The notes under the pieces: model-generated | The model's input: only the letters and a program-made list of their open reading frames with translations | Told to the model about the DNA's origin: nothing | The model's database searches: none | Shown here: in pieces, positions 1-64,000 of the stretch | Position numbering within the stretch: position 1 is the stretch's first letter | Layout of the letters: every line of letters starts with the position of its first letter | NCBI RefSeq assembly: GCF_003018255.1 | Contig: NZ_CP027440.1 | Length of the DNA stretch: 64,000 nucleotides | From: Escherichia coli | GTDB taxonomy: Bacteria; Pseudomonadota; Gammaproteobacteria; Enterobacterales; Enterobacteriaceae | Direction: 5' to 3' (one strand) | Translations under genes and position numbers: made by a program

Positions 1-180
1 CATACATTGCGTCTGCCACCGCAGGAAGGGCGTCTGAGAAGTCGTTTTTATCAGCTTCAGGCAATAGAAAAAGAGTGGATGGAGGAGGACGGCAGCGTAA
101 GTCTGCAAGTTCGTATGCCGATCGTTGACTGGCGTCGCCTCTGTAAACAAGAACCGGCGTTGATCGATTACCTGATCTAA
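1..180 (+). CDS. hflX: GTPase HflX, 3' end (partial, continues upstream of window)
   Basis: In-frame translation ...QEGRLRSRFYQLQAIEKEWMEEDGSVSLQVRMPIVDWRRLCKQEPALIDYLI* ending at TAA 178-180; position immediately upstream of hflK. Confidence 0.85.
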   Translation, partial: HTLRLPPQEGRLRSRFYQLQAIEKEWMEEDGSVSLQVRMPIVDWRRLCKQEPALIDYLI

Positions 181-265
181 CGGCGTAGCGTCTGAAGCGT
201 GGAGTCATATCCTCTGGCGTCGAAAGACAACAGGGATCACCGCATAACAAATATGGAGCACAAAC

Positions 266-1525
266 ATGGCGTGGAATCAGCCCGGTAATAACGGACAAGA
301 CCGCGACCCGTGGGGAAGCAGCAAACCTGGCGGCAACTCTGAGGGAAATGGAAACAAAGGCGGTCGCGATCAAGGGCCACCTGATTTAGATGATATCTTC
401 CGCAAACTGAGCAAAAAGCTCGGTGGTCTGGGCGGCGGTAAAGGCACCGGATCTGGCGGTGGCAGTTCATCGCAAGGCCCGCGCCCGCAGCTTGGCGGTC
501 GTGTCGTTACCATCGCAGCGGCAGCGATTGTCATTATCTGGGCGGCCAGTGGTTTCTATACTATTAAAGAAGCCGAACGTGGCGTGGTAACACGCTTTGG
601 TAAATTCAGCCATCTGGTTGAGCCGGGTCTGAACTGGAAACCGACGTTTATCGACGAAGTCAAACCGGTGAACGTGGAAGCCGTGCGTGAACTGGCCGCT
701 TCTGGTGTGATGCTGACGTCGGACGAGAACGTAGTGCGCGTTGAGATGAACGTGCAGTACCGCGTCACCGATCCGGAAAAATATCTGTATAGCGTGACCA
801 GCCCGGATGACAGCCTGCGTCAGGCTACCGACAGCGCCCTGCGTGGGGTTATCGGTAAATACACCATGGACCGCATTCTGACGGAAGGTCGTACCGTGAT
901 TCGTAGCGATACTCAGCGCGAACTGGAAGAGACGATTCGTCCGTATGACATGGGTATCACGCTGCTGGACGTCAACTTCCAGGCAGCTCGTCCGCCGGAA
1001 GAAGTAAAAGCGGCGTTTGACGATGCGATTGCCGCGCGTGAAAACGAACAGCAATACATTCGTGAAGCAGAAGCGTATACCAACGAAGTTCAGCCGCGTG
1101 CGAACGGTCAGGCGCAACGTATCCTCGAAGAGGCGCGTGCGTACAAGGCCCAGACCATCCTGGAAGCTCAGGGTGAAGTGGCGCGCTTTGCTAAACTTCT
1201 GCCGGAATATAAAGCCGCGCCGGAAATTACTCGCGAGCGTCTGTATATCGAGACGATGGAAAAAGTGTTGGGCAACACCCGCAAAGTGCTGGTTAACGAT
1301 AAAGGTGGCAACTTGATGGTTCTGCCGTTAGACCAGATGCTGAAAGGTGGTAACGCCCCTGCGGCGAAGAGCGATAACGGTGCCAGCAATCTGCTGCGTC
1401 TGCCGCCAGCCTCTTCCTCCACAACCAGTGGAGCAAGCAACACGTCGTCCACCAGTCAGGGCGATATTATGGACCAACGCCGCGCCAACGCGCAGCGTAA
1501 CGACTACCAGCGTCAGGGGGAATAA
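266..1525 (+). CDS. hflK: HflK, SPFH/band-7 regulator of FtsH protease
   Basis: 419 aa ORF, N-term MAWNQPGNNGQDRDPWG with Gly-rich linker then SPFH domain; directly followed by hflC. Confidence 0.95.
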   Translation: MAWNQPGNNGQDRDPWGSSKPGGNSEGNGNKGGRDQGPPDLDDIFRKLSKKLGGLGGGKGTGSGGGSSSQGPRPQLGGRVVTIAAAAIVIIWAASGFYTIKEAERGVVTRFGKFSHLVEPGLNWKPTFIDEVKPVNVEAVRELAASGVMLTSDENVVRVEMNVQYRVTDPEKYLYSVTSPDDSLRQATDSALRGVIGKYTMDRILTEGRTVIRSDTQRELEETIRPYDMGITLLDVNFQAARPPEEVKAAFDDAIAARENEQQYIREAEAYTNEVQPRANGQAQRILEEARAYKAQTILEAQGEVARFAKLLPEYKAAPEITRERLYIETMEKVLGNTRKVLVNDKGGNLMVLPLDQMLKGGNAPAAKSDNGASNLLRLPPASSSTTSGASNTSSTSQGDIMDQRRANAQRNDYQRQGE

Positions 1526-1527
1526 CG

Positions 1528-2532
1528 ATGCGTAAGTCAGTTATCGCGATTATCATCATCGTGCTGGTAGTGCTTTACATGTCTGTCTTTGTCGTCAAAG
1601 AAGGTGAGCGCGGTATTACGCTGCGTTTTGGTAAGGTACTGCGTGACGATGACAACAAACCTCTGGTTTATGAGCCGGGTTTGCATTTCAAGATACCGTT
1701 CATTGAAACGGTGAAAATGCTCGACGCACGTATTCAGACCATGGACAACCAGGCCGACCGCTTTGTGACCAAAGAGAAGAAAGACCTGATCGTCGACTCT
1801 TACATCAAATGGCGCATCAGCGATTTCAGCCGTTACTACCTGGCAACGGGTGGTGGCGACATTTCGCAAGCGGAAGTGCTGTTGAAACGTAAGTTCTCTG
1901 ACCGTCTGCGTTCTGAAATTGGTCGTCTGGACGTGAAAGACATCGTCACCGATTCCCGTGGTCGTCTGACCCTCGAAGTACGTGACGCGCTGAACTCCGG
2001 TTCTGCGGGTACAGAAGATGAAGTTACTACCCCGGCGGCAGATAACGCCATTGCCGAAGCGGCAGAGCGCGTAACGGCTGAGACGAAGGGCAAAGTTCCG
2101 GTCATCAACCCGAACAGTATGGCGGCGCTGGGTATTGAAGTTGTCGATGTGCGAATTAAGCAGATCAACCTGCCGACCGAAGTGTCTGAAGCGATCTACA
2201 ACCGTATGCGCGCCGAGCGTGAAGCGGTAGCGCGTCGTCACCGTTCACAAGGTCAGGAAGAAGCGGAAAAACTGCGCGCGACTGCCGACTATGAAGTGAC
2301 CAGAACGTTGGCTGAAGCTGAGCGTCAGGGCCGCATCATGCGTGGTGAAGGCGATGCAGAAGCAGCCAAACTGTTTGCTGATGCATTCAGTAAAGATCCG
2401 GACTTCTACGCATTCATCCGTAGCCTGCGTGCTTATGAGAACAGCTTCTCTGGCAATCAGGACGTGATGGTCATGAGCCCGGATAGCGATTTCTTCCGCT
2501 ACATGAAGACGCCGACTTCCGCAACGCGTTAA
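1528..2532 (+). CDS. hflC: HflC, SPFH/band-7 regulator of FtsH protease
   Basis: 334 aa ORF MRKSVIAIIIIVLVVLYMSVFVVKEGERGI; 2-bp gap after hflK, operon arrangement. Confidence 0.95.
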   Translation: MRKSVIAIIIIVLVVLYMSVFVVKEGERGITLRFGKVLRDDDNKPLVYEPGLHFKIPFIETVKMLDARIQTMDNQADRFVTKEKKDLIVDSYIKWRISDFSRYYLATGGGDISQAEVLLKRKFSDRLRSEIGRLDVKDIVTDSRGRLTLEVRDALNSGSAGTEDEVTTPAADNAIAEAAERVTAETKGKVPVINPNSMAALGIEVVDVRIKQINLPTEVSEAIYNRMRAEREAVARRHRSQGQEEAEKLRATADYEVTRTLAEAERQGRIMRGEGDAEAAKLFADAFSKDPDFYAFIRSLRAYENSFSGNQDVMVMSPDSDFFRYMKTPTSATR

Positions 2533-2560
2533 TATAACGACTGCGGTACAGGTCAATAAA

Positions 2561-2598
2561 GCCACCGCATCCTCAGGGATGTCGGTGGTTTTATTTTT
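2561..2598 (+). terminator. Rho-independent terminator after hflC
   Basis: GC stem gccaccgcatcc...ggatgtcggtgg followed by ttttattttt. Confidence 0.6.
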
Positions 2599-2613
2599 CT
2601 ATAAGGATAATGA

Positions 2614-2811
2614 ATGAATTCGACAATCTGGCTGGCGCTTGCCCTGGTTTTGGTACTGGAAGGTTTAGGGCCGATGCTTTACCCGAAGGCATGGAAGAAG
2701 ATGATCTCTGCGATGACCAATTTGCCCGATAATATTTTACGTCGTTTTGGCGGTGGACTTGTGGTTGCGGGCGTTGTGGTCTACTACATGTTGAGGAAAA
2801 CGATTGGCTGA
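2614..2811 (+). CDS. yjeT: DUF2065 small membrane protein YjeT
   Basis: 65 aa hydrophobic ORF MNSTIWLALALVLVLEGLGP between hflC and purA. Confidence 0.8.
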   Translation: MNSTIWLALALVLVLEGLGPMLYPKAWKKMISAMTNLPDNILRRFGGGLVVAGVVVYYMLRKTIG

Positions 2812-2911
2812 ACAAAAAATAGACTGATCGAGGTCATTTTTGAGTGCAAAAAGTGCTGTAACTCTGAAAAAGCGATGGTAGAATCCATTTTTAAGCAAAC
2901 GGTGATTTTGA

Positions 2912-4213
<1,302 letters not shown>

Positions 4214-4417
4214 TTCTGGTACGCCTGGCAGATATTTTGCCTGCCGGGCTAACAGTGTGATACATTGCTGTGTCGGTTAAGCCATTACGCTATCCGACAC
4301 AGTGTTAAATCCTCGCTTTTTTCCTTCCCCGAACTGAAATAAATTAGCGACACAGCTTGTGGCTGGTTTATCATCAATATAAATGTATTTTTCCCCGATT
4401 TCCCTTTTGAGGTTGAT

Positions 4418-4843
4418 GTGCAGTTAACGAGTTTCACTGATTACGGATTACGTGCGCTGATCTACATGGCGTCATTGCCAGAAGGGCGGATGACCAGTAT
4501 TTCTGAAGTGACTGACGTCTACGGCGTCTCCCGTAATCATATGGTCAAAATAATCAATCAACTTAGTCGTGCCGGCTACGTGACTGCTGTTCGTGGAAAA
4601 AATGGCGGCATTCGCTTGGGTAAACCGGCGAGTGCGATACGTATTGGTGATGTGGTGCGCGAGCTGGAGCCCTTATCGCTGGTGAATTGCAGCAGTGAGT
4701 TTTGCCACATTACACCTGCCTGTCGGTTGAAACAGGCACTTTCTAAGGCCGTGCAAAGTTTTCTTACGGAACTGGATAACTACACGCTTGCCGATTTGGT
4801 TGAAGAGAATCAACCGCTTTATAAATTATTGCTGGTGGAGTGA
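4418..4843 (+). CDS. nsrR: NO-sensing Rrf2-family repressor NsrR
   Basis: 141 aa; [18 protein letters not shown] Rrf2 HTH, three Cys near C-terminus; immediately upstream of rnr. Confidence 0.93.
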
Positions 4844-4881
4844 CGAAAATCTTCATCAGAGATGACAACGGAGGAACCGAG

Positions 4882-7323
4882 ATGTCACAAGATCCTTTCC
4901 AGGAACGCGAAGCTGAAAAATACGCGAATCCCATCCCTAGTCGGGAATTTATCCTCGAACATTTAACCAAACGTGAAAAACCGGCCAGCCGTGATGAGCT
5001 GGCGGTAGAACTGCACATTGAAGGCGAAGAGCAGCTTGAAGGCCTGCGTCGCCGCCTGCGCGCGATGGAGCGCGATGGTCAACTGGTCTTCACTCGTCGT
5101 CAGTGCTATGCGCTGCCGGAACGCCTCGACCTGGTGAAAGGTACCGTTATTGGCCACCGTGATGGCTACGGCTTTCTGCGGGTTGAAGGGCGTAAAGATG
5201 ATTTGTATCTCTCCAGCGAGCAGATGAAAACCTGCATTCATGGCGATCAGGTGCTGGCTCAGCCGCTGGGCGCTGACCGTAAAGGTCGTCGTGAAGCGCG
5301 TATTGTCCGCGTACTGGTGCCAAAAACCAGCCAGATTGTTGGTCGCTACTTCACCGAAGCGGGCGTCGGCTTTGTGGTTCCTGACGACAGTCGTTTGAGC
5401 TTCGATATCTTAATCCCGCCCGATCAGATCATGGGCGCGCGGATGGGCTTTGTGGTGGTGGTTGAACTGACCCAACGCCCGACTCGCCGTACCAAAGCGG
5501 TGGGTAAAATCGTCGAAGTGCTGGGCGACAATATGGGCACCGGCATGGCGGTTGATATCGCTCTGCGTACCCATGAAATTCCGTATATCTGGCCGCAGGC
5601 TGTTGAGCAACAGGTTGCCGGGCTGAAAGAAGAAGTGCCGGAAGAAGCAAAAGCGGGCCGTGTCGATCTGCGCGATTTACCGCTGGTCACCATTGATGGC
5701 GAAGACGCCCGTGACTTTGACGATGCAGTTTACTGCGAGAAAAAACGCGGCGGCGGCTGGCGTTTGTGGGTCGCAATTGCCGACGTCAGTTACTATGTGC
5801 GTCCGCCAACACCGCTGGACAGAGAAGCGCGTAACCGTGGTACGTCGGTGTACTTCCCTTCGCAGGTTATCCCGATGCTGCCGGAAGTGCTCTCTAACGG
5901 CCTGTGCTCGCTCAACCCGCAGGTAGACCGCCTGTGTATGGTGTGTGAGATGACCATTTCGTCGAAAGGTCGCCTGACGGGCTACAAATTCTATGAAGCG
6001 GTGATGAGCTCTCACGCGCGTCTGACCTACACCAAAGTCTGGCATATACTGCAGGGCGATCAGGATCTGCGCGAGCAGTACGCCCCGCTGGTTAAGCACC
6101 TCGAAGAGCTGCATAACCTCTATAAAGTGCTGGATAAAGCCCGTGAAGAACGCGGCGGGATCTCGTTTGAGAGCGAAGAAGCGAAGTTCATTTTCAACGC
6201 TGAACGCCGTATTGAGCGTATCGAACAGACCCAGCGTAACGACGCACACAAGTTAATTGAAGAGTGCATGATTCTGGCGAATATCTCGGCGGCGCGTTTC
6301 GTTGAGAAGGCCAAAGAACCGGCACTGTTCCGTATTCACGACAAGCCGAGCACTGAAGCAATAACCTCTTTCCGTTCAGTGCTGGCGGAACTGGGGCTGG
6401 AATTGCCTGGCGGTAACAAGCCGGAACCGCGTGACTACGCGGAACTGCTGGAATCGGTTGCTGACCGTCCTGACGCAGAAATGCTGCAAACCATGCTGTT
6501 GCGCTCGATGAAACAAGCGATTTACGATCCGGAAAACCGTGGTCACTTCGGTCTGGCATTGCAGTCCTATGCGCACTTTACTTCGCCGATTCGTCGTTAT
6601 CCTGACCTGACGCTGCACCGCGCCATTAAGTATCTGTTGGCGAAAGAGCAGGGGCATCAGGGGAATACCACTGAAACCGGCGGCTACCATTATTCGATGG
6701 AAGAGATGCTGCAACTGGGTCAGCACTGTTCGATGGCGGAACGTCGTGCCGACGAAGCAACGCGCGATGTGGCTGACTGGCTGAAGTGTGACTTCATGCT
6801 CGACCAGGTAGGTAACGTCTTTAAAGGCGTAATTTCCAGCGTCACTGGTTTTGGCTTCTTTGTTCGCCTGGATGACTTGTTCATTGATGGTCTGGTCCAT
6901 GTCTCTTCGCTGGACAATGACTACTATCGCTTTGACCAGGTGGGGCAACGCCTGATGGGCGAATCCAGCGGCCAGACTTATCGCCTGGGCGATCGCGTGG
7001 AAGTTCGCGTCGAAGCGGTTAATATGGACGAGCGCAAAATCGACTTTAGCCTGATCTCCAGCGAACGCGCACCGCGCAACGTCGGTAAAACGGCGCGCGA
7101 GAAAGCGAAAAAAGGCGATGCAGGCAAAAAAGGCGGCAAGCGGCGTCAGGTCGGCAAAAAGGTCAACTTTGAGCCAGACAGCGCCTTCCGCGGCGAGAAA
7201 AAACCGAAGCCGAAAGCAGCGAAGAAAGACGCGAGAAAAGCGAAAAAGCCATCGGCGAAAACGCAGAAAATAGCCGCAGCGACCAAAGCGAAGCGTGCGG
7301 CGAAGAAAAAAGTGGCAGAGTGA
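4882..7323 (+). CDS. rnr: Ribonuclease R (RNB-family 3'-5' exoribonuclease)
   Basis: ORF track 4840..7323; start moved to ATG at 4882 ([17 protein letters not shown]) giving 813 aa; S1 domain and Lys-rich basic C-terminal tail. Confidence 0.93.
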
Positions 7324-7413
7324 TCATTACCCTCTTCAAACAGAAGAGGGTGAATTATCCGTAGGCCGGGCAAGCGTGGCGCTCCCGGCAAAACGTAAAT
7401 AACGAGTACATTA

Positions 7414-8145
7414 ATGAGCGAAATGATTTACGGCATCCATGCAGTGCAGGCCCTGCTGGAGCGCGCCCCTGAACGTTTTCAGGAAGTCTTTATTTTAAAA
7501 GGCCGTGAAGATAAACGTCTGTTACCGCTGATTCACGCCCTTGAGTCTCAGGGCGTGGTTATCCAGTTGGCAAACCGCCAATATCTCGACGAGAAAAGCG
7601 ACGGTGCCGTGCATCAGGGCATTATCGCTCGTGTGAAGCCAGGACGGCAGTATCAGGAAAACGATCTGCCGGATCTGATCGCTTCGCTCGATCAACCGTT
7701 CCTGCTGATCCTCGACGGCGTAACCGATCCGCACAACCTCGGCGCGTGCCTGCGTAGCGCGGACGCCGCTGGTGTTCATGCGGTGATTGTGCCGAAAGAT
7801 CGCTCCGCACAGCTCAACGCCACGGCGAAAAAAGTGGCCTGTGGTGCGGCAGAAAGCGTTCCGCTGATTCGGGTGACTAATCTGGCGCGCACCATGCGTA
7901 TGTTGCAGGAAGAGAATATCTGGATCGTCGGTACGGCAGGCGAGGCGGATCATACACTCTATCAGAGCAAAATGACCGGACGCCTGGCGCTGGTGATGGG
8001 CGCGGAAGGTGAAGGTATGCGTCGCCTGACCCGTGAACATTGCGATGAGTTGATCAGCATCCCAATGGCAGGAAGTGTTTCTTCCCTGAACGTTTCGGTT
8101 GCAACCGGAATTTGCTTATTTGAAGCGGTTCGTCAGCGCAGCTAG
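7414..8145 (+). CDS. rlmB: 23S rRNA (Gm2251) 2'-O-methyltransferase RlmB
   Basis: 243 aa SpoU/TrmH-family [25 protein letters not shown] downstream of rnr. Confidence 0.93.
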
Positions 8146-8160
8146 TTCCTCTGAATTATG

Positions 8161-8192
8161 AAAAGCCATCCAGATTTGGATGGTTTTTTTTT
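8161..8192 (+). terminator. Rho-independent terminator after rlmB
   Basis: aaaagccatccagatttggatgg hairpin followed by a T9 run. Confidence 0.75.
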
Positions 8193-8271
8193 GTCTATAG
8201 CTGGTAAGATAATTACGTACTGCAAATATTCATTTTATTAATATTTAAACTTAATTTATATGGAATAATAT

Positions 8272-8673
8272 ATGACATGGAATCCGTTGGCGCTGGCGAC
8301 GGCGCTGCAAACTGTACCTGAACAAAATATTGATGTAACAAATAGCGAGAACGCATTAATTATTAAAATGAATGATTATGGCGATTTGCAAATCAATATT
8401 CTATTTACTTCCCGCCAAATGATTATCGAAACCTTTATTTGTCCGGTAAGTAGTATCAGCAATCCAGATGAATTTAATACCTTCTTATTAAGAAATCAGA
8501 AGATGATGCCGTTGTCATCGGTAGGGATCTCCAGCGTGCAACATGAAGAGTATTACATTGTTTTCGGTGCGTTATCGCTTAAATCTTCTCTTGAAGATAT
8601 CCTGCTTGAGATAACCTCGCTGGTAGATAACGCATTGGATCTGGCTGAAATTACAGAAGAATATTCACACTAA
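8272..8673 (+). CDS. yjfI: DUF2170 protein YjfI
   Basis: 133 aa ORF, first gene of the yjfIJKLMC cluster. Confidence 0.85.
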   Translation: MTWNPLALATALQTVPEQNIDVTNSENALIIKMNDYGDLQINILFTSRQMIIETFICPVSSISNPDEFNTFLLRNQKMMPLSSVGISSVQHEEYYIVFGALSLKSSLEDILLEITSLVDNALDLAEITEEYSH

Positions 8674-8691
8674 TTACAAGGACGGGTATTT

Positions 8692-9390
8692 ATGGGAATT
8701 TTAAAAAGTTTATTTACGCTGGGGAAATCGTTTATCTCCCAGGCGGAAGAATCCATTGAAGAAACCCAGGGCGTGCGCATGCTGGAACAGCATATTCGTG
8801 ACGCTAAAGCTGAACTCGATAAAGCCGGAAAATCTCGCGTTGATCTGCTGGCGCGGGTGAAATTAAGTCACGATAAGCTGAAAGATTTACGTGAGCGCAA
8901 AGCCAGTCTGGAAGCTCGTGCGCTGGAAGCGTTAAGCAAGAACGTTAATCCGTCGTTGATTAACGAAGTTGCTGAAGAAATCGCGCGCCTTGAGAATCTC
9001 ATTACCGCTGAAGAGCAAGTGTTGTCGAATCTGGAAGTCTCTCGTGATGGCGTGGAAAAAGCAGTTACAGCGACAGCGCAGCGTATCGCTCAGTTTGAGC
9101 AGCAAATGGAAGTCGTTAAAGCTACTGAAGCCATGCAGCGTGCACAACAGGCTGTAACGACCTCTACTGTTGGCGCATCTTCCAGCGTTTCGACAGCGGC
9201 AGAATCCTTAAAACGCCTGCAAACGCGTCAGGCCGAACGTCAGGCTCGCCTGGATGCTGCCGCACAGTTGGAAAAAGTCGCAGACGGTCGCGATCTTGAT
9301 GAAAAGCTGGCGGAAGCCGGAATTGGCGGTAGCAATAAAAGTAGCGCCCAGGATGTATTAGCAAGACTGCAACGCCAACAGGGCGAGTAA
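8692..9390 (+). CDS. yjfJ: PspA/IM30-family protein YjfJ
   Basis: 232 aa, heptad-rich coiled-coil sequence (MGILKSLFTLGKSFISQAEESIEETQ...) typical of PspA/Vipp1 family. Confidence 0.88.
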   Translation: MGILKSLFTLGKSFISQAEESIEETQGVRMLEQHIRDAKAELDKAGKSRVDLLARVKLSHDKLKDLRERKASLEARALEALSKNVNPSLINEVAEEIARLENLITAEEQVLSNLEVSRDGVEKAVTATAQRIAQFEQQMEVVKATEAMQRAQQAVTTSTVGASSSVSTAAESLKRLQTRQAERQARLDAAAQLEKVADGRDLDEKLAEAGIGGSNKSSAQDVLARLQRQQGE

Positions 9391-9439
9391 TTTTTTGCCA
9401 GCCTCACTGCAAGGCTGGCAACTATTTTAAGGATAAAAT

Positions 9440-10099
9440 ATGTCTGGTTTTTTCCAGCGTCTGTTTGGCAAGGATAATAAGCCTGCTATCGCTCGCGGTC
9501 CTCTGGGACTTCATCTCAATAGTGGCTTTACGCTCGACACGTTAGCGTTTCGTTTGCTGGAAGATGAATTGCTGATTGCGCTGCCGGGTGAGGAATTTAC
9601 GGTAGCCGCTGTCAGCCGCATCGATCTGGGCGGCGGTAGCCAGATTTTCCGCTACTACACTTCAGGCGATGAGTTTCTGCAAATCAATACCACTGGCGGC
9701 GAAGATATTGATGACATTGATGATATCAAGCTCTTTGTCTATGAAGAGAGCTACGGTATCAGTAAAGAGAGTCACTGGCGCGAGGCGATCAATGCCAAAG
9801 CGATGGGGGCAATGACCTTAAACTGGCAGGAAAAACGCTGGCAGCGATTTTTTAATAGCGAAGAACCGGGAAATATCGAACCCGTCTACATGCTGGAAAA
9901 AGTAGAAAATCAAAACCATGCTAAATGGGAGGTCCATAATTTTACCATGGGCTATCAACGGCAAGTGACCGAAGATACTTACGAATATCTGCTGTTAAAT
10001 GGTGAGGAATCTTTTAATGATCTCGGCGAGCCGGAGTGGTTATTTTCGCGCGCGCTGGGGGTCGATATCCCGCTGACATCACTTCATATTATTGGTTAA
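9440..10099 (+). CDS. yjfK: DUF2491 protein YjfK
   Basis: 219 aa ORF in conserved position. Confidence 0.85.
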   Translation: MSGFFQRLFGKDNKPAIARGPLGLHLNSGFTLDTLAFRLLEDELLIALPGEEFTVAAVSRIDLGGGSQIFRYYTSGDEFLQINTTGGEDIDDIDDIKLFVYEESYGISKESHWREAINAKAMGAMTLNWQEKRWQRFFNSEEPGNIEPVYMLEKVENQNHAKWEVHNFTMGYQRQVTEDTYEYLLLNGEESFNDLGEPEWLFSRALGVDIPLTSLHIIG

Positions 10100-10116
10100 T
10101 TACAAGGACGTTTACG

Positions 10117-10515
10117 ATGCATATACTGGATTCACTTCTTGCCTTTAGCGCTTATTTTTTTATTGGTGTGGCTATGGTGATTATTTTTCTGTTTATCTAC
10201 TCCAAAATTACACCGCACAACGAATGGCAGTTAATCAAAAATAATAACACCGCGGCGGCACTGGCGTTCAGCGGAACATTGTTGGGGTACGTGATCCCCT
10301 TATCCAGTGCGGCAATCAATGCGGTGAGTATTCCAGACTATTTCGCATGGGGCGGGATTGCTCTGGTGATTCAATTACTCGTTTTTGCTGGCGTCAGGCT
10401 TTATATGCCCGCATTAAGCGAAAAAATTATTAATCACAATACCGCAGCAGGAATGTTTATGGGAACCGCCGCGCTGGCTGGCGGTATTTTTAACGCAGCT
10501 TGTATGACATGGTAA
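10117..10515 (+). CDS. yjfL: DUF350 inner-membrane protein YjfL
   Basis: ORF track 10036..10515; start moved to ATG 10117 (MHILDSLLAF) preceded by aaggacg RBS; hydrophobic. Confidence 0.8.
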   Translation: MHILDSLLAFSAYFFIGVAMVIIFLFIYSKITPHNEWQLIKNNNTAAALAFSGTLLGYVIPLSSAAINAVSIPDYFAWGGIALVIQLLVFAGVRLYMPALSEKIINHNTAAGMFMGTAALAGGIFNAACMTW

Positions 10516-10524
10516 TGGACGATC

Positions 10525-11163
10525 ATGGCCAGAAAACGCAAATCCAGAAATAACAAAAATATCGGATATGGGGCAATCAGTCGCATTGGTAGACCGCATA
10601 ATCCTTTTGAGCCGCGCCGCAATCGCTACGCACAAAAATACTTAACGTTGGCGCTAATGGGCGGTGCCGCTTTTTTCGTATTGAAAGGTTGTGGCGATAG
10701 TGGCGATGTCGATAACGACGGCGACGGAACGTTTTACGCGACTGTGCAGGATTGTATTGATGACGGTAATAATGCAGACATTTGCGCGCGTGGCTGGAAC
10801 AACGCCAAAGCGGCGTTTTATGCCGATGTTCCGAAGAATATGACTCAGCAGAATTGTCAGTCTAAGTACGAAAATTGCTACTACGACAATGTTGAACAGA
10901 GTTGGATCCCGGTCGTTTCTGGATTTTTGTTAAGCCGGGTTATTCGTAAAGATCGCGATGAGCCGTTCGTCTATAACAGCGGCGGATCCTCATTTGCTTC
11001 GCGCCCCGTCTGGCGCAACACTTCTGGTGATTACTCCTGGCGCTCCGGTTCTGGCAAAAAAGAGTCTTACTCTTCGGGCGGCTTTACCACCAAAAAAGCG
11101 TCAACCGTTTCTCGCGGCGGCTATGGTCGTTCTTCCAGCGCCCGTGGGCATTGGGGAGGCTAA
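10525..11163 (+). CDS. yjfM: DUF1190 protein YjfM
   Basis: 212 aa ORF with N-terminal basic/TM segment; conserved position. Confidence 0.85.
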   Translation: MARKRKSRNNKNIGYGAISRIGRPHNPFEPRRNRYAQKYLTLALMGGAAFFVLKGCGDSGDVDNDGDGTFYATVQDCIDDGNNADICARGWNNAKAAFYADVPKNMTQQNCQSKYENCYYDNVEQSWIPVVSGFLLSRVIRKDRDEPFVYNSGGSSFASRPVWRNTSGDYSWRSGSGKKESYSSGGFTTKKASTVSRGGYGRSSSARGHWGG

Positions 11164-11165
11164 TC

Positions 11166-12329
11166 ATGCTGAGACACAACGTTCCTGTGCGGCGGGATCT
11201 GGACCAGATCGCCGCTGACAACGGTTTCGACTTTCATATCATCGACAATGAAATCTATTGGGACGAGAGTCGAGCTTACCGTTTTACTCTGCGCCAGATT
11301 GAAGAGCAGATCGAAAAACCGACTGCGGAACTGCATCAGATGTGCCTTGAGGTGGTGGATCGCGCGGTTAAAGACGAAGAGATCCTGACGCAACTGGCGA
11401 TCCCGCCGTTGTACTGGGATGTGATCGCCGAAAGCTGGCGCGCACGCGATCCTTCGTTGTATGGCCGTATGGATTTTGCCTGGTGTGGTAATGCACCGGT
11501 TAAGTTGCTGGAGTACAACGCCGATACGCCAACTTCATTGTACGAGTCGGCTTATTTCCAGTGGTTGTGGCTGGAAGATGCCCGGCGCAGCGGCGTTATT
11601 CCGCGCGATGCCGATCAGTACAATGCCATTCAGGAGCGCCTGATTTCACGCTTTAGCGAGCTTTACAGTCGGGAACCGTTTTATTTTTGCTGCTGTCAGG
11701 ACACCGACGAAGACAGGAGTACCGTGCTGTACTTGCAGGACTGCGCCGAGCAGGCAGGGCAGGAGTCGCGGTTTATCTACATTGAAGATCTCGGTTTGGG
11801 CGTCGGCGGTGTGCTGACCGATCTTGATGATAATGTCATCCAGCGTGCATTTAAGCTGTATCCGCTGGAGTGGATGATGCGTGACGATAACGGTCCGCTG
11901 CTGCGCAAGCGTCGCGAGCAATGGGTGGAGCCGTTATGGAAAAGTATCTTGAGTAATAAAGGGCTAATGCCGCTGCTTTGGCGCTTCTTCCCTGGTCATC
12001 CTAACCTTCTTGCATCCTGGTTCGATGGTGAAAAACCGCAGATTGCCGCTGGCGAAAGCTATGTGCGTAAACCGATTTACTCGCGCGAAGGCGGAAACGT
12101 CACCATTTTCGACGGTCAGAATAACGTTGTTGACCACGCTGATGGTGATTACGCCGATGAACCGATGATCTACCAGGCGTTTCAACCTCTGCCGCGATTT
12201 GGCGATAGCTACACACTCATCGGTAGCTGGATTGTCGATGATGAAGCGTGCGGAATGGGGATCCGTGAAGATAACACGTTGATCACCAAAGACACCTCAC
12301 GTTTCGTTCCGCATTACATTGCTGGATAA
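11166..12329 (+). CDS. yjfC: Glutathionylspermidine synthase-like ATP-grasp protein YjfC
   Basis: ORF track 11151..12329; start at ATG 11166 (MLRHNVPVRRDLDQIAADNGF) gives 387 aa. Confidence 0.85.
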   Translation: MLRHNVPVRRDLDQIAADNGFDFHIIDNEIYWDESRAYRFTLRQIEEQIEKPTAELHQMCLEVVDRAVKDEEILTQLAIPPLYWDVIAESWRARDPSLYGRMDFAWCGNAPVKLLEYNADTPTSLYESAYFQWLWLEDARRSGVIPRDADQYNAIQERLISRFSELYSREPFYFCCCQDTDEDRSTVLYLQDCAEQAGQESRFIYIEDLGLGVGGVLTDLDDNVIQRAFKLYPLEWMMRDDNGPLLRKRREQWVEPLWKSILSNKGLMPLLWRFFPGHPNLLASWFDGEKPQIAAGESYVRKPIYSREGGNVTIFDGQNNVVDHADGDYADEPMIYQAFQPLPRFGDSYTLIGSWIVDDEACGMGIREDNTLITKDTSRFVPHYIAG

Positions 12330-12412
12330 GAATGTTTTAGCAATCTCTTTCTGTCATGAATCCATGGCAGTGACCATACTAATGGTGACTGCCATTGATG
12401 GAGGGAGACACA

Positions 12413-14038
12413 GTGCACTGGCAAACTCACACCGTTTTTAATCAACCTATACCATTAAATAACAGCAACTTATACCTGTCTGATGGCGCGCTCTGCGAAG
12501 CGGTAACGCGTGAAGGTGCTGGCTGGGATAGCGATTTTCTCGCCAGTATTGGTCAGCAGTTAGGGACGGCTGAATCCCTTGAACTGGGGCGGCTGGCGAA
12601 TGTGAATCCGCCTGAATTATTGCGCTACGATGCCCAGGGGCGGCGTCTGGACGATGTGCGTTTTCACCCCGCCTGGCACCTGCTGATGCAGGCGCTATGT
12701 ACCAATCGGGTGCACAATCTTGCCTGGGAAGAAGACGCTCGCTCCGGCGCATTTGTGGCGCGCGCGGCGCGTTTTATGTTGCACGCACAGGTTGAGGCAG
12801 GGTCGTTATGTCCGATAACGATGACCTTTGCCGCCACGCCATTGCTGTTACAGATGTTACCCGCGCCGTTTCAGGACTGGACCACGCCGCTGTTGAGCGA
12901 TCGCTACGATTCTCACTTATTGCCAGGTGGGCAAAAACGCGGTTTGTTGATTGGCATGGGAATGACGGAAAAACAGGGCGGTTCCGATGTCATGAGCAAC
13001 ACCACCCGCGCAGAGCGCATGGAAGATGGCTCTTATCGGCTGGTGGGGCATAAATGGTTTTTCTCGGTGCCGCAAAGCGATGCGCATCTGGTGCTGGCGC
13101 AGACTACGGGCGGTTTGTCCTGCTTTTTTGTGCCGCGCTTTTTGCCTGACGGGCAACGCAACGCGATTCGCCTCGAGCGGCTGAAAGATAAGCTGGGTAA
13201 TCGCTCTAACGCCAGCTGCGAAGTGGAGTTTCAGGATGCCATTGGCTGGTTGTTGGGGCAGGAAGGGGAAGGAATTCGTCTGATCCTGAAAATGGGTGGG
13301 ATGACGCGTTTTGATTGCGCCCTGGGTAGCCATGCCATGATGCGCCGTGCATTTTCGCTAGCGATTTATCATGCACATCAACGCCATGTTTTTGGTAATC
13401 CATTGATCCAACAGCCCCTTATGCGTCATGTCTTAAGTCGCATGGCACTTCAGCTTGAAGGGCAAACGGCGTTGCTGTTTCGTCTTGCTCGAGCGTGGGA
13501 CCGGCGTGCCGATGCCAAAGAAGCCCTGTGGGCGCGTTTATTTACGCCTGCGGCGAAATTTGTGATCTGCAAACGAGGTATGCCGTTTGTGGCCGAAGCG
13601 ATGGAGGTGCTGGGCGGCATTGGTTATTGCGAGGAGAGCGAGCTGCCGCGGCTTTACCGGGAGATGCCGGTAAACAGTATTTGGGAAGGTTCCGGTAATA
13701 TTATGTGCCTGGATGTACTGCGCGTGCTCAATAAGCAAGCGGGTGTATACGACTTATTGTCGGAAGCATTTGTGGAAGTGAAAGGGCAGGATCGCTATTT
13801 TGATCGCGCGGTTCGTCGTTTACAGCAGCAGCTGCGTAAGCCAGCTGAAGAACTGGGGCGAGAGATTACTCATCAGCTATTCCTGCTGGGCTGCGGTGCG
13901 CAAATGTTGAAATATGCCTCTCCGCCAATGGCGCAGGCGTGGTGTCAGGTGATGTTAGATACGCGCGGCGGCGTACGGTTGTCAGAGCAGATCCAGAATG
14001 ATTTATTGCTGCGGGCGACGGGAGGAGTGTGTTTGTAA
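12413..14038 (+). CDS. aidB: Adaptive-response protein AidB (acyl-CoA dehydrogenase family)
   Basis: ORF track 12395..14038; GTG at 12413 after ggagggaga RBS gives 541 aa (alternative ATG at 12398); acyl-CoA dehydrogenase fold. Confidence 0.9.
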   Translation: MHWQTHTVFNQPIPLNNSNLYLSDGALCEAVTREGAGWDSDFLASIGQQLGTAESLELGRLANVNPPELLRYDAQGRRLDDVRFHPAWHLLMQALCTNRVHNLAWEEDARSGAFVARAARFMLHAQVEAGSLCPITMTFAATPLLLQMLPAPFQDWTTPLLSDRYDSHLLPGGQKRGLLIGMGMTEKQGGSDVMSNTTRAERMEDGSYRLVGHKWFFSVPQSDAHLVLAQTTGGLSCFFVPRFLPDGQRNAIRLERLKDKLGNRSNASCEVEFQDAIGWLLGQEGEGIRLILKMGGMTRFDCALGSHAMMRRAFSLAIYHAHQRHVFGNPLIQQPLMRHVLSRMALQLEGQTALLFRLARAWDRRADAKEALWARLFTPAAKFVICKRGMPFVAEAMEVLGGIGYCEESELPRLYREMPVNSIWEGSGNIMCLDVLRVLNKQAGVYDLLSEAFVEVKGQDRYFDRAVRRLQQQLRKPAEELGREITHQLFLLGCGAQMLKYASPPMAQAWCQVMLDTRGGVRLSEQIQNDLLLRATGGVCL

Positions 14039-14087
14039 GCGTATACGACGCTGGTTTCGATTAACTCAATGAAATATGTGAAAATTG

Positions 14088-14125
14088 TTAGCCGGACAAG
14101 GCGCTCGCGCCGCATCCGGCATTGT
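14088..14125. repeat. REP (repetitive extragenic palindromic) element
   Basis: gccggacaaggcgctcgcgccgcatccggc motif downstream of aidB. Confidence 0.75.
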
Positions 14126-14145
14126 TCATTTGCTGTAGATGACAC

Positions 14146-14421
14146 TCACGCATACAGGATCGCCTGTACGCGCCAGTTATCAGGCTGCTGGTCTTCGTAC
14201 ATGGTAATAATGCGGTACCATGACGCACCTTGTTCATCAGCCTTTAACGCCACGATACGTTCCACGTCCTGCGGATCCCCTGAAATATTGCTAACTGAGA
14301 TCTGACCTATTTCATTCAGGCCTGTCACGCAGTCAGCACTGGCGAATTCTGCAGACTGTGCCGTGGCGCTCGCAGGATAAGTCACTAATTGCAGCGAGGA
14401 TGAGGCAAGGAATTGTTTCAT
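14146..14421 (-). CDS. yjfN: DUF1471 (YhcN-family) periplasmic protein YjfN
   Basis: ORF track 14146..14448; start moved to the Met of MKQFLASSSLQLVTYPASATA (signal peptide), 91 aa. Confidence 0.8.
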   Translation of the reverse strand: MKQFLASSSLQLVTYPASATAQSAEFASADCVTGLNEIGQISVSNISGDPQDVERIVALKADEQGASWYRIITMYEDQQPDNWRVQAILYA

Positions 14422-14569
14422 CGTCAGCTCCATTTTTCGTTTCCCCACATGTTGCAGGGCATTCCATCGCGGTAATAAACGCCCAGGCTTCCAGCCGGTA
14501 ATTTATTGTGCACAGGTAAACGCATAGGGACGCAAAGCAATGTAAAGCTGACTATGTAAGTTGTCTGAT

Positions 14570-14899
14570 TTATTTACGGTACAAAATGGCTTGTGAATAC
14601 CACTGTCCTGTGACGATGGTTTCGTCCACCATGACGACAACGTAATAATCAGCTTTTGCAGCGACAGCTTTCGCTCTGATTTCTGCTAATGCGTCATCCG
14701 GAGAACCCCGAACCATCGTGCTTACGCTACCTATTCGCTGTAACCCTTGCGTCTGGTCGCGGCGAATCTCTTGCGGATGGTCGGTTACTGGCGGTGCTGG
14801 CTGTGGCGTACCTTGTAGTGCGCTACAGGCACTTAACATCAACACCAATAATAAACTGGCAAACCGGTAAATAACGCTATTACGTTTCCTGCTAACCAT
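14570..14899 (-). CDS. bsmA: Biofilm stress and motility lipoprotein BsmA (YjfO)
   Basis: ORF track 14570..14998; start moved to MVSRKRNSVIYRFASLLLVLMLSAC (lipobox LSAC), 109 aa. Confidence 0.85.
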   Translation of the reverse strand: MVSRKRNSVIYRFASLLLVLMLSACSALQGTPQPAPPVTDHPQEIRRDQTQGLQRIGSVSTMVRGSPDDALAEIRAKAVAAKADYYVVVMVDETIVTGQWYSQAILYRK

Positions 14900-15080
14900 A
14901 GTGTAGTGCCTTATTAATTTAACTTTGGGGGAATGTTCCCGAATTGTTACCTGGTACGCGATTTTCGAATGAAAACGTGATGAAAGCGTAACCCACATCT
15001 CAACATTATGAACTAATACCGCCAGCAGAAACTTGTGCTAAGGATTTCTTCATGTCATACCAGACAAAAAGGAGAGACAG

Positions 15081-15830
15081 ATGATTGAAATAGAATCACG
15101 CGAGCTGGCAGATATTCCCGTTCTTCATGCTTATCCTGTCGGGCAAAAAGATACCCCGTTACCGTGCGCGATTTTTTATCACGGCTTTACTTCGTCCAGT
15201 CTGGTGTATAGCTATTTTGCCGTTGCGCTGGCGCAGGCTGGTTTGCGGGTGATCATGCCGGATGCGCCCGATCACGGTAGTCGTTTTAGTGGCGACGCAG
15301 CGCGGCGGTTAAATCAATTCTGGCAAATCTTGCTACAAAGTATGCAGGAATTCACTACTTTACGTGCGGCAATAGCCGAAGAAAACTGGCTGCGTGATGA
15401 CCGTCTGGCAGTCGGTGGCGCGTCGATGGGCGCGATGACGGCACTGGGAATTACCGCTCGCCACTCCACGGTGAAATGTACCGCCAGCATGATGGGATCG
15501 GGCTATTTTACATCGCTCGCCCGTTCACTGTTTCCACCGCTGATACCTGAAACGGCAGCACAGCAGAATGAATTCAATAACATTGTCGCGCCGCTGGCAG
15601 AGTGGGAAGCGACAAACCACCTGGAACAACTTGCTGACAGACCTCTACTGCTGTGGCATGGCCTTGACGATGACGTCGTGCCTGCCGACGAATCACTACG
15701 TTTGCAGCAGGCCTTAAGCGAGACGGGACGGGATAAACTGCTAACCTGTTCATGGCAGCCAGGCGTGCGTCACCGCATTACGCCTGAGGCGTTAGATGCT
15801 GCCGTGACATTTTTCCGCCAGCATCTTTAA
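15081..15830 (+). CDS. yjfP: Alpha/beta-hydrolase esterase YjfP
   Basis: 249 aa; GxSxG-type nucleophile motif (GGASMGA); conserved position. Confidence 0.88.
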
Positions 15831-16582
15831 ACACGCAGAATGCTGACCCCTTGCGCTTCCAGTTGTTGCAGGATTTCCGGGTTAGCATTTTTGCCGGTGA
15901 TCAGCATATCGATTTGATCGGCACGGCTAAAAAGCATTCCCGCGCGTTCGCCGATCTTACTGCTATCAACCAGTACCACCAGTTTCCCTACCACGCTTAG
16001 CATCTTCTGCTCTGCCATTGCCGTCAGCATATCGGTTTTATACAACCCTTCTGCTGTCAGCCCTTTGCCGCTGGTAAACATCCAGTGCCCGGCATAGAGA
16101 CTGTTTTCGCTGCCTTGCGGGCTTAAAGTGATGGACTGACTTTTGTTGTACTGTCCGCCCATAATGATCACGCTGTCATGCTCCTGATCGATCAGGTAAT
16201 TTGCCAGCGGTAGATAATTAGTGATGATTTGCACTGGCTTGCCACACATTTCCCGCCCAAGCAGAAACGCGGTGGAGCCGCAGTTGATGACTACGCTTTC
16301 GCCCGGATTAACCAGCTGCGAGGCCGCTTTAGCAATACGTACTTTTTCATCGTGATTCTGCGCCTGATGCAGATTCATCGGCGTCCAGCGTGGGCGCTGC
16401 TGGGTAATAGCTTCTGCGCCATTGCGCACTTTTTTCAGTTTGCCGCTTTCGTCAAGTTTATTGATATCGCGTCGCGCAGTGGCAGGCGAAATTCCCAGAC
16501 GCTCAACGACTTTCTCAACGGTCACAAAGCCCAATTGTGCGAGCATTTCCAGGAGGATTTGATGTCTTTGTGCTTCAGTCAT
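15827..16582 (-). CDS. ulaR: DeoR-family repressor of the ula (L-ascorbate) regulon
   Basis: 251 aa; N-terminal DeoR HTH; convergent 4-bp overlap with yjfP. Confidence 0.93.
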
Positions 16583-16689
16583 GAGCTATTCCGATAAAAT
16601 TTGATTTTTTTAGATGATATTTGAAATAGCCAGGAAATACTACGCCGGATAGCGCGAACTACTCCACGCTATCCGGTACAAGCGACAGA

Positions 16690-17754
16690 TTACAGGAACG
16701 ACTTGAACGGCAGATCCGGTTCAATAGTGAAGCAATCATCGAAACCACGCGGATAGTGGTACTCGAAGTTGTCTTTATCCAGCGGCCAGGTAAATTTGCC
16801 GCCGACCTGCCAGATAAACGGCTTGAAGCCATACTTCAGGCGATCTTTTTTCATCTCCCACAGCACGCGGATCTCTTGCGGATCGGCCTGGAAGTTTGAC
16901 CAGATATCGTGGTGGAACGGGATCACTACTTTAGCATTCAGCGCTTCGCCCATACGCAAGATATCAGCACTGGTCATTTTGTCGGTAATACCGCGTGGGT
17001 TTTCGCCGTATGAACCTAAAGCCACGTCGATCTGATGCTCGTTGCCATGTTTTGCATAGTAGTTAGAGTAGTGGGAATCGCCGCTGTGATACAGAGAACC
17101 GCCCGGTGTTTTGAACAGATAGTTTACTGCGCGATCGTCCATGCCGTCTGGCAGCACGCCAGCCGCTTTTTGATCCGCTGGTAGGGTGATCAGTGCAGTA
17201 CGGTCGAACGCGTCAAGGGCATGAATTTCAATGTCTTTCACTTTTACGACATCGCCCGGTTTGACCACGATGCAACGCTCTTTCGGTACGCCCCAGCCAA
17301 TCCATAAATCCACGCAGGTTTTCGGTCCGATAAACGGTACGTCATCAGCACAGTTCTGCATCACGGCAGCAGCGACGTTGACGTCGATATGATCGTTGTG
17401 ATCGTGAGTTGCCAGTACCGCGTCGATCTGGCGAATCGCAAACGGATCAAGAACAAACGGGGTGGTGCGCAGGTTTGGCTGCAGTTTTTTCACGCCAGCC
17501 ATGCGCTGCATCTGGTGACCCTGTTTCATCAGCGGGTTACCGTGACTTTGTTTGCCAGTACCGCACCAGAAATCAACGCAAACGTTGGTGCCACCTTCCG
17601 ATTTCAGCCAGATCCCGGTGCAGCCTAGCCACCACATCGCGAATGTGCCAGGGGCGACCTGCTCTTGTTCAATTTCTTCATTCAGCCAGCTACCCCACTC
17701 CGGGAAAGTGCTCAGGATCCAGGATTCTCGGGTGATACTTTTCACTTTACTCAT
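16690..17754 (-). CDS. ulaG: L-ascorbate-6-phosphate lactonase UlaG (metallo-beta-lactamase fold)
   Basis: ORF track 16690..17760; start at [17 protein letters not shown], 354 aa; HxHxDH motif ([10 protein letters not shown]). Confidence 0.93.
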
Positions 17755-19506
<1,752 letters not shown>

Positions 19507-19521
19507 TAAGGAGTTTTGATT

Positions 19522-19827
19522 ATGACCGTACGTATTCTGGCTGTGTGTGGCAACGGACAAGGCAGTTCCATGATCATGAAAATGAAAGTGGACCAGTTTT
19601 TAACCCAGTCGAACATTGACCACACGGTAAACAGCTGCGCGGTTGGCGAATACAAAAGCGAGTTGAGCGGCGCGGATATCATCATCGCTTCTACCCATAT
19701 TGCGGGCGAAATCACTGTGACCGGCAACAAATATGTGGTTGGCGTGCGCAATATGCTCTCTCCTGCCGACTTTGGCCCGAAATTGCTGGAAGTGATCAAA
19801 GAGCATTTTCCGCAGGACGTGAAGTAA
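19522..19827 (+). CDS. ulaB: PTS ascorbate-specific EIIB component
   Basis: ORF track 19516..19827; start at [16 protein letters not shown] (phospho-Cys motif), 101 aa. Confidence 0.92.
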
Positions 19828-19836
19828 GGACGCGCC

Positions 19837-20301
19837 ATGAAATTACGTGATTCGCTGGCGGAGAATAAATCCATCCGCCTGCAGGCTGAAGCTGAGACAT
19901 GGCAGGACGCAGTAAAAATCGGCGTTGACCTGCTGGTGGCGGCGGATGTTGTCGAGCCGCGTTACTACCAGGCGATTCTGGATGCGGTTGAACAGCACGG
20001 TCCGTACTTTGTGCTCGCACCCGGCCTGGCAATGCCGCACGGTCGCCCGGAAGAGGGCGTTAAGAAAACCGGTTTTGCGCTGGTGACGCTGAAAAAGCCG
20101 CTGGAGTTCAACCACGAAGATAACGATCCGGTGGATATCCTCATCACCATGGCGGCGGTCGATGCCAACACTCACCAGGAAGTGGGCATCATGCAGATCG
20201 TCAATCTGTTTGAAGATGAAGAGAATTTCGACCGTTTACGTGCCTGCCGTACCGAGCAGGAAGTACTGGATCTCATTGACCGCACCAACGCGGCAGCTTA
20301 A
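19837..20301 (+). CDS. ulaC: PTS ascorbate-specific EIIA component
   Basis: 154 aa [29 protein letters not shown]. Confidence 0.92.
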
Positions 20302-20314
20302 GAAGGAATTGAAA

Positions 20315-20965
20315 ATGTCATTACCGATGTTGCAGGTCGCGCTGGACAACCAGACTATGGATAGCGCCTATGAAACCACTCGCCTGATTGCCGAAGAAGT
20401 CGACATTATCGAAGTGGGTACCATTCTGTGCGTGGGCGAAGGCGTGCGTGCGGTTCGCGATCTGAAAGCGCTTTACCCGCACAAAATCGTACTGGCAGAC
20501 GCCAAAATTGCCGATGCGGGCAAAATCCTTTCTCGTATGTGCTTCGAAGCTAACGCTGACTGGGTGACCGTGATTTGCTGTGCGGATATCAACACAGCTA
20601 AAGGTGCGCTGGACGTGGCAAAAGAGTTTAACGGCGACGTGCAGATCGAACTGACCGGTTACTGGACCTGGGAACAGGCGCAACAGTGGCGCGACGCAGG
20701 CATTGGGCAGGTGGTTTATCACCGCAGCCGTGACGCACAGGCCGCAGGTGTGGCGTGGGGCGAAGCGGACATTACCGCGATCAAACGTCTTTCCGATATG
20801 GGCTTCAAAGTCACCGTCACCGGTGGTCTGGCGCTGGAAGATCTGCCGTTGTTTAAAGGCATTCCGATTCATGTGTTTATCGCTGGTCGCAGCATTCGTG
20901 ATGCCGCTTCTCCGGTGGAGGCCGCACGTCAGTTCAAACGTTCCATCGCTGAACTGTGGGGCTAA
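20315..20965 (+). CDS. ulaD: 3-keto-L-gulonate-6-phosphate decarboxylase
   Basis: ORF track 20162..20965; start at ATG 20315 ([20 protein letters not shown]) after aaggaa RBS, 216 aa. Confidence 0.92.
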
Positions 20966-20974
20966 GGAGCGGAT

Positions 20975-21829
20975 ATGTTGTCCAAACAAATCCCGCTTGG
21001 CATCTATGAAAAAGCGCTCCCCGCCGGGGAGTGCTGGCTGGAACGGCTGCAACTGGCAAAAACGTTAGGCTTCGATTTTGTCGAGATTTCGGTAGATGAA
21101 ACGGACGATCGCCTGTCGCGCCTCGACTGGAGCCGCGAGCAGCGTCTGGCGCTGGTGAACGCGATTGTTGAAACCGGCGTGCGCGTGCCGTCCATGTGCC
21201 TTTCTGCTCATCGTCGTTTCCCGCTGGGCAGCGAAGATGACGCAGTGCGGGCGCAGGGGCTGGAGATTATGCGCAAAGCTATCCAGTTCGCCCAGGATGT
21301 CGGTATTCGCGTGATCCAACTGGCGGGCTACGACGTTTACTATCAGGAAGCCAATAACGAAACGCGTCGTCGTTTCCGTGACGGCCTGAAAGAGAGCGTT
21401 GAGATGGCAAGCCGCGCGCAGGTGACGCTGGCGATGGAGATCATGGATTACCCGTTGATGAACTCCATCAGCAAGGCGCTGGGTTACGCGCACTATCTTA
21501 ACAACCCGTGGTTCCAGCTCTACCCGGATATCGGCAACTTGTCGGCGTGGGACAACGACGTGCAGATGGAGTTGCAGGCCGGGATCGGGCATATCGTCGC
21601 GGTGCATGTGAAAGACACCAAACCAGGCGTCTTCAAAAACGTCCCGTTTGGCGAAGGTGTAGTGGATTTCGAACGTTGCTTCGAAACGCTCAAACAGAGT
21701 GGTTATTGCGGGCCGTACCTGATTGAGATGTGGAGCGAAACGGCGGAAGACCCGGCGGCAGAAGTGGCGAAAGCGCGTGATTGGGTGAAAGCGCGCATGG
21801 CCAAAGCCGGCATGGTGGAGGCGGCATAA
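20975..21829 (+). CDS. ulaE: L-ribulose-5-phosphate 3-epimerase (xylose-isomerase-like TIM barrel)
   Basis: 284 aa [32 protein letters not shown]. Confidence 0.92.
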
Positions 21830-22515
21830 TGCAAAAGCTAAAACAGCAGGTATTTGAAGCCAATATGGATCTGCCGCGCTACGGGCTGGTGACCTTTACC
21901 TGGGGCAACGTCAGCGCCATTGACCGCGAACGCGGGCTGGTGGTGATCAAGCCCAGCGGCGTTGCCTACGAAACCATGAAAGCAGACGATATGGTGGTGG
22001 TTGATATGAGCGGCAAGGTGGTGGAAGGGGAGTATCGTCCGTCTTCCGACACCGCGACGCATCTTGAACTCTACCGCCGTTATCCGTCGCTTGGCGGCAT
22101 TGTCCATACCCATTCCACGCATGCCACCGCATGGGCGCAGGCGGGGCTGGCTATCCCGGCATTAGGCACCACGCACGCTGACTACTTCTTTGGCGATATC
22201 CCCTGTACGCGCGGGTTAAGCGAAGAAGAAGTGCAGGGGGAATACGAGCTAAACACTGGCAAAGTGATTATCGAAACGCTGGGTGACGCCGAGCCGCTGC
22301 ATACGCCGGGAATTGTGGTGTATCAGCACGGGCCATTCGCCTGGGGGAAAGATGCTCACGATGCGGTGCATAACGCGGTGGTGATGGAAGAAGTGGCGAA
22401 AATGGCGTGGATTGCCCGCGGCATTAACCCGCAACTGAATCACATCGACAGCTATCTCATGAATAAACACTTCATGCGTAAGCACGGTCCCAACGCCTAT
22501 TACGGGCAGAAGTAA
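21829..22515 (+). CDS. ulaF: L-ribulose-5-phosphate 4-epimerase
   Basis: ORF track 21781..22515; start at ATG 21829 ([23 protein letters not shown]), 228 aa class II aldolase fold; start overlaps ulaE stop. Confidence 0.92.
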
Positions 22516-22522
22516 AACACGC

Positions 22523-22577
22523 GCTGCGGAGATTTCCTTCTTCGGGAGATAACTGGTCTAAGTCCGCAGCCGTTTTT
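22523..22577 (+). terminator. Putative terminator after ulaF
   Basis: Inverted repeat gctgcgga...tccgcagc followed by cgttttt. Confidence 0.45.
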
Positions 22578-22578
22578 C

Positions 22579-22603
22579 AAAAAAAGCCCCCTGAAAAGGG
22601 GGC
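22579..22603 (-). terminator. Putative terminator of yjfY
   Basis: gccccct/agggggc hairpin with a T-run on the minus strand (A7 on plus strand). Confidence 0.55.
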
Positions 22604-22643
22604 AAAGCAAACTATGGCAATGTTTCGTTGGTTATACCTGGTG

Positions 22644-22919
22644 CTAGCGATAAATATCCGCGCTGGCGTGCATATTGCCGTTACTCCCCGGTTCCCGCAT
22701 CAGAATCACGTGGTAGTACGTTGCGCCCTGCGCATCTGTCTCTTCATTTAATGCCTGACGCGCTTCGCTTTCAGTGGCGAAATTATGATTGATATAAATC
22801 ACGCCTAAGCTTTGCACATCGTCCATATTTCTGGCCTGGTGGTTATTAATTTCAATGGCTGCCCATGTATTTGCACTTAGCAAAAGCACAGCCAGAAGGG
22901 CTAAAACACGGCTGAACAT
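22644..22919 (-). CDS. yjfY: DUF1471 (YhcN-family) secreted protein YjfY
   Basis: 91 aa with signal peptide MFSRVLALLAVLLLSANTWA. Confidence 0.85.
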   Translation of the reverse strand: MFSRVLALLAVLLLSANTWAAIEINNHQARNMDDVQSLGVIYINHNFATESEARQALNEETDAQGATYYHVILMREPGSNGNMHASADIYR

Positions 22920-23228
22920 AGATACCTCCTCGACGGCTGACTTTGTGTGCTCTCCTCTTGTGGTGATCTTCTGATTTAATTTTAATCAATGATAAAGAAG
23001 TGGATGGTGACCATTTCTGATGCAGTTGTTCAAAAAAACACCATGATGAAGTGTGATGAACTTCAAATCAGCGTGTTAGTACGATTTGGTGAAGGATGAG
23101 ATTTATTTGTCGGCTGGCCTTGAGTTTAGCGGGGTATGTCAGTACTATAACGCGTCATTTTTCAGCCGACCTTTAACACGTTCCTTGCCTCCCCGGGATT
23201 CGGCTGACCCAGACAGGAGGCTGAATAA

Positions 23229-23642
<414 letters not shown>

Positions 23643-23648
23643 TTTCTG

Positions 23649-24195
<547 letters not shown>

Positions 24196-24224
24196 TCGGT
24201 CACGGTCCATTAATACGACTTTGA

Positions 24225-24686
<462 letters not shown>

Positions 24687-24710
24687 TTCGTTATTCAACG
24701 AGACGTAAAA

Positions 24711-24740
24711 ACGCCGACCAGTGGTCGGCGTTTTGCTTTT
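24711..24740 (+). terminator. Rho-independent terminator of the rpsF-priB-rpsR-rplI operon
   Basis: acgccgaccagtggtcggcgt hairpin followed by tttgctttt. Confidence 0.85.
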
Positions 24741-25046
24741 AAGTGATAAAAACCGCAGAAACAGACGTTCCCTCCATAAATCTCTTGCTATTCCTTTTAT
24801 AAAAAGTTCGCAGTACCCATACCTGGCCCCCAGCCTCGCCGCTGGTAGTTCGTGTCATGTTTTTTACGCGTAAAACACGACAAAAGCATCAATACAGCGA
24901 TCGTCTCACTTGTATGATAATAAAAACAATATGTTATATATGAATGTGCTGTTATTTTATTGTTTTTATATATAAAAAGATAAAATACCATCACTTTCGT
25001 AATCTTGAACGCTTTGCAGGTGCGTTCAATCCAATAAATGCTAATA

Positions 25047-25067
25047 TTATGGCTATCATAGCCATAA
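25047..25067. promoter_or_regulatory. Perfect 21-bp palindrome, candidate operator of the HTH/HipA-like module
   Basis: TTATGGCTAT-C-ATAGCCATAA (10-bp arms, 1-bp centre) ending 21 bp upstream of the HTH gene start codon. Confidence 0.45.
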
Positions 25068-25087
25068 AAAGATAAAATATTATCACT

Positions 25088-25579
25088 ATGGGTAAAAAAA
25101 CAGCACCGTTACTCCCTTATACGAATCAGATGCTTAGTGAATTTGGTGAGCGGCTGAAACTTGCTCGTTTACGACGCAGGCTTACCGCAAAGCAAGTTGC
25201 TGAACGTGCTGGGATGTCGCCAATAACATTGCGCTCTCTGGAGTCAGGAAGTGCAGGGGTCACGATAGGGGCATATTTGTCTGTGATGCAGGTTTTGGGC
25301 CTGGAAACGGATTTAAATAAGCTTGCAGCTGAAGACGACTTAGGGCGTCAGCTCCAGGATTCCCGTTTGATTAAAAAAAGAGGGCTTTCTCGTGCATCAA
25401 GTAAGAATGAAGAAGGTTCTCAGACAGCCTCATTGCAGATGAGGCACGAGAAAGAAGGTCATCTCACCACGGATTTAACAGCACTGGCAGAAGGCTCGAC
25501 GCCATCTATTACAGGAGAAACATCAACCTCTCTTGCAGCACTATTAAAACCGATAAAAAAACCGTTAAAAGGAAATTAA
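25088..25579 (+). CDS. XRE-family HTH protein, HipB-like putative antitoxin with long C-terminal extension
   Basis: 163 aa; HTH_XRE signature around [32 protein letters not shown]; Ser/Thr/Glu-rich low-complexity C-terminal ~75 aa; stop 25577-25579 is 2 bp before the kinase ATG. Confidence 0.75.
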
Positions 25580-25581
25580 TT

Positions 25582-26850
25582 ATGGCATTAATCGGAGTGT
25601 ATGCGGATTGGGAAGGCCTGGATGGTCCGGAGCGGATTGGTTATTTACACAGTCGCCGCACTCGGACGCGTGAGATATTTGAGTTTGAGTACGATAAAAA
25701 GGCGCTTGCAGATCCTTCACTTAATTTCATTCAGTTAGATCCTGAAATAATGTTGTATGAGGGAGCACACTACCCAATTCCTCCAAAGGATAAATTTGGT
25801 GCATTTAGTGATTCCTGCCCGGATCGTTGGGGGCGTATGCTAATGAAGCGTCGTTTTGAGAGGGATATTCGAGACGGGTTATGTGATAAAGACTCCCACC
25901 TTTATGAGTCTGATTATCTACTAGGTGTTCATGATCTTTATCGGGTTGGGGCCCTTCGATACAAACGTGAAGACGCTGGAGAGTTTCTTGATAATCGCAT
26001 TGATGTTGCAGCCCCACCATTTACCGAAATAGCGAGTCTGGAAAGGGCTAGCCGGGCAATTGAAGAAGATCCTGATAATAAAGAGCTAATGGGGCAAAAA
26101 TGGTTAAGAATGCTAATCGCTCCGGGGGGATCATTAGGGGGGGCACGTCCGAAAGCCAGTGTTGTTGATGAAGCTGGGCATCTCTACATCGCTAAATTTC
26201 CCAGTGTAAAAGATGAGTATGATGTTGGTGGATGGGAAATGGCCGTTAATGCACTTGCTGTTGGCTGTGGACTGAATGTTGCACCTGCTCAGGCGCATAA
26301 ATTTGCCAGCAATTACCATTGTTTTATGGTTCGTCGTTTTGACCGCACTAATGCGGGAAGGCGTCTGCATTTTGCTTCGGCTATGACACTAACCAGGCAT
26401 CAGGATGGTGAAGATGCCTCTACAGGTGTGAGTTATCTGGAATTAGCAGATGTTCTTATCAGGCATGGCGCGCAGACTAATACTGATCTTAAGGAACTCT
26501 GGTCCAGGATTGTTTTTAATATTCTTGTTTCTAATACCGATGATCATTTACGCAATCATGGATTTATCTTGATACCAGGAAAAGGTTGGCGGCTTTCTGA
26601 GGCATATGATTTGAATCCTGTGGTCAGGTCTGATGGTTTAAAACTCAATATTACGGAAAATGACAATGCACTTGATTTGGAATTAGCTAGAGAAGTTGCA
26701 GAGTATTTTCGACTTAGTTTGACGGAAGCTGATGACATTATTGCTAATTTTAGAGGGATTGTCAGTCAGTGGCGAATCATTGCCGAGCGTCTGAGATTAC
26801 CTGGTCGTGAGCAAGAGTTAATGGCAGAGGCATTCAGAGCGTCAATTTAG
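25582..26850 (+). CDS. HipA-family serine/threonine kinase (putative type II toxin)
   Basis: 422 aa; Gly-rich loop GGSLGGARPKAS, catalytic-loop motif NTDDHLRNHG and HipA_C-like C-terminus (DLNPVV...); aaggaa RBS upstream of ATG. Confidence 0.8.
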   Translation: MALIGVYADWEGLDGPERIGYLHSRRTRTREIFEFEYDKKALADPSLNFIQLDPEIMLYEGAHYPIPPKDKFGAFSDSCPDRWGRMLMKRRFERDIRDGLCDKDSHLYESDYLLGVHDLYRVGALRYKREDAGEFLDNRIDVAAPPFTEIASLERASRAIEEDPDNKELMGQKWLRMLIAPGGSLGGARPKASVVDEAGHLYIAKFPSVKDEYDVGGWEMAVNALAVGCGLNVAPAQAHKFASNYHCFMVRRFDRTNAGRRLHFASAMTLTRHQDGEDASTGVSYLELADVLIRHGAQTNTDLKELWSRIVFNILVSNTDDHLRNHGFILIPGKGWRLSEAYDLNPVVRSDGLKLNITENDNALDLELAREVAEYFRLSLTEADDIIANFRGIVSQWRIIAERLRLPGREQELMAEAFRASI

Positions 26851-26947
26851 AATAGTTATTTCGATATATTCGCTAAATCATAAATTTGCGAAGCAATGCC
26901 AGTAGATACTGAACGTTTTGGAAGAGACGTTTAATTTATGAGAAAAA

Positions 26948-26982
26948 TAGAAACGCTACAAAGCTAAATTATAGCGTTTCTA
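26948..26982. terminator. Bidirectional hairpin between the HipA-like gene and the convergent MFS gene
   Basis: tagaaacgct ... agcgtttcta inverted repeat (10-bp stem, ~15-nt loop) in an AT-rich context. Confidence 0.5.
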
Positions 26983-26992
26983 TGTAAAATAA

Positions 26993-28270
26993 TTAGCTTG
27001 TCGCTAACTGTACTTGTGGTTCTTCGTCTTTAACTTTGATAAGCATCCACAGCGCAATGGCGCCAATAATGTCAAAGAAAGCCAGGGCAATAAAGAACGG
27101 CGCGAAGCCAATAATGTGAACGAATGCCCCGATAAACAGGTTGAAAATCAACTGACCGCTCCATGCACAGGCTCCTGCCATACCCACAGCGGTAGCTACT
27201 TCGTCTTTTTTGAATAGGTCACCGCCCAGAGTTGCTGCAACAGTAGAAAGACATTGATGCGAGAATGCGCCAATGCTAATCAGTAATACGGCGATGTAGG
27301 GATTTTCGACAATACTCACCAGACCAATCGTCATCATAATGACGGCTGCAATAGTGAAGGTAATTCTTCGTGAGTTAATTAAACTCACGCCGCGATCGTG
27401 GAAGAACTTCGCGACAAAACCACTGGCTAAACAGCCGAGATCGCCCAGCAGGAAAGGTAGCCAGACGAACATGGCAATTTCTTTCAGGCTAAAATGCAGC
27501 GTTTCGACGAAGAAAATCGGTACCCAGAAGTTAATGGTTCCCCATGCCGGGTCAGCGAGAAAACGCGCGATGCCAATCCCCCAGAAATTACGTTGGCTGA
27601 GGATATGCTTGATTGACGTTTTTTCTTTCTTATCTGTTTTAAGATGCTGTTCTTGCCCAGACTCAATATAGTGGCGCTCTTCATCAGAAAGGCGTTTAGC
27701 ATCTTTTGGATCTTTATAACAAAAGAACCAAAATAAAGCCGCGAGTAAAGCAAGGCTACCTGAGACAATAAACGCAAATTGCCAGCTATGAAACATAATG
27801 CACCAGGCAATCAACGGTGGAGCAAGCATCGCGCCGAGTGAGGTGCCCATATTGAAAACACCTGTCGCCACGCCACGCTCTTTTGCCGGGAACCATGTTG
27901 ATGCGGTTTTTACACCCGCAGGAATTGCCGATGCTTCGCTGAAACCCATCAGGGCGCGCATAAATGCCAGACCTGACCATGTTCCTGTCAAGGCATGCCC
28001 CATTGTCGCCAGGCCCCAGATTGCGGCACATATCGCAAAACTTAACTTCAGACCCACGGTATCAATAAAGAAGCCCATTATCGGTTGCCCCAATGTATAG
28101 GCCAACTGGAATGCACTGACAATCCATGAATATTGTTCTTTGGTTATTCCGGTTGTCTCCATAATCGTTGGAGCCGCAATACCTAACGCCGTTCTGTCCA
28201 GATAATTGATTACAGTGATAAAGCATACGAGGGCAATCATATGCCATCGATAATTCTTTATTTTATTCAT
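26993..28270 (-). CDS. MFS transporter, anion:cation symporter family (ExuT/hexuronate-transporter-like)
   Basis: 425 aa, 12-TM-like hydrophobicity; MNKIKNYRWHMIALVCF...WFPAKERG...KEIAMFVWLP resembles ExuT/DgoT-type sugar-acid transporters as recalled from memory. Confidence 0.8.
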   Translation of the reverse strand: MNKIKNYRWHMIALVCFITVINYLDRTALGIAAPTIMETTGITKEQYSWIVSAFQLAYTLGQPIMGFFIDTVGLKLSFAICAAIWGLATMGHALTGTWSGLAFMRALMGFSEASAIPAGVKTASTWFPAKERGVATGVFNMGTSLGAMLAPPLIAWCIMFHSWQFAFIVSGSLALLAALFWFFCYKDPKDAKRLSDEERHYIESGQEQHLKTDKKEKTSIKHILSQRNFWGIGIARFLADPAWGTINFWVPIFFVETLHFSLKEIAMFVWLPFLLGDLGCLASGFVAKFFHDRGVSLINSRRITFTIAAVIMMTIGLVSIVENPYIAVLLISIGAFSHQCLSTVAATLGGDLFKKDEVATAVGMAGACAWSGQLIFNLFIGAFVHIIGFAPFFIALAFFDIIGAIALWMLIKVKDEEPQVQLATS

Positions 28271-28362
28271 TTTTAAACCTTTTAATTATATTAATAAACC
28301 CTGGTTGTTGGTATTTCCATGTAATAGGCAATAAAAATCAGGTACAGAGGAAATATTGAAAA

Positions 28363-30435
28363 TTATTGTGTGTAAATGTCTCCCTTTAAAAAATCTGGCC
28401 AGTTTTTTTCAAAGTAAATACCGTTAATACACGGTTGCATACGTAAAGACTTTACTTCGGTAATAAAAGAACCTTGCGAATATTGAATTGTTAATTTGTG
28501 ATTTTTGTCTTCAGCGAGTTCAGAGCGAAAACGCCATTCTTCTTTTGCGCCGCGACGAGTTTGTGGTAGGCATTTGCCTTGTGGATCAATAACCATACGC
28601 GCCCCACGGCTACCACCACCAGCATCAATATAATGCGTTAATTGTGTTAATACCGCGGCAGAAGTCAGCGCCATATGCCGCCACATAAACAGCTCGGCAA
28701 CTTCACCCACATGTTTGATTGCCAATCCATGCCGTTGGACAAATTCGTTCAATAGCAGGGCATCACGAGTGGCACGTCGGACTTTATCGGCATGGCAAAT
28801 AAATCCCGCATAGTCAGACATTCGTGCCTGAATTTTTTCTCTCACAACCGACAACGGCATCCCGGTCCCGTTATCGTGCGCCTGAGTAATGATCTCTCTT
28901 ATAGAAGCCAGTGCCGGAGCTACCAGCTGTGCTATATCTCCATCAATATTACGTTTTTGCGTGCAACCAATAAAACGTGCCAGACGAACAGCAAAAACCT
29001 GCCCGGCATTCAATGCCGCACCACCAGGGCGAGTGACGCCGTGTGTGCCAGCAACTTCCCCCACGGCGAAACAGCCGGGCAGGGAGGTTTGTCCCCAGAT
29101 ATCCACTTCAATGCCGCCATTCATATGCTGATTATTCATGGCAAACTGCAAAGGCTGTGTGGTGAGATCGTAACCGTGCATCTTATACAGCGAGATAGAC
29201 AGCGGATTCATTCGTTGCAGCCGTTCGATGGGCGATGGTGCCAGAGCGTCGTTATTTTCCAGATACGCGCGAACGTCGTCGTCCAGTCGATCTAATGAGA
29301 AGGGCAGGTCACCCGGCACCGCTTCAGGATTGCGATTGAAATCCATAAATACCTGACGCCCTGATTGCTGCTCTTGCGCTACAGCCATATCTAACAAGCT
29401 GGAGCCAAACTCCATTACCCGAGTGGCGTGGAACGGCCACTGATAGCCTTTACGAAAAATGTTTGAAGCCAGCTCCTGGGTGGTGCGATAGTAATCCGCG
29501 AGGAAGTTATACTCGTTGCCCCCGGCATCCACGGAATAGATATGTGGGATCACCTGCACATAGGTGCCGGACAAATTCCACGGAAACGTGCTGCGCGGTG
29601 TGCCTATACCAAACTGGCTTTCAGTCAAATTGGTTAGCGTCAGACCTTCTTCCAGCGCCAGCCCCAGCGAGCCGAAACATTTGTGTGGGTACACACTGTC
29701 GCGATAAAGCTCGCCAGGCCCTCCTGTTGCCAGTACCACATTGGGCGCAATCACAATTGCCAGCCCCCATGGGTTATGGACGCGATGACCGGTCGCGAGG
29801 ATAGCCCCCGCCACGCGGTCTTCGCCGTTTTCGTCACGCTGATGCAGCAGTTTAATCACTGTTGCACTGGTCAACATTGGGATAGCAAGACGCTGTACTT
29901 CTTCCAGCAGCACTTTCACCATTAACCTTGAGGTACGTGGCCCACACGAGGTTGCACGCCCGGCTTCGTCATGGTCGGTTTGATAACGAAGAATCGCACC
30001 ATAGCGATCTTCCGGTAATTCCAGACCAAGATATTGCAACCCGCCAAGAGTGTGCAGAGAACCTACCGCTTCGACATAAGCAGTGTCGTGATCCATCGCC
30101 CCACCACTCGCCAGTGCCTCTGCCAGTTTGGTGAAGTTGTCGCCGTTGCCCGCGGTAGCGGCGGTAAACAGCGTCTGTTTATCGGAACCGGAGCAGGCCG
30201 ATGTTCCCATGTATAACCCGGCGGTGGCGATTAACACATTTTGCTGGCGGCGTTTAAGTTCCACAGCTGCACGCAGCCCGGCTGCACCACTGCCGACTAC
30301 CAGGGCATCTGTTTGCCAAAGTGGGTAATCAACACCGTCTACCGTGACAACCCATGCGGGTTCTGCCTGTGCAAAACCCTTTGGGAAAGTAACGTGCGTC
30401 AGCGCATCAAGGATGGTGTCATCAAGCTGACTCAT
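28363..30435 (-). CDS. FAD-dependent oxidoreductase (succinate dehydrogenase/fumarate reductase flavoprotein-like superfamily)
   Basis: 690 aa; N-terminal Rossmann dinucleotide motif VVGSGAAGLRAAVEL; start ATG overlaps the stop of the upstream CoA-transferase gene (ATGA). Confidence 0.7.
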   Translation of the reverse strand: MSQLDDTILDALTHVTFPKGFAQAEPAWVVTVDGVDYPLWQTDALVVGSGAAGLRAAVELKRRQQNVLIATAGLYMGTSACSGSDKQTLFTAATAGNGDNFTKLAEALASGGAMDHDTAYVEAVGSLHTLGGLQYLGLELPEDRYGAILRYQTDHDEAGRATSCGPRTSRLMVKVLLEEVQRLAIPMLTSATVIKLLHQRDENGEDRVAGAILATGHRVHNPWGLAIVIAPNVVLATGGPGELYRDSVYPHKCFGSLGLALEEGLTLTNLTESQFGIGTPRSTFPWNLSGTYVQVIPHIYSVDAGGNEYNFLADYYRTTQELASNIFRKGYQWPFHATRVMEFGSSLLDMAVAQEQQSGRQVFMDFNRNPEAVPGDLPFSLDRLDDDVRAYLENNDALAPSPIERLQRMNPLSISLYKMHGYDLTTQPLQFAMNNQHMNGGIEVDIWGQTSLPGCFAVGEVAGTHGVTRPGGAALNAGQVFAVRLARFIGCTQKRNIDGDIAQLVAPALASIREIITQAHDNGTGMPLSVVREKIQARMSDYAGFICHADKVRRATRDALLLNEFVQRHGLAIKHVGEVAELFMWRHMALTSAAVLTQLTHYIDAGGGSRGARMVIDPQGKCLPQTRRGAKEEWRFRSELAEDKNHKLTIQYSQGSFITEVKSLRMQPCINGIYFEKNWPDFLKGDIYTQ

Positions 30436-31973
30436 GCATCCTCCATCGGCGTAAACAGGCTACTTTCCATCAGGCGTGGGTGCTTGATAATTGGACGGAA
30501 AGCCATATACGGCAGAATGTCGCGCTCAATCTCCACACCCGGCGCGATTTCAATTAATTCAACGCCTTCTGCCGTTAACTGGAATACTGCGCGTTCAGTG
30601 ATATACAGCACTTCCTGACCACTTTGCTGTGCGTAGGCGGCGCTAAAAGTGATTTTTTCCACTTGGGTAACCAGTTTAGGGATTTGACCTGACTGGGCGA
30701 TATGCAGGCCATCAGGCGTTACATCAATCTTGCTGCCTTTGGCGTCAAACGTACCGCAGAACACCACTTTACGGGCGTTTTGCGCAATTTCGAGGAAGCC
30801 GCCGGGGCCAATGAGATTGCCATTGAGATGGGATACGTTGACGTTACCGTACCGATCCATCTCTCCCATGCCGAGGAAGGTGATATCGATACCGCCGCCA
30901 CTGTAGAATTCGAATTGATCGAGTGATGGAATAATGGCGTCGGCGTTACGGGCGCAGCCGAACAGAGCATCATCCAGCATCATGCCGTTATGTACGCCTT
31001 GCTCGACGCTCATCCATAAACTTTGATAAGGCACGCCTTCGCGCAGCGCAACCCCAGGAATACCGCCCGGAATACCAAAGCCAAAGTTGGTTGAAGCGCC
31101 TGCCACCAGTTCCCGTGCTGCCCGACGGGCAATCAGGCGACGCACCGGATGACTAACCAGTTCAATAGCGTCGTTAGAACTTAGACGGCGATGTTGACCG
31201 CTGATCGTCAGGTCGTAACCGCCAAGATAGGTTTGCGGTTGTTCGCGGTGTTCAACGATACCATCGACCAGAATCCCCGGTAGCTTGACCTTGCGAGGTT
31301 CAATGGCGCCAGCTTCCAGTACATCGCGCACCTGTACAAACACTTTGCCGCCACTGTTGTGTGCTGCCAGCGCCATCGAATAGCTATCCATATCAATCGC
31401 TTCTTCTTCGAGGCTAACGTTGCCACGCGGATCGGCATAGGTGCCGCGCAAAATCGCGTAGTCCACTTTGAAAGGGCGATAGCGGAGTTTGGTTTCACCG
31501 TCGATTTCAATCAGTTCTACCAGGTCGTCGGTCGTGCATTCATTCGACTTACCGCCACCATTGCGTGGATCAACAAACGATCCCAGCCCAACGTGGGTAA
31601 AAAGCCCCGGACGTCCGGCACCGATCTCCCGCAGCAGTGCCTGAATTACGCCACCAGGGAAACAGTAGGCTTCAATAGCATTGCTTTTCACCAGTTCCTG
31701 CATCTTGGGCGACCAGGTAAAATGTCCGGCAATAATGCGTTTGAGCATTTCGGCGTGAGCAAAACGGTTAGTGCCTTTGCTGTCGCGATCGCCAATACCC
31801 AGCGAGTGGATTAATGTCAGATCGCGCGGGTGTCCGGTTTGCAGGAAACGCGCTTCAATGGCGGCCATAATATGGTCAGCTTCCACCATACCGCCGCCGT
31901 TACCGCTAATGGCAATGGTTGCGCCGTCCTGAATTTGCGCCGCCAGTGTCTCGGCGGTTGATAACTTACGCAT
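30432..31973 (-). CDS. Family I CoA-transferase, fused alpha/beta subunits (YdiF-like acyl-CoA:acetate CoA-transferase)
   Basis: 513 aa; GSFVDPRNGGGK and YITERAVFQLTAEGVELIEIAPGVEIERDIL closely parallel YdiF motifs as recalled from memory. Confidence 0.75.
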   Translation of the reverse strand: MRKLSTAETLAAQIQDGATIAISGNGGGMVEADHIMAAIEARFLQTGHPRDLTLIHSLGIGDRDSKGTNRFAHAEMLKRIIAGHFTWSPKMQELVKSNAIEAYCFPGGVIQALLREIGAGRPGLFTHVGLGSFVDPRNGGGKSNECTTDDLVELIEIDGETKLRYRPFKVDYAILRGTYADPRGNVSLEEEAIDMDSYSMALAAHNSGGKVFVQVRDVLEAGAIEPRKVKLPGILVDGIVEHREQPQTYLGGYDLTISGQHRRLSSNDAIELVSHPVRRLIARRAARELVAGASTNFGFGIPGGIPGVALREGVPYQSLWMSVEQGVHNGMMLDDALFGCARNADAIIPSLDQFEFYSGGGIDITFLGMGEMDRYGNVNVSHLNGNLIGPGGFLEIAQNARKVVFCGTFDAKGSKIDVTPDGLHIAQSGQIPKLVTQVEKITFSAAYAQQSGQEVLYITERAVFQLTAEGVELIEIAPGVEIERDILPYMAFRPIIKHPRLMESSLFTPMEDA

Positions 31974-31982
31974 ACAATTTCC

Positions 31983-32759
31983 TTATTGATTGTGGAAGCT
32001 CACGCCGGCTTTTTCGGCAAATGCGTGCGTCGCCTGCTGGCAATCCTGAGTGGCGGACATTAATCCAGCCAGTAACTGGTGGGAGTAATCGGCGTGTTTA
32101 TTTTCCAGCGCCAGAATCAGTTGCTTAATATGTGCCAGTGCCACCGGACCACATTTTTCCAGCTGCGCTAACTGGTTCGCCATCCAGCTTTCCACCTGTT
32201 CTTTTTCTACCACTTCATCAATTAAATTCGCCACCTGGGCTTCCTGCGCCGTCAGGCGTTTACCCAGCATCAGCATCTGGCGACCGACCACCGGGCCAAC
32301 CTGATTAAGCACGCGTTCAATGCCCATCCAGCCAGGCACCATGCCGAGCATCACTTCCGGGTTAGAGAATTTCGCGCCGGGGCGAGCGATACGAATATCG
32401 CAGCACAAGGCAAGTTCAATACCGCCACCGATGGTATGACCGTTGAGATTCGCAACGGTTAATTGGGGTAAGTTGCGCAGGCGATTAAAAACCTCGTTAC
32501 CGCGTTTAATCCATTTTCTGCCCATATCTAATGGCGAATAGGCCGACCACGATTTAATATCGCCGCCCGCACAAAAGAATTTATCGCCGGTTGCCGTTAA
32601 TTCGACTAATCGTAATGTGGTGTCGTTTTCAATTTCATTTAAATAATGGTCGAGAGATTCGATCATTTCTTCATTAATAGCATGACATTTATCTTCACGG
32701 TTCAATGTCAGGCGGCAAGAAGCCGCCGCTCTGCTGAACAGAACGGGTTGGTCACTCAT
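31983..32759 (-). CDS. Enoyl-CoA hydratase/isomerase (crotonase-fold) protein
   Basis: 258 aa; crotonase-like oxyanion-hole region (FFCAGGDIK ... GHTIGGGIELALCCDIRIA). Confidence 0.75.
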   Translation of the reverse strand: MSDQPVLFSRAAASCRLTLNREDKCHAINEEMIESLDHYLNEIENDTTLRLVELTATGDKFFCAGGDIKSWSAYSPLDMGRKWIKRGNEVFNRLRNLPQLTVANLNGHTIGGGIELALCCDIRIARPGAKFSNPEVMLGMVPGWMGIERVLNQVGPVVGRQMLMLGKRLTAQEAQVANLIDEVVEKEQVESWMANQLAQLEKCGPVALAHIKQLILALENKHADYSHQLLAGLMSATQDCQQATHAFAEKAGVSFHNQ

Positions 32760-32768
32760 GATTATTCC

Positions 32769-33611
32769 TTAGCAATAATGTGCGATGCGATCGACGCTAA
32801 TATCCAGCGTGCTGTTAATATCTTTCTGCCACCAGTACGGTGAGAATATTTCCAGTTCAATAGCGCCATTAAATCCGGCGTTTTCAACCAGCCGACGAAT
32901 TGACGGAATATTGATGACACCATCTCCCGGCATTCCACGGTCATTGACCAGATCGGTGGTCGGCACTAACCAGTCGGAAACATGAAACGCGAGGATGCGT
33001 TTTCCGGCACGCAGGATCTGACTGGCGAGATCCGGGTCCCACCAGACATGGTAGACATCTACCGCCACGCCGAGGCCAAATTCGCCATCGGGATCGAGTT
33101 CATCACACCAGTCCAGCGCCTGACGTAACGTGCACAGACAAGAACGATCGGCAGCAGTCATCGGGTGCAGTGGCTCCAGTGCAATTGGCACGCCGACCTC
33201 TTTCGAATGTGGCAGCAACTGGCGAATCCCTTGTTTCACCTGTTCCCGTGCTTCGTACAGATCTTTTGTTCCCATTGGCAGACCGCCAACCACCTGCATG
33301 TAACAGGCGGCATTTAGCACAGCGGCATCGTCCAGCGCCCGGCGGTTATCATCAATCGCCAGCTTGCGCTCCGCCAGCGTCGGTGCGGTGTAGTAGGTGC
33401 TACGGCACAAACCGGAAACGTTTATGTTACTGGCAGCAAGCTGGCGGGCGATTTGCTGGAGATCTTCACCCTGCAACTCCCTGCGCCAGGGGGCAATGGC
33501 GCCAATACCGCGTGCGGCGCAGGCATCAATAATGGCGGGTAGCGGCGTTTTATAGCCCAGTGTCGCGGTATTGATACTGAATAAATCCGGGCGTTGTAAC
33601 AGATCTCTCAT
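32769..33611 (-). CDS. Xylose-isomerase-like TIM-barrel protein (sugar phosphate isomerase/epimerase or dehydratase family)
   Basis: 280 aa; AP-endonuclease-2/xylose-isomerase-like TIM-barrel pattern, same fold family as UlaE/IolE; function inferred from family only. Confidence 0.6.
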   Translation of the reverse strand: MRDLLQRPDLFSINTATLGYKTPLPAIIDACAARGIGAIAPWRRELQGEDLQQIARQLAASNINVSGLCRSTYYTAPTLAERKLAIDDNRRALDDAAVLNAACYMQVVGGLPMGTKDLYEAREQVKQGIRQLLPHSKEVGVPIALEPLHPMTAADRSCLCTLRQALDWCDELDPDGEFGLGVAVDVYHVWWDPDLASQILRAGKRILAFHVSDWLVPTTDLVNDRGMPGDGVINIPSIRRLVENAGFNGAIELEIFSPYWWQKDINSTLDISVDRIAHYC

Positions 33612-33620
33612 GATTCAGCC

Positions 33621-34412
33621 TCAGAAGCGCGGCATACTTAAGCCGCCGTCGATGGCGACCGCCTGACCACAGGTGTAAATCAGTTTACCTTCCGCCATCG
33701 CGCGGACAGTGGAAGCAATATCAGCCGGATAACCCCAACGTCCCCACGGCACCAGACCTTTGGCAATCAGTTCGTCGTAATAGGCCGTTGCCGGAATAGT
33801 CATATCGGTTTTGATGAGACCAGGACGCACTTCATATACGCCAATTTGTTCATTACAAAGGCGAGCAGCAAATAGACGAGCAGCGGCAGAGACGGCAGTT
33901 TTGGCAATGGTATATTCGCCGCGATTCATCGCCAGCATGATGGCGTTGATGGAACTGACGAAAATAATCGAGCGGTGCGGCAGTTCTGCTTCCGGTTTCG
34001 GCTGTGCCAGTAAGCGCTTACTGAATGCCTGAGCGAGGAAGAACGGTGCGCGGGTGTTAATGGCAATATTTTGGTCGAAGCTGTCTGGTTCGAGGTCGAG
34101 AAGATCACCGCGTTTTTTCACTGAAATGCCTGCGTTGTTGAGCAGGCAGTCCAGACGTCCCCACTGGTTTTGCGCTGCGTCGAGCATCTCTTCATGCAGG
34201 GAGAGATCGCCCACATCAGCAGGGAAGCAAATCACTTCCACGCCTTCCGCCAGACATTCTTGTTGTGTGGCATGTAATTTTTCTACGCTATCCGCATCCG
34301 GACGATCATTAATCAGCAGATTAAATCCGCCACGCGCAAGCTCCAGCGCACAGCCCTTTCCAATACCACGAGCGGCTCCGGTAATCACGGCAACAGGAAG
34401 AGTGGATTTCAT
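33621..34412 (-). CDS. Short-chain dehydrogenase/reductase (SDR)
   Basis: 263 aa; cofactor motif TGAARGIGKG and catalytic YxxxK (YTIAKTAV); first gene of the minus-strand operon. Confidence 0.8.
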   Translation of the reverse strand: MKSTLPVAVITGAARGIGKGCALELARGGFNLLINDRPDADSVEKLHATQQECLAEGVEVICFPADVGDLSLHEEMLDAAQNQWGRLDCLLNNAGISVKKRGDLLDLEPDSFDQNIAINTRAPFFLAQAFSKRLLAQPKPEAELPHRSIIFVSSINAIMLAMNRGEYTIAKTAVSAAARLFAARLCNEQIGVYEVRPGLIKTDMTIPATAYYDELIAKGLVPWGRWGYPADIASTVRAMAEGKLIYTCGQAVAIDGGLSMPRF

Positions 34413-34480
34413 ACAATAGCTCTCTTTTTTTGAATTTTGTTTCCTTAGTGATGATTAGCTTGCGACTGGAGGGTAAAAAG

Positions 34481-34502
34481 ATCAACCATCTAGTTGGTTG
34501 AT
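34481..34502. promoter_or_regulatory. Near-perfect 22-bp palindrome in the divergent SDR/TetR intergenic region (candidate TetR operator)
   Basis: ATCAACCATCTAGTTGGTTGAT, 20 of 22 positions self-complementary, 8-bp perfect arms. Confidence 0.4.
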
Positions 34503-34624
34503 ATGCGATGGCGATCACAGGACATTTGATAACCTGATGAAAGTACAAGTTTTTGCCCTTTTTTCTGAAGCTGAAATCAAATCAGGTTATGATAGTCACC
34601 ACGAAGAGGTCGTGGGGAAGCGTT

Positions 34625-35272
34625 ATGTATCTTGATACCAGCAACGTACAGAGCCTGAAAGAAAAGCTGCTGTTATGCGCGGTTAATGAATTTGCCGAAT
34701 ATGGTTACGAAGGGGCCAGAGTCGATAATATCGTCAAGGCCGCGGGGTGCAGTAAACAGACGGTTTATCACCACTTTGGTAATAAAGAAAATTTATTTAT
34801 CGAAGTACTGGAATATACCTGGAACGATATTCGACAAAAAGAAAAGGCCCTTGATTTCTCAGATCTTCCGCCACAGAAAGCCATTGAGAAAATAATCGAT
34901 TTTACATGGGATTATTATATTTCTAATCCCTGGTTTTTAAAAATTGTGCATAGTGAAAATCAAAGTAAGGGTGTGCATTATGCAAAGTCACAGCGTCTTT
35001 TAGAAATTAACCATGCGCACTTGCAGTTAATGGAATCCTTATTGGATGAAGGGAAGAAAAACAATATTTTTAAGCCAGATATCGACCCATTGCAGGTGAA
35101 TATTAATATTGCTGCGCTTGGGGGATATTATTTGATCAACCAGCATACGCTTGGTCTGGTTTATCACATCAGTATGGTTTCACCCCAGGCACTGGAAGCC
35201 AGACGTAAGGTCATCAAAGAGACAATCCTTAGCTGGCTTTTGGTTGACCCTTCATCTACCGCGCGCGAATAA
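34625..35272 (+). CDS. TetR/AcrR-family transcriptional regulator
   Basis: ORF track 34553..35272 begins at a TTG; ATG at 34625 with ggggaag RBS is more plausible (215 aa); TetR_N HTH ([27 protein letters not shown]). Confidence 0.75.
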
Positions 35273-35894
35273 AACTGCCATCCGGCTGGCGGGTAAACAG
35301 GACCTGTTGATTATTCCCCGTATCAATGGTTAAGCCCGTCACCACGCCGCTGGCGTTCTGGCGGATTTTCACCATCTGCCCGTTTTGCAAATTACTCAGT
35401 GGCTTATCCGCGCCTTCTACCTGCGCCATGGCATAGACATCGGTAGCGGGCAGTCCGTGGTCGCGGAACAGCTGCGCCATCGTTTTACCGGGTTCGACAC
35501 GATAGGAGCGCCATTGATTATCAATTCCGCTATCTGGCTGGAATGGTTGCGTATGGGTGGTTTGCGGCTGCTCTTCTGGCTGGCCTTCCTGTATTGGTTC
35601 TGGAGCGACCGGAGCCACCTGATCAGGATCATTTTGTGGCGTGACTAATTGCGCCCGCAGCTGTTCTTCTGTCGGTGGTTGTGATTGCGACTGAATATCT
35701 AACTGCGCTTCACGCGTCACCACCGGCGCGTTGGGCGTATCATCAGATGGAAGCAGAAATCCGACTACCAATACAATGGCGGCAATAATGATCCCCCGAC
35801 GATGCATCGGCGGCAGCGGGTCCATGAAGCGAAAATTGTCCGGCGCGTGCCAGACTTTCTCCAGGGTTGGTTTTAGTTCAAAGCGCCCGGGCAT
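35256..35894 (-). CDS. ytfB: Cell-division-associated OapA/LysM-domain protein YtfB
   Basis: ORF track 35256..35930; start at [21 protein letters not shown], 212 aa; Pro/Gln-rich linker and C-terminal OapA-like domain. Confidence 0.85.
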
Positions 35895-36111
35895 GGTTTC
35901 CTCCTGCTCCGCGTCTTGTTCCTCAATCATAGCCTATGAATAAGCTAACGCTATGATGTCCGTGGTAAACCCGCCTTTATTATATTCATACGGGATATTG
36001 CTATTGTTTCTTTTTCCCCGGGATTTGTCATCATTCCCGCGACAAAGTTTTACCCAAAGAAGTGTGGCTGATATGCTGCCCGCTACTTTATACCCTAAGA
36101 AAGGAAATACG

Positions 36112-36732
36112 ATGACCACCCCAACTTTTGACACCATCGAAGCGCAAGCAAGCTACGGCATTGGTTTGCAGGTAGGGCAACAACTGAGTGAATCTGGCCT
36201 GGAAGGGCTGCTGCCAGAAGCACTGGTTGCAGGCATTGCCGATGCGCTGGAAGGCAAACATCCGGCTGTTCCGGTTGATGTGGTGCACCGCGCGCTGCGT
36301 GAAATCCACGAACGCGCCGATGCCGTTCGTCGTCAGCGTTTCCAGGCGATGGCTGCTGAAGGTGTGAAATACCTGGAAGAAAACGCCAAAAAAGAAGGTG
36401 TAAATAGCACCGAATCTGGCCTGCAATTCCGCGTGATCAACCAGGGCGAAGGCGCAATTCCGGCACGTACCGACCGCGTTCGTGTTCATTACACCGGAAA
36501 ACTGATCGACGGCACCGTGTTTGACAGCTCCGTTGCTCGCGGCGAGCCAGCTGAATTCCCGGTTAACGGCGTGATCCCTGGCTGGATTGAAGCACTGACT
36601 CTGATGCCGGTAGGTTCTAAATGGGAACTGACTATCCCGCAGGAACTGGCATATGGCGAGCGTGGCGCAGGCGCGTCCATCCCTCCGTTCAGCACCCTGG
36701 TGTTTGAAGTCGAACTGCTGGAAATCCTCTAA
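36112..36732 (+). CDS. fklB: FKBP-type peptidyl-prolyl cis-trans isomerase
   Basis: ORF track 35953..36732; start at ATG 36112 ([20 protein letters not shown]) after aaggaaa RBS, 206 aa. Confidence 0.93.
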
Positions 36733-37040
36733 GCAGCGCATTCTGTTCCCCTCGAACCAGAGGGGAGCAGACATTCAGCAATAAACCCTTCAGTTTGCCA
36801 AACGGCGCTATTTTGTGTTGCAAAGACCCCGTAAGCGTGTATTTTTGTGAGCTGTTTCGCGTTATCACCGTGATATGACACTCACTTTAAACATAAAATT
36901 AACATTAGATCTAAATCTTAGTATTCATACCGCGTATTGTTACCTAATATCGATGAGTCCCGATACAGATTCGTCGTATCATAGACTGACTAAAGGCCGT
37001 AGAGCCTGAACAACACAGACAGGTACAGGAAGAAAAAAAC

Positions 37041-38453
37041 ATGGTAGATCAGGTAAAAGTCGTTGCCGATGATCAGGCTCCGGCTGAACAGTCGCTACGG
37101 CGCAATCTCACAAACCGACATATTCAGCTTATTGCCATTGGCGGTGCCATTGGTACAGGGTTGTTTATGGGGTCCGGCAAAACGATTAGCCTTGCCGGGC
37201 CGTCGATCATTTTCGTTTATATGATCATCGGTTTTATGCTCTTTTTCGTGATGCGGGCAATGGGGGAATTGCTGCTTTCGAATCTGGAATACAAATCTTT
37301 TAGTGACTTCGCTTCCGATTTACTCGGGCCGTGGGCAGGATATTTCACCGGCTGGACCTACTGGTTCTGCTGGGTTGTAACCGGTATGGCAGACGTGGTG
37401 GCGATCACGGCTTATGCTCAGTTCTGGTTCCCCGATCTCTCCGACTGGGTCGCCTCGCTGGCGGTGATAGTGCTGCTGCTGACGCTTAACCTCGCCACCG
37501 TGAAAATGTTCGGTGAGATGGAGTTCTGGTTTGCGATGATCAAAATCGTCGCCATTGTGTCGCTGATAGTCGTCGGCCTGGTCATGGTGGCGATGCACTT
37601 TCAGTCACCGACCGGTGTGGAAGCGTCATTCGCGCATTTGTGGAATGATGGCGGCTGGTTCCCGAAAGGTTTAAGTGGCTTCTTTGCCGGATTCCAGATA
37701 GCGGTTTTCGCTTTCGTGGGGATTGAGCTGGTAGGTACAACAGCTGCGGAAACCAAAGATCCAGAGAAATCACTGCCACGCGCGATTAACTCCATTCCGA
37801 TCCGTATCATTATGTTCTACGTCTTCGCGCTGATTGTGATTATGTCCGTGACGCCGTGGAGTTCGGTAGTCCCGGAGAAAAGCCCGTTCGTTGAACTGTT
37901 TGTGTTGGTAGGTTTGCCTGCGGCTGCCAGCGTGATCAACTTTGTGGTGCTGACCTCTGCGGCGTCTTCCGCTAACAGCGGTGTCTTCTCTACCAGCCGT
38001 ATGCTGTTTGGTCTGGCCCAGGAAGGTGTGGCACCGAAAGCGTTCGCTAAACTCTCTAAGCGCGCAGTACCCGCGAAAGGGCTGACCTTCTCTTGTATCT
38101 GTCTGCTCGGCGGCGTGGTGATGTTGTATGTGAATCCCAGCGTGATTGGCGCGTTCACGATGATTACAACCGTTTCCGCGATTCTGTTTATGTTTGTCTG
38201 GACGATTATCCTTTGCTCGTACCTGGTGTATCGCAAACAGCGTCCTCATCTGCATGAGAAGTCGATCTACAAGATGCCACTCGGCAAGCTGATGTGCTGG
38301 GTATGTATGGCGTTCTTTGTGTTTGTTCTGGTGTTGTTGACACTGGAAGATGACACCCGCCAGGCGCTGCTGGTTACCCCGCTGTGGTTTATCGCGCTGG
38401 GGCTGGGCTGGCTGTTTATTGGTAAGAAGCGGGCTGCTGAACTGCGGAAATAA
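37041..38453 (+). CDS. cycA: D-serine/D-alanine/glycine:H+ symporter (APC family)
   Basis: 470 aa amino-acid permease, MVDQVKVVADDQAPAEQSLRRNLTNRHIQLIAIGGAIGTGLF. Confidence 0.95.
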   Translation: MVDQVKVVADDQAPAEQSLRRNLTNRHIQLIAIGGAIGTGLFMGSGKTISLAGPSIIFVYMIIGFMLFFVMRAMGELLLSNLEYKSFSDFASDLLGPWAGYFTGWTYWFCWVVTGMADVVAITAYAQFWFPDLSDWVASLAVIVLLLTLNLATVKMFGEMEFWFAMIKIVAIVSLIVVGLVMVAMHFQSPTGVEASFAHLWNDGGWFPKGLSGFFAGFQIAVFAFVGIELVGTTAAETKDPEKSLPRAINSIPIRIIMFYVFALIVIMSVTPWSSVVPEKSPFVELFVLVGLPAAASVINFVVLTSAASSANSGVFSTSRMLFGLAQEGVAPKAFAKLSKRAVPAKGLTFSCICLLGGVVMLYVNPSVIGAFTMITTVSAILFMFVWTIILCSYLVYRKQRPHLHEKSIYKMPLGKLMCWVCMAFFVFVLVLLTLEDDTRQALLVTPLWFIALGLGWLFIGKKRAAELRK

Positions 38454-38497
38454 TCGCATTATCATGCTGGATGGCGCAATGCCATCCAGCTTTTAGA

Positions 38498-39160
38498 TCA
38501 CTCACCCGCCAGCGCGCGCGGGAATAGTACATTGTTTTCCAGACTGATGTGCTCCATCAGGTCATCAATCAGTTCATTAATGCCGTTATACATCGCTTTC
38601 CAGGTGGTGCAGGCTTCCGGCGGCGGTGTGACGTTATTGGTGGTGTGTTTGATCACTTCCAGCAGTTCGCCCGCTTCATCGTGCTCGCTTTCCATTACGC
38701 TGATTGGCCCCATTGCCTGGCTGCCCATGCCTTGTTTAATCATCGGGAAGAGAATTTGCTCTTCTTTCATCATGTGGCTGGAAAGCTCTTCATGCAGCAT
38801 AGTCAGGTATTTTGTCAGCCCTTTTGGCACACTTGGTTTGTCGGCGTGAACGCGCTCGACTTTAGTCGCTTGCAGGATCAGCTCCGGCAGTTGCTCGCGG
38901 TGGCGATCGTGGTAGCGCACGATGATATGGTCGATGATTTCTGCCAGCGGGGCGCTACGCCAGTCTTTCTCAATCGGTTGTTCAGCAAGCTTTGCCAGTT
39001 CGGCTTCAATGACGTCAACATCCAGTTCTTTACGTGCCGCCGCGCGCGCCAGCGTCTGCTTACCGCCACAGCAGTAATCCATATCATATTTACGAAACAG
39101 AGCCGAAGCGCGAGGAATAGAGAGCGCCAGTTCACCTAAAGGTTGGTCGCGATAAGCCAT
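38498..39160 (-). CDS. ytfE: Iron-sulfur cluster repair di-iron protein YtfE (RIC)
   Basis: 220 aa [33 protein letters not shown], hemerythrin-like domain. Confidence 0.93.
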
Positions 39161-39267
39161 AGCTGATACCTCATTCTTAATAAGATAAGATGCATTTTAA
39201 ATGCATCTTTATGGCAAATGCTATAACCCTTACGTAGCAGAGGCTTATTTAACTCACTGCCAGCGTG

Positions 39268-40242
39268 TCAACTTTCTGAGACAGATTCAGTTAAAGGTTT
39301 TTCTGGTTTTGCTCTGACTGCAATGACCACGCCAACCACTAACAGCGCGATACCGCTTAGCGTCATTAGCGGCGGCATTTGCTGGCGTAACAAAAAGGTG
39401 TACAGCAAGCCTGCCAGCGTTTCGAAAACAATCAGCGGCCCGAGAATCACTGTCGGTAATCGCTGGCTGGCGACGTTCCAGCAGAGTGCGCCAACCCATG
39501 AGCAAAGCACGGCTATCGCAACCATCAGACTAATAAACACCAGCGGACGGGGGCCAAAGGGTAGGGAGAAGCCCGGCGTTTGCGTATTCAGCCAGTAACA
39601 GGCGACGAGATAGCCGATGAGAGAAACCGGCAGCGTGACCAGCGCCTGCGCCGTCGCCCACATCATCGGATGTTTGTCGGGATTCTCCCGCAGCCAGCGG
39701 GCGTTGCGCAGGGCATACCATGCCCAGCAGACCACGGAAACTAACGCCAGCACGATGCCAGAGGTATAACGTGCCCAGTCAAAATCGGGGAGTCCGTGGT
39801 TTAACTCAGCAATATTCACACACGCCAGGCCGATGCCAATACAAACCAGTGCCGGGGCGAGTTTTCCCCACGCGAGTTTGCCGTCGCGCTGGCTATAAAG
39901 CAGATTGGCAAAAACGGGAATCACCACCGGCAGGGTGCCAATAATCATCGTGGAAACAGGCGCGCCAGTACGTTGAATGGCACTGGCAAGGCAGAAGTAA
40001 TAGATGAGGTTGCCCATCATGGTGAGCATCAAGGCGGTAAGCCAGTCGCGACGCGCCAACTGACGCAGACGCACGCGTCCCAGCCAGGCAATGGGCAGCG
40101 CAATTAACCCTAACGCCAGATAACGCCCCATCGACTGCAACATCGCCGGGTATTCCGGCACGATCAACGGCCCGACAAAAATAAGCCCCCACATCAACCC
40201 TGCTAACAGGGCGTACAGCACGCCGCTAATCATTACTGGCAT
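39268..40242 (-). CDS. ytfF: DMT-superfamily (EamA-like) inner-membrane transporter YtfF
   Basis: 324 aa polytopic ORF; an internal Met (MISGVLYAL) is a possible alternative start. Confidence 0.85.
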   Translation of the reverse strand: MPVMISGVLYALLAGLMWGLIFVGPLIVPEYPAMLQSMGRYLALGLIALPIAWLGRVRLRQLARRDWLTALMLTMMGNLIYYFCLASAIQRTGAPVSTMIIGTLPVVIPVFANLLYSQRDGKLAWGKLAPALVCIGIGLACVNIAELNHGLPDFDWARYTSGIVLALVSVVCWAWYALRNARWLRENPDKHPMMWATAQALVTLPVSLIGYLVACYWLNTQTPGFSLPFGPRPLVFISLMVAIAVLCSWVGALCWNVASQRLPTVILGPLIVFETLAGLLYTFLLRQQMPPLMTLSGIALLVVGVVIAVRAKPEKPLTESVSES

Positions 40243-40340
40243 CCATTGGTCTGTCAGAAGAAAGTTCAGGAAGCAGACATGATTGCTCCCGGCATCCCGT
40301 CATTATCAGAGAGGATGCGGGAGGATGCCACTTTAATTAA

Positions 40341-41201
40341 CTAGTTATTAACATTAAAAAGATGGCTTACGCTTTCGGCTAACGTTGTCGTTGGGCGGCC
40401 AATCAATTTGCTAAGCGTTTTGCTGTCATCAAACAGACCGCCTTTCGATGCGCCAACGTCAGAATCCGCCAGCATATCCGCCAGTCCATCAGGCAGTCCG
40501 ACGCTTTTCAGTGCCGCAGCGAAATCAGCTTCGCTCAGGTTTTGATAGGTAACCTGTTTGCCGCTCTGTTTGGTGAGTTCTGCCGCTAACTGTGTCAGCG
40601 TCCAGGCACTATCGCCCGCCAGTTCGTAAACCTTGCCTTCGTGACCGGCTTCGCTAATCACGCGTGCCGCAGCTACCGCATAATCAGCCCGCGTTGCTGA
40701 GGCAATTTTGCCATCGCCTGCGGCACCGATAAATACGCCGTGCTCCAGTGCTGCCGGGGCGCTGGCGAGGTAGTTTTCGGTGTACCAGCCGTTGCGCAGC
40801 AGGGTGTAAACGATGCCAGAATCAGCCAGCATTTTCTCCGTCTCGATGTGCTCATCGGCGAGGCCGAGCGGGGAGGAATCGGCATGTAGCAGGCTGGTAT
40901 AAGCGATAAATTTCACGCCGGCCGCCTTTGCGGCATTAATAACATTACGATGCTGCGGGGCACGTTGACCCACTTCGCTGGAAGAGATCAGCAGTAGTTT
41001 TTCCACTCCCTGAAGTGCAGATGTCAGTGCGGCTTCATCGCCGTAATCAGCCTGACGCACGGTAATGCCTTGTGCTGTCAGTGCCTGTGCTTTTGCCGGA
41101 TTACGAACGATAGCCACTATTTGGCTGGCAGGAACCGTTTTCATCAAGGATTCAATAACATAGTGACCAAGTTGGCCAGTGGCACCAGTAATAGCGATCA
41201 T
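40341..41201 (-). CDS. qorB: NAD(P)H:quinone oxidoreductase QorB (YtfG)
   Basis: 286 aa MIAITGATGQLGHYVIESL NmrA-like Rossmann fold. Confidence 0.92.
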   Translation of the reverse strand: MIAITGATGQLGHYVIESLMKTVPASQIVAIVRNPAKAQALTAQGITVRQADYGDEAALTSALQGVEKLLLISSSEVGQRAPQHRNVINAAKAAGVKFIAYTSLLHADSSPLGLADEHIETEKMLADSGIVYTLLRNGWYTENYLASAPAALEHGVFIGAAGDGKIASATRADYAVAAARVISEAGHEGKVYELAGDSAWTLTQLAAELTKQSGKQVTYQNLSEADFAAALKSVGLPDGLADMLADSDVGASKGGLFDDSKTLSKLIGRPTTTLAESVSHLFNVNN

Positions 41202-41289
41202 GGGAAGTCTCCATCGTTTTGTCTTGTGTTTAAATACGCTAACACTTAAACTTACTTTTAGTAAGTACGTACAAAAAGGTAAGTATGAG

Positions 41290-41670
41290 ATGAGTCAGGT
41301 TAGCCTGTCGCAACAACTGAAAGAGGGAAATCTCTTCGCTGAACAGTGTCCGTCGCGCGAGGTTTTGAAACACGTCACCAGCCGTTGGGGGGTGTTGATT
41401 CTGGTGGCGCTACGCGAAGGTACTCATCGCTTTAGCGACCTGCGGCGCAAAATCGGCGGGGTGAGTGAAAAGATGCTTGCGCAGTCGTTACAGGCGCTAG
41501 AGCAGGATGGTTTTCTTAACCGTATCGCGTATCCGGTAACGCCGCCGCATGTGGAATATAGCCTCACGCCGCTGGGCGAGCAGGTGAGCGAAAAGGTTGC
41601 TGCACTGGCGGACTGGATTGAGTTGAATTTGCCCGAGGTGTTGGCGGTGCGGGATGAACGTGCGGCGTAG
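41290..41670 (+). CDS. ytfH: HxlR-family transcriptional regulator YtfH
   Basis: ORF track 41179..41670; start at ATG 41290 (MSQVSLSQQLKEGNLFAEQCPSREVLKHVTSRWG), 126 aa; divergent from qorB. Confidence 0.88.
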   Translation: MSQVSLSQQLKEGNLFAEQCPSREVLKHVTSRWGVLILVALREGTHRFSDLRRKIGGVSEKMLAQSLQALEQDGFLNRIAYPVTPPHVEYSLTPLGEQVSEKVAALADWIELNLPEVLAVRDERAA

Positions 41671-41671
41671 C

Positions 41672-41775
41672 TGCAGGATGCGCGGCCTACGGTGTATGAC
41701 TTGTAGGGCGGATAAGATGCGTCATCATCGCATCCGCCAATAAATGCCGGATGCGGTTGATGATTTGCAGGCCGA
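41672..41775. repeat. REP/BIME-like repeats
   Basis: ggcctac...gcatccgcc...gccggatgcgg motifs between ytfH and cpdB. Confidence 0.6.
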
Positions 41776-41787
41776 AAAAGAAGTGTA

Positions 41788-43731
41788 TTACTTACTCAAA
41801 TCCACCTGATAAATCGCAAACCCGATATCATCGGTCGCGACTTTATTCATCGGATATTGCCCTTTCTCTTTAATAAACGCCGCGGCTTTATCTGATGGAG
41901 AGGTTTCGAAACGGATATCCAGTTTCTTATCGCCAGCTATTGGTGCTAAACGCCAGTTGTTATCTGCCGCCGGGTGAATTTCCCCCGCACGTTTCGACTC
42001 ATCAGCAATCCACGCTGCCAGCACCGAGCGGTTCTCATCCGGTGAAGCAAAAGCGATATGGCTGTCGCCCGTACCGGCAAATTTGCCGCCGTAAGCGCGA
42101 TAGTTATTGGTGGCAACGAGGAACATGGCGTTCGGATCAATCGGCTTGCCGTTAAAGGTCAGGTTCTTAATCCTTTCCGCATTGGCATTAACCATCTGGC
42201 ACTCGCCGTCATAACGGGCGGGCTGGGTAACATCAATCTGATAATTCACACCATCAATAACATCAAAGTTATAGGTGCGGAAACCATCCCAGTTGATGAG
42301 TGACTGTGGTTTCGTGCTGTTAGGATCAATCTGGTTAAACTGTCCGGCGGAGCACTCCAGCCACTCTTTCACCTCTTTACCGCTGGCTTTCACCACAATC
42401 AGCGTATTGGGGTAGAGATAAAGATCGGCGGCATTACGGAAGGTCAACTGGCCTTTTTCCACCTCCACATAGCTTGCCGGGTCATTTTTGCGACCACCAA
42501 CTTTAAACGGTGCGGCAGCTGAAAGCACTGGCAGTTTTGCCAGATCCGGATCGCCCTGAATGTAATGCTCGACATACGCTTTTTGCGCGTTGTTCACCAC
42601 CTGCACGGTCGGATCGTCCTGCACAAGCGCCAGATAGCTATACATATTGTCGGCAGATTTACCGATTGGCTTGCTGACGAACTGGCGTGTGGCATCGTGA
42701 TCGGCTTTGAGTGTTTCTACCAGCTTGCTGTCTTCCGCCGCGAGGGATTTTTTATTCGCGATGTCGTAAATCGGCCGTGCTTCCGCTTTCGCCTGCGTCA
42801 CCTGCCATTTACCGCTGTCATTACTGAGTTGTAAGTCGACCACACCAAGATGATCGCCCCACATGCCTGGCATTACCGCCGGAACACCATTCAGCGTGCC
42901 TTTCGCGATATCAGCCCCTTCGATATCAGCAAAATCTTTACCTGGGAAAACGGCGTGAGCATGGCCAAACATAATGGCGTTAACGCCCGGAATTTCACTG
43001 AGGTAATAAACTGAGTTTTCCGCCATCACTTTATACGGATCGGCAGACAGCCCGGAATGCGCCAGAACGACAACGACATCGGCACCTTTCTCGCGCATTT
43101 CAGGCACGTATTTGCGCACGGTTTCGGTAATATCATTCACCGTCACTTTCCCGGATAAATTAGCTTTATCCCAGCCCATGATTTGTGGCGGGACGACGCC
43201 AATATAACCAATCTTCAGCGTCTGTTTTTTTCCGTCTTTATCGACCACTTCGGTGTCTTTAATTAAATACGGTGTAAACATTGGCTGTTTGGTTCTGGCG
43301 TCAATGACGTTGGCATTTACATAAGGGAATTTCGCTCCCGCCAGCGCATTTTTCAGATAATCCAGACCGTAGTTAAACTCGTGGTTGCCAAGCGTGCCGA
43401 CGGTATAGTCCAGCGTATTTAATGCCTTATAGACCGGGTGAATATCACCTGCTTTTAAACCTTTCGCCGACATGTAATCTGCAAGCGGACTCCCCTGAAT
43501 CAAATCGCCGTTATCGACCAGTACGCTGTTTTTCACTTCATTGCGGGCATCGTTAATCAGGCTTGCGGTACGTACCAGTCCGAATTTTTCCGTGGCGGTG
43601 TCTTTGTAATAATCGAAATCCATCATGTTGCTATGCAGATCAGTGGTTTCCATGATACGCAGATCGACCGTCGCTGCATTCACACTGGCGGCAATCAGCG
43701 TGGCCAGGAGCGTTGCGCTAAACTTAATCAT
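41788..43731 (-). CDS. cpdB: 2',3'-cyclic-nucleotide 2'-phosphodiesterase/3'-nucleotidase (periplasmic)
   Basis: ORF track 41788..43740; start at [19 protein letters not shown] signal peptide, 647 aa; metallophosphatase and 5'-nucleotidase C domains. Confidence 0.93.
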
Positions 43732-43920
43732 CAGGGACATCCTTTTATCATCGGGAATACGAAAGAAAAGGGAGAATAAACGTCTTACTTATAGAACAGT
43801 GAAGAATGCCACAATTTTACGCTTTGAAAATGATGACACTATCACAGTTGGCGCATTCATTAACGATAGGGTATAAGTAAAACAATAAGTTAACACCGCT
43901 CACAGAGACGAGGTGGAGAA

Positions 43921-44661
43921 ATGTTAGATCAAGTATGCCAGCTTGCACGGAATGCAGGCGATGCCATTATGCAGGTCTACGACGGGACGAAACCGATGGA
44001 CGTCGTCAGCAAAGCGGACAATTCTCCGGTAACGGCAGCGGATATTGCCGCACACACCGTTATCATGGACGGTTTACGTACGCTGACACCGGATATTCCG
44101 GTGCTTTCTGAAGAAGATCCTCCCGGTTGGGAAGTCCGCCAGCACTGGCAGCGTTACTGGCTGGTAGACCCACTGGATGGTACTAAAGAGTTTATTAAAC
44201 GTAATGGCGAATTCACCGTTAACATTGCGCTCATCGACCACGGCAAACCGATTTTAGGTGTGGTGTATGCGCCGGTAATGAACGTAATGTACAGCGCGGC
44301 AGAAGGCAAAGCGTGGAAAGAAGAGTGCGGCGTGCGCAAGCAGATTCAGGTCCGTGATGCGCGCCCGCCACTGGTCGTTATTAGCCGATCCCATGCAGAT
44401 GCAGAGCTGAAAGAGTATCTGCAACAGCTTGGCGAACATCAGACCACGTCCATCGGCTCTTCGCTGAAATTCTGCCTGGTGGCGGAAGGGCAGGCGCAGC
44501 TGTACCCGCGCTTCGGACCAACGAATATTTGGGACACCGCCGCTGGTCATGCCGTGGCTGTAGCTGCCGGAGCGCACGTTCACGACTGGCAGGGTAAACC
44601 GCTGGATTACACTCCGCGCGAGTCGTTCCTGAATCCGGGGTTCAGAGTATCTATTTATTAA
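43921..44661 (+). CDS. cysQ: 3'(2'),5'-bisphosphate nucleotidase CysQ
   Basis: 246 aa [22 protein letters not shown]; inositol-monophosphatase-family motif [12 protein letters not shown]. Confidence 0.95.
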
Positions 44662-45208
44662 TTAATTTATGCAGCAGGTCCATCACTTGCTGCACCTCTT
44701 CCTGAGTAAGCGCCCCGTCTTTGGCCCATTGCACGCGACCGTCTTTATCCAGCACCACTACAGCGGAACTTTCTTCATCCAGCTGCCAGGCACCGCGCGC
44801 GACGCCATTGCTATCGACAATAAACTGCGACCAGGGATAAAGCTTTTTATTACTCTCCAGACTGCTGCGCACAAACATGCCGGAACCCGGAATTGCGTCG
44901 TCGGTGTTAACAATGGTGGTGGTCTGGTAACGATCGTGCGGTAACTTTGCTGATTTAATCGCTTCAATCAGCGTCGCGTTTTTCTCTTTTGCAGAGGTGC
45001 GACCAGCAATATGTTGCAGTACTCGCACTTTTCCCACTAGCTGCGCGCTGTTCCAGGTTTTGTAGCTAAACTGATCTTTATCAAGCACCAACTCGCCACG
45101 ATCGGTAATGCCAATCGGCGGCACTCGCTGACCGGTTTCGAACTGATGTGCGGAAGCCATCATCGGCAACAGCAGGCAGGTGAGTGCCAGAATCTTGCGT
45201 AGGGTCAT
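44651..45208 (-). CDS. ytfJ: Periplasmic protein YtfJ (DUF1107-like)
   Basis: 185 aa with signal peptide [20 protein letters not shown]; convergent 11-bp overlap with cysQ. Confidence 0.88.
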
Positions 45209-45532
45209 GGTGTTTCCTTCTTATGATATGCAGGTGATCCGACCACTTGGGTCTGAGTTTTAATCATATGTGCTATTTATCGAATTTCCCGCAAGTGTGA
45301 TGCCAGTTTGCGGTCAAGCGCACAAATCATATGAAAAATGAATGCTTATACTGAAGACGGCGCTTCGGTAAAAAGATAATTCTGAATAATTGTAACCTTT
45401 AGGTAAAAAAAGTTATACGCGGTGGAAACATTGCCCGGATAGTCTATAGTCACTAAGCATTAAAATTTGCGCCTCATAATAGTTGGGCCGATTGTGGCAC
45501 CGCACAGGCGTAATACTCAGCAGGAGATAACA

Positions 45533-45739
45533 ATGAAAATTTTCCAACGGTACAACCCACTTCAGGTGGCGAAGTACGTAAAGATCCTGTTCCGTGGACG
45601 GTTATACATCAAGGACGTTGGCGCTTTTGAATTTGATAAGGGTAAGATTCTTATCCCAAAAGTGAAGGATAAGCTGCATTTGTCAGTGATGTCCGAAGTT
45701 AACCGTCAGGTTATGCGTCTGCAAACAGAGATGGCTTAA
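45533..45739 (+). CDS. ytfK: Small protein YtfK (DUF1107)
   Basis: ORF track 45467..45739; start at ATG 45533 ([20 protein letters not shown]) after caggaga RBS, 68 aa. Confidence 0.85.
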
Positions 45740-45800
45740 CCAAAGTGCTATGCAGTAATAAGACGGCTCCTGATTCAGGAGCCGTTGATGTTTCTGGGGG

Positions 45801-47144
45801 TTACGCGACGCTTTCTTCTTTATCTTTAGCGTCAGGCAATTTTGGCGAAAGGGCGGTGGCCTTGCTGTCGATTCGGGTCACCAGCAGCTGGTCGATGCGG
45901 TAGTTATCGATATCCACCACTTCAAATTTGTAGCCGGCGAATTTCACCGAATCGGTGCGTTTCGGGATCTTACGCAGCATAAACATCATAAAGCCGCCGA
46001 TGGTTTCGTAGTTGCCCGACTGCGGGAACTCGTCAATATCCAGCACGCGCATGACGTCGTCAATAGGCGTGCCGCCGTCTATCAGCCATGAGTTCTCATC
46101 ACGGGCGACAATTTGCTCTTCCAGCCCCTGACCGACCAGATCGCCCATCAGCGTGGTCATCACGTCGTTGAGGGTGATGATCCCCACTACCAGCGCGTAC
46201 TCGTTCATGATCACCGCGAAGTCTTCACCTGCGGTTTTAAAACTTTCCAACGCCTCTGAAAGGGTTAACGTATCCGGCACAATCAGCGTATTGCGAATTT
46301 GTACGCCGCTGTTCAGTGCCAGGCTTTGGTTAGCCAGCACGCGGTTCAGCAGGTCTTTAGAATCGACATAGCCGATGATGTGGTCAATATCTTCATTACA
46401 GACGAGAAACTTAGAGTGCGGATGTTCCGCCACCTTATTCTTCAGACTTTGCTCATCTTCGTGGAGATCAAACCAAATCACGTTTTCACGCGGTGTCATT
46501 GAAGACGGAACGGTACGGGATTCCAGCTCAAAGACGTTTTCAATCAGCTCGTGTTCCTGTTTACGTAACACGCCCGCCAGCGCACCGGCTTCCACTACCG
46601 CGTAGATGTCATCAGAAGTGATATCATCTTTACGTACCATTGGCAGTTTGAAAATACGGAAGATTATGTTCGCCAGTCCGTTGAAGAACCACACCAGCGG
46701 GGTGCAAACGTACAGGCAGAAGCGCATCGGGTTGATGATACGCAAAGCCACCGCTTCTGGCGCAATCATACCGATGCGTTTCGGGGTTAAATCCGCAAAC
46801 AGGATAAACATGCCAGTCACTAACGAGAAAGAGAGAATAAAGCTCAGTTGCTCAGAGAGTTCTGCCGACATATAGCGGGAGAACAGGCTGTGAAAAGCTG
46901 GAGAAAATGCCGCATCACCGACGATACCGCCGAGAATCGCCACTGCGTTCAGACCGATCTGGACCACGGTAAAGAACATGCCGGGATTTTCCTGCATATT
47001 CAGAACGCGTTGGGCATTTATATTGCCTTCATCAGCCAGCAGTTTAAGTTTGATTTTGCGTGAGGCGGCAAGCGAGATCTCGGACATCGAGAAGAACGCA
47101 CTTACAGCGATCAAACAGAGTATGACTAAAATACTGTTTAACAT
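45801..47144 (-). CDS. ytfL: HlyC/CorC-family membrane protein with CBS domains (YtfL)
   Basis: 447 aa; N-terminal DUF21 TM region, CBS pair, CorC_HlyC C-terminus. Confidence 0.92.
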   Translation of the reverse strand: MLNSILVILCLIAVSAFFSMSEISLAASRKIKLKLLADEGNINAQRVLNMQENPGMFFTVVQIGLNAVAILGGIVGDAAFSPAFHSLFSRYMSAELSEQLSFILSFSLVTGMFILFADLTPKRIGMIAPEAVALRIINPMRFCLYVCTPLVWFFNGLANIIFRIFKLPMVRKDDITSDDIYAVVEAGALAGVLRKQEHELIENVFELESRTVPSSMTPRENVIWFDLHEDEQSLKNKVAEHPHSKFLVCNEDIDHIIGYVDSKDLLNRVLANQSLALNSGVQIRNTLIVPDTLTLSEALESFKTAGEDFAVIMNEYALVVGIITLNDVMTTLMGDLVGQGLEEQIVARDENSWLIDGGTPIDDVMRVLDIDEFPQSGNYETIGGFMMFMLRKIPKRTDSVKFAGYKFEVVDIDNYRIDQLLVTRIDSKATALSPKLPDAKDKEESVA

Positions 47145-47321
47145 ATCTTATCCGACCTTTCAGGCCAGATCCTCGGAAGGGGAAGTTGATTAATTTGTGT
47201 GAAATACACATTGAAAGCCGATTCGAAGAAAGTGAACCGGCATTTTCAGTGGCTAGTATAGCGTAAGGTACTGTAAAGCCGCCAGAGGGTTAAAATTCAG
47301 ACAGCTGAAAAATGAAAAACT

Positions 47322-47420
47322 GCCTGATGCGCTATGCCGAACAGGCCTACGCAGTCCCCGCAATATATTGAATTTGGACGATTTTGTAGGCCTGGCAAGG
47401 CGTTTACGCCGTATCCGGCA
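47322..47420. repeat. REP-like repeat
   Basis: gcctgatgcgctatgcc...gcctacgcag...gccgtatccggca motifs between ytfL and msrA. Confidence 0.55.
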
Positions 47421-47466
47421 TAAACAAAATGCACTTTATCAACAATCTACATTTGTACCCGTAACG

Positions 47467-48105
47467 CTATGCTTCCGGCGGCAGACAGACGCCAATTCCG
47501 CCAATTCCACAGTAACCATACGGGTTTTTATGCAGATATTGCTGGTGGTCATCTTCGGCATAATAAAACGGTGTGGCGTTAGCGATTTCCGTGGTGATGC
47601 GACGATCGTCATCGGCGGCAAGCATCGCCGCCTGAAAACGTTCCAGACTGGCGCGAGCGGCGGCATCCTGTTCTGGGGTCAGCGGATAAATCGCTGAACG
47701 ATACTGCGTGCCGTGGTCATTGCCCTGACGCATTCCCTGGGCGGGATCGTGATTCTCCCAAAATACTTGTAGCAACTGCTCATAGCTGATGACGGATGGA
47801 TCGTAAACAATGCGCACCGCTTCGGCATGGCCAGTATCGCCGGAGCACACTTCCCGATAAGTCGGATTTGGCGTATAGCCGCCGGTATAGCCTGCGGCGG
47901 TGCTGTAAACGCCGGGTAACTGCCAGAACAGACGCTCCACACCCCAGAAACAACCCATCGCAAAAATGGCAATCTCCATTCCGTCAGGTACATTGGTCAT
48001 TGAGTGACCGTTGACCGCATGCAGCGTGGCTACGGGCATCGGGGTGTTACGTCCAGGCAGGGCATCGGCGGGGGAAACCAGATGCTTTTTATCAAATAAA
48101 CTCAT
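47467..48105 (-). CDS. msrA: Peptide methionine sulfoxide reductase MsrA
   Basis: ORF track 47467..48171; start at [18 protein letters not shown], 212 aa; catalytic GCFWG motif. Confidence 0.95.
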
Positions 48106-48268
48106 GGTGTCGCTCTCCCGAAAATCGGTCATTGGGGTTAAGGTTGTAACAAGAGGCGTATTTGCACACAATAACCGCTGTGAATAGGTCTAAAGTAAAA
48201 CATAAGAAATATTTGGGGTTTAGTCTGCTTTTTAATCCATATTACTGGATTTTTGTTAAGCCGTTTAA

Positions 48269-53820
<5,552 letters not shown>

Positions 53821-53822
53821 CA

Positions 53823-54164
53823 ATGCGAATATTTGTCTACGGCAGTTTACGCCACAAACAAGGCAACAGTCACTGGATGACCAATGCCCAGTTACTGGGC
53901 GATTTCAGTATCGATAACTACCAGTTGTATAGCCTGGGCCACTATCCAGGCGCAGTTCCGGGGAACGGAACAGTACACGGTGAAGTTTATCGTATTGATA
54001 ACGCCACGCTGGCCGAACTTGATGCCTTGCGCACCAGGGGCGGTGAATACGCGCGCCAGTTGATTCAGACGCCGTACGGGAGTGCATGGATGTACGTTTA
54101 TCAACGACCCGTCGATGGATTAAAGCTAATTGAAAGCGGCGACTGGTTAGACAGGGATAAGTAA
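53823..54164 (+). CDS. ytfP: Gamma-glutamylcyclotransferase-family protein YtfP
   Basis: 113 aa MRIFVYGSLRHKQGNSHWM (GGCT/AIG2-like YGSL motif). Confidence 0.9.
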   Translation: MRIFVYGSLRHKQGNSHWMTNAQLLGDFSIDNYQLYSLGHYPGAVPGNGTVHGEVYRIDNATLAELDALRTRGGEYARQLIQTPYGSAWMYVYQRPVDGLKLIESGDWLDRDK

Positions 54165-54543
54165 TAATAAAAGCACGCCACCTTCGGGTGGCGTTGTTTT
54201 ATGCGATGTATCTCGCGATTTTTTTTGTAACTTTCCCATCTTTTGCTTTTCTCTCCGGGCCGCTTTCCATATCTGCAATCGCATAAAAAACTCTGCTGGC
54301 GTTAACAAATGTACAGGGGTAAAACGGGGACACGCTTTGAACGGTGAGTATGAGTGAGGCCGGCTAACTTCCAGCAAGTGGCTATGAACAGCAAAATGGT
54401 GGTCGAGTTTAGCTTGTTCTTACCGTTCAAGCCTTTCAACTGCTGAAAATAATAATAGTGGAGTAGAGAGTTTATAAATTGCGGGCATAAAAAAACCCTT
54501 ACTAACCGAAGCCCGGTGTTCAGGGTTATTGCGCCAGAAGAAC

Positions 54544-55074
54544 TTATTTATTCTTGGCGCGCTCGAAGGAAGCAACGATTTCAGCTTTAGCGGCTTCTGC
54601 GTTTTCCCAACCTTCAACTTTAACCCACTTGCCTTTTTCGAGGTCTTTGTAGTGCTCGAAGAAGTGAGCGATTTGCGCTTTCAGCAGCTCTGGCAGATCG
54701 TTAACGTCTTTAATGTGATCGTATTCTTTGCTCAGCTTGGTGTGCGGAACAGCAATCAGTTTCGCATCTTCACCGGCTTCGTCGGTCATTTTCAGTACGC
54801 CAACCGGACGGCAGCGGATCACAGAACCCGGCTGCAGCGGGTACGGAGTCGGGACCAGTACGTCAACCGGGTCACCGTCCAGAGACAGAGTGTGGTTGAT
54901 GTAACCGTAGTTGCACGGATAGAACATCGCGGTGGACATGAAGCGGTCAACGAACAGTGCGCCGCTCTCTTTGTCGATTTCGTATTTGATTGGATCTGCG
55001 TTAGCCGGGATCTCAATAACAACGTAGATGTCTTCCGGCAGATCTTTACCCGCAGGGACGTTGAGTAAGCTCAT
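54544..55074 (-). CDS. ppa: Inorganic pyrophosphatase
   Basis: 176 aa [35 protein letters not shown]. Confidence 0.97.
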
Positions 55075-55383
55075 GTCTGTTTCCTTTAAAAATATGTGGC
55101 AAACAAGTGCCGAGTATTATAGCCAACTCGCGCCGAATGTCTTCGCTTGTTTTCGTCTTCATTTTCCTTTTTCGCCAGTTTTAAGACGGTATACAGAGCA
55201 GGAAAATCCATAACCGTAGCCGCATTTTTCATAGTGAGATGAAAGCGATTACAAACTTGTGATTAACGTTTTATTTACTTTTTTGAAGTGTGATGTAACG
55301 CAATCCGTTACATAACGAATTGTCTATAGTTTTTTCGCGAACATCTTTTCACCAATAATAATTACCCCGACGAGGACAACCCT

Positions 55384-56340
55384 ATGTGGAAACGCTTACT
55401 TGTAGTCTCTGCAGTCTCGGCAGCCATGTCGTCTATGGCGTTGGCCGCTCCATTAACCGTTGGATTTTCGCAGGTCGGGTCGGAATCCGGCTGGCGCGCC
55501 GCAGAAACCAATGTGGCGAAAAGTGAAGCCGAAAAGCGCGGAATTACGTTGAAAATTGCCGATGGTCAGCAAAAGCAGGAAAACCAGATTAAAGCGGTAC
55601 GTTCCTTCGTCGCGCAAGGGGTGGATGCGATCTTTATCGCTCCAGTGGTAGCGACCGGTTGGGAGCCGGTATTAAAAGAGGCGAAAGATGCCGAAATCCC
55701 GGTCTTCTTGCTTGACCGTTCCATCGATGTGAAAGACAAATCTCTCTATATGACCACTGTCACCGCCGACAACATCCTCGAAGGCAAGTTGATTGGTGAC
55801 TGGCTGGTAAAAGAAGTGAATGGCAAACCATGCAACGTGGTGGAGCTGCAGGGCACCGTTGGGGCCAGCGTCGCCATTGACCGTAAGAAAGGCTTTGCCG
55901 AAGCCATTAAGAATGCGCCAAATATCAAAATTATCCGCTCGCAGTCAGGTGACTTCACCCGCAGCAAAGGCAAAGAAGTGATGGAGAGCTTTATCAAAGC
56001 GGAAAACAACGGCAAAAACATCTGCATGGTTTACGCCCATAACGATGACATGGTGATTGGTGCAATTCAGGCAATTAAAGAAGCGGGCCTGAAACCGGGC
56101 AAAGATATCCTGACAGGCTCTATCGACGGTGTGCCGGACATCTACAAAGCGATGATTGATGGCGAAGCGAACGCCAGTGTTGAACTGACGCCGAATATGG
56201 CAGGTCCCGCCTTCGACGCGCTGGAGAAATATAAAAAAGACGGCACCATGCCTGAAAAGCTGACGTTAACCAAATCCACCCTTTATCTGCCTGATACCGC
56301 AAAAGAAGAGTTAGAGAAGAAGAAAAATATGGGGTATTGA
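55384..56340 (+). CDS. ytfQ: ABC transporter periplasmic sugar-binding protein (galactofuranose-binding YtfQ)
   Basis: 318 aa with signal peptide MWKRLLVVSAVSAAMSSMALA; type I periplasmic binding-protein fold. Confidence 0.93.
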   Translation: MWKRLLVVSAVSAAMSSMALAAPLTVGFSQVGSESGWRAAETNVAKSEAEKRGITLKIADGQQKQENQIKAVRSFVAQGVDAIFIAPVVATGWEPVLKEAKDAEIPVFLLDRSIDVKDKSLYMTTVTADNILEGKLIGDWLVKEVNGKPCNVVELQGTVGASVAIDRKKGFAEAIKNAPNIKIIRSQSGDFTRSKGKEVMESFIKAENNGKNICMVYAHNDDMVIGAIQAIKEAGLKPGKDILTGSIDGVPDIYKAMIDGEANASVELTPNMAGPAFDALEKYKKDGTMPEKLTLTKSTLYLPDTAKEELEKKKNMGY

Positions 56341-56349
56341 GGGTTGCTA

Positions 56350-56450
56350 TGCCTGATGCCGATTCGTAGGCCGGATAAGGCGCTCGCGCCGCATCCGGCG
56401 GTTGTGCGCTGAAGCCTGATGCGACGCTTACCGCGTCTTATCATGCCTAC
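56350..56450. repeat. REP/BIME repeats
   Basis: gcctgatgcc...taggccggataaggcgctcgcgccgcatccggcg...gcctgatgcgacgcttaccgcgtcttatcatgcctac between ytfQ and ytfR. Confidence 0.8.
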
Positions 56451-56479
56451 TGGGAGCACGCTTTACACCGGGGGAAACC

Positions 56480-57982
56480 ATGACGACCGACCAACACCAG
56501 GAAATCCTCCGCACCGAAGGATTAAGTAAATTTTTCCCCGGTGTCAAAGCGTTAGACAACGTTGATTTCAGCCTGCGCCGTGGCGAAATCATGGCGCTGC
56601 TCGGTGAAAACGGGGCGGGAAAATCGACGCTAATCAAAGCATTAACCGGTGTATACCACGCCGATCGCGGCACTATCTGGCTGGAAGGCCAGGCTATCTC
56701 ACCGAAAAACACCGCCCACGCACAACAACTCGGCATCGGCACCGTCTATCAGGAAGTCAACCTGCTACCCAATATGTCGGTCGCTGATAATCTATTCATA
56801 GGTCGCGAACCCAAACGTTTCGGCCTTCTACGCCGTAAAGAGATGGAAAAGCGCGCCACCGAACTGATGGCATCTTACGGTTTCTCCCTCGACGTGCGCG
56901 AACCGCTCAACCGCTTTTCAGTCGCGATGCAGCAAATCGTCGCCATTTGCCGGGCTATCGATCTCTCCGCCAAAGTGCTGATCCTCGATGAACCCACCGC
57001 CAGTCTCGACACTCAGGAAGTAGAGTTACTGTTTGGCCTGATGCGTCAGCTTCGCGATCGCGGCGTCAGCCTGATCTTCGTCACTCATTTTCTCGATCAG
57101 GTTTATCAGGTTAGCGATCGGATCACCGTCTTACGTAACGGCAGTTTTGTGGGCTGTCGGGAAACCCGCGAGCTACCGCAGATCGAACTGGTAAAAATGA
57201 TGCTGGGGCGTGAACTGGACACCCACGCGCTTCAGCGTGCCGGGAGAACATTGCTGAGCGACAAACCCGTTGCCGCGTTCAAAAATTACGGCAAAAAAGG
57301 AACGATCGCACCGTTTGATCTCGAAGTACGCCCCGGCGAGATCGTTGGCCTGGCAGGCTTGCTGGGATCCGGACGTACCGAAACCGCCGAAGTGATCTTC
57401 GGGATCAAACCTGCTGACAGCGGCACGGCGTTGATCAAAGGCAAACAGCAAACCCTGCGATCGCCACATCAGGCTTCGGTACTGGGTATCGGCTTCTGCC
57501 CGGAAGACAGGAAAACCGATGGCATCATCGCCGCCGCCTCGGTGCGGGAAAATATCATCCTCGCTCTCCAGGCCCAGCGCGGCTGGCTACGACCGATTTC
57601 CCGCAAAGAACAGCAAGAGATTGCCGAACGCTTTATCCGCCAGCTTGGCATTCGCACACCTTCAACTGAACAACCGATTGAATTTCTCTCTGGCGGCAAT
57701 CAGCAAAAAGTGTTGCTTTCACGTTGGCTACTGACTCGTCCGCAATTTTTGATCCTCGACGAGCCAACCCGCGGCATTGATGTTGGTGCCCACGCTGAAA
57801 TCATCCGCCTGATTGAAACGCTGTGCGCTGACGGTCTGGCGCTGCTGGTGATCTCCTCTGAACTGGAAGAGCTGGTGGGCTATGCCGACCGGGTGATTAT
57901 CATGCGCGATCGCAAACAGGTGGCGGAGATCCCGCTGGCAGAGCTTTCCGTTCCGGCGATCATGAACGCCATTGCGGCGTAA
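56480..57982 (+). CDS. ytfR: Sugar ABC transporter ATP-binding protein with duplicated ABC domains (YtfR)
   Basis: 500 aa; Walker A GENGAGKST and second-domain GLLGSGRTE; signature LSGGNQQK. Confidence 0.93.
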   Translation: MTTDQHQEILRTEGLSKFFPGVKALDNVDFSLRRGEIMALLGENGAGKSTLIKALTGVYHADRGTIWLEGQAISPKNTAHAQQLGIGTVYQEVNLLPNMSVADNLFIGREPKRFGLLRRKEMEKRATELMASYGFSLDVREPLNRFSVAMQQIVAICRAIDLSAKVLILDEPTASLDTQEVELLFGLMRQLRDRGVSLIFVTHFLDQVYQVSDRITVLRNGSFVGCRETRELPQIELVKMMLGRELDTHALQRAGRTLLSDKPVAAFKNYGKKGTIAPFDLEVRPGEIVGLAGLLGSGRTETAEVIFGIKPADSGTALIKGKQQTLRSPHQASVLGIGFCPEDRKTDGIIAAASVRENIILALQAQRGWLRPISRKEQQEIAERFIRQLGIRTPSTEQPIEFLSGGNQQKVLLSRWLLTRPQFLILDEPTRGIDVGAHAEIIRLIETLCADGLALLVISSELEELVGYADRVIIMRDRKQVAEIPLAELSVPAIMNAIAA

Positions 57983-57992
57983 GGAGAATAGT

Positions 57993-59018
57993 GTGATGCC
58001 TCAATCTCTCCCGGACACTACGCCGCCGAAAAGGCGTTTTCGCTGGCCAACAGGAATGCCGCAGCTGGCGGCACTGTTGCTGGTGCTGCTGGTCGATAGC
58101 CTGGTGGCCCCGCATTTCTGGCAGGTGGTGCTTCAGGATGGGCGTTTGTTCGGTAGCCCTATCGACATTCTTAACCGTGCGGCCCCCGTTGCGCTACTGG
58201 CGATTGGCATGACGCTGGTTATCGCCACCGGTGGGATTGATCTCTCCGTAGGGGCGGTGATGGCTATCGCCGGAGCCACAACGGCTGCGATGACGGTCGC
58301 GGGATTCAGCCTGCCGATTGTTTTGTTAAGCGCCCTGGGCACTGGCATCCTGGCAGGATTGTGGAACGGCATACTGGTAGCGATCCTCAAAATTCAGCCG
58401 TTTGTCGCCACCCTGATCCTGATGGTCGCCGGGCGCGGTGTGGCGCAACTGATCACCTCCGGACAGATCGTCACATTTAACTCACCGGATCTCTCCTGGT
58501 TCGGCAGTGGATCGCTGTTGTTCCTGCCAACGCCAGTCATTATTGCGGTGCTGACGCTTCTCCTGTTCTGGCTGTTGACCCGCAAAACGGCACTGGGGAT
58601 GTTTATCGAAGCCGTTGGTATCAATATTCGGGCGGCAAAAAATGCCGGGGTAAACACGCGAATCATCGTCATGCTCACCTACGTGTTGAGCGGGCTATGT
58701 GCGGCGATTGCGGGCATTATCGTGGCGGCGGATATTCGCGGTGCCGATGCCAATAACGCCGGGTTATGGCTGGAGCTGGACGCCATTCTCGCGGTGGTGA
58801 TTGGCGGCGGATCGCTGATGGGCGGGCGCTTTAACCTGCTGCTTTCGGTGGTGGGGGCGCTGATTATTCAGGGAATGAACACCGGAATTTTGCTTTCTGG
58901 ATTTCCGCCGGAGATGAACCAGGTGGTGAAAGCGGTGGTGGTGCTTTGCGTGCTGATTGTCCAGTCGCAACGCTTTATCAGTCTGATTAAAGGGGTACGT
59001 AACCGTGATAAAACGTAA
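57993..59018 (+). CDS. ytfT: Sugar ABC transporter permease YtfT
   Basis: ORF track 57972..59018; GTG at 57993 after aaggaga RBS gives 341 aa (ATG at 57996 also possible); polytopic. Confidence 0.88.
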   Translation: MMPQSLPDTTPPKRRFRWPTGMPQLAALLLVLLVDSLVAPHFWQVVLQDGRLFGSPIDILNRAAPVALLAIGMTLVIATGGIDLSVGAVMAIAGATTAAMTVAGFSLPIVLLSALGTGILAGLWNGILVAILKIQPFVATLILMVAGRGVAQLITSGQIVTFNSPDLSWFGSGSLLFLPTPVIIAVLTLLLFWLLTRKTALGMFIEAVGINIRAAKNAGVNTRIIVMLTYVLSGLCAAIAGIIVAADIRGADANNAGLWLELDAILAVVIGGGSLMGGRFNLLLSVVGALIIQGMNTGILLSGFPPEMNQVVKAVVVLCVLIVQSQRFISLIKGVRNRDKT

Positions 59019-60000
59019 TTTGCCACTGATGATCACCATCGGCGTCTTTGTGTTGGGTTATATCTACTGTCTGACCCAGTTTCCCGGTTTTGCTTCCACA
59101 AGAGTGATCTGCAATATCCTGACCGATAATGCCTTTCTTGGGATAATCGCCGTTGGCATGACCTTTGTGATCCTCTCCGGTGGGATCGATCTCTCCGTCG
59201 GTTCGGTGATCGCCTTTACCGGCGTGTTTCTGGCAAAAGTGATTGGCGATTTCGGCCTCTCGCCGCTGCTGGCGTTTCCGCTGGTGTTGGTGATGGGCTG
59301 TGCCTTCGGCGCATTTATGGGGCTTCTGATTGACGCCCTGAAGATCCCGGCGTTTATCATTACTTTGGCAGGAATGTTCTTTTTGCGTGGCGTCAGCTAT
59401 CTCGTTTCGGAAGAGTCGATCCCGATAAACCATCCTGTTTATGACACGCTCTCAAGCCTTGCGTGGAAAATCCCTGGCGGCGGTCGCTTAAGTGCGATGG
59501 GGCTGCTGATGCTGGCGGTGGTGGTTATCGGCATATTCCTCGCGCATCGTACGCGTTTTGGTAATCAGGTGTACGCCATTGGCGGCAACGCAACGTCGGC
59601 GAACCTGATGGGGATTTCCACTCGCAGCACCACTATTCGCATTTATATGCTCTCTACCGGGCTGGCGACACTGGCGGGGATTGTCTTCTCGATTTATACC
59701 CAGGCCGGATATGCGCTGGCGGGCGTAGGTGTGGAACTGGATGCTATCGCCTCAGTGGTAATTGGCGGTACGCTTTTGAGTGGTGGCGTTGGAACGGTAT
59801 TAGGGACGCTTTTTGGCGTGGCGATTCAGGGACTGATTCAGACTTACATAAACTTTGATGGCACGCTGAGCTCATGGTGGACGAAAATCGCCATCGGTAT
59901 TTTGTTGTTTATTTTTATAGCATTACAGCGTGGATTAACGGTGCTGTGGGAGAATCGTCAGAGTTCGCCTGTGACAAGAGTCAACATTGCGCAGCGATAA
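59005..60000 (+). CDS. yjfF: Sugar ABC transporter permease YjfF
   Basis: 331 aa polytopic ORF; start overlaps ytfT 3' end by 14 bp. Confidence 0.9.
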   Translation: MIKRNLPLMITIGVFVLGYIYCLTQFPGFASTRVICNILTDNAFLGIIAVGMTFVILSGGIDLSVGSVIAFTGVFLAKVIGDFGLSPLLAFPLVLVMGCAFGAFMGLLIDALKIPAFIITLAGMFFLRGVSYLVSEESIPINHPVYDTLSSLAWKIPGGGRLSAMGLLMLAVVVIGIFLAHRTRFGNQVYAIGGNATSANLMGISTRSTTIRIYMLSTGLATLAGIVFSIYTQAGYALAGVGVELDAIASVVIGGTLLSGGVGTVLGTLFGVAIQGLIQTYINFDGTLSSWWTKIAIGILLFIFIALQRGLTVLWENRQSSPVTRVNIAQR

Positions 60001-60032
60001 AAACGCCTCTCCGTGTGGAGAGGCGCAGGAGA

Positions 60033-61031
60033 TTACGCGTCCGGGAACTCACGGATAAAGCGTTCGACATCTTCAACCATATGGTCGTTGCCGACAAAGA
60101 ATGAACGGCGCTGGTGCAGGGTTTCCGGGATGATATCCAGAATACGCTCTTTGCCATCGCTCGCTTTACCGCCTGCTTGTTCCGCCAGGAATGCCATCGG
60201 GTTGCACTCATACAGTAAACGCAGTTTACCGTCCGGGTGGCTGGCGGTGCTTGGGTAGAGATAAATACCGCCTTTCAGCAGGTTACGGTGGAAATCCGCG
60301 ACCAGTGAACCGATATAACGTGAGGTATACGGGCGGTTGGTGGATTTATCTTCTTCCTGGCAGAATTTAATGTACTTCTTCACCCCGTTCGGAAACTTAA
60401 TGTAGTTTCCTTCGTTGATGGAGTAGGTTTTGCCTTTCTCCGGGAAGCGCATCCGTTCCTGGCACAGGCAGAAAACACCCAGCGAAGGATCATAAGTAAA
60501 GGCGTGAACACCGCATCCGGTGGTGTAAACCAGCATAGTAGAGGAGCCGTATACCACGTAACCTGCCGCAACCTGTTTGTTACCAGGCTGGAGGAAATCT
60601 TCTTCCGTTACCGGCGTGCCAACAGGCGTAACGCGGCGGTAGATGGAGAAAATGGTACCGACAGAGACGTTAACATCGATGTTGGACGAGCCATCCAGTG
60701 GGTCCATCAGCACCACGTATTTTGCGTGTTCACAGCCTTCAAAGACGACAATCTCATCTTCTTCTTCAGAGGCAATGCCCGCAACGATATCGCGTGCTTT
60801 CAGTGCGGCTTTCAGTTTCTCATTAGCGAACAGGTCGAGTTTCTGCTGAACCTCGCCCTGCACGTTCTCAGCACCGCTGGCACCCAGGATATCAACCAGT
60901 CCTGCTTTGTTGATATCGCGATGGATAATCTTGGCGCCCAGTTTTATTGCCGACAGCAAAGCAGTGAGCTCACCGGTAGCATGAGAAAACTCGTGCTGCT
61001 TTTCGACAATAAATTCACCTAACGTTTTCAT
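60033..61031 (-). CDS. fbp: Fructose-1,6-bisphosphatase class 1
   Basis: ORF track 60033..61094; start at [26 protein letters not shown], 332 aa. Confidence 0.95.
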
Positions 61032-61206
61032 AAAACTTTCCCTGCAATGTTTATGGAGTAAAGCGACCGCAACAATCTTAACAAATAATCCCAATGTTGC
61101 GCTCAGGTGAATCGCGCCAGCAAATTACGGATTATCCTGAAATGCGTTTCTCACTTGCCCGACATATGCGTAAAATGAGCGCCAGATTAAAAAAGGATAG
61201 TGACGT

Positions 61207-62580
61207 ATGCGCATTCATATTTTAGGAATTTGTGGCACGTTTATGGGCGGTCTGGCGATGCTGGCGCGCCAGTTAGGCCATGAAGTAACGGGTTCGGACG
61301 CCAATGTGTATCCGCCGATGAGCACCTTACTTGAGAAGCAAGGCATTGAACTGATTCAGGGTTACGATGCCAGCCAGCTCGATCCACAGCCGGATCTGGT
61401 GATTATTGGTAACGCCATGACCCGTGGAAATCCGTGTGTGGAAGCGGTACTGGAAAAAAACATCCCTTATATGTCAGGTCCGCAGTGGCTGCACGATTTT
61501 GTGCTGCGCGACCGCTGGGTGCTGGCCGTTGCCGGTACACATGGCAAAACCACCACCGCGGGAATGGCAACCTGGATTCTGGAACAGTGCGGTTACAAAC
61601 CGGGATTTGTGATCGGCGGTGTGCCGGGGAACTTTGAGGTTTCGGCGCGTCTGGGCGAAAGCGACTTCTTTGTTATCGAAGCGGATGAGTATGACTGCGC
61701 CTTCTTCGACAAACGCTCTAAATTTGTCCATTACTGCCCGCGTACGCTGATCCTCAACAACCTTGAGTTCGATCACGCCGATATCTTTGACGACCTGAAA
61801 GCGATCCAGAAACAGTTCCACCATCTGGTGCGTATCGTTCCGGGGCAGGGCCGTATTATCTGGCCGGAAAATGACATCAACCTGAAACAGACCATGGCGA
61901 TGGGCTGCTGGAGCGAGCAGGAGCTGGTGGGCGAGCAAGGTCACTGGCAGGCGAAAAAGCTGACCACCGATGCTTCCGAATGGGAAGTCTTGCTGGATGG
62001 CGAAAAAGTGGGCGAAGTGAAATGGTCGCTGGTAGGCGAACATAATATGCACAATGGCCTGATGGCGATTGCGGCGGCTCGCCATGTTGGTGTAGCGCCG
62101 GCAGATGCCGCTAACGCGCTGGGTTCGTTTATTAATGCTCGTCGCCGTCTGGAGTTGCGTGGTGAAGCGAATGGTGTGACGGTATATGACGATTTTGCCC
62201 ATCACCCGACGGCGATTCTGGCAACGCTTGCGGCGCTGCGTGGCAAAGTTGGTGGTACGGCGCGCATTATTGCCGTGCTGGAACCGCGCTCAAACACCAT
62301 GAAAATGGGGATCTGCAAAGACGATCTGGCACCTTCATTAGGTCGTGCCGATGAAGTCTTCCTGCTGCAACCGGCGCATATTCCGTGGCAGGTGGCAGAA
62401 GTGGCAGAAGCCTGCGTTCAGCCTGCACACTGGAGCGGCGATGTGGATACGCTGGCAGATATGGTGGTGAAAACCGCTCAGCCGGGCGATCACATTCTGG
62501 TGATGAGTAACGGCGGTTTTGGTGGGATCCATCAGAAACTGCTGGATGGGTTAGCGAAGAAAGCGGAAGCCGCGCAGTAA
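61207..62580 (+). CDS. mpl: UDP-N-acetylmuramate:L-alanyl-gamma-D-glutamyl-meso-diaminopimelate ligase
   Basis: 457 aa MRIHILGICGTFMGGLAMLARQLGHEVTGSD, Mur-ligase family. Confidence 0.95.
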   Translation: MRIHILGICGTFMGGLAMLARQLGHEVTGSDANVYPPMSTLLEKQGIELIQGYDASQLDPQPDLVIIGNAMTRGNPCVEAVLEKNIPYMSGPQWLHDFVLRDRWVLAVAGTHGKTTTAGMATWILEQCGYKPGFVIGGVPGNFEVSARLGESDFFVIEADEYDCAFFDKRSKFVHYCPRTLILNNLEFDHADIFDDLKAIQKQFHHLVRIVPGQGRIIWPENDINLKQTMAMGCWSEQELVGEQGHWQAKKLTTDASEWEVLLDGEKVGEVKWSLVGEHNMHNGLMAIAAARHVGVAPADAANALGSFINARRRLELRGEANGVTVYDDFAHHPTAILATLAALRGKVGGTARIIAVLEPRSNTMKMGICKDDLAPSLGRADEVFLLQPAHIPWQVAEVAEACVQPAHWSGDVDTLADMVVKTAQPGDHILVMSNGGFGGIHQKLLDGLAKKAEAAQ

Positions 62581-62589
62581 TTCACAGCC

Positions 62590-62720
62590 TCAGCCTGATA
62601 GAGTGTGTGTAGGCCGGATAAGGCGTTCACGCCGCATCCGGCATTTGAGCATAGTGCCTGATGCGACGCTTGATGCGTCTTATCAGGCCTACAGGTGCAC
62701 CGCATCCGGCAAACCATACT
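62590..62720. repeat. REP/BIME repeats
   Basis: gtaggccggataaggcgttcacgccgcatccggc...gcctgatgcgacgcttgatgcgtcttatcaggcctac...caccgcatccggca between mpl and yjgA. Confidence 0.8.
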
Positions 62721-62737
62721 CACATCAACAACGAAAA

Positions 62738-63289
62738 TTACCCTTCGTTTTCCGCTAACTCACGCAGATACTGGAAAATCTGGCGCGCGGATTTCGGCGG
62801 CTTATTCCCTTCTTTCTCTTTCTTCGCGTTACGGATCAGAGTACGCAGTTGCTGACGATCGGCATCGGGCCACAGATTCAATACTTCAGCGATGGCGTCA
62901 TCACCTTGCTCGATCAGACGATCGCGCAGGTTTTCCAGTTTATGGAACAACACCACTTGCTGGTTGTGGCGGTTTTTCAGCTTATCCAGCGCCTGACGAA
63001 TAGGCTCAACATCGCGCTGGCGCAGCATCTTACCGATGAGCTGCAACTGGCGGCGGCGACCTTCCATCTTAATACGCTGGGCGAGCTCAATAGCCGCGCG
63101 CAGATCCGCATCTAACGGGATCTTATCCAGCGCGTTTTTCCCCAGATCAACAATTTCCGCGCCAAGGCGTTTTAGCTCCTCGGCATCGCGTTTAATTTCA
63201 CTTTTACTGACCCAGATAATTTCATCGTCTTCGTCTTCGATGTCATCACCGGGAACGTCGTCGAGCCAGTCTTCGGGCTGCTTAGTCAT
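62738..63289 (-). CDS. yjgA: Ribosome-associated protein YjgA (DUF615)
   Basis: 183 aa [35 protein letters not shown]. Confidence 0.92.
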
Positions 63290-63382
63290 CTCAGGCTCCT
63301 TAAAAAAAGAGGCTAATGTTACCAGTTAAGATGCGCACTGAAAAACGGTTCTCTGTTAGACTTCAGAGAAACTCTCTACATT

Positions 63383-64000
63383 ATGGCACTTGCAATGAAA
63401 GTAATCTCTCAAGTTGAAGCGCAGCGCAAGATTCTGGAAGAAGCAGTTTCGACTGCGCTGGAGTTGGCCTCAGGCAAATCGGACGGTGCAGAAGTTGCCG
63501 TCAGCAAGACCACCGGCATTAGCGTAAGCACGCGTTATGGTGAAGTGGAGAATGTTGAATTCAATAGCGATGGCGCGTTGGGGATCACTGTTTATCACCA
63601 GAACCGCAAAGGTAGCGCATCGTCTACCGATTTAAGCCCGCAGGCCATTGCCCGCACCGTACAGGCGGCGCTAGATATTGCCCGTTATACCTCGCCAGAT
63701 CCCTGTGCCGGCGTGGCAGACAAAGAGCTGCTGGCCTTTGACGCACCGGATCTCGACTTGTTCCACCCTGCGGAAGTTTCCCCGGATGAAGCCATTGAAC
63801 TGGCGGCCCGCGCAGAACAGGCAGCATTGCAGGCGGACAAACGCATCACCAATACCGAAGGTGGCAGCTTTAACAGCCACTACGGTGTCAAAGTTTTTGG
63901 CAACAGCCACGGCATGTTGCAGGGTTACTGCTCTACGCGTCATTCGCTCTCCAGCTGTGTAATTGCCGAAGAAAATGGCGATATGGAGCGTGATTACGCC
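63383..64000 (+). CDS. pmbA: Metalloprotease PmbA (TldE), 5' portion (partial, continues past window end)
   Basis: ATG at 63383 opens [38 protein letters not shown]..., open to the window edge; not in the ORF track because no stop is reached. Confidence 0.88.

Follow-up and report, generated by a model that had tools for sequence, protein, structure and literature searches.

A Hairpin between Convergent HipA-Family and MFS Transporter Genes of Escherichia coli as a Probable Terminator of the Transporter Operon

Bidirectional terminators of convergent Escherichia coli genes (Ju et al. 2019, SEnd-seq, as outlined in bioRxiv 10.1101/2022.10.23.513370) place one hairpin between convergent 3' ends. 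According to the Liu-lab model, hairpins between convergent E. coli genes can be pause sites that position polymerase collisions and need not look like canonical terminators (bioRxiv 10.1101/2022.10.23.513370). Rho-independent terminators and REP/BIME palindromes are the other described systems closest to the element considered here. We report the analysis of a hairpin between a HipA-family kinase gene and a convergent MFS transporter gene in 64,000 nucleotides of E. coli contig NZ_CP027440.1 (RefSeq assembly GCF_003018255.1), a stretch referred to below as the window. The hairpin probably serves as an ordinary Rho-independent (intrinsic) terminator for the minus-strand transcription unit in which MFS is the last gene.

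The MFS hairpin shares with the bidirectional terminators, as far as they are outlined in the preprint, its place as the one hairpin between convergent 3' ends; it differs from them in having no U-tract on the hipA side, in its asymmetric placement (9 nt past the MFS stop, 96 nt past the hipA stop), and in being inherited with one unit only. It resembles the Rho-independent terminator of rplI, 2.2 kb away, in being a stem-loop after an operon's last stop codon with a U-rich tail, a similar minus-strand energy and tail score, and pairing maintained by compensatory substitutions. The rplI terminator differs in its symmetric A-tract/T-tract flanks and its good tail both ways, which the MFS hairpin lacks; the latter has a long AT-rich stem and an interrupted U-tract. 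REP/BIME elements, likewise extragenic palindromes between convergent genes, differ in that the MFS hairpin is single-copy, AT-rich rather than GC-rich, without related copies in the window, and without an Rfam or repeat match.

The locus and its hairpin

The gene order is rpsF-priB-rpsR-rplI (plus strand), HTH-hipA (plus strand), a six-gene minus-strand operon, a TetR gene (plus strand), and ytfB. The operon encodes the MFS transporter, a FAD-dependent oxidoreductase, a CoA-transferase, an enoyl-CoA hydratase, a sugar-phosphate isomerase, and a ketoacyl reductase. Gene labels were checked by Pfam, and positions 25000 to 28400 are 100% identical to E. coli strain JNE23-011. The HipA-family gene has been described as hipA-2 (TA28) in PMC7232551. 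The features referred to below are as follows.

24708-24734, no strand assigned: rplI terminator, a palindrome (A-tract, stem, T-tract) whose tails score well both ways (-4.6 to -4.7); bounds the variable slot on the left
24740-26946, no strand assigned: variable slot of 2.2 kb, holding the HTH-hipA module here and yjfZ or nothing in other E. coli
25088-25579, plus strand: HTH (Xre-type) putative antitoxin gene, 163 aa (HTH_31, E = 7e-11); upstream partner of hipA
25582-26850, plus strand: HipA-family kinase gene (HipA_C, E = 2e-47); convergent with MFS
26912-26931, plus strand: weak hairpin AACGUUUUGGAAGAGACGUU followed by UAAUUUAU (-5.7 kcal/mol)
26938-26946, minus strand: U-rich tail UUUUCUCAU, directly 3' of the stem (tail score, -4.49 to -4.93)
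26947-26983, minus strand: probable terminator hairpin; in minus-strand RNA, a 15-bp stem including one G-U pair, with a 7-nt loop at 26962-26968
26993-28270, minus strand: MFS transporter gene (MFS_1, E = 3e-62), last gene of the minus-strand operon; stop codon at 26993-26995

The original prediction had described a 10-bp stem within a 142-bp gap, and both are borne out: the arms (tagaaacgct at 26948-26957 and agcgtttcta at 26973-26982) were checked in the sequence, and 142 bp separate the hipA stop (26850) from the MFS stop (26993). The inverted repeat is longer than first reported, with 12 perfect pairs (26947-26958/26972-26983), and its plus-strand form consists of these 12 pairs and a 13-nt loop. 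The 15-bp stem of the minus-strand RNA is AT-rich, with 4 G-C pairs. Searches of the gap for open reading frames of at least 20 aa and for promoter-like sites returned none, and an Rfam scan of 24500-28500 (E <= 1) returned nothing at the hairpin and three matches elsewhere, all below gathering scores.

A functionless chance palindrome would not be out of place in so AT-rich a gap, where short palindromes are not rare: 40 of 5,000 dinucleotide shuffles of the gap (0.8%) produced a perfect inverted repeat of 10 bp or more (loop, 3 to 20 nt). In the whole 64-kb window, seven such repeats were observed against about 1.0 expected, another of the seven being the rplI terminator. The minus-strand fold (-18.7 kcal/mol; z = -4.9) was equalled by 1 of 200 shuffles and the plus-strand fold (-14.0 kcal/mol; z = -2.6) by 7 of 200. 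The minus-strand z score, the fit of position and U-tract to a terminator, and pairing kept by compensatory changes across haplotypes with diverged loops and flanks leave the chance reading with next to no credit. The hairpin is real and selected.

Repeat-family (REP/BIME, ERIC) and operator readings were considered and ruled out by copy number and distribution: the hairpin region occurs at one place per genome in 1,294 genomes, and the half-site ATAGAAACGCTA is limited within the window to the two arms and one chance match at 50307.

Several further observations were made in the flanking units. The GC content of the MFS gene is about 46%, against 52 to 55% in the other operon genes, and the gene is preceded by 92 nt of AT-rich spacer that contains a promoter-like site (28390-28362). 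Morganella, Edwardsiella, Providencia, Yersinia, and Gilliamella also have MFS homologues (77 to 89% amino acid identity), there unaccompanied by the oxidoreductase and CoA-transferase genes. These sequence features give the operon a mosaic look, and a promoter dedicated to the MFS gene is possible. Two copies of a 24-nt direct repeat, ATAAAAAGATAAAATA(CC/TT)ATCACT, precede the HTH gene (24972-24995 and 25064-25087; 92-bp spacing), with a perfect 10+10 palindrome, TTATGGCTAT/ATAGCCATAA, between the two copies at about 25047-25067. These repeats and the palindrome are likely operator sites for HTH-hipA autoregulation.

Direction of termination

The two strands of the hairpin were compared by folding energy and TransTermHP-style tail score. 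On the minus strand, hairpin energy is -17 to -18.7 kcal/mol, versus -14 to -18 kcal/mol for the rplI terminator, and the tail score of -4.5 to -4.9 is comparable with the -4.7 of the latter; the tail UUUUCUCAU has 5 or 6 U in its first 8 nt, although its U-tract is interrupted. On the plus strand (hipA direction), hairpin energy is -9 to -14 kcal/mol, the stem is weaker, the loop is 13 nt, and the tail GUAAAAUAAUU has 2 or 3 U in its first 8 nt (score, -2.0 to -2.9). The consensus terminator scan called the site on the minus strand only. The minus strand thus carries the features expected of an intrinsic terminator (a stable short-loop stem, a 3' U-tract, a position after the last gene, and a conserved, covarying structure), whereas the plus strand, with its 13-nt loop and poor tail, does not combine a stable short-loop stem with a 3' U-tract. 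By these sequence criteria, the hairpin is a predicted one-directional intrinsic terminator for the MFS transcript and not a two-way insulator. Its efficiency may be moderate because the stem is AT-rich and the U-tract UUUUCUCAU is interrupted. We assign the hairpin to the operon because of its position after the MFS stop, its strand asymmetry, its conservation, and its co-inheritance with the operon.

The hairpin had been predicted to terminate both convergent transcripts. That it is of terminator type and lies between convergent genes is upheld; termination both ways is unsupported by the sequence features, given the plus-strand loop (13 nt) and tail (-2.0 to -2.9). A true bidirectional terminator would stop the MFS-operon and hipBA transcripts at the same hairpin, through weak plus-strand intrinsic termination or through pausing combined with head-on RNA polymerase collisions. 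Such a reading draws on the position between convergent genes, on the 12 perfect pairs that fold on both strands (plus strand, -14 kcal/mol; z = -2.6), on the Liu-lab collision model, which needs no canonical terminator look (bioRxiv 10.1101/2022.10.23.513370), and on the want of a better hipA terminator in the gap than the -5.7 kcal/mol hairpin. Against it stand the difference in tail score between the strands (-2.0 to -2.9 for GUAAAAUAAUU versus -4.5 to -4.9 on the minus strand), the 13-nt plus-strand loop, and the location of a hairpin inherited with the operon at 96 nt from the hipA stop. Collision would moreover need both units to be well transcribed, which we consider unlikely, the TA pair being autorepressed and the operon under TetR control. 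As the site is asymmetric and expression of both units is likely low, two-way termination is the less likely reading, and we regard it as rather improbable.

The hairpin at 26912-26931 is the only, and a poor, candidate for a terminator of hipA's own. The search for one in the gap yielded just this -5.7 kcal/mol structure, which is not conserved in a divergent locus (L007, described below) and was set aside; after the HipA homologues in Azotobacter and Pantoea, no canonical terminator was seen.

If the hairpin is an intrinsic terminator of the operon, RNA polymerase leaving the MFS gene would transcribe AUAGAAACGCUAUAA-UUUAGCU-UUGUAGCGUUUCUAU and then UUUUCUCAU; the 15-bp stem would form in the nascent RNA with a weak rU:dA hybrid in the active site, and the transcript would be released about 45 to 55 nt past the MFS stop codon. 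Termination at this point would spare hipA from antisense transcription that originates in the operon. In the hipA direction, the hairpin would be at most a pause site or a leaky terminator, and the hipBA transcript may end at the weak upstream hairpin, in partial stops at the MFS hairpin, or by Rho acting on untranslated RNA antisense to MFS. A literature search found no published transcript 3'-end mapping for strains carrying the locus.

The hairpin gives this accessory metabolic operon (FAD-oxidoreductase, CoA-transferase, enoyl-CoA hydratase, MFS) a defined 3' boundary, of little import beyond annotation. Read-through from the operon into the hipA-2/xre-3 TA pair is probably blocked; transcription of the TA pair is probably free to run on, antisense to the transporter gene. 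Both points would be relevant to TA expression studies.

Haplotypes and conservation of the pairing

The survey covered 5,426 complete E. coli genomes, with the MFS gene present in 1,692, the HTH-hipA pair in 1,045, and both side by side in 1,038. Three arrangements were found.

Type A: rplI-hipBA-MFS (this window), about 1,040 genomes
Type B: rplI-yjfZ-MFS (e.g., CE10), about 290 genomes
Type C: rplI abutting MFS directly (e.g., strain H1; also E. whittamii), about 360 genomes

Strains of type A among the matches include CFT073, Nissle 1917, ST131, and E2348/69. The 3' regions on the minus strand were aligned with MAFFT, without guidance, for three haplotype classes only: types A, B (represented by two alleles), and C. 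In all three types, a hairpin falls in the same alignment columns after the MFS stop. Standard pairs occupy 91.7% of cells, versus 37 to 53% when the 3' partners are slid by 1 to 3 columns. Both partners change in three pairs (G-C/A-U at columns 16-46, A-U/G-C at 19-43, and C-G/U-A at 22-40), and in four more only one partner changes, by way of G-U pairing that is valid on minus-strand RNA only. Such G-U pairs are minus-strand specific in all three haplotypes; 15 pairs form on that strand versus 12 on the plus strand. A B-type genome that matches the CE10 reference at 93.6% identity over the 141-nt junction region has no change in the stem and one substitution in the loop.

Sequence homology is clear for the A-to-B compensation (G-C to A-U). 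Types A and C are nearly 100% identical in the MFS gene and about 57% identical just past its stop codon, and two of the three compensatory pairs, which hinge on aligning A with C, are uncertain for this reason; that the C-type and A-type hairpins are homologous is plausible but unproven. The type C hairpin is small and without a good U-tract, and the rplI terminator lies about 15 nt beyond it, where it probably serves both rplI and MFS.

The alleles also bear on termination in both directions. The plus-strand tail of the B allele scores -3.6 to -3.95, with no convergent gene facing it; the A allele, which faces hipA, has the poorer plus-strand U-tract (at best -2.9). A better plus-strand U-tract in the allele without a convergent gene speaks against two-way termination having been selected in the hipBA arrangement, although, as the B-allele tract is reasonable, some two-way activity in the family is possible.

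The variable slot and independence of the two units

Types A, B, and C have the same sequence as far as GCGTTTTGCTTT, where the rplI terminator ends (24739), and part at the following base; the rplI terminator itself was found in 5,424 of the 5,426 genomes. Homology between types A and B on the operon side starts at 26948, the foot of the hairpin. These junctions (24739/24740 and 26948) mean that the hipBA module fills a 2.2-kb slot bracketed by the two terminators, one established and one probable. By these comparisons, the hairpin is the right border of the slot, on the operon side of the junction, and the rplI terminator is the left border. The HTH-hipA module in the slot was acquired independently. 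A slot between two terminators that holds hipBA, yjfZ, or nothing represents tidy, unsurprising accessory-gene turnover.

E. coli K-12 has neither the operon nor the hairpin; it keeps a TetR remnant (ytfA), and its breakpoint lies some 45 nt past the B-type hairpin. Comparison of K-12 MC4100 (3737-4138) with the TetR region of the window shows ytfA to be a TetR gene truncated at its N terminus, and the K-12 order rplI-yjfZ-ytfA-ytfB is therefore a deletion derivative of the arrangement with yjfZ and the operon. Judged by sequence comparison, the deletion took out the whole operon plus its terminator hairpin. From the A-B homology beginning at 26948 and the loss of both operon and hairpin in K-12, it follows that the hairpin is inherited with the operon and not with hipBA.

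The one point in favor of a DNA-level element, whether a target for recombination or insertion or a palindrome bound by protein, that marks the site of cassette exchange (hipBA, yjfZ) and is not an RNA signal, is that breakpoints fall exactly at the hairpin foot (26947/26948) and right after the rplI terminator T-tract (24739/24740). Yet neither terminal repeats, direct or inverted, nor a target-site duplication was found around the hipBA module, the slot has no integrase or transposase gene, further occurrences of the half-site in the window do not exceed chance, and each genome has a single copy of the region. That some pairs are kept as G-U points to selection on an RNA structure rather than on DNA, and purifying selection on the terminators themselves would also put breakpoints at terminator edges; a DNA-level role is extremely improbable. 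In a related conjecture, terminator hairpins (that of rplI and the present one) would be preferred break and join points for cassette replacement in the rplI-ytfB region, and a mechanism that targets the base of such a stem would have inserted HTH-hipA. The shared junction nucleotides of the three contents (hipBA, yjfZ, none) would then be accounted for; we consider this conjecture very improbable. An intrinsic terminator that travels with the operon remains the preferred reading.

The TA pair and the operon had also been predicted to be independent units, and the proposed check for their separate occurrence in other genomes agreed with this. About 650 E. coli genomes, as well as E. whittamii and K. 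spallanzanii, carry the operon but not hipBA; HTH-HipA pairs with 72 to 76% HipA identity are found on Azotobacter and Pantoea plasmids among unrelated genes. Within E. coli, hipBA is essentially never without the operon (1,045 genomes versus 1,038 to 1,041). The case for independence is this distribution across genomes, not the presence of the hairpin, and the pair and the operon are separable units on these sequence grounds. A scan of contigs from other species with the MFS protein returned mostly MFS homologues in other gene contexts, and the operon was common only to K. spallanzanii and E. whittamii. Most of the 26 MFS homologues examined in other genera have an unrelated stem-loop of their own behind them, in many cases with a T-run. 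Given their other gene contexts, these loci support the general point that such genes end with hairpins of their own, not covariation of the present hairpin.

The divergent locus L007 (E. coli EC23HZZ201, 4001-6872) has an HTH gene 90% identical to that of the window, hipA in fragments, and an MFS gene only 76% identical. An extra MaoC-domain gene follows MFS after 26 nt, and a different, GC-rich 16-bp hairpin (AGAAATACGTACCTGC...GCAGGTACGTATTTCT) lies after MaoC, the new last gene, and before the hipA remnant. This arrangement fits a hairpin placed behind whichever gene comes last in the unit.

The hipBA allele of the window is unusual, with at least 99% identity in only 7 of 1,045 genomes; at the same threshold, the adjoining 111-nt intergenic region was matched in 1,039 genomes and the MFS gene in 973. 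A rare hipBA allele beside common flanks suggests that recombination in this lineage left a breakpoint close to the 3' end of hipA. IS2, ISEc35, IS1, and ISVsa5 interrupt the hipBA/MFS region or yjfZ in several E. coli genomes, and the region therefore attracts insertions. On CP054241.1, an 834-kb E. coli sequence labeled as a plasmid, a hipA match of 92.7% identity is split into 5 pieces (606592-607849); the record is probably a misassigned chromosomal fragment or a low-quality assembly.

Follow-up and report, generated by a model that had tools for sequence, protein, structure and literature searches.

The closest described systems convert organic acids with enzymes of several kinds. The Ashwell hexuronate system consists of a transporter (ExuT or TRAP), UxaC, UxuB, UxuA, KdgK and Eda, and the hexuronate pathway is already complete in Escherichia coli. 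The cai system acts on a cationic substrate with a family-III CoA-transferase, an acyl-CoA-dehydrogenase-type reductase with the Fix ETF, and a BCCT antiporter. The bai operon oxidizes, dehydrates and reduces a carboxylic acid by means of an MFS transporter, an SDR, a CoA-transferase, a dehydratase and flavoproteins; BaiCD and BaiH are OYE Fe-S flavoproteins, BaiE is a SnoaL-like dehydratase and BaiF belongs to the family-III transferases. In Anaerostipes, an OxcT-EcdH-AcaD operon converts 3-oxopropionate to propionate in inositol fermentation, and the cyclitol/deoxy-glucuronate route employs AP_endonuc_2 (IolE) enzymes (PMC8355322). The deoxyribonate pathway of Klebsiella michiganensis processes a sugar acid via acyl-CoA intermediates and has an MFS carrier; its cluster encodes a CoA synthetase, a beta-hydroxyacyl-CoA dehydrogenase, a thiolase, a lactonase and a glycerate kinase (Price et al., 2019, PMC6365646).

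Here we analyze a stretch of 64,000 nucleotides from an E. coli genome (contig NZ_CP027440.1; the window). Positions 26993-34412 of its minus strand are an intact predicted operon of six genes, with a predicted TetR repressor alongside (Table 1). We put at about even chances the explanation that this operon is repressed by TetR, has been exchanged horizontally and serves the uptake and conversion of one hydroxylated carboxylic acid, most probably a D-glucuronate-like one. The route is probably previously undescribed. Homology and literature searches, in which a match to a defined pathway would have spoken against a preliminary description of this locus made from sequence alone, gave no such match, and we found no function for these genes in any database, structure or paper.

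Locus organization

The six co-directional open reading frames of the preliminary description are all intact. Their tight spacing was borne out, with three gaps of 9 nt (9, 9 and 9), a 4-nt overlap of the CoA-transferase and flavoprotein genes, and 92 nt before the MFS gene. A stable hairpin was looked for in this 92-nt gap and none was found. A candidate terminator hairpin lies directly 3' of the MFS stop codon.

Table 1. Features of the predicted operon and its surroundings (window coordinates)
Feature	Position	Strand	Details
Terminator-like hairpin	26947..26983	-	15-bp stem then T-run; consensus pattern only
MFS transporter, anion:cation symporter (ACS, D-galactonate/hexuronate) family, last gene	26993..28270	-	425 aa
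Stand-alone FAD flavoprotein, NadB/SdhA/FrdA structural class	28363..30435	-	690 aa; Pfam FAD_binding_2, 2e-25
Fused family-I CoA-transferase, YdiF type	30432..31973	-	513 aa; PDB 2ahu (YdiF), E 3e-114, full length
Crotonase-type enoyl-CoA hydratase/dehydratase, short-chain type	31983..32759	-	258 aa; family match E 4e-44
Xylose-isomerase-like TIM barrel (Pfam AP_endonuc_2)	32769..33611	-	280 aa; PDB 3qc0/3ju2, E 2e-85
Classical short-chain dehydrogenase (SDR), operon gene 1	33621..34412	-	263 aa; NCBIfam PRK12745, 417 bits
Candidate TetR operator	34481..34502		palindrome ATCAACCA-TCTAGT-TGGTTGAT
TetR/AcrR-family regulator, divergent	34625..35272	+	215 aa from ATG at 34625

The mechanical ORF of the TetR gene begins at 34553, and the 3' ends of this gene and ytfB overlap by 17 nt. 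The best NCBIfam match of the regulator is the acyl-CoA-responsive FadR of Bacillus, under the cut-off (E = 2e-12); regulators in orthologous clusters combine TetR_N and TetR_C_29. The candidate operator sits inside the 212-bp divergent promoter region. Its palindrome occurs once in the window, where 0 matches are expected by chance, and is kept in E. coli loci. Related AACCA...GTTGA motifs are present in the regulator-side intergenic regions of the homologous loci L014, L016, L092, L097, L093, L009 and L006.

Encoded enzymes

The family calls made earlier stand (PRK12745, YdiF 2ahu, FAD_binding_2, TIGR00893/DgoT and 3qc0/3ju2 matches), and the gene set holds no thiolase or acyl-CoA ligase, as had been noted. 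All catalytic and metal residues are kept in the enzymes of this window, as judged by residue comparison.

The SDR is probably NAD(H)-dependent, as suggested by its motifs: TGAARGIG (11), Asp36, NNAG (92), Ser153/154 and Tyr167-x3-Lys171. Its second-best NCBIfam match is glucose 1-dehydrogenase (141 bits), and its nearest PDB entries, 4da9 and 4one, have generic molecule names only. In most contexts examined an SDR gene is adjacent to that of the TIM barrel or one gene off; in the gut contigs L097 and L098 the two are three genes apart.

The TIM barrel is a candidate metal-dependent isomerase, epimerase or dehydratase, with Glu146, Asp185, His210 and Glu254 invariant in 12 homologs. SMc04130 (3QC0/3JU2) and 7VPF (E = 1e-61) are direct homologs; their PDB names are ‘sugar isomerase’, ‘uncharacterized protein’ and ‘Xylose isomerase’, and we found no paper describing them. 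The only NCBIfam matches, both weak, are IolO epimerase and hydroxypyruvate isomerase.

Among PDB entries, the crotonase is most similar to 5zai (a 3-hydroxypropionyl-CoA dehydratase, 2e-40) and 5z7r (a short-chain enoyl-CoA hydratase). The CoA-transferase is annotated as acyl-CoA:acetate/3-ketoacid CoA-transferase and scores 381 bits against NCBIfam FadX, below the cut-off. Its Glu324 aligns to Glu333 of YdiF, which we take to be the catalytic residue. With this residue in place and both crotonase glutamates kept (Glu115 in GGGIELAL and Glu135 in NPEVMLG), the proposal of genuine CoA-ester chemistry holds.

The flavoprotein bears an extra C-terminal beta domain, and its final ~69 residues are part of a swapped transporter cassette. 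It keeps a His/Arg pair (His437/Arg469) that is presumably the carboxylate-binding pair of FrdA/NadB; such a pair would bind a free carboxylate and fits a thioester poorly. The catalytic residues that fumarate reductases have in their capping domain are not evidently conserved. One homolog (P0152) carries a fused OYE domain, as NADH:2-enoate reductases (for fumarate, acrylate or cinnamate) do, and a homolog in Phycisphaerae has a neighbor that is a flavoprotein of OYE/GltD type.

Distribution and relatives

The operon is an accessory island at a site between rplI and ytfB. Of 5426 complete E. coli genomes, 3114 have the enzyme block, and ~43% of E. coli genomes, K-12 among them, lack the island; in K-12/JM109 the island is deleted and only a 5'-truncated TetR copy is left. 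This MFS gene, 100% identical to the copy in the probiotic E. coli Nissle 1917, is found in 1685 of the 5426, and other genomes with the enzyme block have a TRAP transporter in its place. The island has a mosaic structure: its transporter end has been swapped between alleles, and GC drops from 0.51–0.56 in the enzyme block to about 0.42–0.47 in the MFS gene. Some E. coli and Shigella have broken copies, in which the TIM barrel is shortened to 207 aa and the CoA-transferase is split. Purifying selection acts on each of the five enzyme genes, with dN/dS of about 0.01–0.17 against the TRAP allele (0.013 for the SDR gene, 0.09 for the crotonase gene).

The genome-neighborhood check that had been suggested found the gene order recurring in other bacterial classes, which indicates that the arrangement is not due to chance. 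A Rhodocyclaceae genome has a TetR gene and MaoC-SDR-TIM-ECH-CoAT-FAD-DctQM, in Pseudovibrio SDR-TIM-ECH-CoAT lie together and the flavoprotein gene is 6 kb off (CoA-transferase ortholog at 64% identity), and human-gut contigs have TIM-ECH-CoAT-TetR-SDR-FAD-SDR-DctPQM, so the five-enzyme set is conserved across classes. Homologous clusters also occur on a contig labeled Succinatimonas and on human-gut metagenome contigs. Other clusters hold a TetR regulator, an SDR, a TIM barrel, a flavoprotein and a transporter without CoA-transferase or hydratase (L005–L007, L014 of Brenneria and L016–L018); the Brenneria cluster has the housekeeping genes aspA/dcuA on its flanks. In the two relatives L093 and L096 the flavoprotein is replaced by an acyl-CoA dehydrogenase, which accompanies the SDR, the TIM barrel and a CoA-transferase. 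Distant flavoprotein homologs adjoin KDG kinase, Eda aldolase, Gfo/Idh/MocA and GMC sugar oxidoreductases, and sister clusters contain IolG-like Gfo/Idh/MocA genes.

Transporters and substrate

Import of an acidic substrate, as originally proposed, agrees with the ACS family of the MFS protein (314 bits against TIGR00893, cut-off 395; E = 2e-40 against DgoT, 6e9n) and with its allelic alternative in sister alleles, a DctPQM TRAP system of carboxylate type. The best PDB relatives of the TRAP binding protein include 4n15, 4n91 and 4mhf, which are hexuronate binders (PMC7660916). Its residues Arg146, Arg166, Asn206, Asp233, Asn31/Gln32 and Glu72 match published glucuronate contacts, as mapped through numbering offsets from the paper and not on a structure. 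Its closest non-operon relatives (57% and 54% identity) are in UxaC-UxuB-UxuA-KdgK-Eda glucuronate clusters, and the Vibrio cholerae glucuronate cluster also holds a beta-glucuronidase-type GH2 gene. This kinship and the contact residues suggest that the substrate is probably D-glucuronate-like (a hexuronate or close derivative), an argument drawn from the TRAP allele, with the MFS protein of this window assigned at family level only. The KDG kinase and Eda genes beside more distant flavoprotein homologs agree with a substrate of this class. A substrate once thought not nameable from sequence is thereby narrowed. Plain glucuronate is unlikely because E. coli can already metabolize hexuronates. 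A point against the glucuronate reading is that relatives use other carriers, e.g. a PcaK-like aromatic-acid symporter in Brenneria.

Proposed pathway and alternatives

In the explanation we prefer, the MFS protein (TRAP in sister alleles) would import the acid, and the SDR, TIM barrel and flavoprotein would form a core acting on the free acid. The SDR, of NAD type, would oxidize a secondary alcohol to a ketone, which the metal-dependent TIM barrel would use to isomerize, epimerize or beta-eliminate. The NadB/SdhA-like flavoprotein would carry out C-alpha/C-beta oxidoreduction beside the carboxylate held by His437/Arg469; contigs apparently from gut anaerobes and the OYE-domain fusions elsewhere favor 2-enoate reduction. 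In this scheme, what the TIM barrel does, how the steps are ordered and which way the flavin reaction runs are all inferred. The CoA-transferase and crotonase look like an added module, given the core clusters without CoA genes and the His/Arg pair. Their role would be to supply general metabolism with CoA esters of a short-chain acid (a product or fragment of 3-hydroxyacyl/enoyl type), probably with acetyl-CoA as CoA donor. TetR would leave its candidate operator once substrate or an intermediate is present.

The preliminary description had instead proposed import, CoA activation and then thioester steps, in parallel with cai and YdiF-type pathways. The parallel survives in that the CoA-ester enzymes are real; the linear order, with hydration or dehydration, SDR, flavoprotein redox and TIM barrel steps all on the CoA ester (in effect beta-oxidation without thiolase), seems unlikely to us. 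It conflicts with the self-contained relatives that have no CoA gene and with the presumed carboxylate-binding pair of the flavoprotein and its NadB/SdhA-like class. We know of no AP_endonuc_2 enzyme acting on thioesters, and the CoA-transferase and crotonase resemble short-chain C3–C6 enzymes, not those of C6 polyhydroxy acids. Still, both of these genes are intact and tightly packed within the operon, one overlapping the flavoprotein gene, and the best, if weak, match of TetR is an acyl-CoA sensor. The gene pairing in L093 and L096 implies that thioester intermediates exist among these clusters, and replacement of the flavoprotein by acyl-CoA dehydrogenase shows a flavin step on a thioester in some lineages, which weakens the case for free-acid action of the core.

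A reductive dehydroxylation serving as electron sink is conceivable, if doubtful. The SDR would oxidize a uronate or a cyclitol carboxylate (such as shikimate or quinate), the TIM barrel, the crotonase (on a CoA ester) or both would dehydrate it, and the fumarate-reductase-like flavoprotein would reduce the resulting 2-enoate, with the product excreted for redox balance in the anaerobic gut; the logic would resemble bile-acid 7-dehydroxylation or shikimate-to-cyclohexanecarboxylate conversion. The Succinatimonas-labeled and gut contigs fit, as we assume their organisms to be strict anaerobes, in which an SdhA-type enzyme would be expected to work as a reductase. So do the OYE fusion and the Phycisphaerae neighbor, the IolG-like genes, and the dehydratase that is the top structural match of the crotonase. 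The Anaerostipes CoA-transferase/hydratase operon likewise makes propionate from an inositol C3 fragment in a reductive branch (PMC8355322). However, the E. coli operon encodes no electron-donor partner, the fumarate reductase capping-domain residues are not evidently kept, quinate/shikimate genes are absent nearby, and KDG kinase and Eda beside distant homologs point to assimilation rather than excretion. That two unrelated modules merely lie side by side, or that the island is non-functional and decaying, we consider very improbable: the mosaic structure, the many genomes without the island and the broken copies would suit it, but the same five genes stay together in Rhodocyclaceae, Pseudovibrio and gut contigs, dN/dS is low and the catalytic residues in the window are intact.

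Comparison with known systems

Like cai and YdiF/ydi, the operon combines CoA transfer, a crotonase-type (de)hydratase and flavin redox, in that order, without a ligase-plus-thiolase cycle, and its CoA-transferase is genuinely homologous to YdiF (E = 3e-114). Unlike cai, it has a family-I transferase, an SdhA/NadB-like flavoprotein, an anionic substrate and an additional SDR and TIM barrel, and in its relatives the core is present without CoA genes. The parts list of bai (7-alpha-dehydroxylation) is alike in kind, but the protein families differ and the E. coli operon gives no sign of a steroid substrate, so the likeness is analogy only. The Anaerostipes branch is similar by enzyme kind, with a propionate/3-oxoacid-type CoA-transferase adjoining an enoyl-CoA hydratase and a short acid fragment; the window lacks its iolBCDJ and acyl-CoA dehydrogenase/Etf, the window comes from a facultative proteobacterium, and the operon implies import of an acid rather than inositol. 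The deoxyribonate pathway likewise belongs to an enterobacterium, takes a sugar acid through acyl-CoA intermediates and has a broadly similar MFS carrier. We rejected it as a match because the operon has none of the enzymes listed above for it and that cluster has neither TIM barrel nor SdhA-like flavoprotein.

The Ashwell system differs in its enzymes, as the operon has SDR, TIM barrel, flavoprotein, CoA-transferase and crotonase in place of Uxa/Uxu enzymes, and in regulation, which is of TetR type in the operon and of GntR/FCD type in the compared glucuronate clusters. The transporter types match, and the binding protein of the TRAP allele is 54–57% identical to its counterparts in the glucuronate clusters of Vibrio and Aeromonas and keeps the residues that contact glucuronate.

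Operon organization

All six reading frames of the preliminary description lie on the minus strand at the positions it gave, and none is broken (Table). Its predicted family assignments stand as well, on profile and structure matches and sequence motifs. In order of transcription, the genes are separated by gaps of 9, 9 and 9 nt, a 4-nt overlap and a 92-nt gap before the MFS gene. The sequence of this last gap is rich in A and T, and its predicted folding is not more stable than that of shuffled controls (z = +1.2). Rfam models matched no riboswitch or sRNA in 24500-36000 at E <= 0.1.

Table. Features of the operon and its flanks in window coordinates
Feature	Coordinates	Strand	Description
SDR	33621-34412	-	263 aa, intact
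TIM barrel	32769-33611	-	280 aa, intact
Enoyl-CoA hydratase	31983-32759	-	258 aa, intact
CoA-transferase	30432-31973	-	513 aa, intact
Flavoprotein	28363-30435	-	690 aa, intact
MFS	26993-28270	-	425 aa, intact
TetR-family gene	34625-35272	+	divergent from SDR gene
Stem + T-run	26947-26983		15-bp stem, directly after MFS stop codon

The 212-bp region between the SDR and TetR genes contains a perfect palindrome, ATCAACCA-N6-TGGTTGAT, at 34481-34502, which occurs once in the window. Relatives of this E. coli palindrome (TCAACCA-N6-TGGTTGA) with the form AACCA...GTTGA adjoin the TetR genes of homologous clusters. They are found in the intergenic regions on the regulator side of comparison loci L014 (Brenneria), L016, L092, L097, L093, L009 and L006; the taxa are Brenneria, Escherichia sp. 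ESNIH1, a Rhodocyclaceae genome, Marinobacterium and gut contigs. This recurrence suggests one orthologous TetR regulon with a conserved operator. The hairpin at 34481-34502 was at first flagged as terminator-like; we reread it as a candidate operator because it sits in the divergent promoter region and has related motifs in other taxa.

Two features of the flanks are recorded here as side observations. The 3' ends of the TetR gene and of ytfB, which converges on it, overlap by 17 nt (35256-35272). Between rplI and the MFS end of the operon, genes for an HTH antitoxin-like protein (163 aa) and a HipA-family toxin (422 aa) occupy 25088-26850 on the plus strand, with GC of about 0.44. The pair is present in only some MFS-type alleles, and yjfZ occupies that spot in others.

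Enzyme and transporter families

The CoA-transferase is a single chain with both CoA_trans halves. It matches YdiF (PDB 2ahu) at E 3e-114, residues 8-508 on 19-518, and both NCBIfam halves, pcaI and pcaJ, also match. Its Glu324 (SVEQG) aligns to YdiF Glu333 (TVETG), which we take to be catalytic, forming the thioester between enzyme and CoA. The hydratase has Glu115 in GGGIELAL and Glu135 in NPEVMLG, presumably the equivalents of the catalytic Glu144 and Glu164 of rat enoyl-CoA hydratase, and the oxyanion-hole glycine motif CAGGD at 63. Its closest matches are short-chain enzymes: the 3-hydroxypropionyl-CoA dehydratase 5zai (2e-40) and a clostridial crotonase.

The SDR scores 417 bits against PRK12745 and has the classical motifs TGAARGIG (11), NNAG (92), Ser153/154, Tyr167 and Lys171. 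Asp36, after beta-2, suggests use of NAD(H). The database label ‘3-ketoacyl-ACP reductase’, which comes from PRK12745, is a provisional cluster name, and the operon context argues against a FabG role.

The TIM barrel is near 3QC0/3JU2 (SMc04130; E 2e-85) and 7VPF (1e-61), structures that are named only generically. Glu146, Asp185, His210 and Glu254 are unchanged across 12 homologs and form a Glu-Asp-His-Glu divalent-metal site; the homologs are annotated with Pfam PF01261 (AP_endonuc_2). The protein is distant kin of IolI, IolO, hydroxypyruvate isomerase and ketose epimerases. It reaches the curated cut-off of none of the named AP_endonuc_2 enzymes (IolE, IolI, IolO, hydroxypyruvate isomerase, ketose 3-epimerase). 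IolO gives 28 bits (cut-off 300), hydroxypyruvate isomerase Hyi 25 bits (cut-off 353) and IolI (1i60) an E of only 2e-5.

The flavoprotein has an FAD-binding domain, a capping domain and a C-terminal helical domain, as in succinate dehydrogenase, fumarate reductase and L-aspartate oxidase. Its His437 (QHMNGG) and Arg469 (HGVTR) align with the carboxylate His/Arg motifs of NadB and FrdA and are unchanged in 15 homologs. We assume that these motifs correspond to NadB His351/Arg386 and FrdA His355/Arg390, the carboxylate-binding pair on the flavin domain. The capping-domain His and catalytic Arg, which we take to be His232/Arg287 in FrdA and His244/Arg290 in NadB, were not found in the alignment: QFH(PT) is replaced by ESQFG, and the RGEG-like motif has no counterpart. 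All NCBIfam equivalog cut-offs are far from reached (the top model, TfrA, scores 125 against 718). Because neither the capping residues nor the cut-offs fit, we exclude the protein from the true fumarate reductases and aspartate oxidases. No ORF for an iron-sulfur partner subunit or membrane anchor lies in the operon or its flanks.

Relatives of the flavoprotein form 412 clusters (50% identity, E <= 1e-30). The Klebsiella oxytoca group, Salmonella serovars and Citrobacter have close homologs (77-79% identical). Remoter ones (36-55% identical) are found in sugar gene contexts: in Rhodobacteraceae they adjoin genes for a sugar ABC transporter, for GMC and Gfo/Idh/MocA oxidoreductases and for a KDG-kinase-like protein, and in Phycisphaerae genes for an SDR, an Eda-like aldolase and a KDG kinase, beside an OYE/GltD flavoprotein. 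One homolog (P0152, locus L008, 9001-12255) is a 1084-aa fusion to an OYE (Oxidored_FMN) domain, with AP_endonuc_2 and SDR genes on either side. Such a fusion is the architecture of NADH:2-enoate reductases.

The MFS protein scores 314 bits against TIGR00893 (cut-off 395) and matches DgoT at E 2e-40. It is likely a member of the ACS family (ExuT/DgoT/GudP, the galactonate/hexuronate group), an assignment at family level only.

Distribution and transporter exchange in E. coli

The window, at about 98% identity to E. coli, is Escherichia DNA, and the operon lies between rplI and ytfB. The block of five enzyme genes is present in 3114 of 5426 complete E. coli genomes and absent from the remaining ~43%. 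The MFS gene of the window is found in 1685 of the 5426, and DctPQM TRAP genes hold its position in many other E. coli. Nissle 1917 carries a 100% identical MFS gene; it therefore has the transporter at minimum, and very probably all of the operon. K-12-type genomes, JM109 for example, retain only yjfZ and a 5'-truncated TetR gene. The JM109 gene, annotated as a partial TetR/AcrR regulator (L003, 3324-3725) and probably ytfA, is a 3' remnant of the operon's regulator; its survival indicates that the K-12 lineage lost the operon by deletion. Broken copies occur in some E. coli and Shigella. Two such contigs (L094 and L095, E. coli/Shigella type) carry a decayed TRAP-type operon, with the TIM barrel cut to 207 aa and the CoA-transferase split into ORFs of 151 aa and 339 aa.

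The MFS end of the operon differs in composition and ancestry. Its GC is ~0.42-0.47, against 0.51-0.56 elsewhere in the operon, and synonymous divergence between the MFS and TRAP alleles climbs towards it from 0.08-0.13 to 0.27-0.34. The last ~69 flavoprotein residues are 52% identical between the two alleles, against 95-100% for most of the remainder, and the C-terminus in the window is of the E. albertii / E. marmotae type. The transporter was therefore swapped by recombination, with a breakpoint within the flavoprotein gene. The lower-GC cassette (28363-28570 plus 26993-28362) takes in the 3'-terminal ~69 flavoprotein codons, the MFS gene and the 92-nt spacer between them. Among the E. coli matches listed, the enzyme block is at most ~97.8% identical, and the adjoining MFS gene is 100% identical to that of Nissle 1917, so the window haplotype is a recombinant mosaic.

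Values of dN/dS between the alleles are 0.013 (SDR), 0.056 (TIM barrel), 0.093 (hydratase), 0.043 (CoA-transferase) and 0.17 (flavoprotein). By this comparison of coding sequences, the five enzyme genes are kept by selection.

Conservation in other bacteria

Genome-neighbourhood comparison bears out that the six-gene mix is a real unit: the cluster recurs in Rhodocyclaceae, Pseudovibrio flavus and human-gut contigs. A Rhodocyclaceae genome has TetR divided from MaoC-SDR-TIM-ECH-CoAT-FAD-DctQM, with DctP close by (ECH, hydratase; CoAT, CoA-transferase; FAD, flavoprotein). P. flavus keeps the order SDR-TIM-ECH-CoAT (54, 54, 40 and 64% identical), with the flavoprotein (56%) 6 kb off. Human-gut metagenome contigs have TIM-ECH-CoAT-TetR-SDR-FAD-SDR-DctPQM.

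Other clusters have no CoA gene: TetR-SDR-FAD-TIM-TRAP in loci L005-L007, TetR-SDR-TIM-FAD-MFS in Brenneria, and TetR-SDR-Gfo/Idh/MocA-TIM-MFS-FAD in Escherichia sp. ESNIH1, Pseudescherichia and Mangrovibacter. In two further relatives, the SDR and TIM barrel are paired with an acyl-CoA dehydrogenase that replaces the flavoprotein; one of the two encodes a CoA-transferase and a DUF993 protein as well. All TIM-homolog contexts examined have an SDR and a flavin dehydrogenase (FAD_binding_2 or acyl-CoA dehydrogenase) in the cluster.

Substrate class

A clue to the substrate comes from the TRAP-type allele. The top PDB matches of its binding protein (E 1e-72 to 1e-59) include 4N15, 4N91 and 4MHF, which bind D-glucuronate or galacturonate and have published contact residues (PMC7660916). 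By numbering offsets rather than structure, Arg146, Arg166, Asn206, Asp233, Asn31/Gln32 and Glu72 match these contacts. Relatives outside the operon, in Vibrio cholerae (57% identical) and Aeromonas veronii (54%), sit in textbook glucuronate clusters that combine UxaC, UxuB, UxuA, KdgK and Eda with a GntR regulator; a beta-glucuronidase-type GH2 gene is additionally part of the V. cholerae cluster. Operon-linked binding proteins, the Rhodocyclaceae one included, form a separate clade with 76-100% identity.

Together with the putative ACS-family carrier of the window, this comparison points to a D-glucuronate-like acid. Glucuronate itself is a less likely substrate than one of its derivatives or isomers, since the Uxa/Uxu route is already present in E. 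coli. Ring analogues (shikimate, quinate) are possible candidates, as some relatives use PcaK-like carriers. Housekeeping genes flank the clusters of Brenneria and Escherichia sp. ESNIH1, and no quinate or shikimate genes are found there.

Proposed mechanism and alternatives

We rate the operon as of a repressor-controlled, acid-catabolic kind and propose a six-step mechanism, to which as a whole we give an even chance. The acid would be imported, and the SDR would oxidize a secondary alcohol to a ketone. Next to that ketone, the TIM barrel would catalyze isomerization, epimerization or beta-elimination. The flavoprotein would carry out C-alpha/C-beta redox on the free carboxylate. A short acid product would then be converted to CoA esters by the YdiF-type transferase, with acetyl-CoA as donor, and the short-chain crotonase. 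The operon would be de-repressed via TetR.

The main rival is a reductive dehydroxylation or electron-sink pathway, which we consider unlikely on balance. Flavoprotein homologs in clusters apparently from gut anaerobes and in OYE fusions speak for it, and these favour the 2-enoate reductase direction for the flavoprotein. The Anaerostipes OxcT-EcdH-AcaD operon, in which a C3 fragment of inositol breakdown is reduced to propionate (PMC8355322), is a known partial analogue. The preliminary description had instead read the operon as a linear pathway of import, CoA activation and later steps on the thioester. The unit has turned out to be modular: SDR/TIM/flavoprotein clusters exist without any CoA gene, and an all-thioester pathway now looks improbable. 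That the modules are unrelated or the operon is decaying seems very remote to us; decayed copies are found in some genomes, and the gene mix recurs across distant taxa.

A more specific version of our proposal is a novel route for glucuronate-like acids, and we offer it tentatively. The SdhA/NadB-like flavoprotein would act at C-alpha/C-beta of the sugar acid itself, while the propionate-CoA-transferase-type transferase and crotonase would process a C3-C4 fragment, perhaps as a sink for electrons under anaerobic conditions. Candidate substrates are a modified or epimeric hexuronate (4-O-methyl-glucuronate, L-iduronate, an unsaturated or deoxy-uronate) or one of the ring analogues. Candidate hosts are E. 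coli, the Klebsiella oxytoca group, some Salmonella, Succinivibrionaceae-like gut contigs and environmental Proteobacteria. If true, this route would give first functions to three families that are widespread and so far uncharacterized: the 3QC0/7VPF TIM barrels, this flavoprotein family and PRK12745 SDRs.

Significance

A conserved, selected metabolic operon is carried by over half of complete E. coli genomes, and its deletion from K-12 may explain the lack of study. Homologous clusters are known from contigs of human-gut metagenomes and from enterobacteria associated with plants or wood, so use of host- or diet-derived sugar acids, or reductive disposal, may depend on it. If the operon governs sugar-acid use, it would be relevant to gut colonization, to how E. 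coli lineages divide niches and to probiotic engineering. Beyond that, it is a tractable way into three protein families with no known reaction, for which structures or numerous members exist.

Comparison with known systems

Homology and literature checks matched no pathway that is already defined. Four of the proteins (TIM barrel, flavoprotein, CoA-transferase and MFS) lack a specific model in NCBIfam (June 2026). No function assignment was found in the curated models, solved-structure annotations, database names and literature searched, where names of cluster members are all generic. The literature searched contained no mention of this operon, and a published Salmonella Weltevreden transcriptome gave no information bearing on it. 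The deoxyribonate cluster of Klebsiella michiganensis has a CoA synthetase, a beta-hydroxyacyl-CoA dehydrogenase, a thiolase and a glycerate kinase (Price et al., PMC6365646). We rejected this identity because the gene set differs.

The parallel with carnitine metabolism drawn in the preliminary description does not extend to gene families. The cai operon encodes the family-III CoA-transferase CaiB, the acyl-CoA-dehydrogenase-like CaiA and the BCCT antiporter CaiT, whereas the transferase here is of family I, the flavoprotein is of the FAD_binding_2 type and the carrier is an MFS protein. The protein families of the operon are familiar; their combination and reaction sequence are undescribed.

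Follow-up and report, generated by a model that had tools for sequence, protein, structure and literature searches.

One described system that resembles the locus analyzed here is the TetR/tetO pair of Tn10. In both cases, a repressor with a TetR_N HTH domain is encoded divergently from the regulated genes, a palindromic intergenic operator lies over promoter elements (as predicted for our locus), and induction presumably occurs by ligand release. The two systems also differed in several respects. Tn10 has two 19-bp operators that cover both promoters and provide tight autoregulation, whereas the regulator described here, YtfA, appeared to have one composite box at the operon promoter only. 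In addition, the YtfA box was unrelated in sequence to tetO, the ligand domain of YtfA was TetR_C_29, and the operon promoter in the YtfA system would also be CRP dependent.

RutR is, like YtfA, a TetR-family regulator of E. coli that is associated with a divergent catabolic operon (a predicted role in the case of YtfA). The RutR box reportedly reads TTGACCAnnTGGTCAA. It is a 16-bp dyad with ACC-A-nn-T-GGT geometry and half-site centers 10 bp apart, which can be compared to the TCAACC-AnnT-GGTTGA of YtfA. The likeness was architectural only, as YtfA fell far below the NCBIfam RutR cut-offs and the recognition helices were SKTNLLYYF in RutR and SKQTVYHHF in YtfA. With only 26% identity between the two proteins, we rejected YtfA as a relative of RutR and treated the resemblance as an analogy and not as membership.

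The predicted circuit also showed a likeness to lac-type logic: a CRP site that would be centered at about -61.5 relative to the putative transcription start, a weak -10 element, and a pathway-specific repressor that has to be released, such that expression would need glucose to be absent and substrate to be present. However, the YtfA site was located between CRP and the -10 element and over the -35 element (given the start position that we infer here), whereas a lac-type repressor site is located downstream at +11. YtfA is also a TetR-family protein, whereas the lac repressor belongs to the LacI family.

Finally, the acyl-CoA-responsive TetR regulators Bacillus FadR, KstR2, and PaaR control CoA-dependent catabolic operons, as YtfA is predicted to do. 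Bacillus FadR was the best NCBIfam partial match to YtfA (E = 1.9e-12, residues 14 to 155), and some pipelines name the Salmonella YtfA orthologues "KstR2." The YtfA scores were nevertheless far under the family cut-offs (47 versus 200 bits), and the operators differed. This likeness may provide a lead for inducer screening, but it did not point to family membership.

The ytfA locus and its divergent operon

The window (the whole 64-kb stretch of DNA that we analyzed) belonged to the chromosome of an E. coli strain. We found the full locus in 58% of the complete E. coli genomes (3140 of 5426), and the same locus was present in most Escherichia species, Salmonella, Citrobacter, and Klebsiella. 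The genes under study were as follows.

34625-35272, plus strand: TetR-family gene, intact ytfA, encoding 215 amino acids with TetR_N and TetR_C_29 domains
26993-34412, minus strand: the divergent operon as a whole, with synteny to the TetR gene kept in 14 further loci
33621-34412, minus strand: SDR, 3-ketoacyl-ACP-reductase-like (PGAP and family matches)
32769-33611, minus strand: TIM barrel of the xylose-isomerase-like or sugar-phosphate isomerase/epimerase family
31983-32759, minus strand: enoyl-CoA hydratase
30432-31973, minus strand: family-I CoA-transferase, acyl-CoA:acetate/3-ketoacid type
28363-30435, minus strand: FAD flavoprotein (FAD-binding protein)
26993-28270, minus strand: ACS-family MFS transporter

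The TetR gene was divergent from the SDR operon and convergent with ytfB, which it overlapped. In K-12, ytfA was reduced to a 402-nt pseudogene beside ytfB; since only this remnant was retained in K-12 at that place, we identified the regulator in the window as intact YtfA. Its 215-amino-acid sequence had the domains of a TetR-family repressor in Pfam (TetR_N, 3e-14; TetR_C_29, 6e-30), and PGAP annotated a 215-amino-acid TetR/AcrR regulator with a start at window position 34625. The nearest solved structure was 3npi, an uncharacterized TetR protein from structural genomics. In previous work, ytfA was listed among the TetR-family genes that vary across E. coli strains, with no function given (PMC6790063). 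A CRISPRi study that covered the K-12 ytfA pseudogene (bioRxiv 10.64898/2025.12.20.695731) was uninformative about the intact regulator.

The database names of all the operon proteins were generic. No PDB relative of the flavoprotein was found below 1e-10, and the only PDB matches of the TIM-barrel protein were 3qc0 and 3ju2, which had generic or uncharacterized names, and 7vpf, which was deposited as "Xylose isomerase." Literature searches on the gene set, ytfA, TetR_C_29, and the box sequence described below found no characterization. In our best explanation, the genes are assigned to a putative, uncharacterized operon for CoA-dependent catabolism of an organic acid. Because K-12 has only the ytfA pseudogene, regulon studies based on K-12 have been blind to this operon.

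A conserved palindrome as the candidate YtfA operator

The initial annotation of this DNA had drawn attention to two inverted repeats in the 212-bp region between ytfA and the SDR gene, here called IR-A and IR-B. On re-reading, the sequences and the coordinates that had been given for both repeats were exact. IR-A and the operator predicted within it were located as follows.

34481-34502, no strand assigned: IR-A, near-palindrome of 22 bp, ATCAACCA-TCTAGT-TGGTTGAT
34482-34497, no strand assigned: predicted core YtfA operator, TCAACC-ATCT-AGTTGG, the N4 register of TCAACC-N4-GGTTGA, center at 34489.5

The two arms of IR-A were perfect over 8 plus 8 bp, and 10 of 11 pairs matched when it was read as a 22-bp palindrome. 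Palindromes of this length in which 10 or more of the 11 pairs matched arose in 0.18% of the dinucleotide shuffles of the 212-bp region and numbered only two in the window; thus, IR-A was clearly non-random. The exact string CAACC-N8-GGTTG had a single occurrence in the 64-kb window, which was IR-A itself. IR-A was therefore a dyad in the range of about 15 to 30 bp, located in a promoter region beside a regulator gene.

For the comparative analysis, we used 14 further enterobacterial loci with TetR-SDR-TIM-ECH-CoAT-FAD synteny, several of them in other chromosomal contexts. The loci were from Escherichia whittamii, Escherichia albertii, two more E. coli alleles, Klebsiella spallanzanii, Citrobacter, Salmonella, Lelliottia, Leminorella, and Entomohabitans, and the set also took in five metagenomic or divergent loci with a TetR identity of 57 to 67%. 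The intergenic regions of the resulting 15 loci were aligned, and E. coli H10407 was added for 16 in all, with TetR identities ranging from 57 to 100%. All but one of the 15 aligned loci kept IR-A in place, and in the remaining one, that of Entomohabitans, it was located farther upstream; with H10407, the count was 16 of 16. It was the best-conserved block of the intergenic alignment, reading GATCAACC(A/G)nnn(A/G)GTTGGTT.

Conservation was also apparent among the E. coli alleles. The window and H10407 were 84.9% identical in the intergenic region, 95.2% identical in the SDR gene, and 96.6% identical in ytfA. Across the alleles, the segment from 34477 to 34533 had just three variable positions (34492, 34510, and 34512). 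One of the three was within the operator and two were within the N6 spacer of an adjacent CRP box, a spacer that is not read by CRP.

More distant homologues of YtfA carried the same type of box. We analyzed 19 alphaproteobacterial homologues that were 34 to 42% identical to YtfA and had a recognition helix almost identical to that of the E. coli protein. None of their genes was beside this operon, and about 13 of the 19 were divergent from genes for SsuA/NMT1-like periplasmic binding proteins. The sequence ATCAAC(C/T)-N4-GGTTGAT was found upstream of all 19 genes, about 75 to 145 bp from the aligned start. A symmetrized box matrix was then trained on these 19 sites alone, which scored 20 to 30 bits, and its best matches in the window were as follows.

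34478-34501: 23.5 bits, the top match of the 64-kb window
34482-34505: 19.3 bits, overlapping the first match
602-625: 15.2 bits, the next best match in the window

The top matrix match was the IR-A site in each of the 16 enteric loci, with scores of 22 to 27 bits, and the background did not exceed 14.5 bits. In one locus (L056), the interval from the first box to the SDR start contained another full-strength box. Thus, the matrix was cross-validated, and the box co-occurred with the regulator gene in all 16 enteric and all 19 alphaproteobacterial loci. The TetR gene was the only gene common to the enterobacterial and the alphaproteobacterial loci that bore the box, a comparative result that argues strongly for the box as the operator of YtfA. 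Hence, the earlier proposal that IR-A is a TetR operator was borne out by a box that was conserved at every orthologous locus and present beside distant TetR homologues, and IR-A is very probably the operator of YtfA.

The YtfA assignment came from sequence comparison, and the conserved box could in principle be bound by a different regulator. However, the sole feature common to the box-bearing loci was a YtfA-like gene whose recognition helix was conserved, and we considered a different regulator very unlikely. We also considered whether IR-A might be a minus-strand intrinsic terminator or RNA hairpin, with CTTTTT after the stem, that keeps antisense transcription from ytfB from running into the operon. 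A terminator scan did flag IR-A on the minus strand, and the predicted hairpin had a folding energy of -9.0 kcal/mol (z = -4.3), but only 3 of the 8 pairs were G-C and IR-A was about 750 nt past the ytfB stop codon, within a promoter region. In addition, the half-site sequence was conserved beyond mere pairing, and the palindrome was kept with the TetR gene in alphaproteobacteria without the T-run and without ytfB. Given the few G-C pairs, the promoter location, and the homologous sites without a T-run, we rejected IR-A as an intrinsic terminator and judged this explanation to be exceedingly improbable.

As for the binding register of the YtfA operator, the family consensus was a dyad of 16 to 18 bp in which AACC and GGTT were separated by four bases, and the enteric site read ATCAACC-ATCT-(A/G)GTT-GGTTGAT. 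In the N4 register, the left half-site is paired with an inner right half-site, RGTTGG, and the center is at 34489.5. In the N8 register, which corresponds to the 22-bp palindrome originally described, the left half-site is paired with the outer GGTTGA and the center is at 34491.5. The outer half-site, GGTTGAT, was located at 34496-34502, offset by 4 bp from the inner one. The N8 register was perfect in the close group, including this strain, in which the right half-site of the N4 register was imperfect (AGTTGG). In distant enteric loci, the outer half-site was degraded to GGTTAA or GGTTTA. Some of the alphaproteobacterial sites also contained GGTTGGTTGA. The outer half-site is ambiguous, in that it may be an extended half-site, one of two alternative registers, or part of a two-dimer site.

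CRP, the operon promoter, and the proposed switch

A CRP site adjacent to the operator had been overlooked in the initial annotation. This site and the predicted promoter elements of the operon were located as follows.

34504-34519, no strand assigned: CRP box, TGCGA-TGGCGA-TCACA, center at 34511.5, 22 bp from the operator center
34480-34485, minus strand: predicted operon -35 element, TTGATC, within the left arm of the operator
34457-34462, minus strand: predicted, weak operon -10 element, CAAGCT, in a conserved GCAtnnT block of the alignment

The CRP box matched TGTGA-N6-TCACA at 9 of 10 core positions. The window contained two such sites, the second of which (23052-23067) was that of the neighboring yjfY/rpsF. 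A CRP box with 8 to 10 of 10 matches was present 21 to 22 bp from the operator center in all 16 loci. Published CRP ChIP-seq data for ETEC H10407 (Haycocks et al. 2015, PMC4287617, Table 1) included a high-confidence peak between ETEC_4557 (ETEC-specific) and ETEC_4558 (ytfA), and the MEME site under this peak was TGTGATCACTATCGCA (PMC4287617). The 16-mer TGTGATCACTATCGCA was the reverse complement of the orthologous H10407 position (NC_017633.1, 4941093-4941108), where the CRP site read TGCGATAGTGATCACA. The coordinate given in PMC4287617 was about 190 below that of RefSeq, and the offset was identical at the neighboring yjfY/rpsF site. According to these data, the orthologous site is occupied by CRP in vivo in ETEC H10407. 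The H10407 and window sites differed in the N6 spacer, and the in vivo occupancy is that of the H10407 allele. An informal comparison by eye of a conserved TTGATAAC block with the FNR, IHF, and ArcA consensus sequences gave no convincing match.

Operon promoter candidates were scored with a rough sigma-70 matrix, and the conservation of their position across the loci was taken into account. The sequence TTGATC-17-CA(A/T)nnT was the sole position-conserved candidate on the minus strand; it was among the top three candidates in 16 of 16 loci and was the first in eight. The promoter hexamers were weak (6 to 7 of 12 matches), and a stricter sigma-70 scan of 34300-34750 found no promoter. In the orthologues, the -10 element read CATCTT, CATTTT, or TAAGTT.

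With these elements, the operon transcript would start near 34450. Relative to this start, the CRP site would be centered at about -61.5 (class I), and the operator core would span about -32 to -47. The phasing would be matched just as well by a class II arrangement: the -10 element would be GATCTT (34483-34478), the start would be near 34471, CRP would be at -41.5, and the operator would be in the spacer. IR-A would thus overlap either the predicted -35 element TTGATC (class I model) or the spacer between the -10 and -35 elements (class II model), and under either model the repressor would be expected to occlude polymerase beside its activator. The distance from the operator to the SDR start was 72.5 to 87.5 bp across the loci.

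In the switch that we propose, a YtfA dimer would bind TCAACC-N4-RGTTGG(TTGAT) at about 34481-34502, with its core at 34482-34497. Because the operator contains the putative operon -35 element TTGATC and sits between the -10 element and the CRP site, bound YtfA would block RNA polymerase, and it would probably also block the contact between CRP and polymerase. cAMP-CRP would be the activator of the operon promoter, acting from about -61.5 as a class I site or from -41.5 as a class II site. The inducer that frees the repressor might be a metabolite of the pathway, either the imported carboxylate or one of its CoA thioesters. The ytfA gene itself would be transcribed from its own promoter, with TATGAT as the -10 element, and translated from the ATG at 34625. 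We assigned a probability of roughly 0.75 to this model as a whole, namely a YtfA operator and CRP acting on the operon promoter, a separate ytfA promoter, and an IR-B that has no function as a repeat.

The model describes a typical TetR-type switch with catabolite control, and its mechanism holds nothing unexpected for a TetR-family system; it would be newly defined for an uncharacterized regulator and operon, both missing from K-12. What it provides is a concrete regulatory model of an uncharacterized catabolic operon, in which an operator, two promoters, a CRP site, and the true start codon of ytfA are all specified. A reporter built on the operator-repressor pair could be used to search for the substrate of the pathway, and the family-wide box could allow regulon prediction for related TetR_C_29 regulators.

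A broader reading is put forward only tentatively. In this reading, the YtfA-type (TetR_C_29) subfamily might read one box, TCAACC-N4-GGTTGA, from Alphaproteobacteria to Enterobacteriaceae, and the enteric box might be locked 22 bp from CRP with an extra half-site 4 bp off. YtfA might then be an anti-activator that is wedged between CRP and polymerase, perhaps with two dimers bound or with two registers in use, and that gates a CoA-dependent organic-acid pathway lost by K-12.

The ytfA start codon, the ytfA promoter, and IR-B

The features on the ytfA side of the intergenic region were located as follows.

34614-34619, plus strand: Shine-Dalgarno-like GGGGAA, 5 nt before the ATG, in a conserved purine block
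34588-34593, plus strand: predicted ytfA -10 element, TATGAT, with an implied start near 34600
34565-34570, plus strand: -35-like CTGAAG, 17 bp upstream of TATGAT, a weak candidate of low confidence
34529-34538, no strand assigned: left arm of IR-B, ATAACCTGAT, the first 5 bases of which are in a conserved ATAAC block
34581-34590, no strand assigned: right arm of IR-B, ATCAGGTTAT, the last 3 bases of which are the first 3 of the ytfA -10 element

Two start codons had been weighed for the regulator gene, namely a TTG at 34553 and the ATG at 34625 that follows GGGGAA, and the ATG had been preferred. Our results agreed with that choice. Orthologues with identities down to 57% started with M-Y-(L/F/I), or with MNDLL in the most distant case, exactly at the position of 34625, and the sequence upstream of the ATG was divergent and had indels that were not multiples of three. 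The TTG was upstream of the conserved ytfA -10 element. Hence, the PGAP start, the conserved MY(L/F/I)D N-terminus with its Shine-Dalgarno sequence, and a -10 element downstream of the TTG all supported the ATG. A candidate hairpin over the Shine-Dalgarno sequence (34599-34615) was rejected, as it had no covariation support and a z of -1.8.

In the predicted ytfA promoter, positions T1, A2, T3, and T6 of TATGAT were invariant in the 15 loci of the alignment; the H10407 and E69 alleles read TAAGAT. The distant loci had an extended -10 element, TGnTATAGT. The -10 element was located 28 to 39 nt before the ATG, and this included Entomohabitans. The distance from the operator to the ytfA ATG was 120 to 154 bp, or 350 bp in Entomohabitans, where an extra ~215 bp parted the operator-CRP module from the ytfA promoter, which had stayed with its gene. 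The operator was about 100 bp upstream of this conserved promoter and did not overlap it, so ytfA expression is probably largely constitutive.

The initial annotation had suggested that the TetR protein controls both itself and the operon. The part that concerns the operon was in line with the fixed distance of the operator to the SDR gene and its overlap with the only position-conserved candidate for an operon promoter. The part that concerns autoregulation was not supported by position, because the operator tracked the distance to the operon and not that to ytfA: it was about 100 bp upstream of the ytfA promoter, and about 215 bp more in Entomohabitans.

Autoregulation would follow from a different candidate promoter for ytfA. 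In such a TetR/tetO-style arrangement, IR-A would govern both divergent promoters through back-to-back -35 elements, TTGATC for the operon and TTGATA for ytfA. The second ytfA promoter would consist of TTGATA (34498-34503), a 17-bp spacer, and GACATT (34521-34526), and it would be repressed by YtfA and also by CRP because the CRP site is within its spacer. TTGATA-17-GACATT was in fact the best plus-strand candidate in the window (9.0 bits), and each of the four E. coli alleles that we examined carried it, as did E. whittamii and Lelliottia (TTGATT-17-TATTAT, 13.2 bits). In contrast, the corresponding -10 element in E. albertii, Citrobacter, and Salmonella lacked A2, and in two of these the -35 element was altered too (TTGGAC and TTGGTT). 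Klebsiella kept a hexamer with A2 and T6, GATTCT, but its -35 element was TTGGTT and no top-three candidate was found there. The universally conserved plus-strand element was TATGAT, 95 bp further on, and the operator of Entomohabitans was more than 300 bp from the TetR gene. Taken together, we considered it unlikely that IR-A governs both promoters, and we favored the separate ytfA promoter with TATGAT as its -10 element.

The second repeat, IR-B, was a perfect 10-bp inverted repeat with its arms 42 nt apart, and it had been put forward as an operator or as a hairpin in the 5' untranslated region of the regulator gene. On sequence statistics alone, it was only mildly unusual: 10-bp inverted repeats with perfect arms and a gap of 100 or less arose in 1.3% of the dinucleotide shuffles of the 212-bp region, and there were 27 such repeats in the window, or about 0.09 per 212 bp. 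The perfection of the repeat, an RNA fold of -15.9 kcal/mol (z = -2.4), and the presence of AACC and GGTT in its arms, as in the operator half-sites, were points in favor of a second operator or a regulatory hairpin in the ytfA leader RNA. However, a spacing of 42 bp is incompatible with one dimer, the right arm overlapped the conserved ytfA -10 element, and the box matrix had no match at IR-B. Only this allele and that of E. whittamii had arms that were complementary at 10 of 10 positions; the figure was 7 to 8 of 10 in the E. coli alleles H10407, E69, and SCPM and 3 to 8 of 10 in other genera. The ten closest sequences gave no sign of covariation: 78% of cells paired, compared to 76.7% when the columns were shuffled, and 5 to 6 of the ten sequences had the two central pairs broken. 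Rfam had no match in 34300-34750 at E <= 1, and both arms were upstream of the predicted ytfA transcription start. The poor complementarity elsewhere, the shuffle-level pairing, and the position of the arms upstream of that start spoke against both of the proposed roles, and a function of IR-B as an operator or leader hairpin is highly implausible. The comparison across loci indicated that IR-B is a strain-specific coincidence without function as an inverted repeat.

The putative YtfA operator beyond E. coli

The putative YtfA operator, TCAACC-N4-GGTTGA, was also found upstream of YtfA-like regulators (34 to 42% identity) in the alphaproteobacterial loci L007 to L023, L025, and L026, at about positions 5850-5930. 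About 13 of these 19 regulator genes were divergent from genes for SsuA/NMT1-like ABC-transporter binding proteins. The box of this subfamily is far older than the association of the subfamily with the enterobacterial operon.

In the case of Entomohabitans teleogrylli (L006), the operator-CRP module was separated from the predicted tetR promoter by about 215 bp of extra sequence (at about 5680-5970). In L056, which was the most divergent of the loci of the enteric type, there were two full-strength boxes, 4239-4262 and 4285-4308, which were 46 bp apart and scored 24.3 and 25.8 bits with the box matrix. The additional box was a perfect AACCAACC-ATTC-GGTTGGTT and was closer to the SDR start than the other box.

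Allelic diversity and other elements near tetR

In comparisons with L060 (ETEC H10407, 11003-11214), L002, and L005, the intergenic region at 34413-34624 varied much more within E. coli than the flanking genes did (84.9% identity to H10407, compared to 95 to 97% for the genes), and at least four alleles of the region were present. When the allele of this strain was used as a megablast query, the region was matched in only 1585 genomes, versus the 3140 that carried the locus.

In addition to the box and the adjoining CRP box, the following elements were located in or near the tetR (ytfA) side of the control region:

34526-34533, conserved block TT(G/A)ATAAC, located right of the CRP centre at a distance of about 18 bp
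34550-34564, T-rich tract upstream of the predicted tetR promoter
34599-34615, hairpin of six pairs (CCACGA/TCGTGG) that overlaps the Shine-Dalgarno sequence within the predicted tetR leader
35256-35272, 17 nt shared by the coding 3' ends of the convergent genes tetR and ytfB

The conserved block and the T-rich tract were kept in most orthologues, and a by-eye comparison with the FNR, IHF, and ArcA consensus sequences yielded no fit. The hairpin had a folding energy of -9.2 kcal/mol (z = -1.8), and its pairing in the orthologues was not above that of shuffled sequences. Because tetR and ytfB converge with overlapping 3' ends, each transcript must extend antisense into the other gene.

Transporter genes at the 3' end of the operon

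The last gene of the operon in this strain (26993-28270, minus strand) encoded an ACS-family MFS transporter of the D-galactonate-transporter subfamily. At the same position, strains 2017.09.02CC (L001, 890-3734) and H10407 (L060, 2079-4923) carried three TRAP transporter genes, and the 3' end of the flavoprotein gene also differed in these two TRAP-carrying strains (94% identity). Both types of carrier import organic anions.

The only 22-bp near-palindrome in the window besides the one at 34481-34502 was AAAAAATCTGGCCAGTTTTTTT (28388-28409), which was located in the final codons of the flavoprotein gene, close to the MFS/TRAP divergence junction. Between rplI and the transporter gene, the plus strand at 25088-26850 carried two ORFs, the first (163 aa) resembling an HTH antitoxin and the second (422 aa) resembling a HipA-family toxin.

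Further operator-like and CRP-like matches in the window

Outside the control region, the top sub-threshold match to the box matrix in the window was AAATTCAGCCATCTGGTTGAGCCG (602-625), and its score of 15.2 bits was lower than those of all of the sites used to train the matrix. The window also contained a second CRP-like box, TGTGATGAACTTCAAA, at 23052-23067 between yjfY and rpsF. This sequence was the exact MEME site beneath a further CRP ChIP-seq peak in H10407 (PMC4287617).

Follow-up and report, generated by a model that had tools for sequence, protein, structure and literature searches.

The pseudogene ytfA of Escherichia coli K-12 is the truncated ortholog of a TetR-family regulator gene that is present in full length in the window analysed here (the whole stretch of 64,000 nucleotides of E. 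coli DNA), where it stands divergent from a six-gene operon and tail-to-tail with ytfB. Comparison of the window with K-12, with other E. coli genomes and with related genera makes it very probable, taken as a whole, that the ancestral arrangement was rplI-(insertion slot)-transporter-enzymes-SDR-TetR-ytfB-fklB-cycA, that a haplotype with yjfZ in the slot lost the operon in two deletions, that the overlap of the regulator gene with ytfB is neutral packing, and that the regulator is a local repressor. The core of this picture is already known, ytfA being annotated as a truncated TetR-family pseudogene and treated in the literature as a variably present TetR regulator. The additions made here are incremental: the loss is resolved into two deletions, an SDR relic and a microhomology are described, the exact overlap is shown to be conserved across genera, and a candidate operator is proposed.

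Results and discussion

The regulator gene, ytfB and their overlap

The regulator gene occupies positions 34625-35272 on the plus strand and encodes a TetR/AcrR-family protein of 215 aa, the intact counterpart of K-12 ytfA, as deduced from its open reading frame and from the RefSeq CDS of a near-identical strain. The program-made open reading frame begins at a TTG at 34553; the ATG at 34625, which gives the length of 215 aa, is preferred as the start, in line with RefSeq for a 99.9%-identical strain and with the way in which the orthologs begin (MYLDTS...). On the minus strand, ytfB (35256-35894, with the RefSeq start at 35894) encodes an OapA/LysM-like protein of 212 aa named 'cell division protein YtfB' in RefSeq, and the Pfam domains OapA_N and LysM_OapA are on record for its Salmonella enterica ortholog. 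The stop codons, a TAA at 35270-35272 for the regulator and a TAG on the complement of 35256-35258 for ytfB, delimit a tail-to-tail overlap of 17 bp that is coding on both strands (35256-35272), so that on this point the original prediction agrees with the sequence and with RefSeq. The same 17 bp are annotated in three independent RefSeq records, namely strain 2017.09.02CC, a K-12 MG1655 assembly and the K-12 reference NC_000913.3 (ytfA 4427694-4428095, ytfB 4428079-4428717). Since the overlap is conserved across several genera and has been annotated independently, it is due neither to chance nor to an artefact of assembly or annotation, as had been envisaged. It is real and kept across genera, yet ordinary.

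Overlap length was established by tracing both stop codons in 13 loci. It amounts to 17 bp in the window, K-12, three other E. coli records, E. whittamii, E. albertii, a divergent Escherichia lineage and Klebsiella spallanzanii, and the gene calls of the Salmonella enterica and Citrobacter sp. contigs (TetR 10001-10648, ytfB from 10632) give the same 17 bp, the Salmonella loci having been retrieved by exact-protein look-up. A divergent E. coli allele (allele 2), ~81-89% identical across this 1.8-kb region and encoding a regulator of 212 aa, carries 8 extra bp, which set its TetR TAA immediately next to the ytfB TGA (0 bp apart). In Entomohabitans the two genes are separated by a gap of 15 bp, without overlap.

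The two proteins differ in how this stretch is conserved. YtfB ends in FIRAR* in 12 of the 13 traced loci (FIRAQ* in Entomohabitans), and the regulator residues encoded by the overlap vary (STARE, STAHE, STARG, SLIGRE, ASIWRE), more distant TetR-family orthologs ending directly after SWLL. The TAA of the regulator gene is built from the complement of the ytfB Phe-Ile codons TTT ATT. The FIRAR codons of ytfB would thus be the constrained part, and the TetR frame would read on until the complement of TTT ATT provides a TAA. Given a TetR tail that differs from taxon to taxon, and alleles in which the two genes merely touch or stand apart, the overlap is most plausibly a neutral consequence of close packing, with the TetR tail probably a passenger.

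The 3' end of ytfB

The statement of the original prediction that no terminator lies between the convergent genes holds trivially, there being no intergenic space. A consensus scan of both strands also detected nothing resembling a terminator near the junction, with a total of 3 sites in the region vs 1.8 +/- 1.5 in shuffles. An imperfect hairpin of 44 nt (35196-35239, minus strand) is found inside the 3' coding region of the TetR gene and begins 17 nt past the ytfB stop on the ytfB transcript. It is flanked on its 3' side by UUCC on the ytfB strand and by UUUUGGUU on the TetR strand, there upstream of the TetR stop. A canonical intrinsic terminator serving the convergent pair was rejected, none being present near the junction and the hairpin having no U tract on the ytfB strand. 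The conservation of this hairpin raises the possibility that the stretch may also be constrained as a ytfB 3' UTR, in which case the overlap would perhaps not be purely neutral.

The 91-nt segment 35170-35260, which contains the hairpin, folds at -30.2 kcal/mol (z -2.0) on the minus strand and at -23.5 kcal/mol (z -1.0) on the plus strand. The window (z -2.0), Salmonella (z -2.2) and allele 2 (z -2.5) all give better-than-shuffled folds of this segment on the ytfB strand; the TetR strand folds more poorly than the ytfB strand in the window and Salmonella, and both strands are equal in allele 2. The hairpin is kept in 9 sequences. No Rfam family matched positions 34300-36100 at E <= 1, neither ytfB nor ytfA is mentioned in the SMRT-Cappable-seq supplements on transcript 3' ends, and the Term-seq literature on convergent genes yielded nothing specific to these genes.

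These features could be taken to mean that the overlap and the retained 3' end of the TetR gene are functional for ytfB, the hairpin acting as a terminator or as a 3'-end stabiliser, and convergent transcription from the TetR promoter modulating ytfB and thereby explaining why at least the last ~91 bp of the TetR gene are retained in every E. coli. We consider this unlikely. The better-than-shuffled folding on the ytfB strand extends over E. coli, allele 2 and Salmonella, several G-U pairs create the strand asymmetry in the window and Salmonella, and one pair covaries at synonymous third positions; however, allele 2 folds equally well on both strands and the covarying pair is a single one among 9 related sequences. 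No canonical ytfB terminator was found elsewhere by the consensus scan, which would leave room for such a role, but the hairpin is devoid of a U tract where ytfB would need it, and its location within conserved coding sequence means that conservation is expected anyway. The hairpin also stays joined to ytfB in spite of the IS609 insertion at 35165, just outside it, but with one deletion event and one IS insertion only, the retention of the stretch is no test. Lastly, targeting of K-12 ytfA by CRISPRi changed the expression of dapE, called a cell-division gene by the authors of this 2025 preprint. A fuller version, in which the last ~75-90 bp of the TetR CDS would double as the ytfB 3' UTR, the hairpin would set or protect the mRNA 3' end and, in strains that have the operon, TetR transcripts induced by the effector would extend antisense into ytfB and tune it, appears rather improbable. 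If true, it would couple a catabolic signal to the expression of ytfB, a cell-division and adhesion gene, and would explain why every E. coli keeps the TetR 3' stretch after deletion or IS insertion. Neutral packing is retained here as the preferred reading of the overlap.

ytfA of K-12 as a remnant of the regulator gene

The suggestion that K-12 ytfA might be a remnant of this TetR-family gene is confirmed by the alignment. Homology of K-12 to the window covers 22001-24739, through rplI and its terminator, and restarts at 34870, at about codon 82 of the TetR gene. From there, the block 34870-37000 shows 98% DNA identity. The part of the regulator kept in K-12 as ytfA (34870-35272, plus strand, by megablast and blastn) corresponds to codons ~83-215, thus to the ligand-binding domain only, and these 3' 133 codons encode a protein segment 98% identical over residues 83-215. 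ytfA (b4205) is a pseudogene in NC_000913.3 and bears the PGAP label 'TetR/AcrR ... missing N-terminus', and protein fragments derived from the remnant carry PF17938 only. The remnant has lost its HTH domain together with the native start codon, the promoter and the conserved palindrome proposed below as a candidate operator; it is found at the orthologous position, with ytfB, fklB and cycA as flanks and with the 17-bp overlap. Colclough et al. 2019 (PMC6790063) had already described ytfA as a TetR-family regulator gene, present in only some E. coli and in every E. albertii and E. fergusonii strain that they studied; the supplements of that study gave no match for ytfA.

That ytfA would still be alive in K-12, as a functional protein reduced to the ligand-binding domain or as a regulatory transcript, is in our opinion highly improbable. 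Its remaining 133 codons contain no stop and no frameshift, but an open frame over ~400 bp at ~3% divergence is expected by chance. The yjfZ-ytfA spacer holds an RpoD/H-NS binding site and a predicted promoter directed towards ytfA (PMC3946193), but the remnant has none of the DNA-binding, initiation and promoter elements or the candidate operator listed above, and it is a pseudogene in reference and PGAP records alike. The expression of a few genes was altered by CRISPRi of ytfA in the preprint cited above, but these effects are explicable by interference with the overlapping ytfB. Moreover, in ~80% of the genomes with the deletion haplotype (by subtraction) the remnant has been cut again at 35165, with IS609 in the one locus examined. 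The status of ytfA as a decayed ortholog of the regulator gene is therefore maintained.

Two deletions and an SDR relic in K-12

In K-12, the rplI-ytfA interval measures 1,082 bp and contains yjfZ, its last ~100 bp being a relic of the SDR gene of the operon. This decayed relic of 102 bp (1588-1689 in the NC_000913.3 locus L004) corresponds to window positions 34222-34323 on the minus strand. By blastn it shows 79-85% identity to the Escherichia loci (E 1e-20 to 1e-29) and a weaker match to Entomohabitans (68%, E 1.6e-4), and no match to K. spallanzanii. Read in the SDR frame it gives NLLINEYTDTDSVE*LHTAQQECTV*GVEVIFS vs NLLINDRPDADSVEKLHATQQECLAEGVEVICF in the SDR, with 2 in-frame stops. Adjacent to it, 546 bp of the window (34324-34869, by blastn) are missing from K-12, comprising the 5' end of the SDR gene, the divergent promoter region with its palindrome, and TetR codons 1-82 with the HTH, and an 8-bp direct repeat, TCCGCCAC, is found at both ends of this deletion.

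An intermediate arrangement is present in some E. coli, in which the order is rplI-yjfZ-MFS-FAD-CoAT-ECH-isomerase-SDR-TetR-ytfB with an intact TetR gene. Compared with one such genome (locus L005), K-12 is without 3621-10950 (7,330 bp, from the upstream region of yjfZ into the SDR gene) and without 11053-11598 (546 bp, from the 5' end of the SDR gene to TetR codon 82). An ancestor with yjfZ in the slot accordingly lost the operon by two deletions of ~7.3 kb and 546 bp, the latter falling between the two TCCGCCAC repeats, and these left the 102-bp SDR relic and a promoterless, HTH-less TetR tail, which is ytfA. One simple deletion of the window cassette in K-12 was considered and rejected, as yjfZ replaces the HTH/HipA genes of the window and the presence of the 102-bp relic points to two deletions.

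The ytfA remnant is far less diverged than the SDR relic, with 94% identity over its first 107 nt and ~98% over 34870-37000, and K-12-type joints differ among themselves by up to ~4%. This gap requires an extra assumption, either an old deletion followed by recombinational homogenisation or a divergent donor allele, and the former is probably the simplest account. The deletion haplotype would be old and its ytfB-side flank would have been repeatedly homogenised by recombination with intact alleles, a process that the 102-bp relic, as an island between two joints, would escape. Among the matches listed, the truncation point is identical in K-12, MC1061, O157 and O111, which suggests a single origin, with one old deletion spread by recombination.

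An ancestral operon lost in the K-12 lineage

The operon is found at the same site, from rplI to ytfB and then fklB and cycA, in E. whittamii, E. albertii, the divergent Escherichia lineage, K. spallanzanii, Entomohabitans teleogrylli, Salmonella enterica and Citrobacter sp. Being syntenic between rplI and ytfB in all outgroups examined, it is ancestral in Escherichia and its relatives, and the relics together with this outgroup synteny establish its loss in the K-12 lineage. What had been put forward as a speculation, namely that K-12 lost the cassette by deletion rather than other strains gaining it, has thus found support in the relics of two genes in K-12, the direct repeat at one joint, the intermediate haplotype and the outgroup synteny.

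The location first assigned to the boundary has to be abandoned. The overlap at 35256-35272 had been taken as the right junction of the cassette; the breakpoint is at 34870, inside the TetR CDS at about codon 82, and the presence/absence boundary is thus ~400 bp to the left of the overlap, the stretch of the overlap itself being matched in 5,416 of 5,426 E. coli genomes. At the other end, blastn and alignment with K-12 place the limit of the variable region at 24739/24740, directly after the rplI terminator hairpin. In the window, the slot that follows rplI holds an HTH antitoxin-like gene and a HipA-family kinase gene (25088-26850, plus strand, from ORFs, NCBIfam and RefSeq names), in the place held by yjfZ in K-12; elsewhere it holds an EamA gene (Salmonella, Citrobacter) or is empty (E. 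whittamii, some E. coli). The HTH/HipA genes have a GC content of 42-44% vs ~51-55% in the flanks and constitute the only AT-rich insert, the operon enzyme genes having a genome-like 50-56%.

The converse polarity, with the operon as a horizontally acquired island bounded on its right by the TetR/ytfB junction and K-12 as the ancestral empty site, is scarcely credible and, for the operon as a whole, already refuted by the relics and the outgroup synteny: the presence/absence polymorphism in E. coli, the differing cargo of the slot, the swap of the transporter module between MFS and TRAP types and the low GC of the HTH/HipA segment are consistent with it, but truncated relics of two operon-side genes are unexpected at an empty site, the TetR 3' end beside ytfB is near-universal in E. 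coli as counted above, the position and the 17-bp overlap are the same in Salmonella, Citrobacter, K. spallanzanii, E. albertii and E. whittamii, the enzyme genes are genome-like in GC, RefSeq annotates neither an integrase nor a tRNA gene in the region and no flanking repeat at the junction, and the operon, far from being absent from related species at this site, is there in all outgroups examined. Ancestral presence followed by loss is the reading adopted in what follows.

Distribution among complete E. coli genomes

The survey covered 5,426 complete E. coli genomes, with counts based on megablast coverage thresholds, which miss the ~81%-identity allele when the query is short. An intact TetR gene with the start of the SDR gene (at least 80% of 34300-36100) was counted in 3,144 genomes and the K-12-type joint in 2,227 (~41%). 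yjfZ was present in 2,539 genomes, so that roughly 300 (2,539 minus 2,227) combine yjfZ with the operon. A TRAP transporter (DctPQM) replaces the MFS gene in 1,481 genomes, and the HTH/HipA pair occurs in 1,045. The scar is carried by K-12, O157:H7, O111 and ST1193, and the regulator is kept in BL21(DE3), UTI89 and ST131. In O157-type genomes, IS609 (tnpA and tnpB) is inserted at 35165 and splits the ytfA remnant. A break at this position occurs in ~1,780 genomes, IS609 having been seen there in one O157 genome, and the IS609 of O157-type genomes is a later insertion.

A putative local repressor of a CoA-dependent operon

The Pfam domain PF00440 (TetR_N) is on record for a protein 100% identical to the regulator, for its orthologs and for the Salmonella and Citrobacter genes, and residues ~10-70 match many TetR-family NCBIfam models as well as TetR regulators of the PDB. 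PF17938 (TetR_C_29) is on record for homologs, which provides the all-helical C-terminal effector-binding and dimerisation domain, and the regulator aligns to PDB 3npi over residues 14-207. No NCBIfam equivalog reached its cut-off, the best being FadR with 47 bits vs a cut-off of 200.

The six-gene operon is transcribed divergently from the TetR-family gene (26993-34412, minus strand) and was delineated from ORFs, family matches, RefSeq names, Pfam and cross-genus synteny. From the regulator outwards, all on the minus strand, it comprises genes for an SDR (33621-34412), a xylose-isomerase-like TIM barrel (32769-33611), an enoyl-CoA hydratase (31983-32759), a family-I CoA transferase (30432-31973), a FrdA/NadB-like FAD protein (28363-30435) and an ACS-family MFS transporter (26993-28270). 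NCBIfam names these genes at the family level only. In the PDB, the FAD protein had no match at E <= 1e-10 and the TIM-barrel protein matched only uncharacterised 'sugar isomerase' structures (3qc0, 3ju2, 7vpf); the literature on SMc04130 and 7VPF provided nothing relevant to the function of the operon.

The 212-bp region between the SDR and TetR genes contains an inverted repeat, ATCAACCATCT/AGTTGGTTGAT (34481-34502), here proposed as a candidate TetR operator. Its core, TCAACCATCT(A/G)GTTGGTTG, is invariant save for one central position in 9 alleles or taxa, and the mean column identity of the surrounding intergenic alignment is 45%. Judged from sequence features, the regulator is most likely a local repressor of the six-gene operon acting through this palindrome: it would sit on the candidate operator in the shared promoter region and be released by a metabolite of the pathway.

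Implications

The full-length regulator, with the six-gene CoA-dependent operon beside it, is found in ~58% of complete E. coli genomes, as well as in Salmonella and Citrobacter, and the pathway, although conserved, escaped study because it is missing from the K-12 model. K-12 ytfA still figures in lists of 'partially characterized regulators'. Because this remnant is devoid of a DNA-binding domain and shares bases with ytfB, phenotypes ascribed to ytfA call for reinterpretation, as they may reflect ytfB instead. These results leave present views of gene overlap and of TetR regulation unchanged; their value is mainly one of clarification, and the locus offers a clean textbook case for polarising gain versus loss by means of relics and outgroups.

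Comparison with known systems

With K-12 ytfA (b4205), the window gene shares its locus, its 3' 402 bp and its overlap with ytfB. It differs from it in being an intact gene of 215 aa with an HTH, a promoter region and a candidate operator, whereas K-12 is without codons 1-82 and everything upstream of them as far as the 102-bp SDR relic.

Local TetR/AcrR-family repressors encoded divergently from the operon that they control have TetR-tetA and AcrR-acrAB as their paradigm. As in these systems, the regulator of the window combines an N-terminal TetR_N HTH with a C-terminal effector domain, a divergent orientation and a conserved palindrome in the shared intergenic region. Unlike them, for which the targets are efflux pumps, it would control a catabolic operon that is CoA-dependent and includes an organic-anion transporter.

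Comparative surveys of overlapping genes in bacteria trace convergent overlapping pairs to the loss of a stop codon, after which the reading frame continues as far as the next one. The TetR-family gene and ytfB resemble such pairs in their short 3'-end overlap, in the single unconserved tail and in the relatives with a gap or with abutting stops, which document the transition. They differ from them by an unusual stability, the same 17 bp being found from Escherichia to Salmonella, Citrobacter and one Klebsiella species, likely because the TetR stop is built from the conserved Phe-Ile codons of ytfB.

The ytfA remnant and its neighbourhood

The K-12 pseudogene ytfA (1695-2096 of L004, the K-12 reference locus) retains the 3' part of the TetR gene of the window; this remnant lacks the HTH domain and overlaps ytfB. 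In O157-type genomes the remnant carries IS609, composed of tnpA and tnpB/InsQ (4310-5957 of the O157-type locus L002), inserted at a site corresponding to position 35165 of the window, 91 bp from the ytfB stop codon, and a break at this same position is found in approximately 1,780 genomes. A preprint of 2025 reported that CRISPRi directed at ytfA altered the expression of dapE and bssS, and treated ytfA as a regulator. An effect acting via ytfB would be a simpler reading, because ytfA is devoid of the HTH domain and shares its last 17 bp with ytfB.

Three of the compared E. coli loci (L006, L007 and L008) carry a second haplotype across TetR-ytfB, with about 81-89% identity to the window over a 1.8-kb region. 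Its TetR and YtfB proteins are farther from those of the window than are those of E. albertii, which suggests that this haplotype was imported from an unsampled lineage. In one record, its ytfB is named only “LysM-like peptidoglycan-binding domain-containing protein”.

In the SDR-TetR intergenic region, the palindrome proposed as the TetR operator is closely followed by a second conserved block (34513-34530), formed by TGATCAC then TT(G/A/T)ATAAC and common to all nine aligned taxa. This block might act in the promoter or provide a second half-site for an operator.

Exchange of the transporter module

The transporter module of the operon is exchanged between genomes (26877-28594 in the window versus 7160-10295 in the compared locus L003). 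It consists of one ACS-family MFS gene in the window and is represented instead by a TRAP DctPQM system in 1,481 genomes; the FAD-protein gene has its 3' end replaced in the same swap. Among outgroup Escherichia the two types are also both represented, E. whittamii having the MFS gene and the locus L012 the TRAP system.

Variable slots flanking the locus and consequences for yjfZ detection

The interval between cycA (37041-38453) and ytfE (38498-39160) is a further small variable slot near the locus: the window has no extra genes there, and some genomes harbor additional hypothetical genes (20279-21876 in L003 and 16281-18964 in L008). In the slot following rplI (24740-26876), the window carries, shortly past the rplI terminator and in place of yjfZ, an HTH antitoxin-like gene and a HipA-family kinase gene (25088-26850), a putative type II toxin-antitoxin pair with a GC content of 42-44% that is retrieved in 1,045 of the 5,426 complete E. 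coli genomes. In other genomes the slot is occupied by yjfZ or an EamA gene, or is empty. The yjfZ gene, located at 629-1423 of the K-12 locus and missing from the window, was put forward as an E. coli/Shigella “conserved signature” to be targeted by qPCR in water monitoring (PMC11057252). Megablast retrieved it in only 2,539 of these 5,426 genomes, and a yjfZ-based assay would therefore fail on about half of them, including the strain of the window.

Follow-up and report, generated by a model that had tools for sequence, protein, structure and literature searches.

The cysQ-ytfJ junction

The window, a stretch of 64,000 nucleotides of Escherichia coli DNA (assembly GCF_003018255.1, contig NZ_CP027440.1), carries on its plus strand the cysQ gene (43921-44661), coding for a 3'(2'),5'-bisphosphate nucleotidase of 246 aa, and on its minus strand the ytfJ gene (44651-45208), coding for a YtfJ-family protein of 185 aa with a signal-peptide-like N-terminus, both as given by the list of open reading frames. 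The two genes lie tail to tail and, as read from the sequence, their coding ends overlap by 11 bp (44651-44661, CTATTTATTAA). This segment holds the stop codons of both genes, the 3' end of cysQ being GTA TCT ATT TAT TAA and that of ytfJ, on the minus strand, AAA TTA ATT AAT AAA TAG. Both products are full length. CysQ is identical to its K-12 counterpart at 244 of 246 residues and is a full-length member of Pfam family PF00459 (Inositol_P; E = 2.5e-51, residues 5-233). In the same way, YtfJ belongs to TIGR01626, covering positions 1-183 of 184 with a score of 306.8 bits (cut-off 151.1), and matches PF09695 (E = 1.6e-77, 259 bits).

We considered that the overlap could be an artefact of open reading frame calling, one of the two proteins really stopping earlier and no functional overlap being present. 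The last residues of YtfJ do vary (HKLINK in the window, QKLLK in K-12, HKLLNK in E. whittamii), as does the length of the overlap (11, 7 or 4 bp). However, the stop codons are read directly from the DNA and no in-frame stop precedes them, the CysQ terminus ...FRVSIY is the same in K-12, and the match of YtfJ to TIGR01626 extends through position 183 of 184. Additionally, PGAP (RefSeq) gives the same gene ends, calling the identical 11-bp overlap in E. coli JNE23-011, in UM146 and in one O111:H8 strain; at the junction the DNA of JNE23-011 is 100% identical to the window, and the junction sequence of the other two is also the same. The chance that the overlap is artefactual is, in our judgement, negligible. 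The list of open reading frames, the sequence and the PGAP calls in other E. coli thus agree with the convergent overlap reported by the first-pass annotation. That annotation had also stated that no room is left for a further gene, and indeed the only open reading frames of at least 30 aa found between cysQ and ytfJ in the window are frame-shadow ones.

Two observations concern the upstream side of cysQ. The mechanical open reading frame of cpdB (41788-43740, minus strand) has 650 aa (MSLMIKF...), compared to 647 aa starting at MIKF in K-12 and RefSeq; the gap comes only from an upstream in-frame ATG and is no real difference. The cpdB-cysQ intergenic region, just upstream of cysQ, holds a full-length match to the ES239 sRNA of Rfam (RF02756; 43732-43854, plus strand) with 157 bits for a gathering score of 62.

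Comparison with K-12 and the ytfI segment

In K-12 MG1655, the gene order is cysQ (b4214, ending at 4437495), ytfI (b4215, 4437707-4438645, 312 aa) and ytfJ (b4216, ending at 4438708), and the stop codons of cysQ and ytfJ are separated by 1212 bp. The BLAST alignment of the window to the MG1655 locus (L001) consists of two blocks. The first, window 43401-44661 to L001 2236-3496, has 97.6% identity and ends at the cysQ stop; the second, window 44666-45600 to L001 4722-5655, has 98.5% identity and starts inside the last ytfJ codons. Between the two blocks lie 4 bp in the window (44662-44665), compared to 1225 bp with a GC content of 34.6% in K-12. As the right boundary of the K-12 insert falls within ytfJ, the protein ends differently in the two alleles: YtfJ of the window has 185 aa and the terminus ...HKLINK, that of K-12 has 184 aa and the terminus ...QKLLK. 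The flanks therefore align to MG1655 around an empty site: the window has the unoccupied, ytfI-less junction allele, in which cysQ and ytfJ are contiguous with no inserted DNA, and is not of the ytfI-bearing K-12 type. The position of ytfI between cysQ and ytfJ in K-12, as stated in the first-pass annotation, is borne out by the MG1655 annotation (b4215), and the alignment that it had proposed places ytfI exactly at the junction; K-12 is without the overlap, and its ytfI is not located elsewhere.

Higashi et al. (2016, PLoS Genet, PMC4720273, S10 Fig) present the ytfI segment as an example of a K-12-specific insert bound by H-NS, with ytfI missing in SE11 and SE15; their work predicts that the neighbouring genes would no longer be bound by H-NS if the segment were removed. 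The insertion that distinguishes K-12 is thus already known from the literature, and the arrangement in the window is an ordinary one. Around the K-12 segment a target-site duplication was looked for by eye and rejected, the left and right junctions showing only a weak likeness (6 of 10 bases).

The YtfI protein has no Pfam and no NCBIfam family. Its only match in PADLOC is a weak and partial one to Cas6b (E = 8e-4 over 40 residues), its single match in PHROGs is also weak and leads to a family of unknown function, and no relative was found in phages. The homologous proteins form 17 clusters, every named one of which is from E. coli or Shigella, with identities down to 69%, and the four matches labelled as plasmid are to non-mobilizable E. 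coli records, two of 4.9 Mb and two of 655 kb. Judged from these searches, YtfI behaves as a lineage-restricted orphan of Escherichia/Shigella, probably on acquired AT-rich DNA. Within Escherichia the ytfI copies diverge to 69-78% amino acid identity, which shows that the cassette is old and that it persists as a presence/absence polymorphism.

Frequency of the uninterrupted junction and lineage of the window

The frequency of the two alleles was determined in 5426 complete E. coli genomes, of which 5420 match the locus at all, a junction being counted as uninterrupted when a 160-bp junction query was covered over at least 80% in one piece. The uninterrupted junction was found in 3794 of the 5426 genomes (70%) and the K-12 ytfI segment in 1623 (30%), while two carry a different cassette, of 1504 bp, at the junction. 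These three classes account for 5419 of the 5420 locus-matching genomes. The carriers of ytfI include K-12, O157:H7, O145 and some ETEC and APEC strains.

From the absence of ytfI, the first-pass annotation had suggested a lineage other than K-12. This conclusion is valid, as the identities of 97.6% and 98.5% to MG1655 indicate, but the argument used for it is weak, since 70% of E. coli share the absence: as a marker it excludes only the approximately 30% of E. coli that carry ytfI, K-12 and O157:H7 among them. Nucleotide identity is the stronger indicator. Over 1.7 kb, 100% identity to the window was found only in E. coli JNE23-011, and over 14 kb (window 38000-52000) JNE23-011 and JNE112863 reach 99.5%, compared to at most 98.8% for all other complete genomes. 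These two are Japanese human isolates (JNE23-011 being recorded from Japan), and the next-best genomes over the 14 kb include wild-animal isolates and O2:H6-type strains. By its nearest matches, the window appears to belong to a lineage of E. coli from which few genomes have been sampled.

Conservation of the overlap in Enterobacteriaceae and direction of the change

For the outgroup scan, YtfJ was searched against a single representative genome of each bacterial species, and both stop codons were located in the 80 loci returned, from Escherichia, Citrobacter, Salmonella, Klebsiella, Raoultella, Kosakonia, Enterobacter, Lelliottia, Leclercia, Pluralibacter, Kluyvera, Trabulsiella and other genera. 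In 74 of these 80 Enterobacteriaceae loci cysQ and ytfJ overlap, by 11 bp (39 loci), 7 bp (28 loci) or 4 bp (7 loci), and in the remaining 6 inserted DNA separates the two genes; the overlap counts include locus L030, which was corrected by eye. The loci that keep an overlap of 4 to 11 bp span Escherichia whittamii, other Escherichia, Citrobacter, Salmonella, Klebsiella, Raoultella, Kosakonia, Enterobacter, Lelliottia, Leclercia and Pluralibacter. Since 74 of 80 species have one at this position, the overlap in the window is no chance occurrence.

As 3794 of 5426 E. coli genomes and 74 of 80 species have the overlap, the derived form is that of K-12, and the window is not the variant. The description of the locus as a strain-variable difference in the first-pass annotation stands, with one correction of its framing: ytfI is absent and K-12 does differ, but the window has the majority and ancestral state and it is K-12 that varies. 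We regard it as highly probable that the window holds the ancestral, uninterrupted junction of the two housekeeping genes cysQ and ytfJ, from which nothing has been lost, and that ytfI is a later insertion in K-12 and about 30% of E. coli, within a joint explanation that includes a hairpin at the 3' end of cysQ (see below). A 1.2-kb AT-rich segment carrying ytfI would have been inserted exactly at the junction, which would have pushed cysQ and ytfJ 1212 bp apart and rewritten the last codons of ytfJ.

The opposite direction, in which ytfI is ancestral, the lineage of the window has deleted it and the overlap is the scar of the deletion, would account for the presence of ytfI in several distant E. 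coli lineages (K-12, O157:H7, O145, some ETEC and APEC), and for a diverged ytfI in a separate Escherichia species representative (L009), which does not fit a recent gain in K-12 only. Nevertheless, 74 of 80 species, other Escherichia among them, have the same overlap with each base in register, so that a deletion would need to have re-created exactly the family-wide 11-bp overlap together with the 185-aa end of YtfJ. The ytfI segment itself, with 34.6% GC, bound by H-NS and coding for an orphan limited to Escherichia/Shigella, bears the marks of acquired DNA. We consider such a deletion very improbable and retain the insertion of ytfI into an ancestral overlap. For each individual lineage, the direction of the event is one that we infer; an ancestor of this strain could have carried ytfI once and come back to the empty allele through homologous recombination spanning the flanks. 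The result corrects a common K-12-centred view of the locus: to lack ytfI is the ordinary and ancestral condition, and the exception is K-12.

Other insertions at the same site

The six species with an insert between cysQ and ytfJ carry unrelated cargo, and no mobility gene was found in these junction inserts. In Escherichia representative L009, the insert of 1230 bp holds the diverged ytfI. E. albertii NBRC 107761 (L011) has 1504 bp with 33% GC, coding on the ytfJ strand for a pentapeptide-repeat protein of 385 aa, and Citrobacter youngae ATCC 29220 (L047) has 2120 bp coding for a radical-SAM/SPASM enzyme of 350 aa and a membrane protein of 298 aa. The inserts of two Kluyvera species are of about 904 bp, one with a Peptidase_S11-like open reading frame (L064) and the other with no open reading frame of comparable length found (L065), while that of Kluyvera intermedia (L072) has only 71 bp and no open reading frame of at least 60 aa. 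A clean duplication was found only in C. youngae, where 42 bp of the ytfJ 3' end are repeated at the flank of the insert. The simplest reason why this junction accepts inserts may be that the splitting of a tail-to-tail pair disrupts no promoter.

Some further features of these cassettes were observed. The membrane protein of C. youngae ends in a tail of Gly/Ser/Cys repeats (GGSSCGGSSC...). Locus L005 (5120-6623) likewise has the E. albertii cassette, at a site matching window 44662-44665, with a strong terminator-like hairpin after the pentapeptide gene. This type of cassette is the 1504-bp one of the 2 genomes among the 5426 recorded as E. coli, both of them SCPM strains. In the one examined, SCPM-O-B-7615, the DNA of cysQ shares only about 89% identity with the window, and these SCPM strains may therefore be misassigned or introgressed.

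A conserved stem-loop after cysQ, inside ytfJ

With no intergenic space left by the overlap, the 3'-end signal of cysQ must be contained in ytfJ. A conserved stem-loop with a 10-bp stem, UGCAGCAGGU-CCAUC-ACUUGCUGCA, is found on the plus strand at 44670-44694, 9 nt past the cysQ stop, where it coincides with ytfJ codons 172-180 (V-Q-Q ... L-L-H). The 61-nt segment folds on the cysQ-sense strand with -16.5 kcal/mol (z = -3.3), and none of 200 shuffled sequences folds as well. Over 80 distinct sequences, the helix has standard pairs in 93.9% of the cells. One stem pair, which stays paired in all sequences, is GC in 70 of them, AU in 5 and GU in 5, and is the only one to give direct covariation; five of the ten pairs are invariant.

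With regard to an intrinsic terminator, the GC-rich stem-loop shortly past the stop is present and the U run 3' of the stem is absent: the tail is CCUCUUCCU, which has no proper U-tract, and a terminator consensus scan (at least 5 T in 8 bases) did not call the stem-loop. An Rfam search of 43700-45500 returned nothing at the junction, ES239 upstream of cysQ being the only match, and in the literature on cysQ with ytfJ no paper was found on the overlap or on a terminator there. The terminator scan pointed to a terminator-like hairpin inside the end of cysQ (44629-44645), which was rejected as a conserved element: the hairpins of E. coli and of other genera differ and are not in register, one pair of the common register is broken in 30 of 78 sequences with no covariation, and the segment folds no better than shuffled sequences (z = +0.9).

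We propose the stem-loop at 44670-44694 as a candidate 3'-end hairpin of the cysQ mRNA embedded in ytfJ, a role towards which, from comparative sequence data, we lean only slightly. It could terminate transcription weakly or, after Rho-dependent termination, hold off 3'-exonucleases. The same conservation could arise with no part in the end of the cysQ mRNA, from a constraint of the protein or of codon usage on the QQ...LL residues, from a role in the ytfJ mRNA or from a role at the DNA level. CAGCAG and CTGCTG are reverse complements and also preferred Gln and Leu codons, so that a stem could result from codon choice, and the five invariant pairs are uninformative either way. The absence of a U-tract fits such a reading, as does the folding of the minus-strand RNA of the same site (-14.4 kcal/mol, z = -2.7).

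However, the other conserved Leu, Val and Gln codons of ytfJ vary freely, whereas at the five codons of the stem synonymous diversity falls to the minimum of the gene, only 8 of 200000 random sets of five codons being as low. The mean normalised codon entropy is 0.18 in the stem, compared to 0.65 over 119 conserved degenerate ytfJ codons, and the Leu codons of the stem have 0.09 and 0.37 bits, compared to 0.9-2.4 bits for other conserved Leu codons of ytfJ. The strand is indicated by the departures from Watson-Crick pairing: in the overlapped genomes, all such cases in the eight core pairs are G·U on the plus, cysQ-sense strand, and the same changes would be A·C mismatches on the ytfJ-sense strand. 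The coding copy has true core mismatches solely in the two Kluyvera species with 904-bp inserts, in which the genes are separated and cysQ has a copy of its own.

The insertion lineages also bear on this question, as a strong stem-loop persists 5-15 nt past the cysQ stop in all of them. In C. youngae and Kluyvera (L064, L065, L072), the hairpin after cysQ is of the CAGCAG...CUGCUG type but non-coding, and its pairing is kept despite changed bases; in C. youngae, the non-coding copy beside cysQ is a perfect hairpin, the coding copy having one G·U pair. Taken together, these data point to a structure that would serve the cysQ transcript and be paid for by synonymous constraint on ytfJ. An origin of the conservation outside the cysQ 3' end is a serious possibility, which we lean somewhat against.

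A broader proposal, which is tentative and which we are rather inclined to doubt than to accept, is that the cysQ hairpin has constrained the synonymous sites of ytfJ across Enterobacteriaceae and that a copy of it was duplicated or retained in at least some of the independent insertions (C. youngae, Kluyvera and possibly the E. coli ytfI cassette). If true, the insertions would be a natural experiment on which of two overlapping genes owns a shared structure.

In K-12, a stem-loop lies right after cysQ (L001:3502-3540), with a 10-bp stem GAUGGCAGAA...UUCUGCCAUC followed by CUGAUUUCUCC (z = -3.3), and a second one after ytfI (entry L001:4647-4690) reads CCCCUAUC...GAUAGGGG, followed by AAAAUUAUUUUU. 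As the K-12 segment brings its own stem-loops, K-12 cysQ again has a hairpin immediately downstream. By eye, this post-cysQ hairpin resembles that of ytfJ only loosely, and we do not claim it as a copy.

Comparison with known systems

The window shares with the K-12 locus the genes cpdB, cysQ, ytfJ, ytfK and paeA in the same order and orientation, and differs from it in that cysQ and ytfJ, which are 1212 bp apart in K-12, overlap here by 11 bp. Its ytfI-less state is that of strains SE11 and SE15 (PMC4720273).

The K-12 ytfI segment fits the type of the small AT-rich islets silenced by H-NS that are located between convergent core genes, with its 34.6% GC, its orphan open reading frame, its binding by H-NS and its lack of a mobility gene. 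The window carries no such islet and represents the unoccupied site.

Convergent gene pairs are known in which one gene has its terminator within, or overlapping, the coding region of the other, and terminators acting in both directions occur between convergent genes. The stem-loop at 44670-44694 resembles these cases in being GC-rich, in being placed a few nucleotides past the stop inside the coding sequence of the partner and, apparently, in constraining its synonymous sites. It would be a clean, small test case of how overlapping convergent genes end their transcripts and of how insertions between them preserve the signal. It differs from such pairs in that a U-tract is present on neither strand, and it is not a canonical intrinsic terminator.

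What the first reader, a model, noticed from the sequence alone, without database searches (positions are those of the whole stretch)
54165..54543. No chpS-chpB toxin-antitoxin genes between ytfP and ppa
In K-12, as I recall, the chpSB (ChpBK/ChpBI, MazEF-like) module lies between ytfP and ppa. Here the gap is 379 bp of non-coding sequence with terminator-like hairpins for both flanking genes and no ORF resembling an AbrB-fold antitoxin or PemK/MazF toxin. The strain therefore lacks chpSB while carrying a HipBA-like module elsewhere in the window.
Basis: partly seen in the sequence, partly recalled or inferred. Interest (0 to 1): 0.4.

Follow-up and report, generated by a model that had tools for sequence, protein, structure and literature searches.

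The report
Decayed chpSB toxin-antitoxin locus scar
This E. coli strain has no working chpS-chpB toxin-antitoxin genes between ytfP and ppa, but the spacer still holds a decayed fragment of chpB; this is a common allele carried by about 43% of complete E. coli genomes, and the gene-level polymorphism is already published, so it is ordinary.

Summary
ytfP (53823-54164, +) and ppa (54544-55074, -) are separated by 379 non-coding bases, whereas K-12 has an 886-bp spacer carrying chpS and chpB. The spacer is not free of chpSB sequence, though. Window 54336-54445 is a decayed piece of chpB (codons 7 to about 44): TBLASTN E=2.7e-6, and DNA alignment score 51 against 10.3±1.2 for shuffles. It has in-frame stops, a frameshift, no chpS and no chpS start region.

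In 5426 complete E. coli genomes, 5422 match this 143-bp segment, nearly all at a single place. It is the relic in 2324 genomes and intact chpB in about 3098. So the two states are alleles of one locus. The esiB-carrying allele (188 genomes) is the relic allele with esiB inserted next to the ytfP terminator.

E. albertii and another Escherichia lineage carry the same relic architecture. Intact chpSB sits at the same offset from ytfP in other Escherichia species and in Lelliottia, Enterobacter, Pseudocitrobacter and Kluyvera. The null state is therefore an old loss, not a site that was never occupied.

The three-state locus (chpBS, esiB, neither) was published in 2013. One oddity remains unexplained: the retained piece is exactly a roughly 96-nt hairpin of chpB. 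The HipBA-like side claim is correct.

The parts
53823..54164 (+). ytfP (gamma-glutamylcyclotransferase family), the left flank
   Evidence: 113-aa ORF; Pfam GGACT E=1.2e-28; annotated ytfP in matching E. coli genomes
54175..54200 (+). ytfP intrinsic terminator (GCCACC-TTCG-GGTGGC stem plus T-run). In other strains esiB or an integrase-bearing element is inserted beside this hairpin.
   Evidence: Terminator scan. Fold of 54165-54230: -24.5 kcal/mol, z=-4.5. The hairpin is duplicated around esiB in NC101 and AST85.
54202..54226 (+). Second small hairpin followed by a run of 8 T
   Evidence: Terminator scan
54227..54326 (+). Sequence homologous to the K-12 region upstream of chpS. It stops about 50 bp before the chpS start, so the palindrome, the Shine-Dalgarno sequence and the start codon of chpS are missing.
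   Evidence: blastn: K-12 gap 11-162 matches window 54175-54326 at 84%; global alignment
54327..54335 (.). Junction bases (GGGGACACGC region) replacing about 314 bp of K-12 (proximal chpS promoter region, all of chpS, first 17 nt of chpB)
   Evidence: Alignments. The same junction occurs in all relic alleles, including E. albertii.
54336..54445 (+). chpB pseudogene fragment (codons 7 to about 44). It has in-frame stops at 54345-54347 (TGA) and 54410-54412 (TAG) and a 1-nt deletion. Positions 54336-54431 form a long imperfect hairpin.
   Evidence: tblastn E=2.7e-6. Local DNA alignment score 51 versus shuffles 10.3±1.2. Translation ..PASGYEQQNGGRV*LVLTVQAF... Folds.
54446..54469 (+). AT-rich remainder with a trace of the chpB 3' end (GTGGAGTAG versus K-12 GTGGTGGAATAA). 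About 200 bp of chpB are missing between this and the fragment, possibly lost between two TGGTGG repeats.
   Evidence: Alignments. The microhomology is read by eye and is inference.
54488..54527 (-). ppa terminator-like hairpin plus U-run
   Evidence: Fold. 93% identical to K-12 and well conserved across relic alleles. Not called by the scan.
54544..55074 (-). ppa (inorganic diphosphatase), the right flank
   Evidence: 176-aa ORF; Pfam Pyrophosphatase E=2.5e-60

Best explanation
The 379-bp ytfP-ppa spacer is the null allele of the chpSB locus. A chpS-chpB (MazE/MazF-type, type II) toxin-antitoxin operon once sat here and was destroyed, leaving about 110 bp of chpB.

Shown:
- Two internal losses relative to the intact locus. 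One removes about 314 bp: the proximal chpS upstream region, all of chpS and chpB nt 1-17. The other removes about 200 bp of the chpB 3' half.
- The remaining chpB piece carries stop codons and a frameshift and is about 70-80% identical to intact Escherichia chpB, depending on the span aligned.
- Nothing in the spacer can encode an antitoxin or a toxin.
- The allele is common: 2324 of 5426 complete E. coli genomes. It is strictly allelic with intact chpB.
- The same architecture occurs in E. albertii and in one more Escherichia lineage.
- chpSB occupies the same offset from ytfP in several other enterobacterial genera.

Inferred:
- chpSB is ancestral at this site, at least for Escherichia.
- The null allele arose once, early, and has since drifted almost neutrally and been shuffled by recombination.
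- The order of decay was toxin first, since the nonsense mutation TGA sits at codon 10. This is the only safe order for losing a toxin-antitoxin pair. An antitoxin-only stage may have followed, and then chpS was lost.

Functional consequence: this strain has no ChpB RNase and no ChpS at this locus. The spacer now serves only to terminate the convergent ytfP and ppa transcripts.
For: - K-12 has chpS and chpB here.
- tblastn with ChpB hits 54371-54460 at E=2.7e-6, and blastn aligns three collinear blocks.
- The local alignment of chpB nt 18-145 scores 51 versus 10.3±1.2 for shuffles. The translation shows stops.
- The relic segment matches 5422 of 5426 genomes, nearly all at one place each: 2324 at >=80% coverage with no annotated gene, and about 3097 at about 80% identity inside annotated chpB. 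This agrees with 3100 genomes carrying chpSB and 2311 carrying the whole relic spacer.
- E. albertii and locus L009 have collinear 378-bp relic spacers at 85-86% identity.
- All relics share the same junctions. They are about 70% identical to Escherichia chpB but only 45-53% identical to chpB of other genera.
- chpS begins 213-218 bp after ytfP in E. whittamii, three other Escherichia lineages, Lelliottia, Enterobacter asburiae, Pseudocitrobacter, Kluyvera and isolate RIT691. Independent relics with different retained pieces occur in Citrobacter sedlakii and Enterobacter cloacae.
- Published description of the chpBS / esiB / neither states at this locus: PMC3735183.
- General decay of chromosomal TA loci at conserved positions: review PMC7167474.
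Against: - The deletion end points cannot be fixed to the base because of later divergence.
- The relic is about 30% diverged from intact chpB, yet relic alleles differ from each other by only 8-16%. A simple clock would therefore put the loss well before the E. coli / E. albertii split. Alternatively the relic comes from an unsampled divergent chpB allele.
- Spacer diversity within E. coli (down to 85%) far exceeds that of the flanking genes (97-99.8%), so recombination or import has blurred the history.
- A single origin of the relic is inferred from shared junctions, not from a phylogeny.
- The toxin-first order of decay is inference only.
Confidence: 0.9

Rival explanations
1. The spacer is the ancestral empty site, and chpSB was inserted by horizontal transfer only in the K-12-like lineages.
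For: Chromosomal TA systems are generally regarded as horizontally acquired accessory genes (review PMC7167474). The ytfP-ppa spacer is a cargo hotspot in many genera. Many species have minimal spacers of 100-160 bp with no trace of chpSB.
Against: The 'empty' allele contains a collinear chpB fragment. Every relic-type E. coli genome has that fragment at the place where the others have chpB. chpSB sits at the same offset in five or more genera.
Confidence: 0.04
2. The retained chpB piece is kept because its hairpin does something. It might be a structured RNA or DNA element, for example the former 3' stabiliser of the chpS message, later exapted. Under this view the relic is not merely junk.
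For: - The retained piece coincides with a long hairpin that already exists in intact Escherichia chpB (K-12: -46.4 kcal/mol, z=-4.1).
- The relic consensus keeps -43.3 kcal/mol, whereas a neutral simulation gives -28.5±4.8. Only 0.4% of simulated sequences are as stable.
- G.U-type mismatches on the plus strand outnumber A.C by 10-12 to 2, and the minus strand does not fold (z=-0.05).
- One pair changed on both sides and stayed paired (G.U to U-A).
- A stabilising stem-loop in the 5' region of the homologous kid gene is reported (cited in PMC3760812).
- The relic segment is somewhat better conserved among relic alleles than the left part of the spacer (93% versus 88%).
Against: - No plus-strand promoter was found, and two terminator-like hairpins lie upstream. 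There is no Rfam match.
- Among relic alleles no pair changed on both sides, and about as many changes break pairs as keep them.
- E. albertii has lost the stability (-27.7 kcal/mol, 55% of simulations as stable).
- The hairpin is not conserved in chpB of other genera.
- Relics in Citrobacter and Enterobacter keep other parts.
- pemK has no equivalent long hairpin.
- Template-switch mutation in quasi-palindromes (named from my own knowledge, not checked here), or a transient antitoxin-only stage, could explain the retention without any present function.
Confidence: 0.08
3. chpSB is not lost but sits elsewhere in this strain's genome, outside the 64-kb window or on a plasmid.
For: Three of the 3101 chpSB places in the E. 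coli genome collection are on plasmids, and one plasmid carries a 99% identical chpSB.
Against: There is no ChpS or ChpB homology elsewhere in the window. The median is one chpSB place per genome, with 3101 places in 3100 genomes. Counts of relic and intact alleles add up to 5422 of 5426 genomes, nearly all with one place each.
Confidence: 0.03

Closest known systems
The ytfP-ppa polymorphic locus of E. coli (chpBS / esiB / neither), Pastorello et al. 2013, mBio (PMC3735183)
   Same: Same locus and same 'neither' state. That paper reports 53% chpBS, 15% esiB and 32% neither in 47 genomes, with esiB flanked by short direct repeats of partial inverted symmetry. Here the counts are 57% chpSB, 3.5% esiB and about 39% neither in 5426 genomes.
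   Different: In the passage I read, that paper describes both genes as absent. Here the 'neither' and esiB alleles are both shown to carry the same chpB remnant, and the repeat around esiB is the ytfP terminator hairpin.
chpS-chpB (ChpBI/ChpBK) type II toxin-antitoxin module of E. coli K-12, MazE/MazF family
   Same: The fragment at 54336-54445 is homologous to chpB codons 7-44 and lies at the syntenic position.
   Different: There is no antitoxin gene, no toxin ORF and no chpS start region. This is a pseudogene remnant, not a member of the system.
Decay of the chromosomal ccdO157 toxin-antitoxin system in E. coli (Mine et al. 2009, as summarised in review PMC7167474)
   Same: A chromosomal type II TA at a conserved intergenic position is progressively lost by nonsense mutations and deletions, and strains differ in state.
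   Different: It is a different TA family and locus. I could not read the primary paper or Fiedoruk et al. 2015, so I do not know whether a chpB remnant was already noted.
Stem-loop in the 5' region of kid (parD/kis-kid of plasmid R1) that stabilises the antitoxin-encoding message (Ruiz-Echevarria et al. 1995, cited in PMC3760812)
   Same: A stem-loop inside the 5' part of a PemK/Kid-family toxin gene. The chpB hairpin occupies nt 19-115 of the toxin gene.
   Different: The resemblance is an analogy only. The pemK 5' region folds into a short local stem, not the long hairpin, and its fold energy is not unusual (z=+0.4). No experiment exists for chpB. The chpB hairpin is confined to Escherichia.

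Membership tests
chpSB / MazEF-type type II toxin-antitoxin module | Antitoxin gene with a MazE/AbrB-type (SpoVT-AbrB) domain upstream of the toxin | tested here: not met
   tblastn with K-12 ChpS (Pfam MazE_antitoxin) gives no hit in 54165-54543. The best hit in the window is E=0.065, inside tamB. The alignment shows all of chpS deleted.
chpSB / MazEF-type type II toxin-antitoxin module | Intact PemK/MazF toxin ORF of about 110-116 aa | tested here: not met
   Only codons 7 to about 44 are recognisable, with stops at 54345-54347 and 54410-54412 and a frameshift. Translated ORFs and the relic peptide match no Pfam family at E<=10.
chpSB / MazEF-type type II toxin-antitoxin module | Operon start region: the palindrome, Shine-Dalgarno sequence and start codon of chpS | tested here: not met
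   K-12 spacer positions 163-211 (GTTATAC-TTT-GTATAAC palindrome, AGGAGG, ATG) have no counterpart in the window. No plus-strand promoter-like site was found. The operator role of the palindrome is my inference.
Pseudogene remnant of chpB | Significant, collinear homology to chpB at the syntenic position, with the reading frame destroyed | tested here: met
   E=2.7e-6. Score 51 versus 10.3±1.2 for shuffles. Allelic with annotated chpB across 5422 genomes. Stops and frameshift present.
Rho-independent terminators of the flanking genes | G+C-rich stem-loop followed by a U-run just after the stop codon | tested here: met
   ytfP: called by the scan, and the fold of 54165-54230 gives z=-4.5. ppa: a hairpin plus UUUUUUU is present and conserved, but it was not called by the scan and its energy is not unusual.
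Known structured RNA families (Rfam 15) | Covariance-model match at or near the gathering score | tested here: not met
   The only hit in 53800-55400 is S15 leader at 17.9 bits against a gathering score of 39.5, E=0.27, inside ppa.
   25088-25579 is HTH_31 (E=6.6e-11). 25582-26850 is HipA_C (E=2.1e-47), an intact 422 aa, starting 3 nt after the HTH gene ends. Kinase activity and toxicity were not tested.

The most novel reading that the evidence does not exclude
The chpB fragment survives because it is a roughly 96-nt RNA hairpin. The hairpin would originally have been a 3' stabiliser of the chpS message, comparable to the kid 5' stem-loop. It would have been kept by selection after the toxin was inactivated and may still act as a structured element between ytfP and ppa. 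On this reading the null and intact alleles have coexisted since before E. coli and E. albertii split.
Probability: 0.08. Interest if true: 0.45.

Novelty: already known. Interest (0 to 1): 0.15.

Why it matters
It matters little for discovery. Presence or absence of chpSB at ytfP-ppa is a published, common polymorphism, and no fitness effect of chpB was found under stress (review PMC2654758).

Three points are useful in practice. First, strains with this allele, including B-lineage laboratory strains such as T7Express, are natural chpSB nulls. Second, the 'empty' and esiB alleles are descendants of a decayed chpSB. This argues for old vertical presence and repeated loss of this TA module rather than recent acquisition. 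Third, gene-level annotation misses the remnant, so pangenome tables record a clean absence where sequence shows a loss.

Tried and rejected
- Rfam scan of 53800-55400 at E<=1: nothing relevant.
- Pfam on all small ORFs of the gap and on the relic peptide at E<=10: no family.
- Promoter scan: no plus-strand site, and one weak minus-strand site at 54478-54449, no more than shuffles give.
- Test of whether the chpB hairpin is a conserved RNA structure across genera: it is not. 76.7% of cells are paired against 74.2% in shuffles, and the consensus energy is -6.5 kcal/mol.
- Covariation among relic alleles: no pair with changes on both sides.
- Column-wise comparison of intact and relic hairpins by MAFFT was unreliable, because the 5' arm was offset by one column. 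I relied instead on each sequence's own fold and on arm-against-arm alignment.
- Search for the same long hairpin in plasmid pemK: absent.
- Fiedoruk et al. 2015 and Ramisetty & Santhosh 2016, the papers most likely to mention a chpB remnant, are not held. Full-text searches for a chpB remnant or an sRNA in this spacer found nothing.
- I first assumed the window was strain 104 and mapped the HipBA pair wrongly. The window is another strain, 98.4-98.9% identical with two indels.
- My third-codon-position identities may use the wrong frame for tamB and are not used.

Full report
**What is at the coordinates.** The window is E. coli chromosome. tamB (50041-53820) and ytfP (53823-54164) lie on the plus strand. 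They are followed by 379 bases (54165-54543) and then by ppa on the minus strand (54544-55074) and ytfQ (55384-56340). The gap has a strong ytfP terminator: stem 54175-54194 plus a T-run, with the 66-nt stretch 54165-54230 folding at -24.5 kcal/mol, z=-4.5. A second small hairpin with a run of T lies at 54202-54226. A conserved hairpin plus U-run for ppa lies at about 54488-54527 on the minus strand, though the scan did not call it. None of the small ORFs in the gap matches any Pfam family, even at E<=10. Rfam gives nothing.

**The requested test.** TBLASTN of K-12 ChpS and ChpB against the whole window found no ChpS homology; the best hit, E=0.065, lies inside tamB. It found one significant ChpB hit, and that hit is inside the interval: 54371-54460, 60% identity over ChpB residues 19-48, E=2.7e-6. 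At the DNA level the K-12 spacer aligns in three collinear blocks:
- K-12 11-162 with window 54175-54326 (84%), which is the ytfP terminator and the distal region upstream of chpS.
- K-12 510-585, inside chpB, with window 54370-54442 (80%).
- K-12 813-886 with window 54470-54543 (93%), which is the ppa terminator.

A more sensitive local alignment extends the middle block to K-12 475-601 against window 54336 to about 54462. Its score is 51, against 10.3±1.2 for shuffled sequence. The translation reads ..LPASGYEQQNGGRV*LVLTVQAFQLL.. against ChpB DPASGHEQQGAGRPALVLSVQAFNQLG. There is a further in-frame TGA at 54345-54347 and a 1-nt deletion. The spacer is therefore a scar. All of chpS, its start region and the first 17 nt of chpB are gone (about 314 bp), and so are about 200 bp of the 3' half of chpB. 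About 110 nt of chpB remain as a dead fragment.

**How common it is.** I searched 5426 complete E. coli genomes.
- The whole relic spacer is present at >=80% coverage in 2311 genomes.
- K-12 chpSB is present in 3100 genomes.
- esiB is present in 188 genomes.
- The 143-bp relic segment alone matches 5422 of 5426 genomes, nearly all at one place. In 2324 genomes it is a full-length relic with no annotated gene. In about 3097 it is an 80% match lying inside annotated chpB.

The two states are thus alleles of one locus and together account for essentially the whole species. B-lineage T7Express carries the relic. The esiB allele (NC101, AST85, PBP8) reads ytfP, esiB, relic spacer, ppa. esiB is inserted beside the ytfP terminator hairpin, which is duplicated.

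**Where it came from.** One genome per species was scanned with YtfP, and each locus was then examined for ppa, ChpS and ChpB.
- Intact chpSB, with chpS starting 213-218 bp after ytfP, is present in E. whittamii and three other non-coli Escherichia lineages. It is also present in Lelliottia, Enterobacter asburiae, two Pseudocitrobacter species, a Kluyvera and isolate RIT691.
- Citrobacter sedlakii keeps a different chpB piece (residues 63-107). Enterobacter cloacae keeps a chpS piece (residues 9-31).
- E. albertii, and one further Escherichia lineage labelled E. coli SCPM-O-B-8794, have 378-bp spacers collinear with the window's. They have the same junctions and are 85-86% identical.
- All relics are about 70% identical to Escherichia chpB but only 45-53% identical to chpB of other genera.

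From this I infer that chpSB is old at this site, that the Escherichia relic arose once, and that it has since drifted. The spacer is far more diverse within E. coli (down to 85%) than the flanking genes (97-99.8%). NC101 looks like a mosaic of two relic types, so recombination has shuffled the alleles. For a toxin-antitoxin pair the toxin must be disabled first. The nonsense codon at chpB codon 10 fits that order, but the order is inference.

**What is already published.** Pastorello et al. 2013 (PMC3735183) described exactly this locus with three states: chpBS in 53%, esiB in 15% and neither in 32% of 47 genomes. They noted short direct repeats around esiB. Reviews state that chromosomal TA loci sit at conserved positions and decay by deletion and nonsense mutation (PMC7167474). 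They also state that no fitness gain has been attributed to chpB under stress (PMC2654758). I could not read Fiedoruk et al. 2015 or Ramisetty & Santhosh 2016, so I cannot say whether the chpB remnant itself has been reported. The finding as written, absence of chpSB, is known biology.

**An unexplained detail.** The retained chpB piece, 54336-54431, is almost exactly a long imperfect hairpin that exists in intact Escherichia chpB at nt 19-115 (K-12: -46.4 kcal/mol, z=-4.1).
- The relic alleles of E. coli still fold well, at -36 to -40 kcal/mol for the 95-96-nt core. The relic consensus folds at -43.3 kcal/mol.
- I applied the same number of random changes to the K-12 sequence. This gave -28.5±4.8 kcal/mol, and only 0.4% of simulations were as stable as the consensus.
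- Mismatches are mostly of the G.U type on the plus strand, 10-12 against 2 A.C, and already 7 against 1 in K-12. The minus strand does not fold.
- One pair changed on both sides and stayed paired (GGGGAG/CTCTCC to GGTGAG/CTTACC). The G-to-T change in that pair is the nonsense mutation.

Several results argue against a present function.
- There is no plus-strand promoter, and two terminator-like hairpins lie upstream.
- No pair among the relic alleles shows changes on both sides, and about as many changes break pairs as keep them.
- E. albertii has lost the stability.
- The structure is not conserved in chpB of other genera.
- pemK has no equivalent long hairpin.

A stabilising stem-loop in the 5' region of the related kid gene is reported (cited in PMC3760812). 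The hairpin may therefore have mattered while chpS was still expressed, which would explain its retention without any present role. I rate a present function at under 10%.

**Verdict.** This is an ordinary, already described polymorphism, and interest is low.

Noticed in passing
window 25088-26850: HipBA-like pair: a 163-aa HTH_31 protein followed 3 nt later by an intact 422-aa HipA_C protein. It lies next to rplI, and I do not recall a HipBA pair at this position in K-12. In the related strain 104 the hipA homologue is annotated as frameshifted.
   Followed up: partly
L001 2317-2413 (K-12 chpB nt 19-115); window 54336-54431: Intact Escherichia chpB contains a roughly 97-nt long hairpin in its 5' third (-46 to -51 kcal/mol, z about -4). 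It has many G.U pairs on the mRNA strand. It is not conserved in chpB of other genera. I found no report of it.
   Followed up: partly
L093 1198-1709 (E. coli HH45): Hybrid allele. It has relic-type flanks and junctions, but the hairpin core is 100% identical to intact K-12 chpB, and a 131-bp G/C-rich low-complexity insert lies just upstream. This is either short-patch conversion ending at the hairpin feet or an assembly artefact.
   Followed up: partly
L003 2334-4368, L005, L090; window 54165-54205: esiB is inserted beside the ytfP terminator hairpin, and a copy of the hairpin lies on each side. In CFSAN051542 (L091) a phage-integrase gene abuts the same point. The terminator region seems to be a recurrent insertion site.
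   Followed up: partly
L012-L085, between ytfP and ppa: The ytfP-ppa spacer is a cargo hotspot across Enterobacteriaceae. Examples: TonB-dependent receptor plus beta-propeller protein (Citrobacter; Lelliottia, together with chpSB), Hcp-fusion protein (S. enterica arizonae, C. youngae), a chemoreceptor (MAG labelled Pluralibacter sp., L055), and GGDEF-EAL plus chloramphenicol acetyltransferase (Huaxiibacter). Other species have minimal 93-190-bp spacers.
   Followed up: partly
L028 4638-4770; L034 7100-7168: Independent chpSB remnants in other genera keep different pieces: ChpB residues 63-107 in Citrobacter sedlakii and ChpS residues 9-31 in Enterobacter cloacae.
   Followed up: no
window 54165-54543 versus flanks: The spacer differs by up to 15% between E. 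coli strains whose ytfP and ppa are 97-99.8% identical. NC101 is window-like on the right and esiB-type on the left, a recombinant pattern.
   Followed up: partly
window 54449-54478 (minus strand): The only promoter-like site in the gap (TTTATA-18-TATTAT) points leftwards, antisense to the chpB relic. It is no more than shuffles give.
   Followed up: no
window 38425-38497 and 44661-44666: Relative to strain 104, which is 100% identical over ytfP-ppa, the window lacks about 2.0 kb and about 1.2 kb at these two points. Elsewhere it is 98.4-98.9% identical, so the window comes from a different strain.
   Followed up: no
plasmid NZ_AP023207.1 19509-19856: A 99% identical chpS-chpB pair is annotated on an E. 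coli plasmid, and 3 of the 3101 chpSB places in the genome set are plasmid-borne. The module is therefore occasionally mobilised.
   Followed up: no
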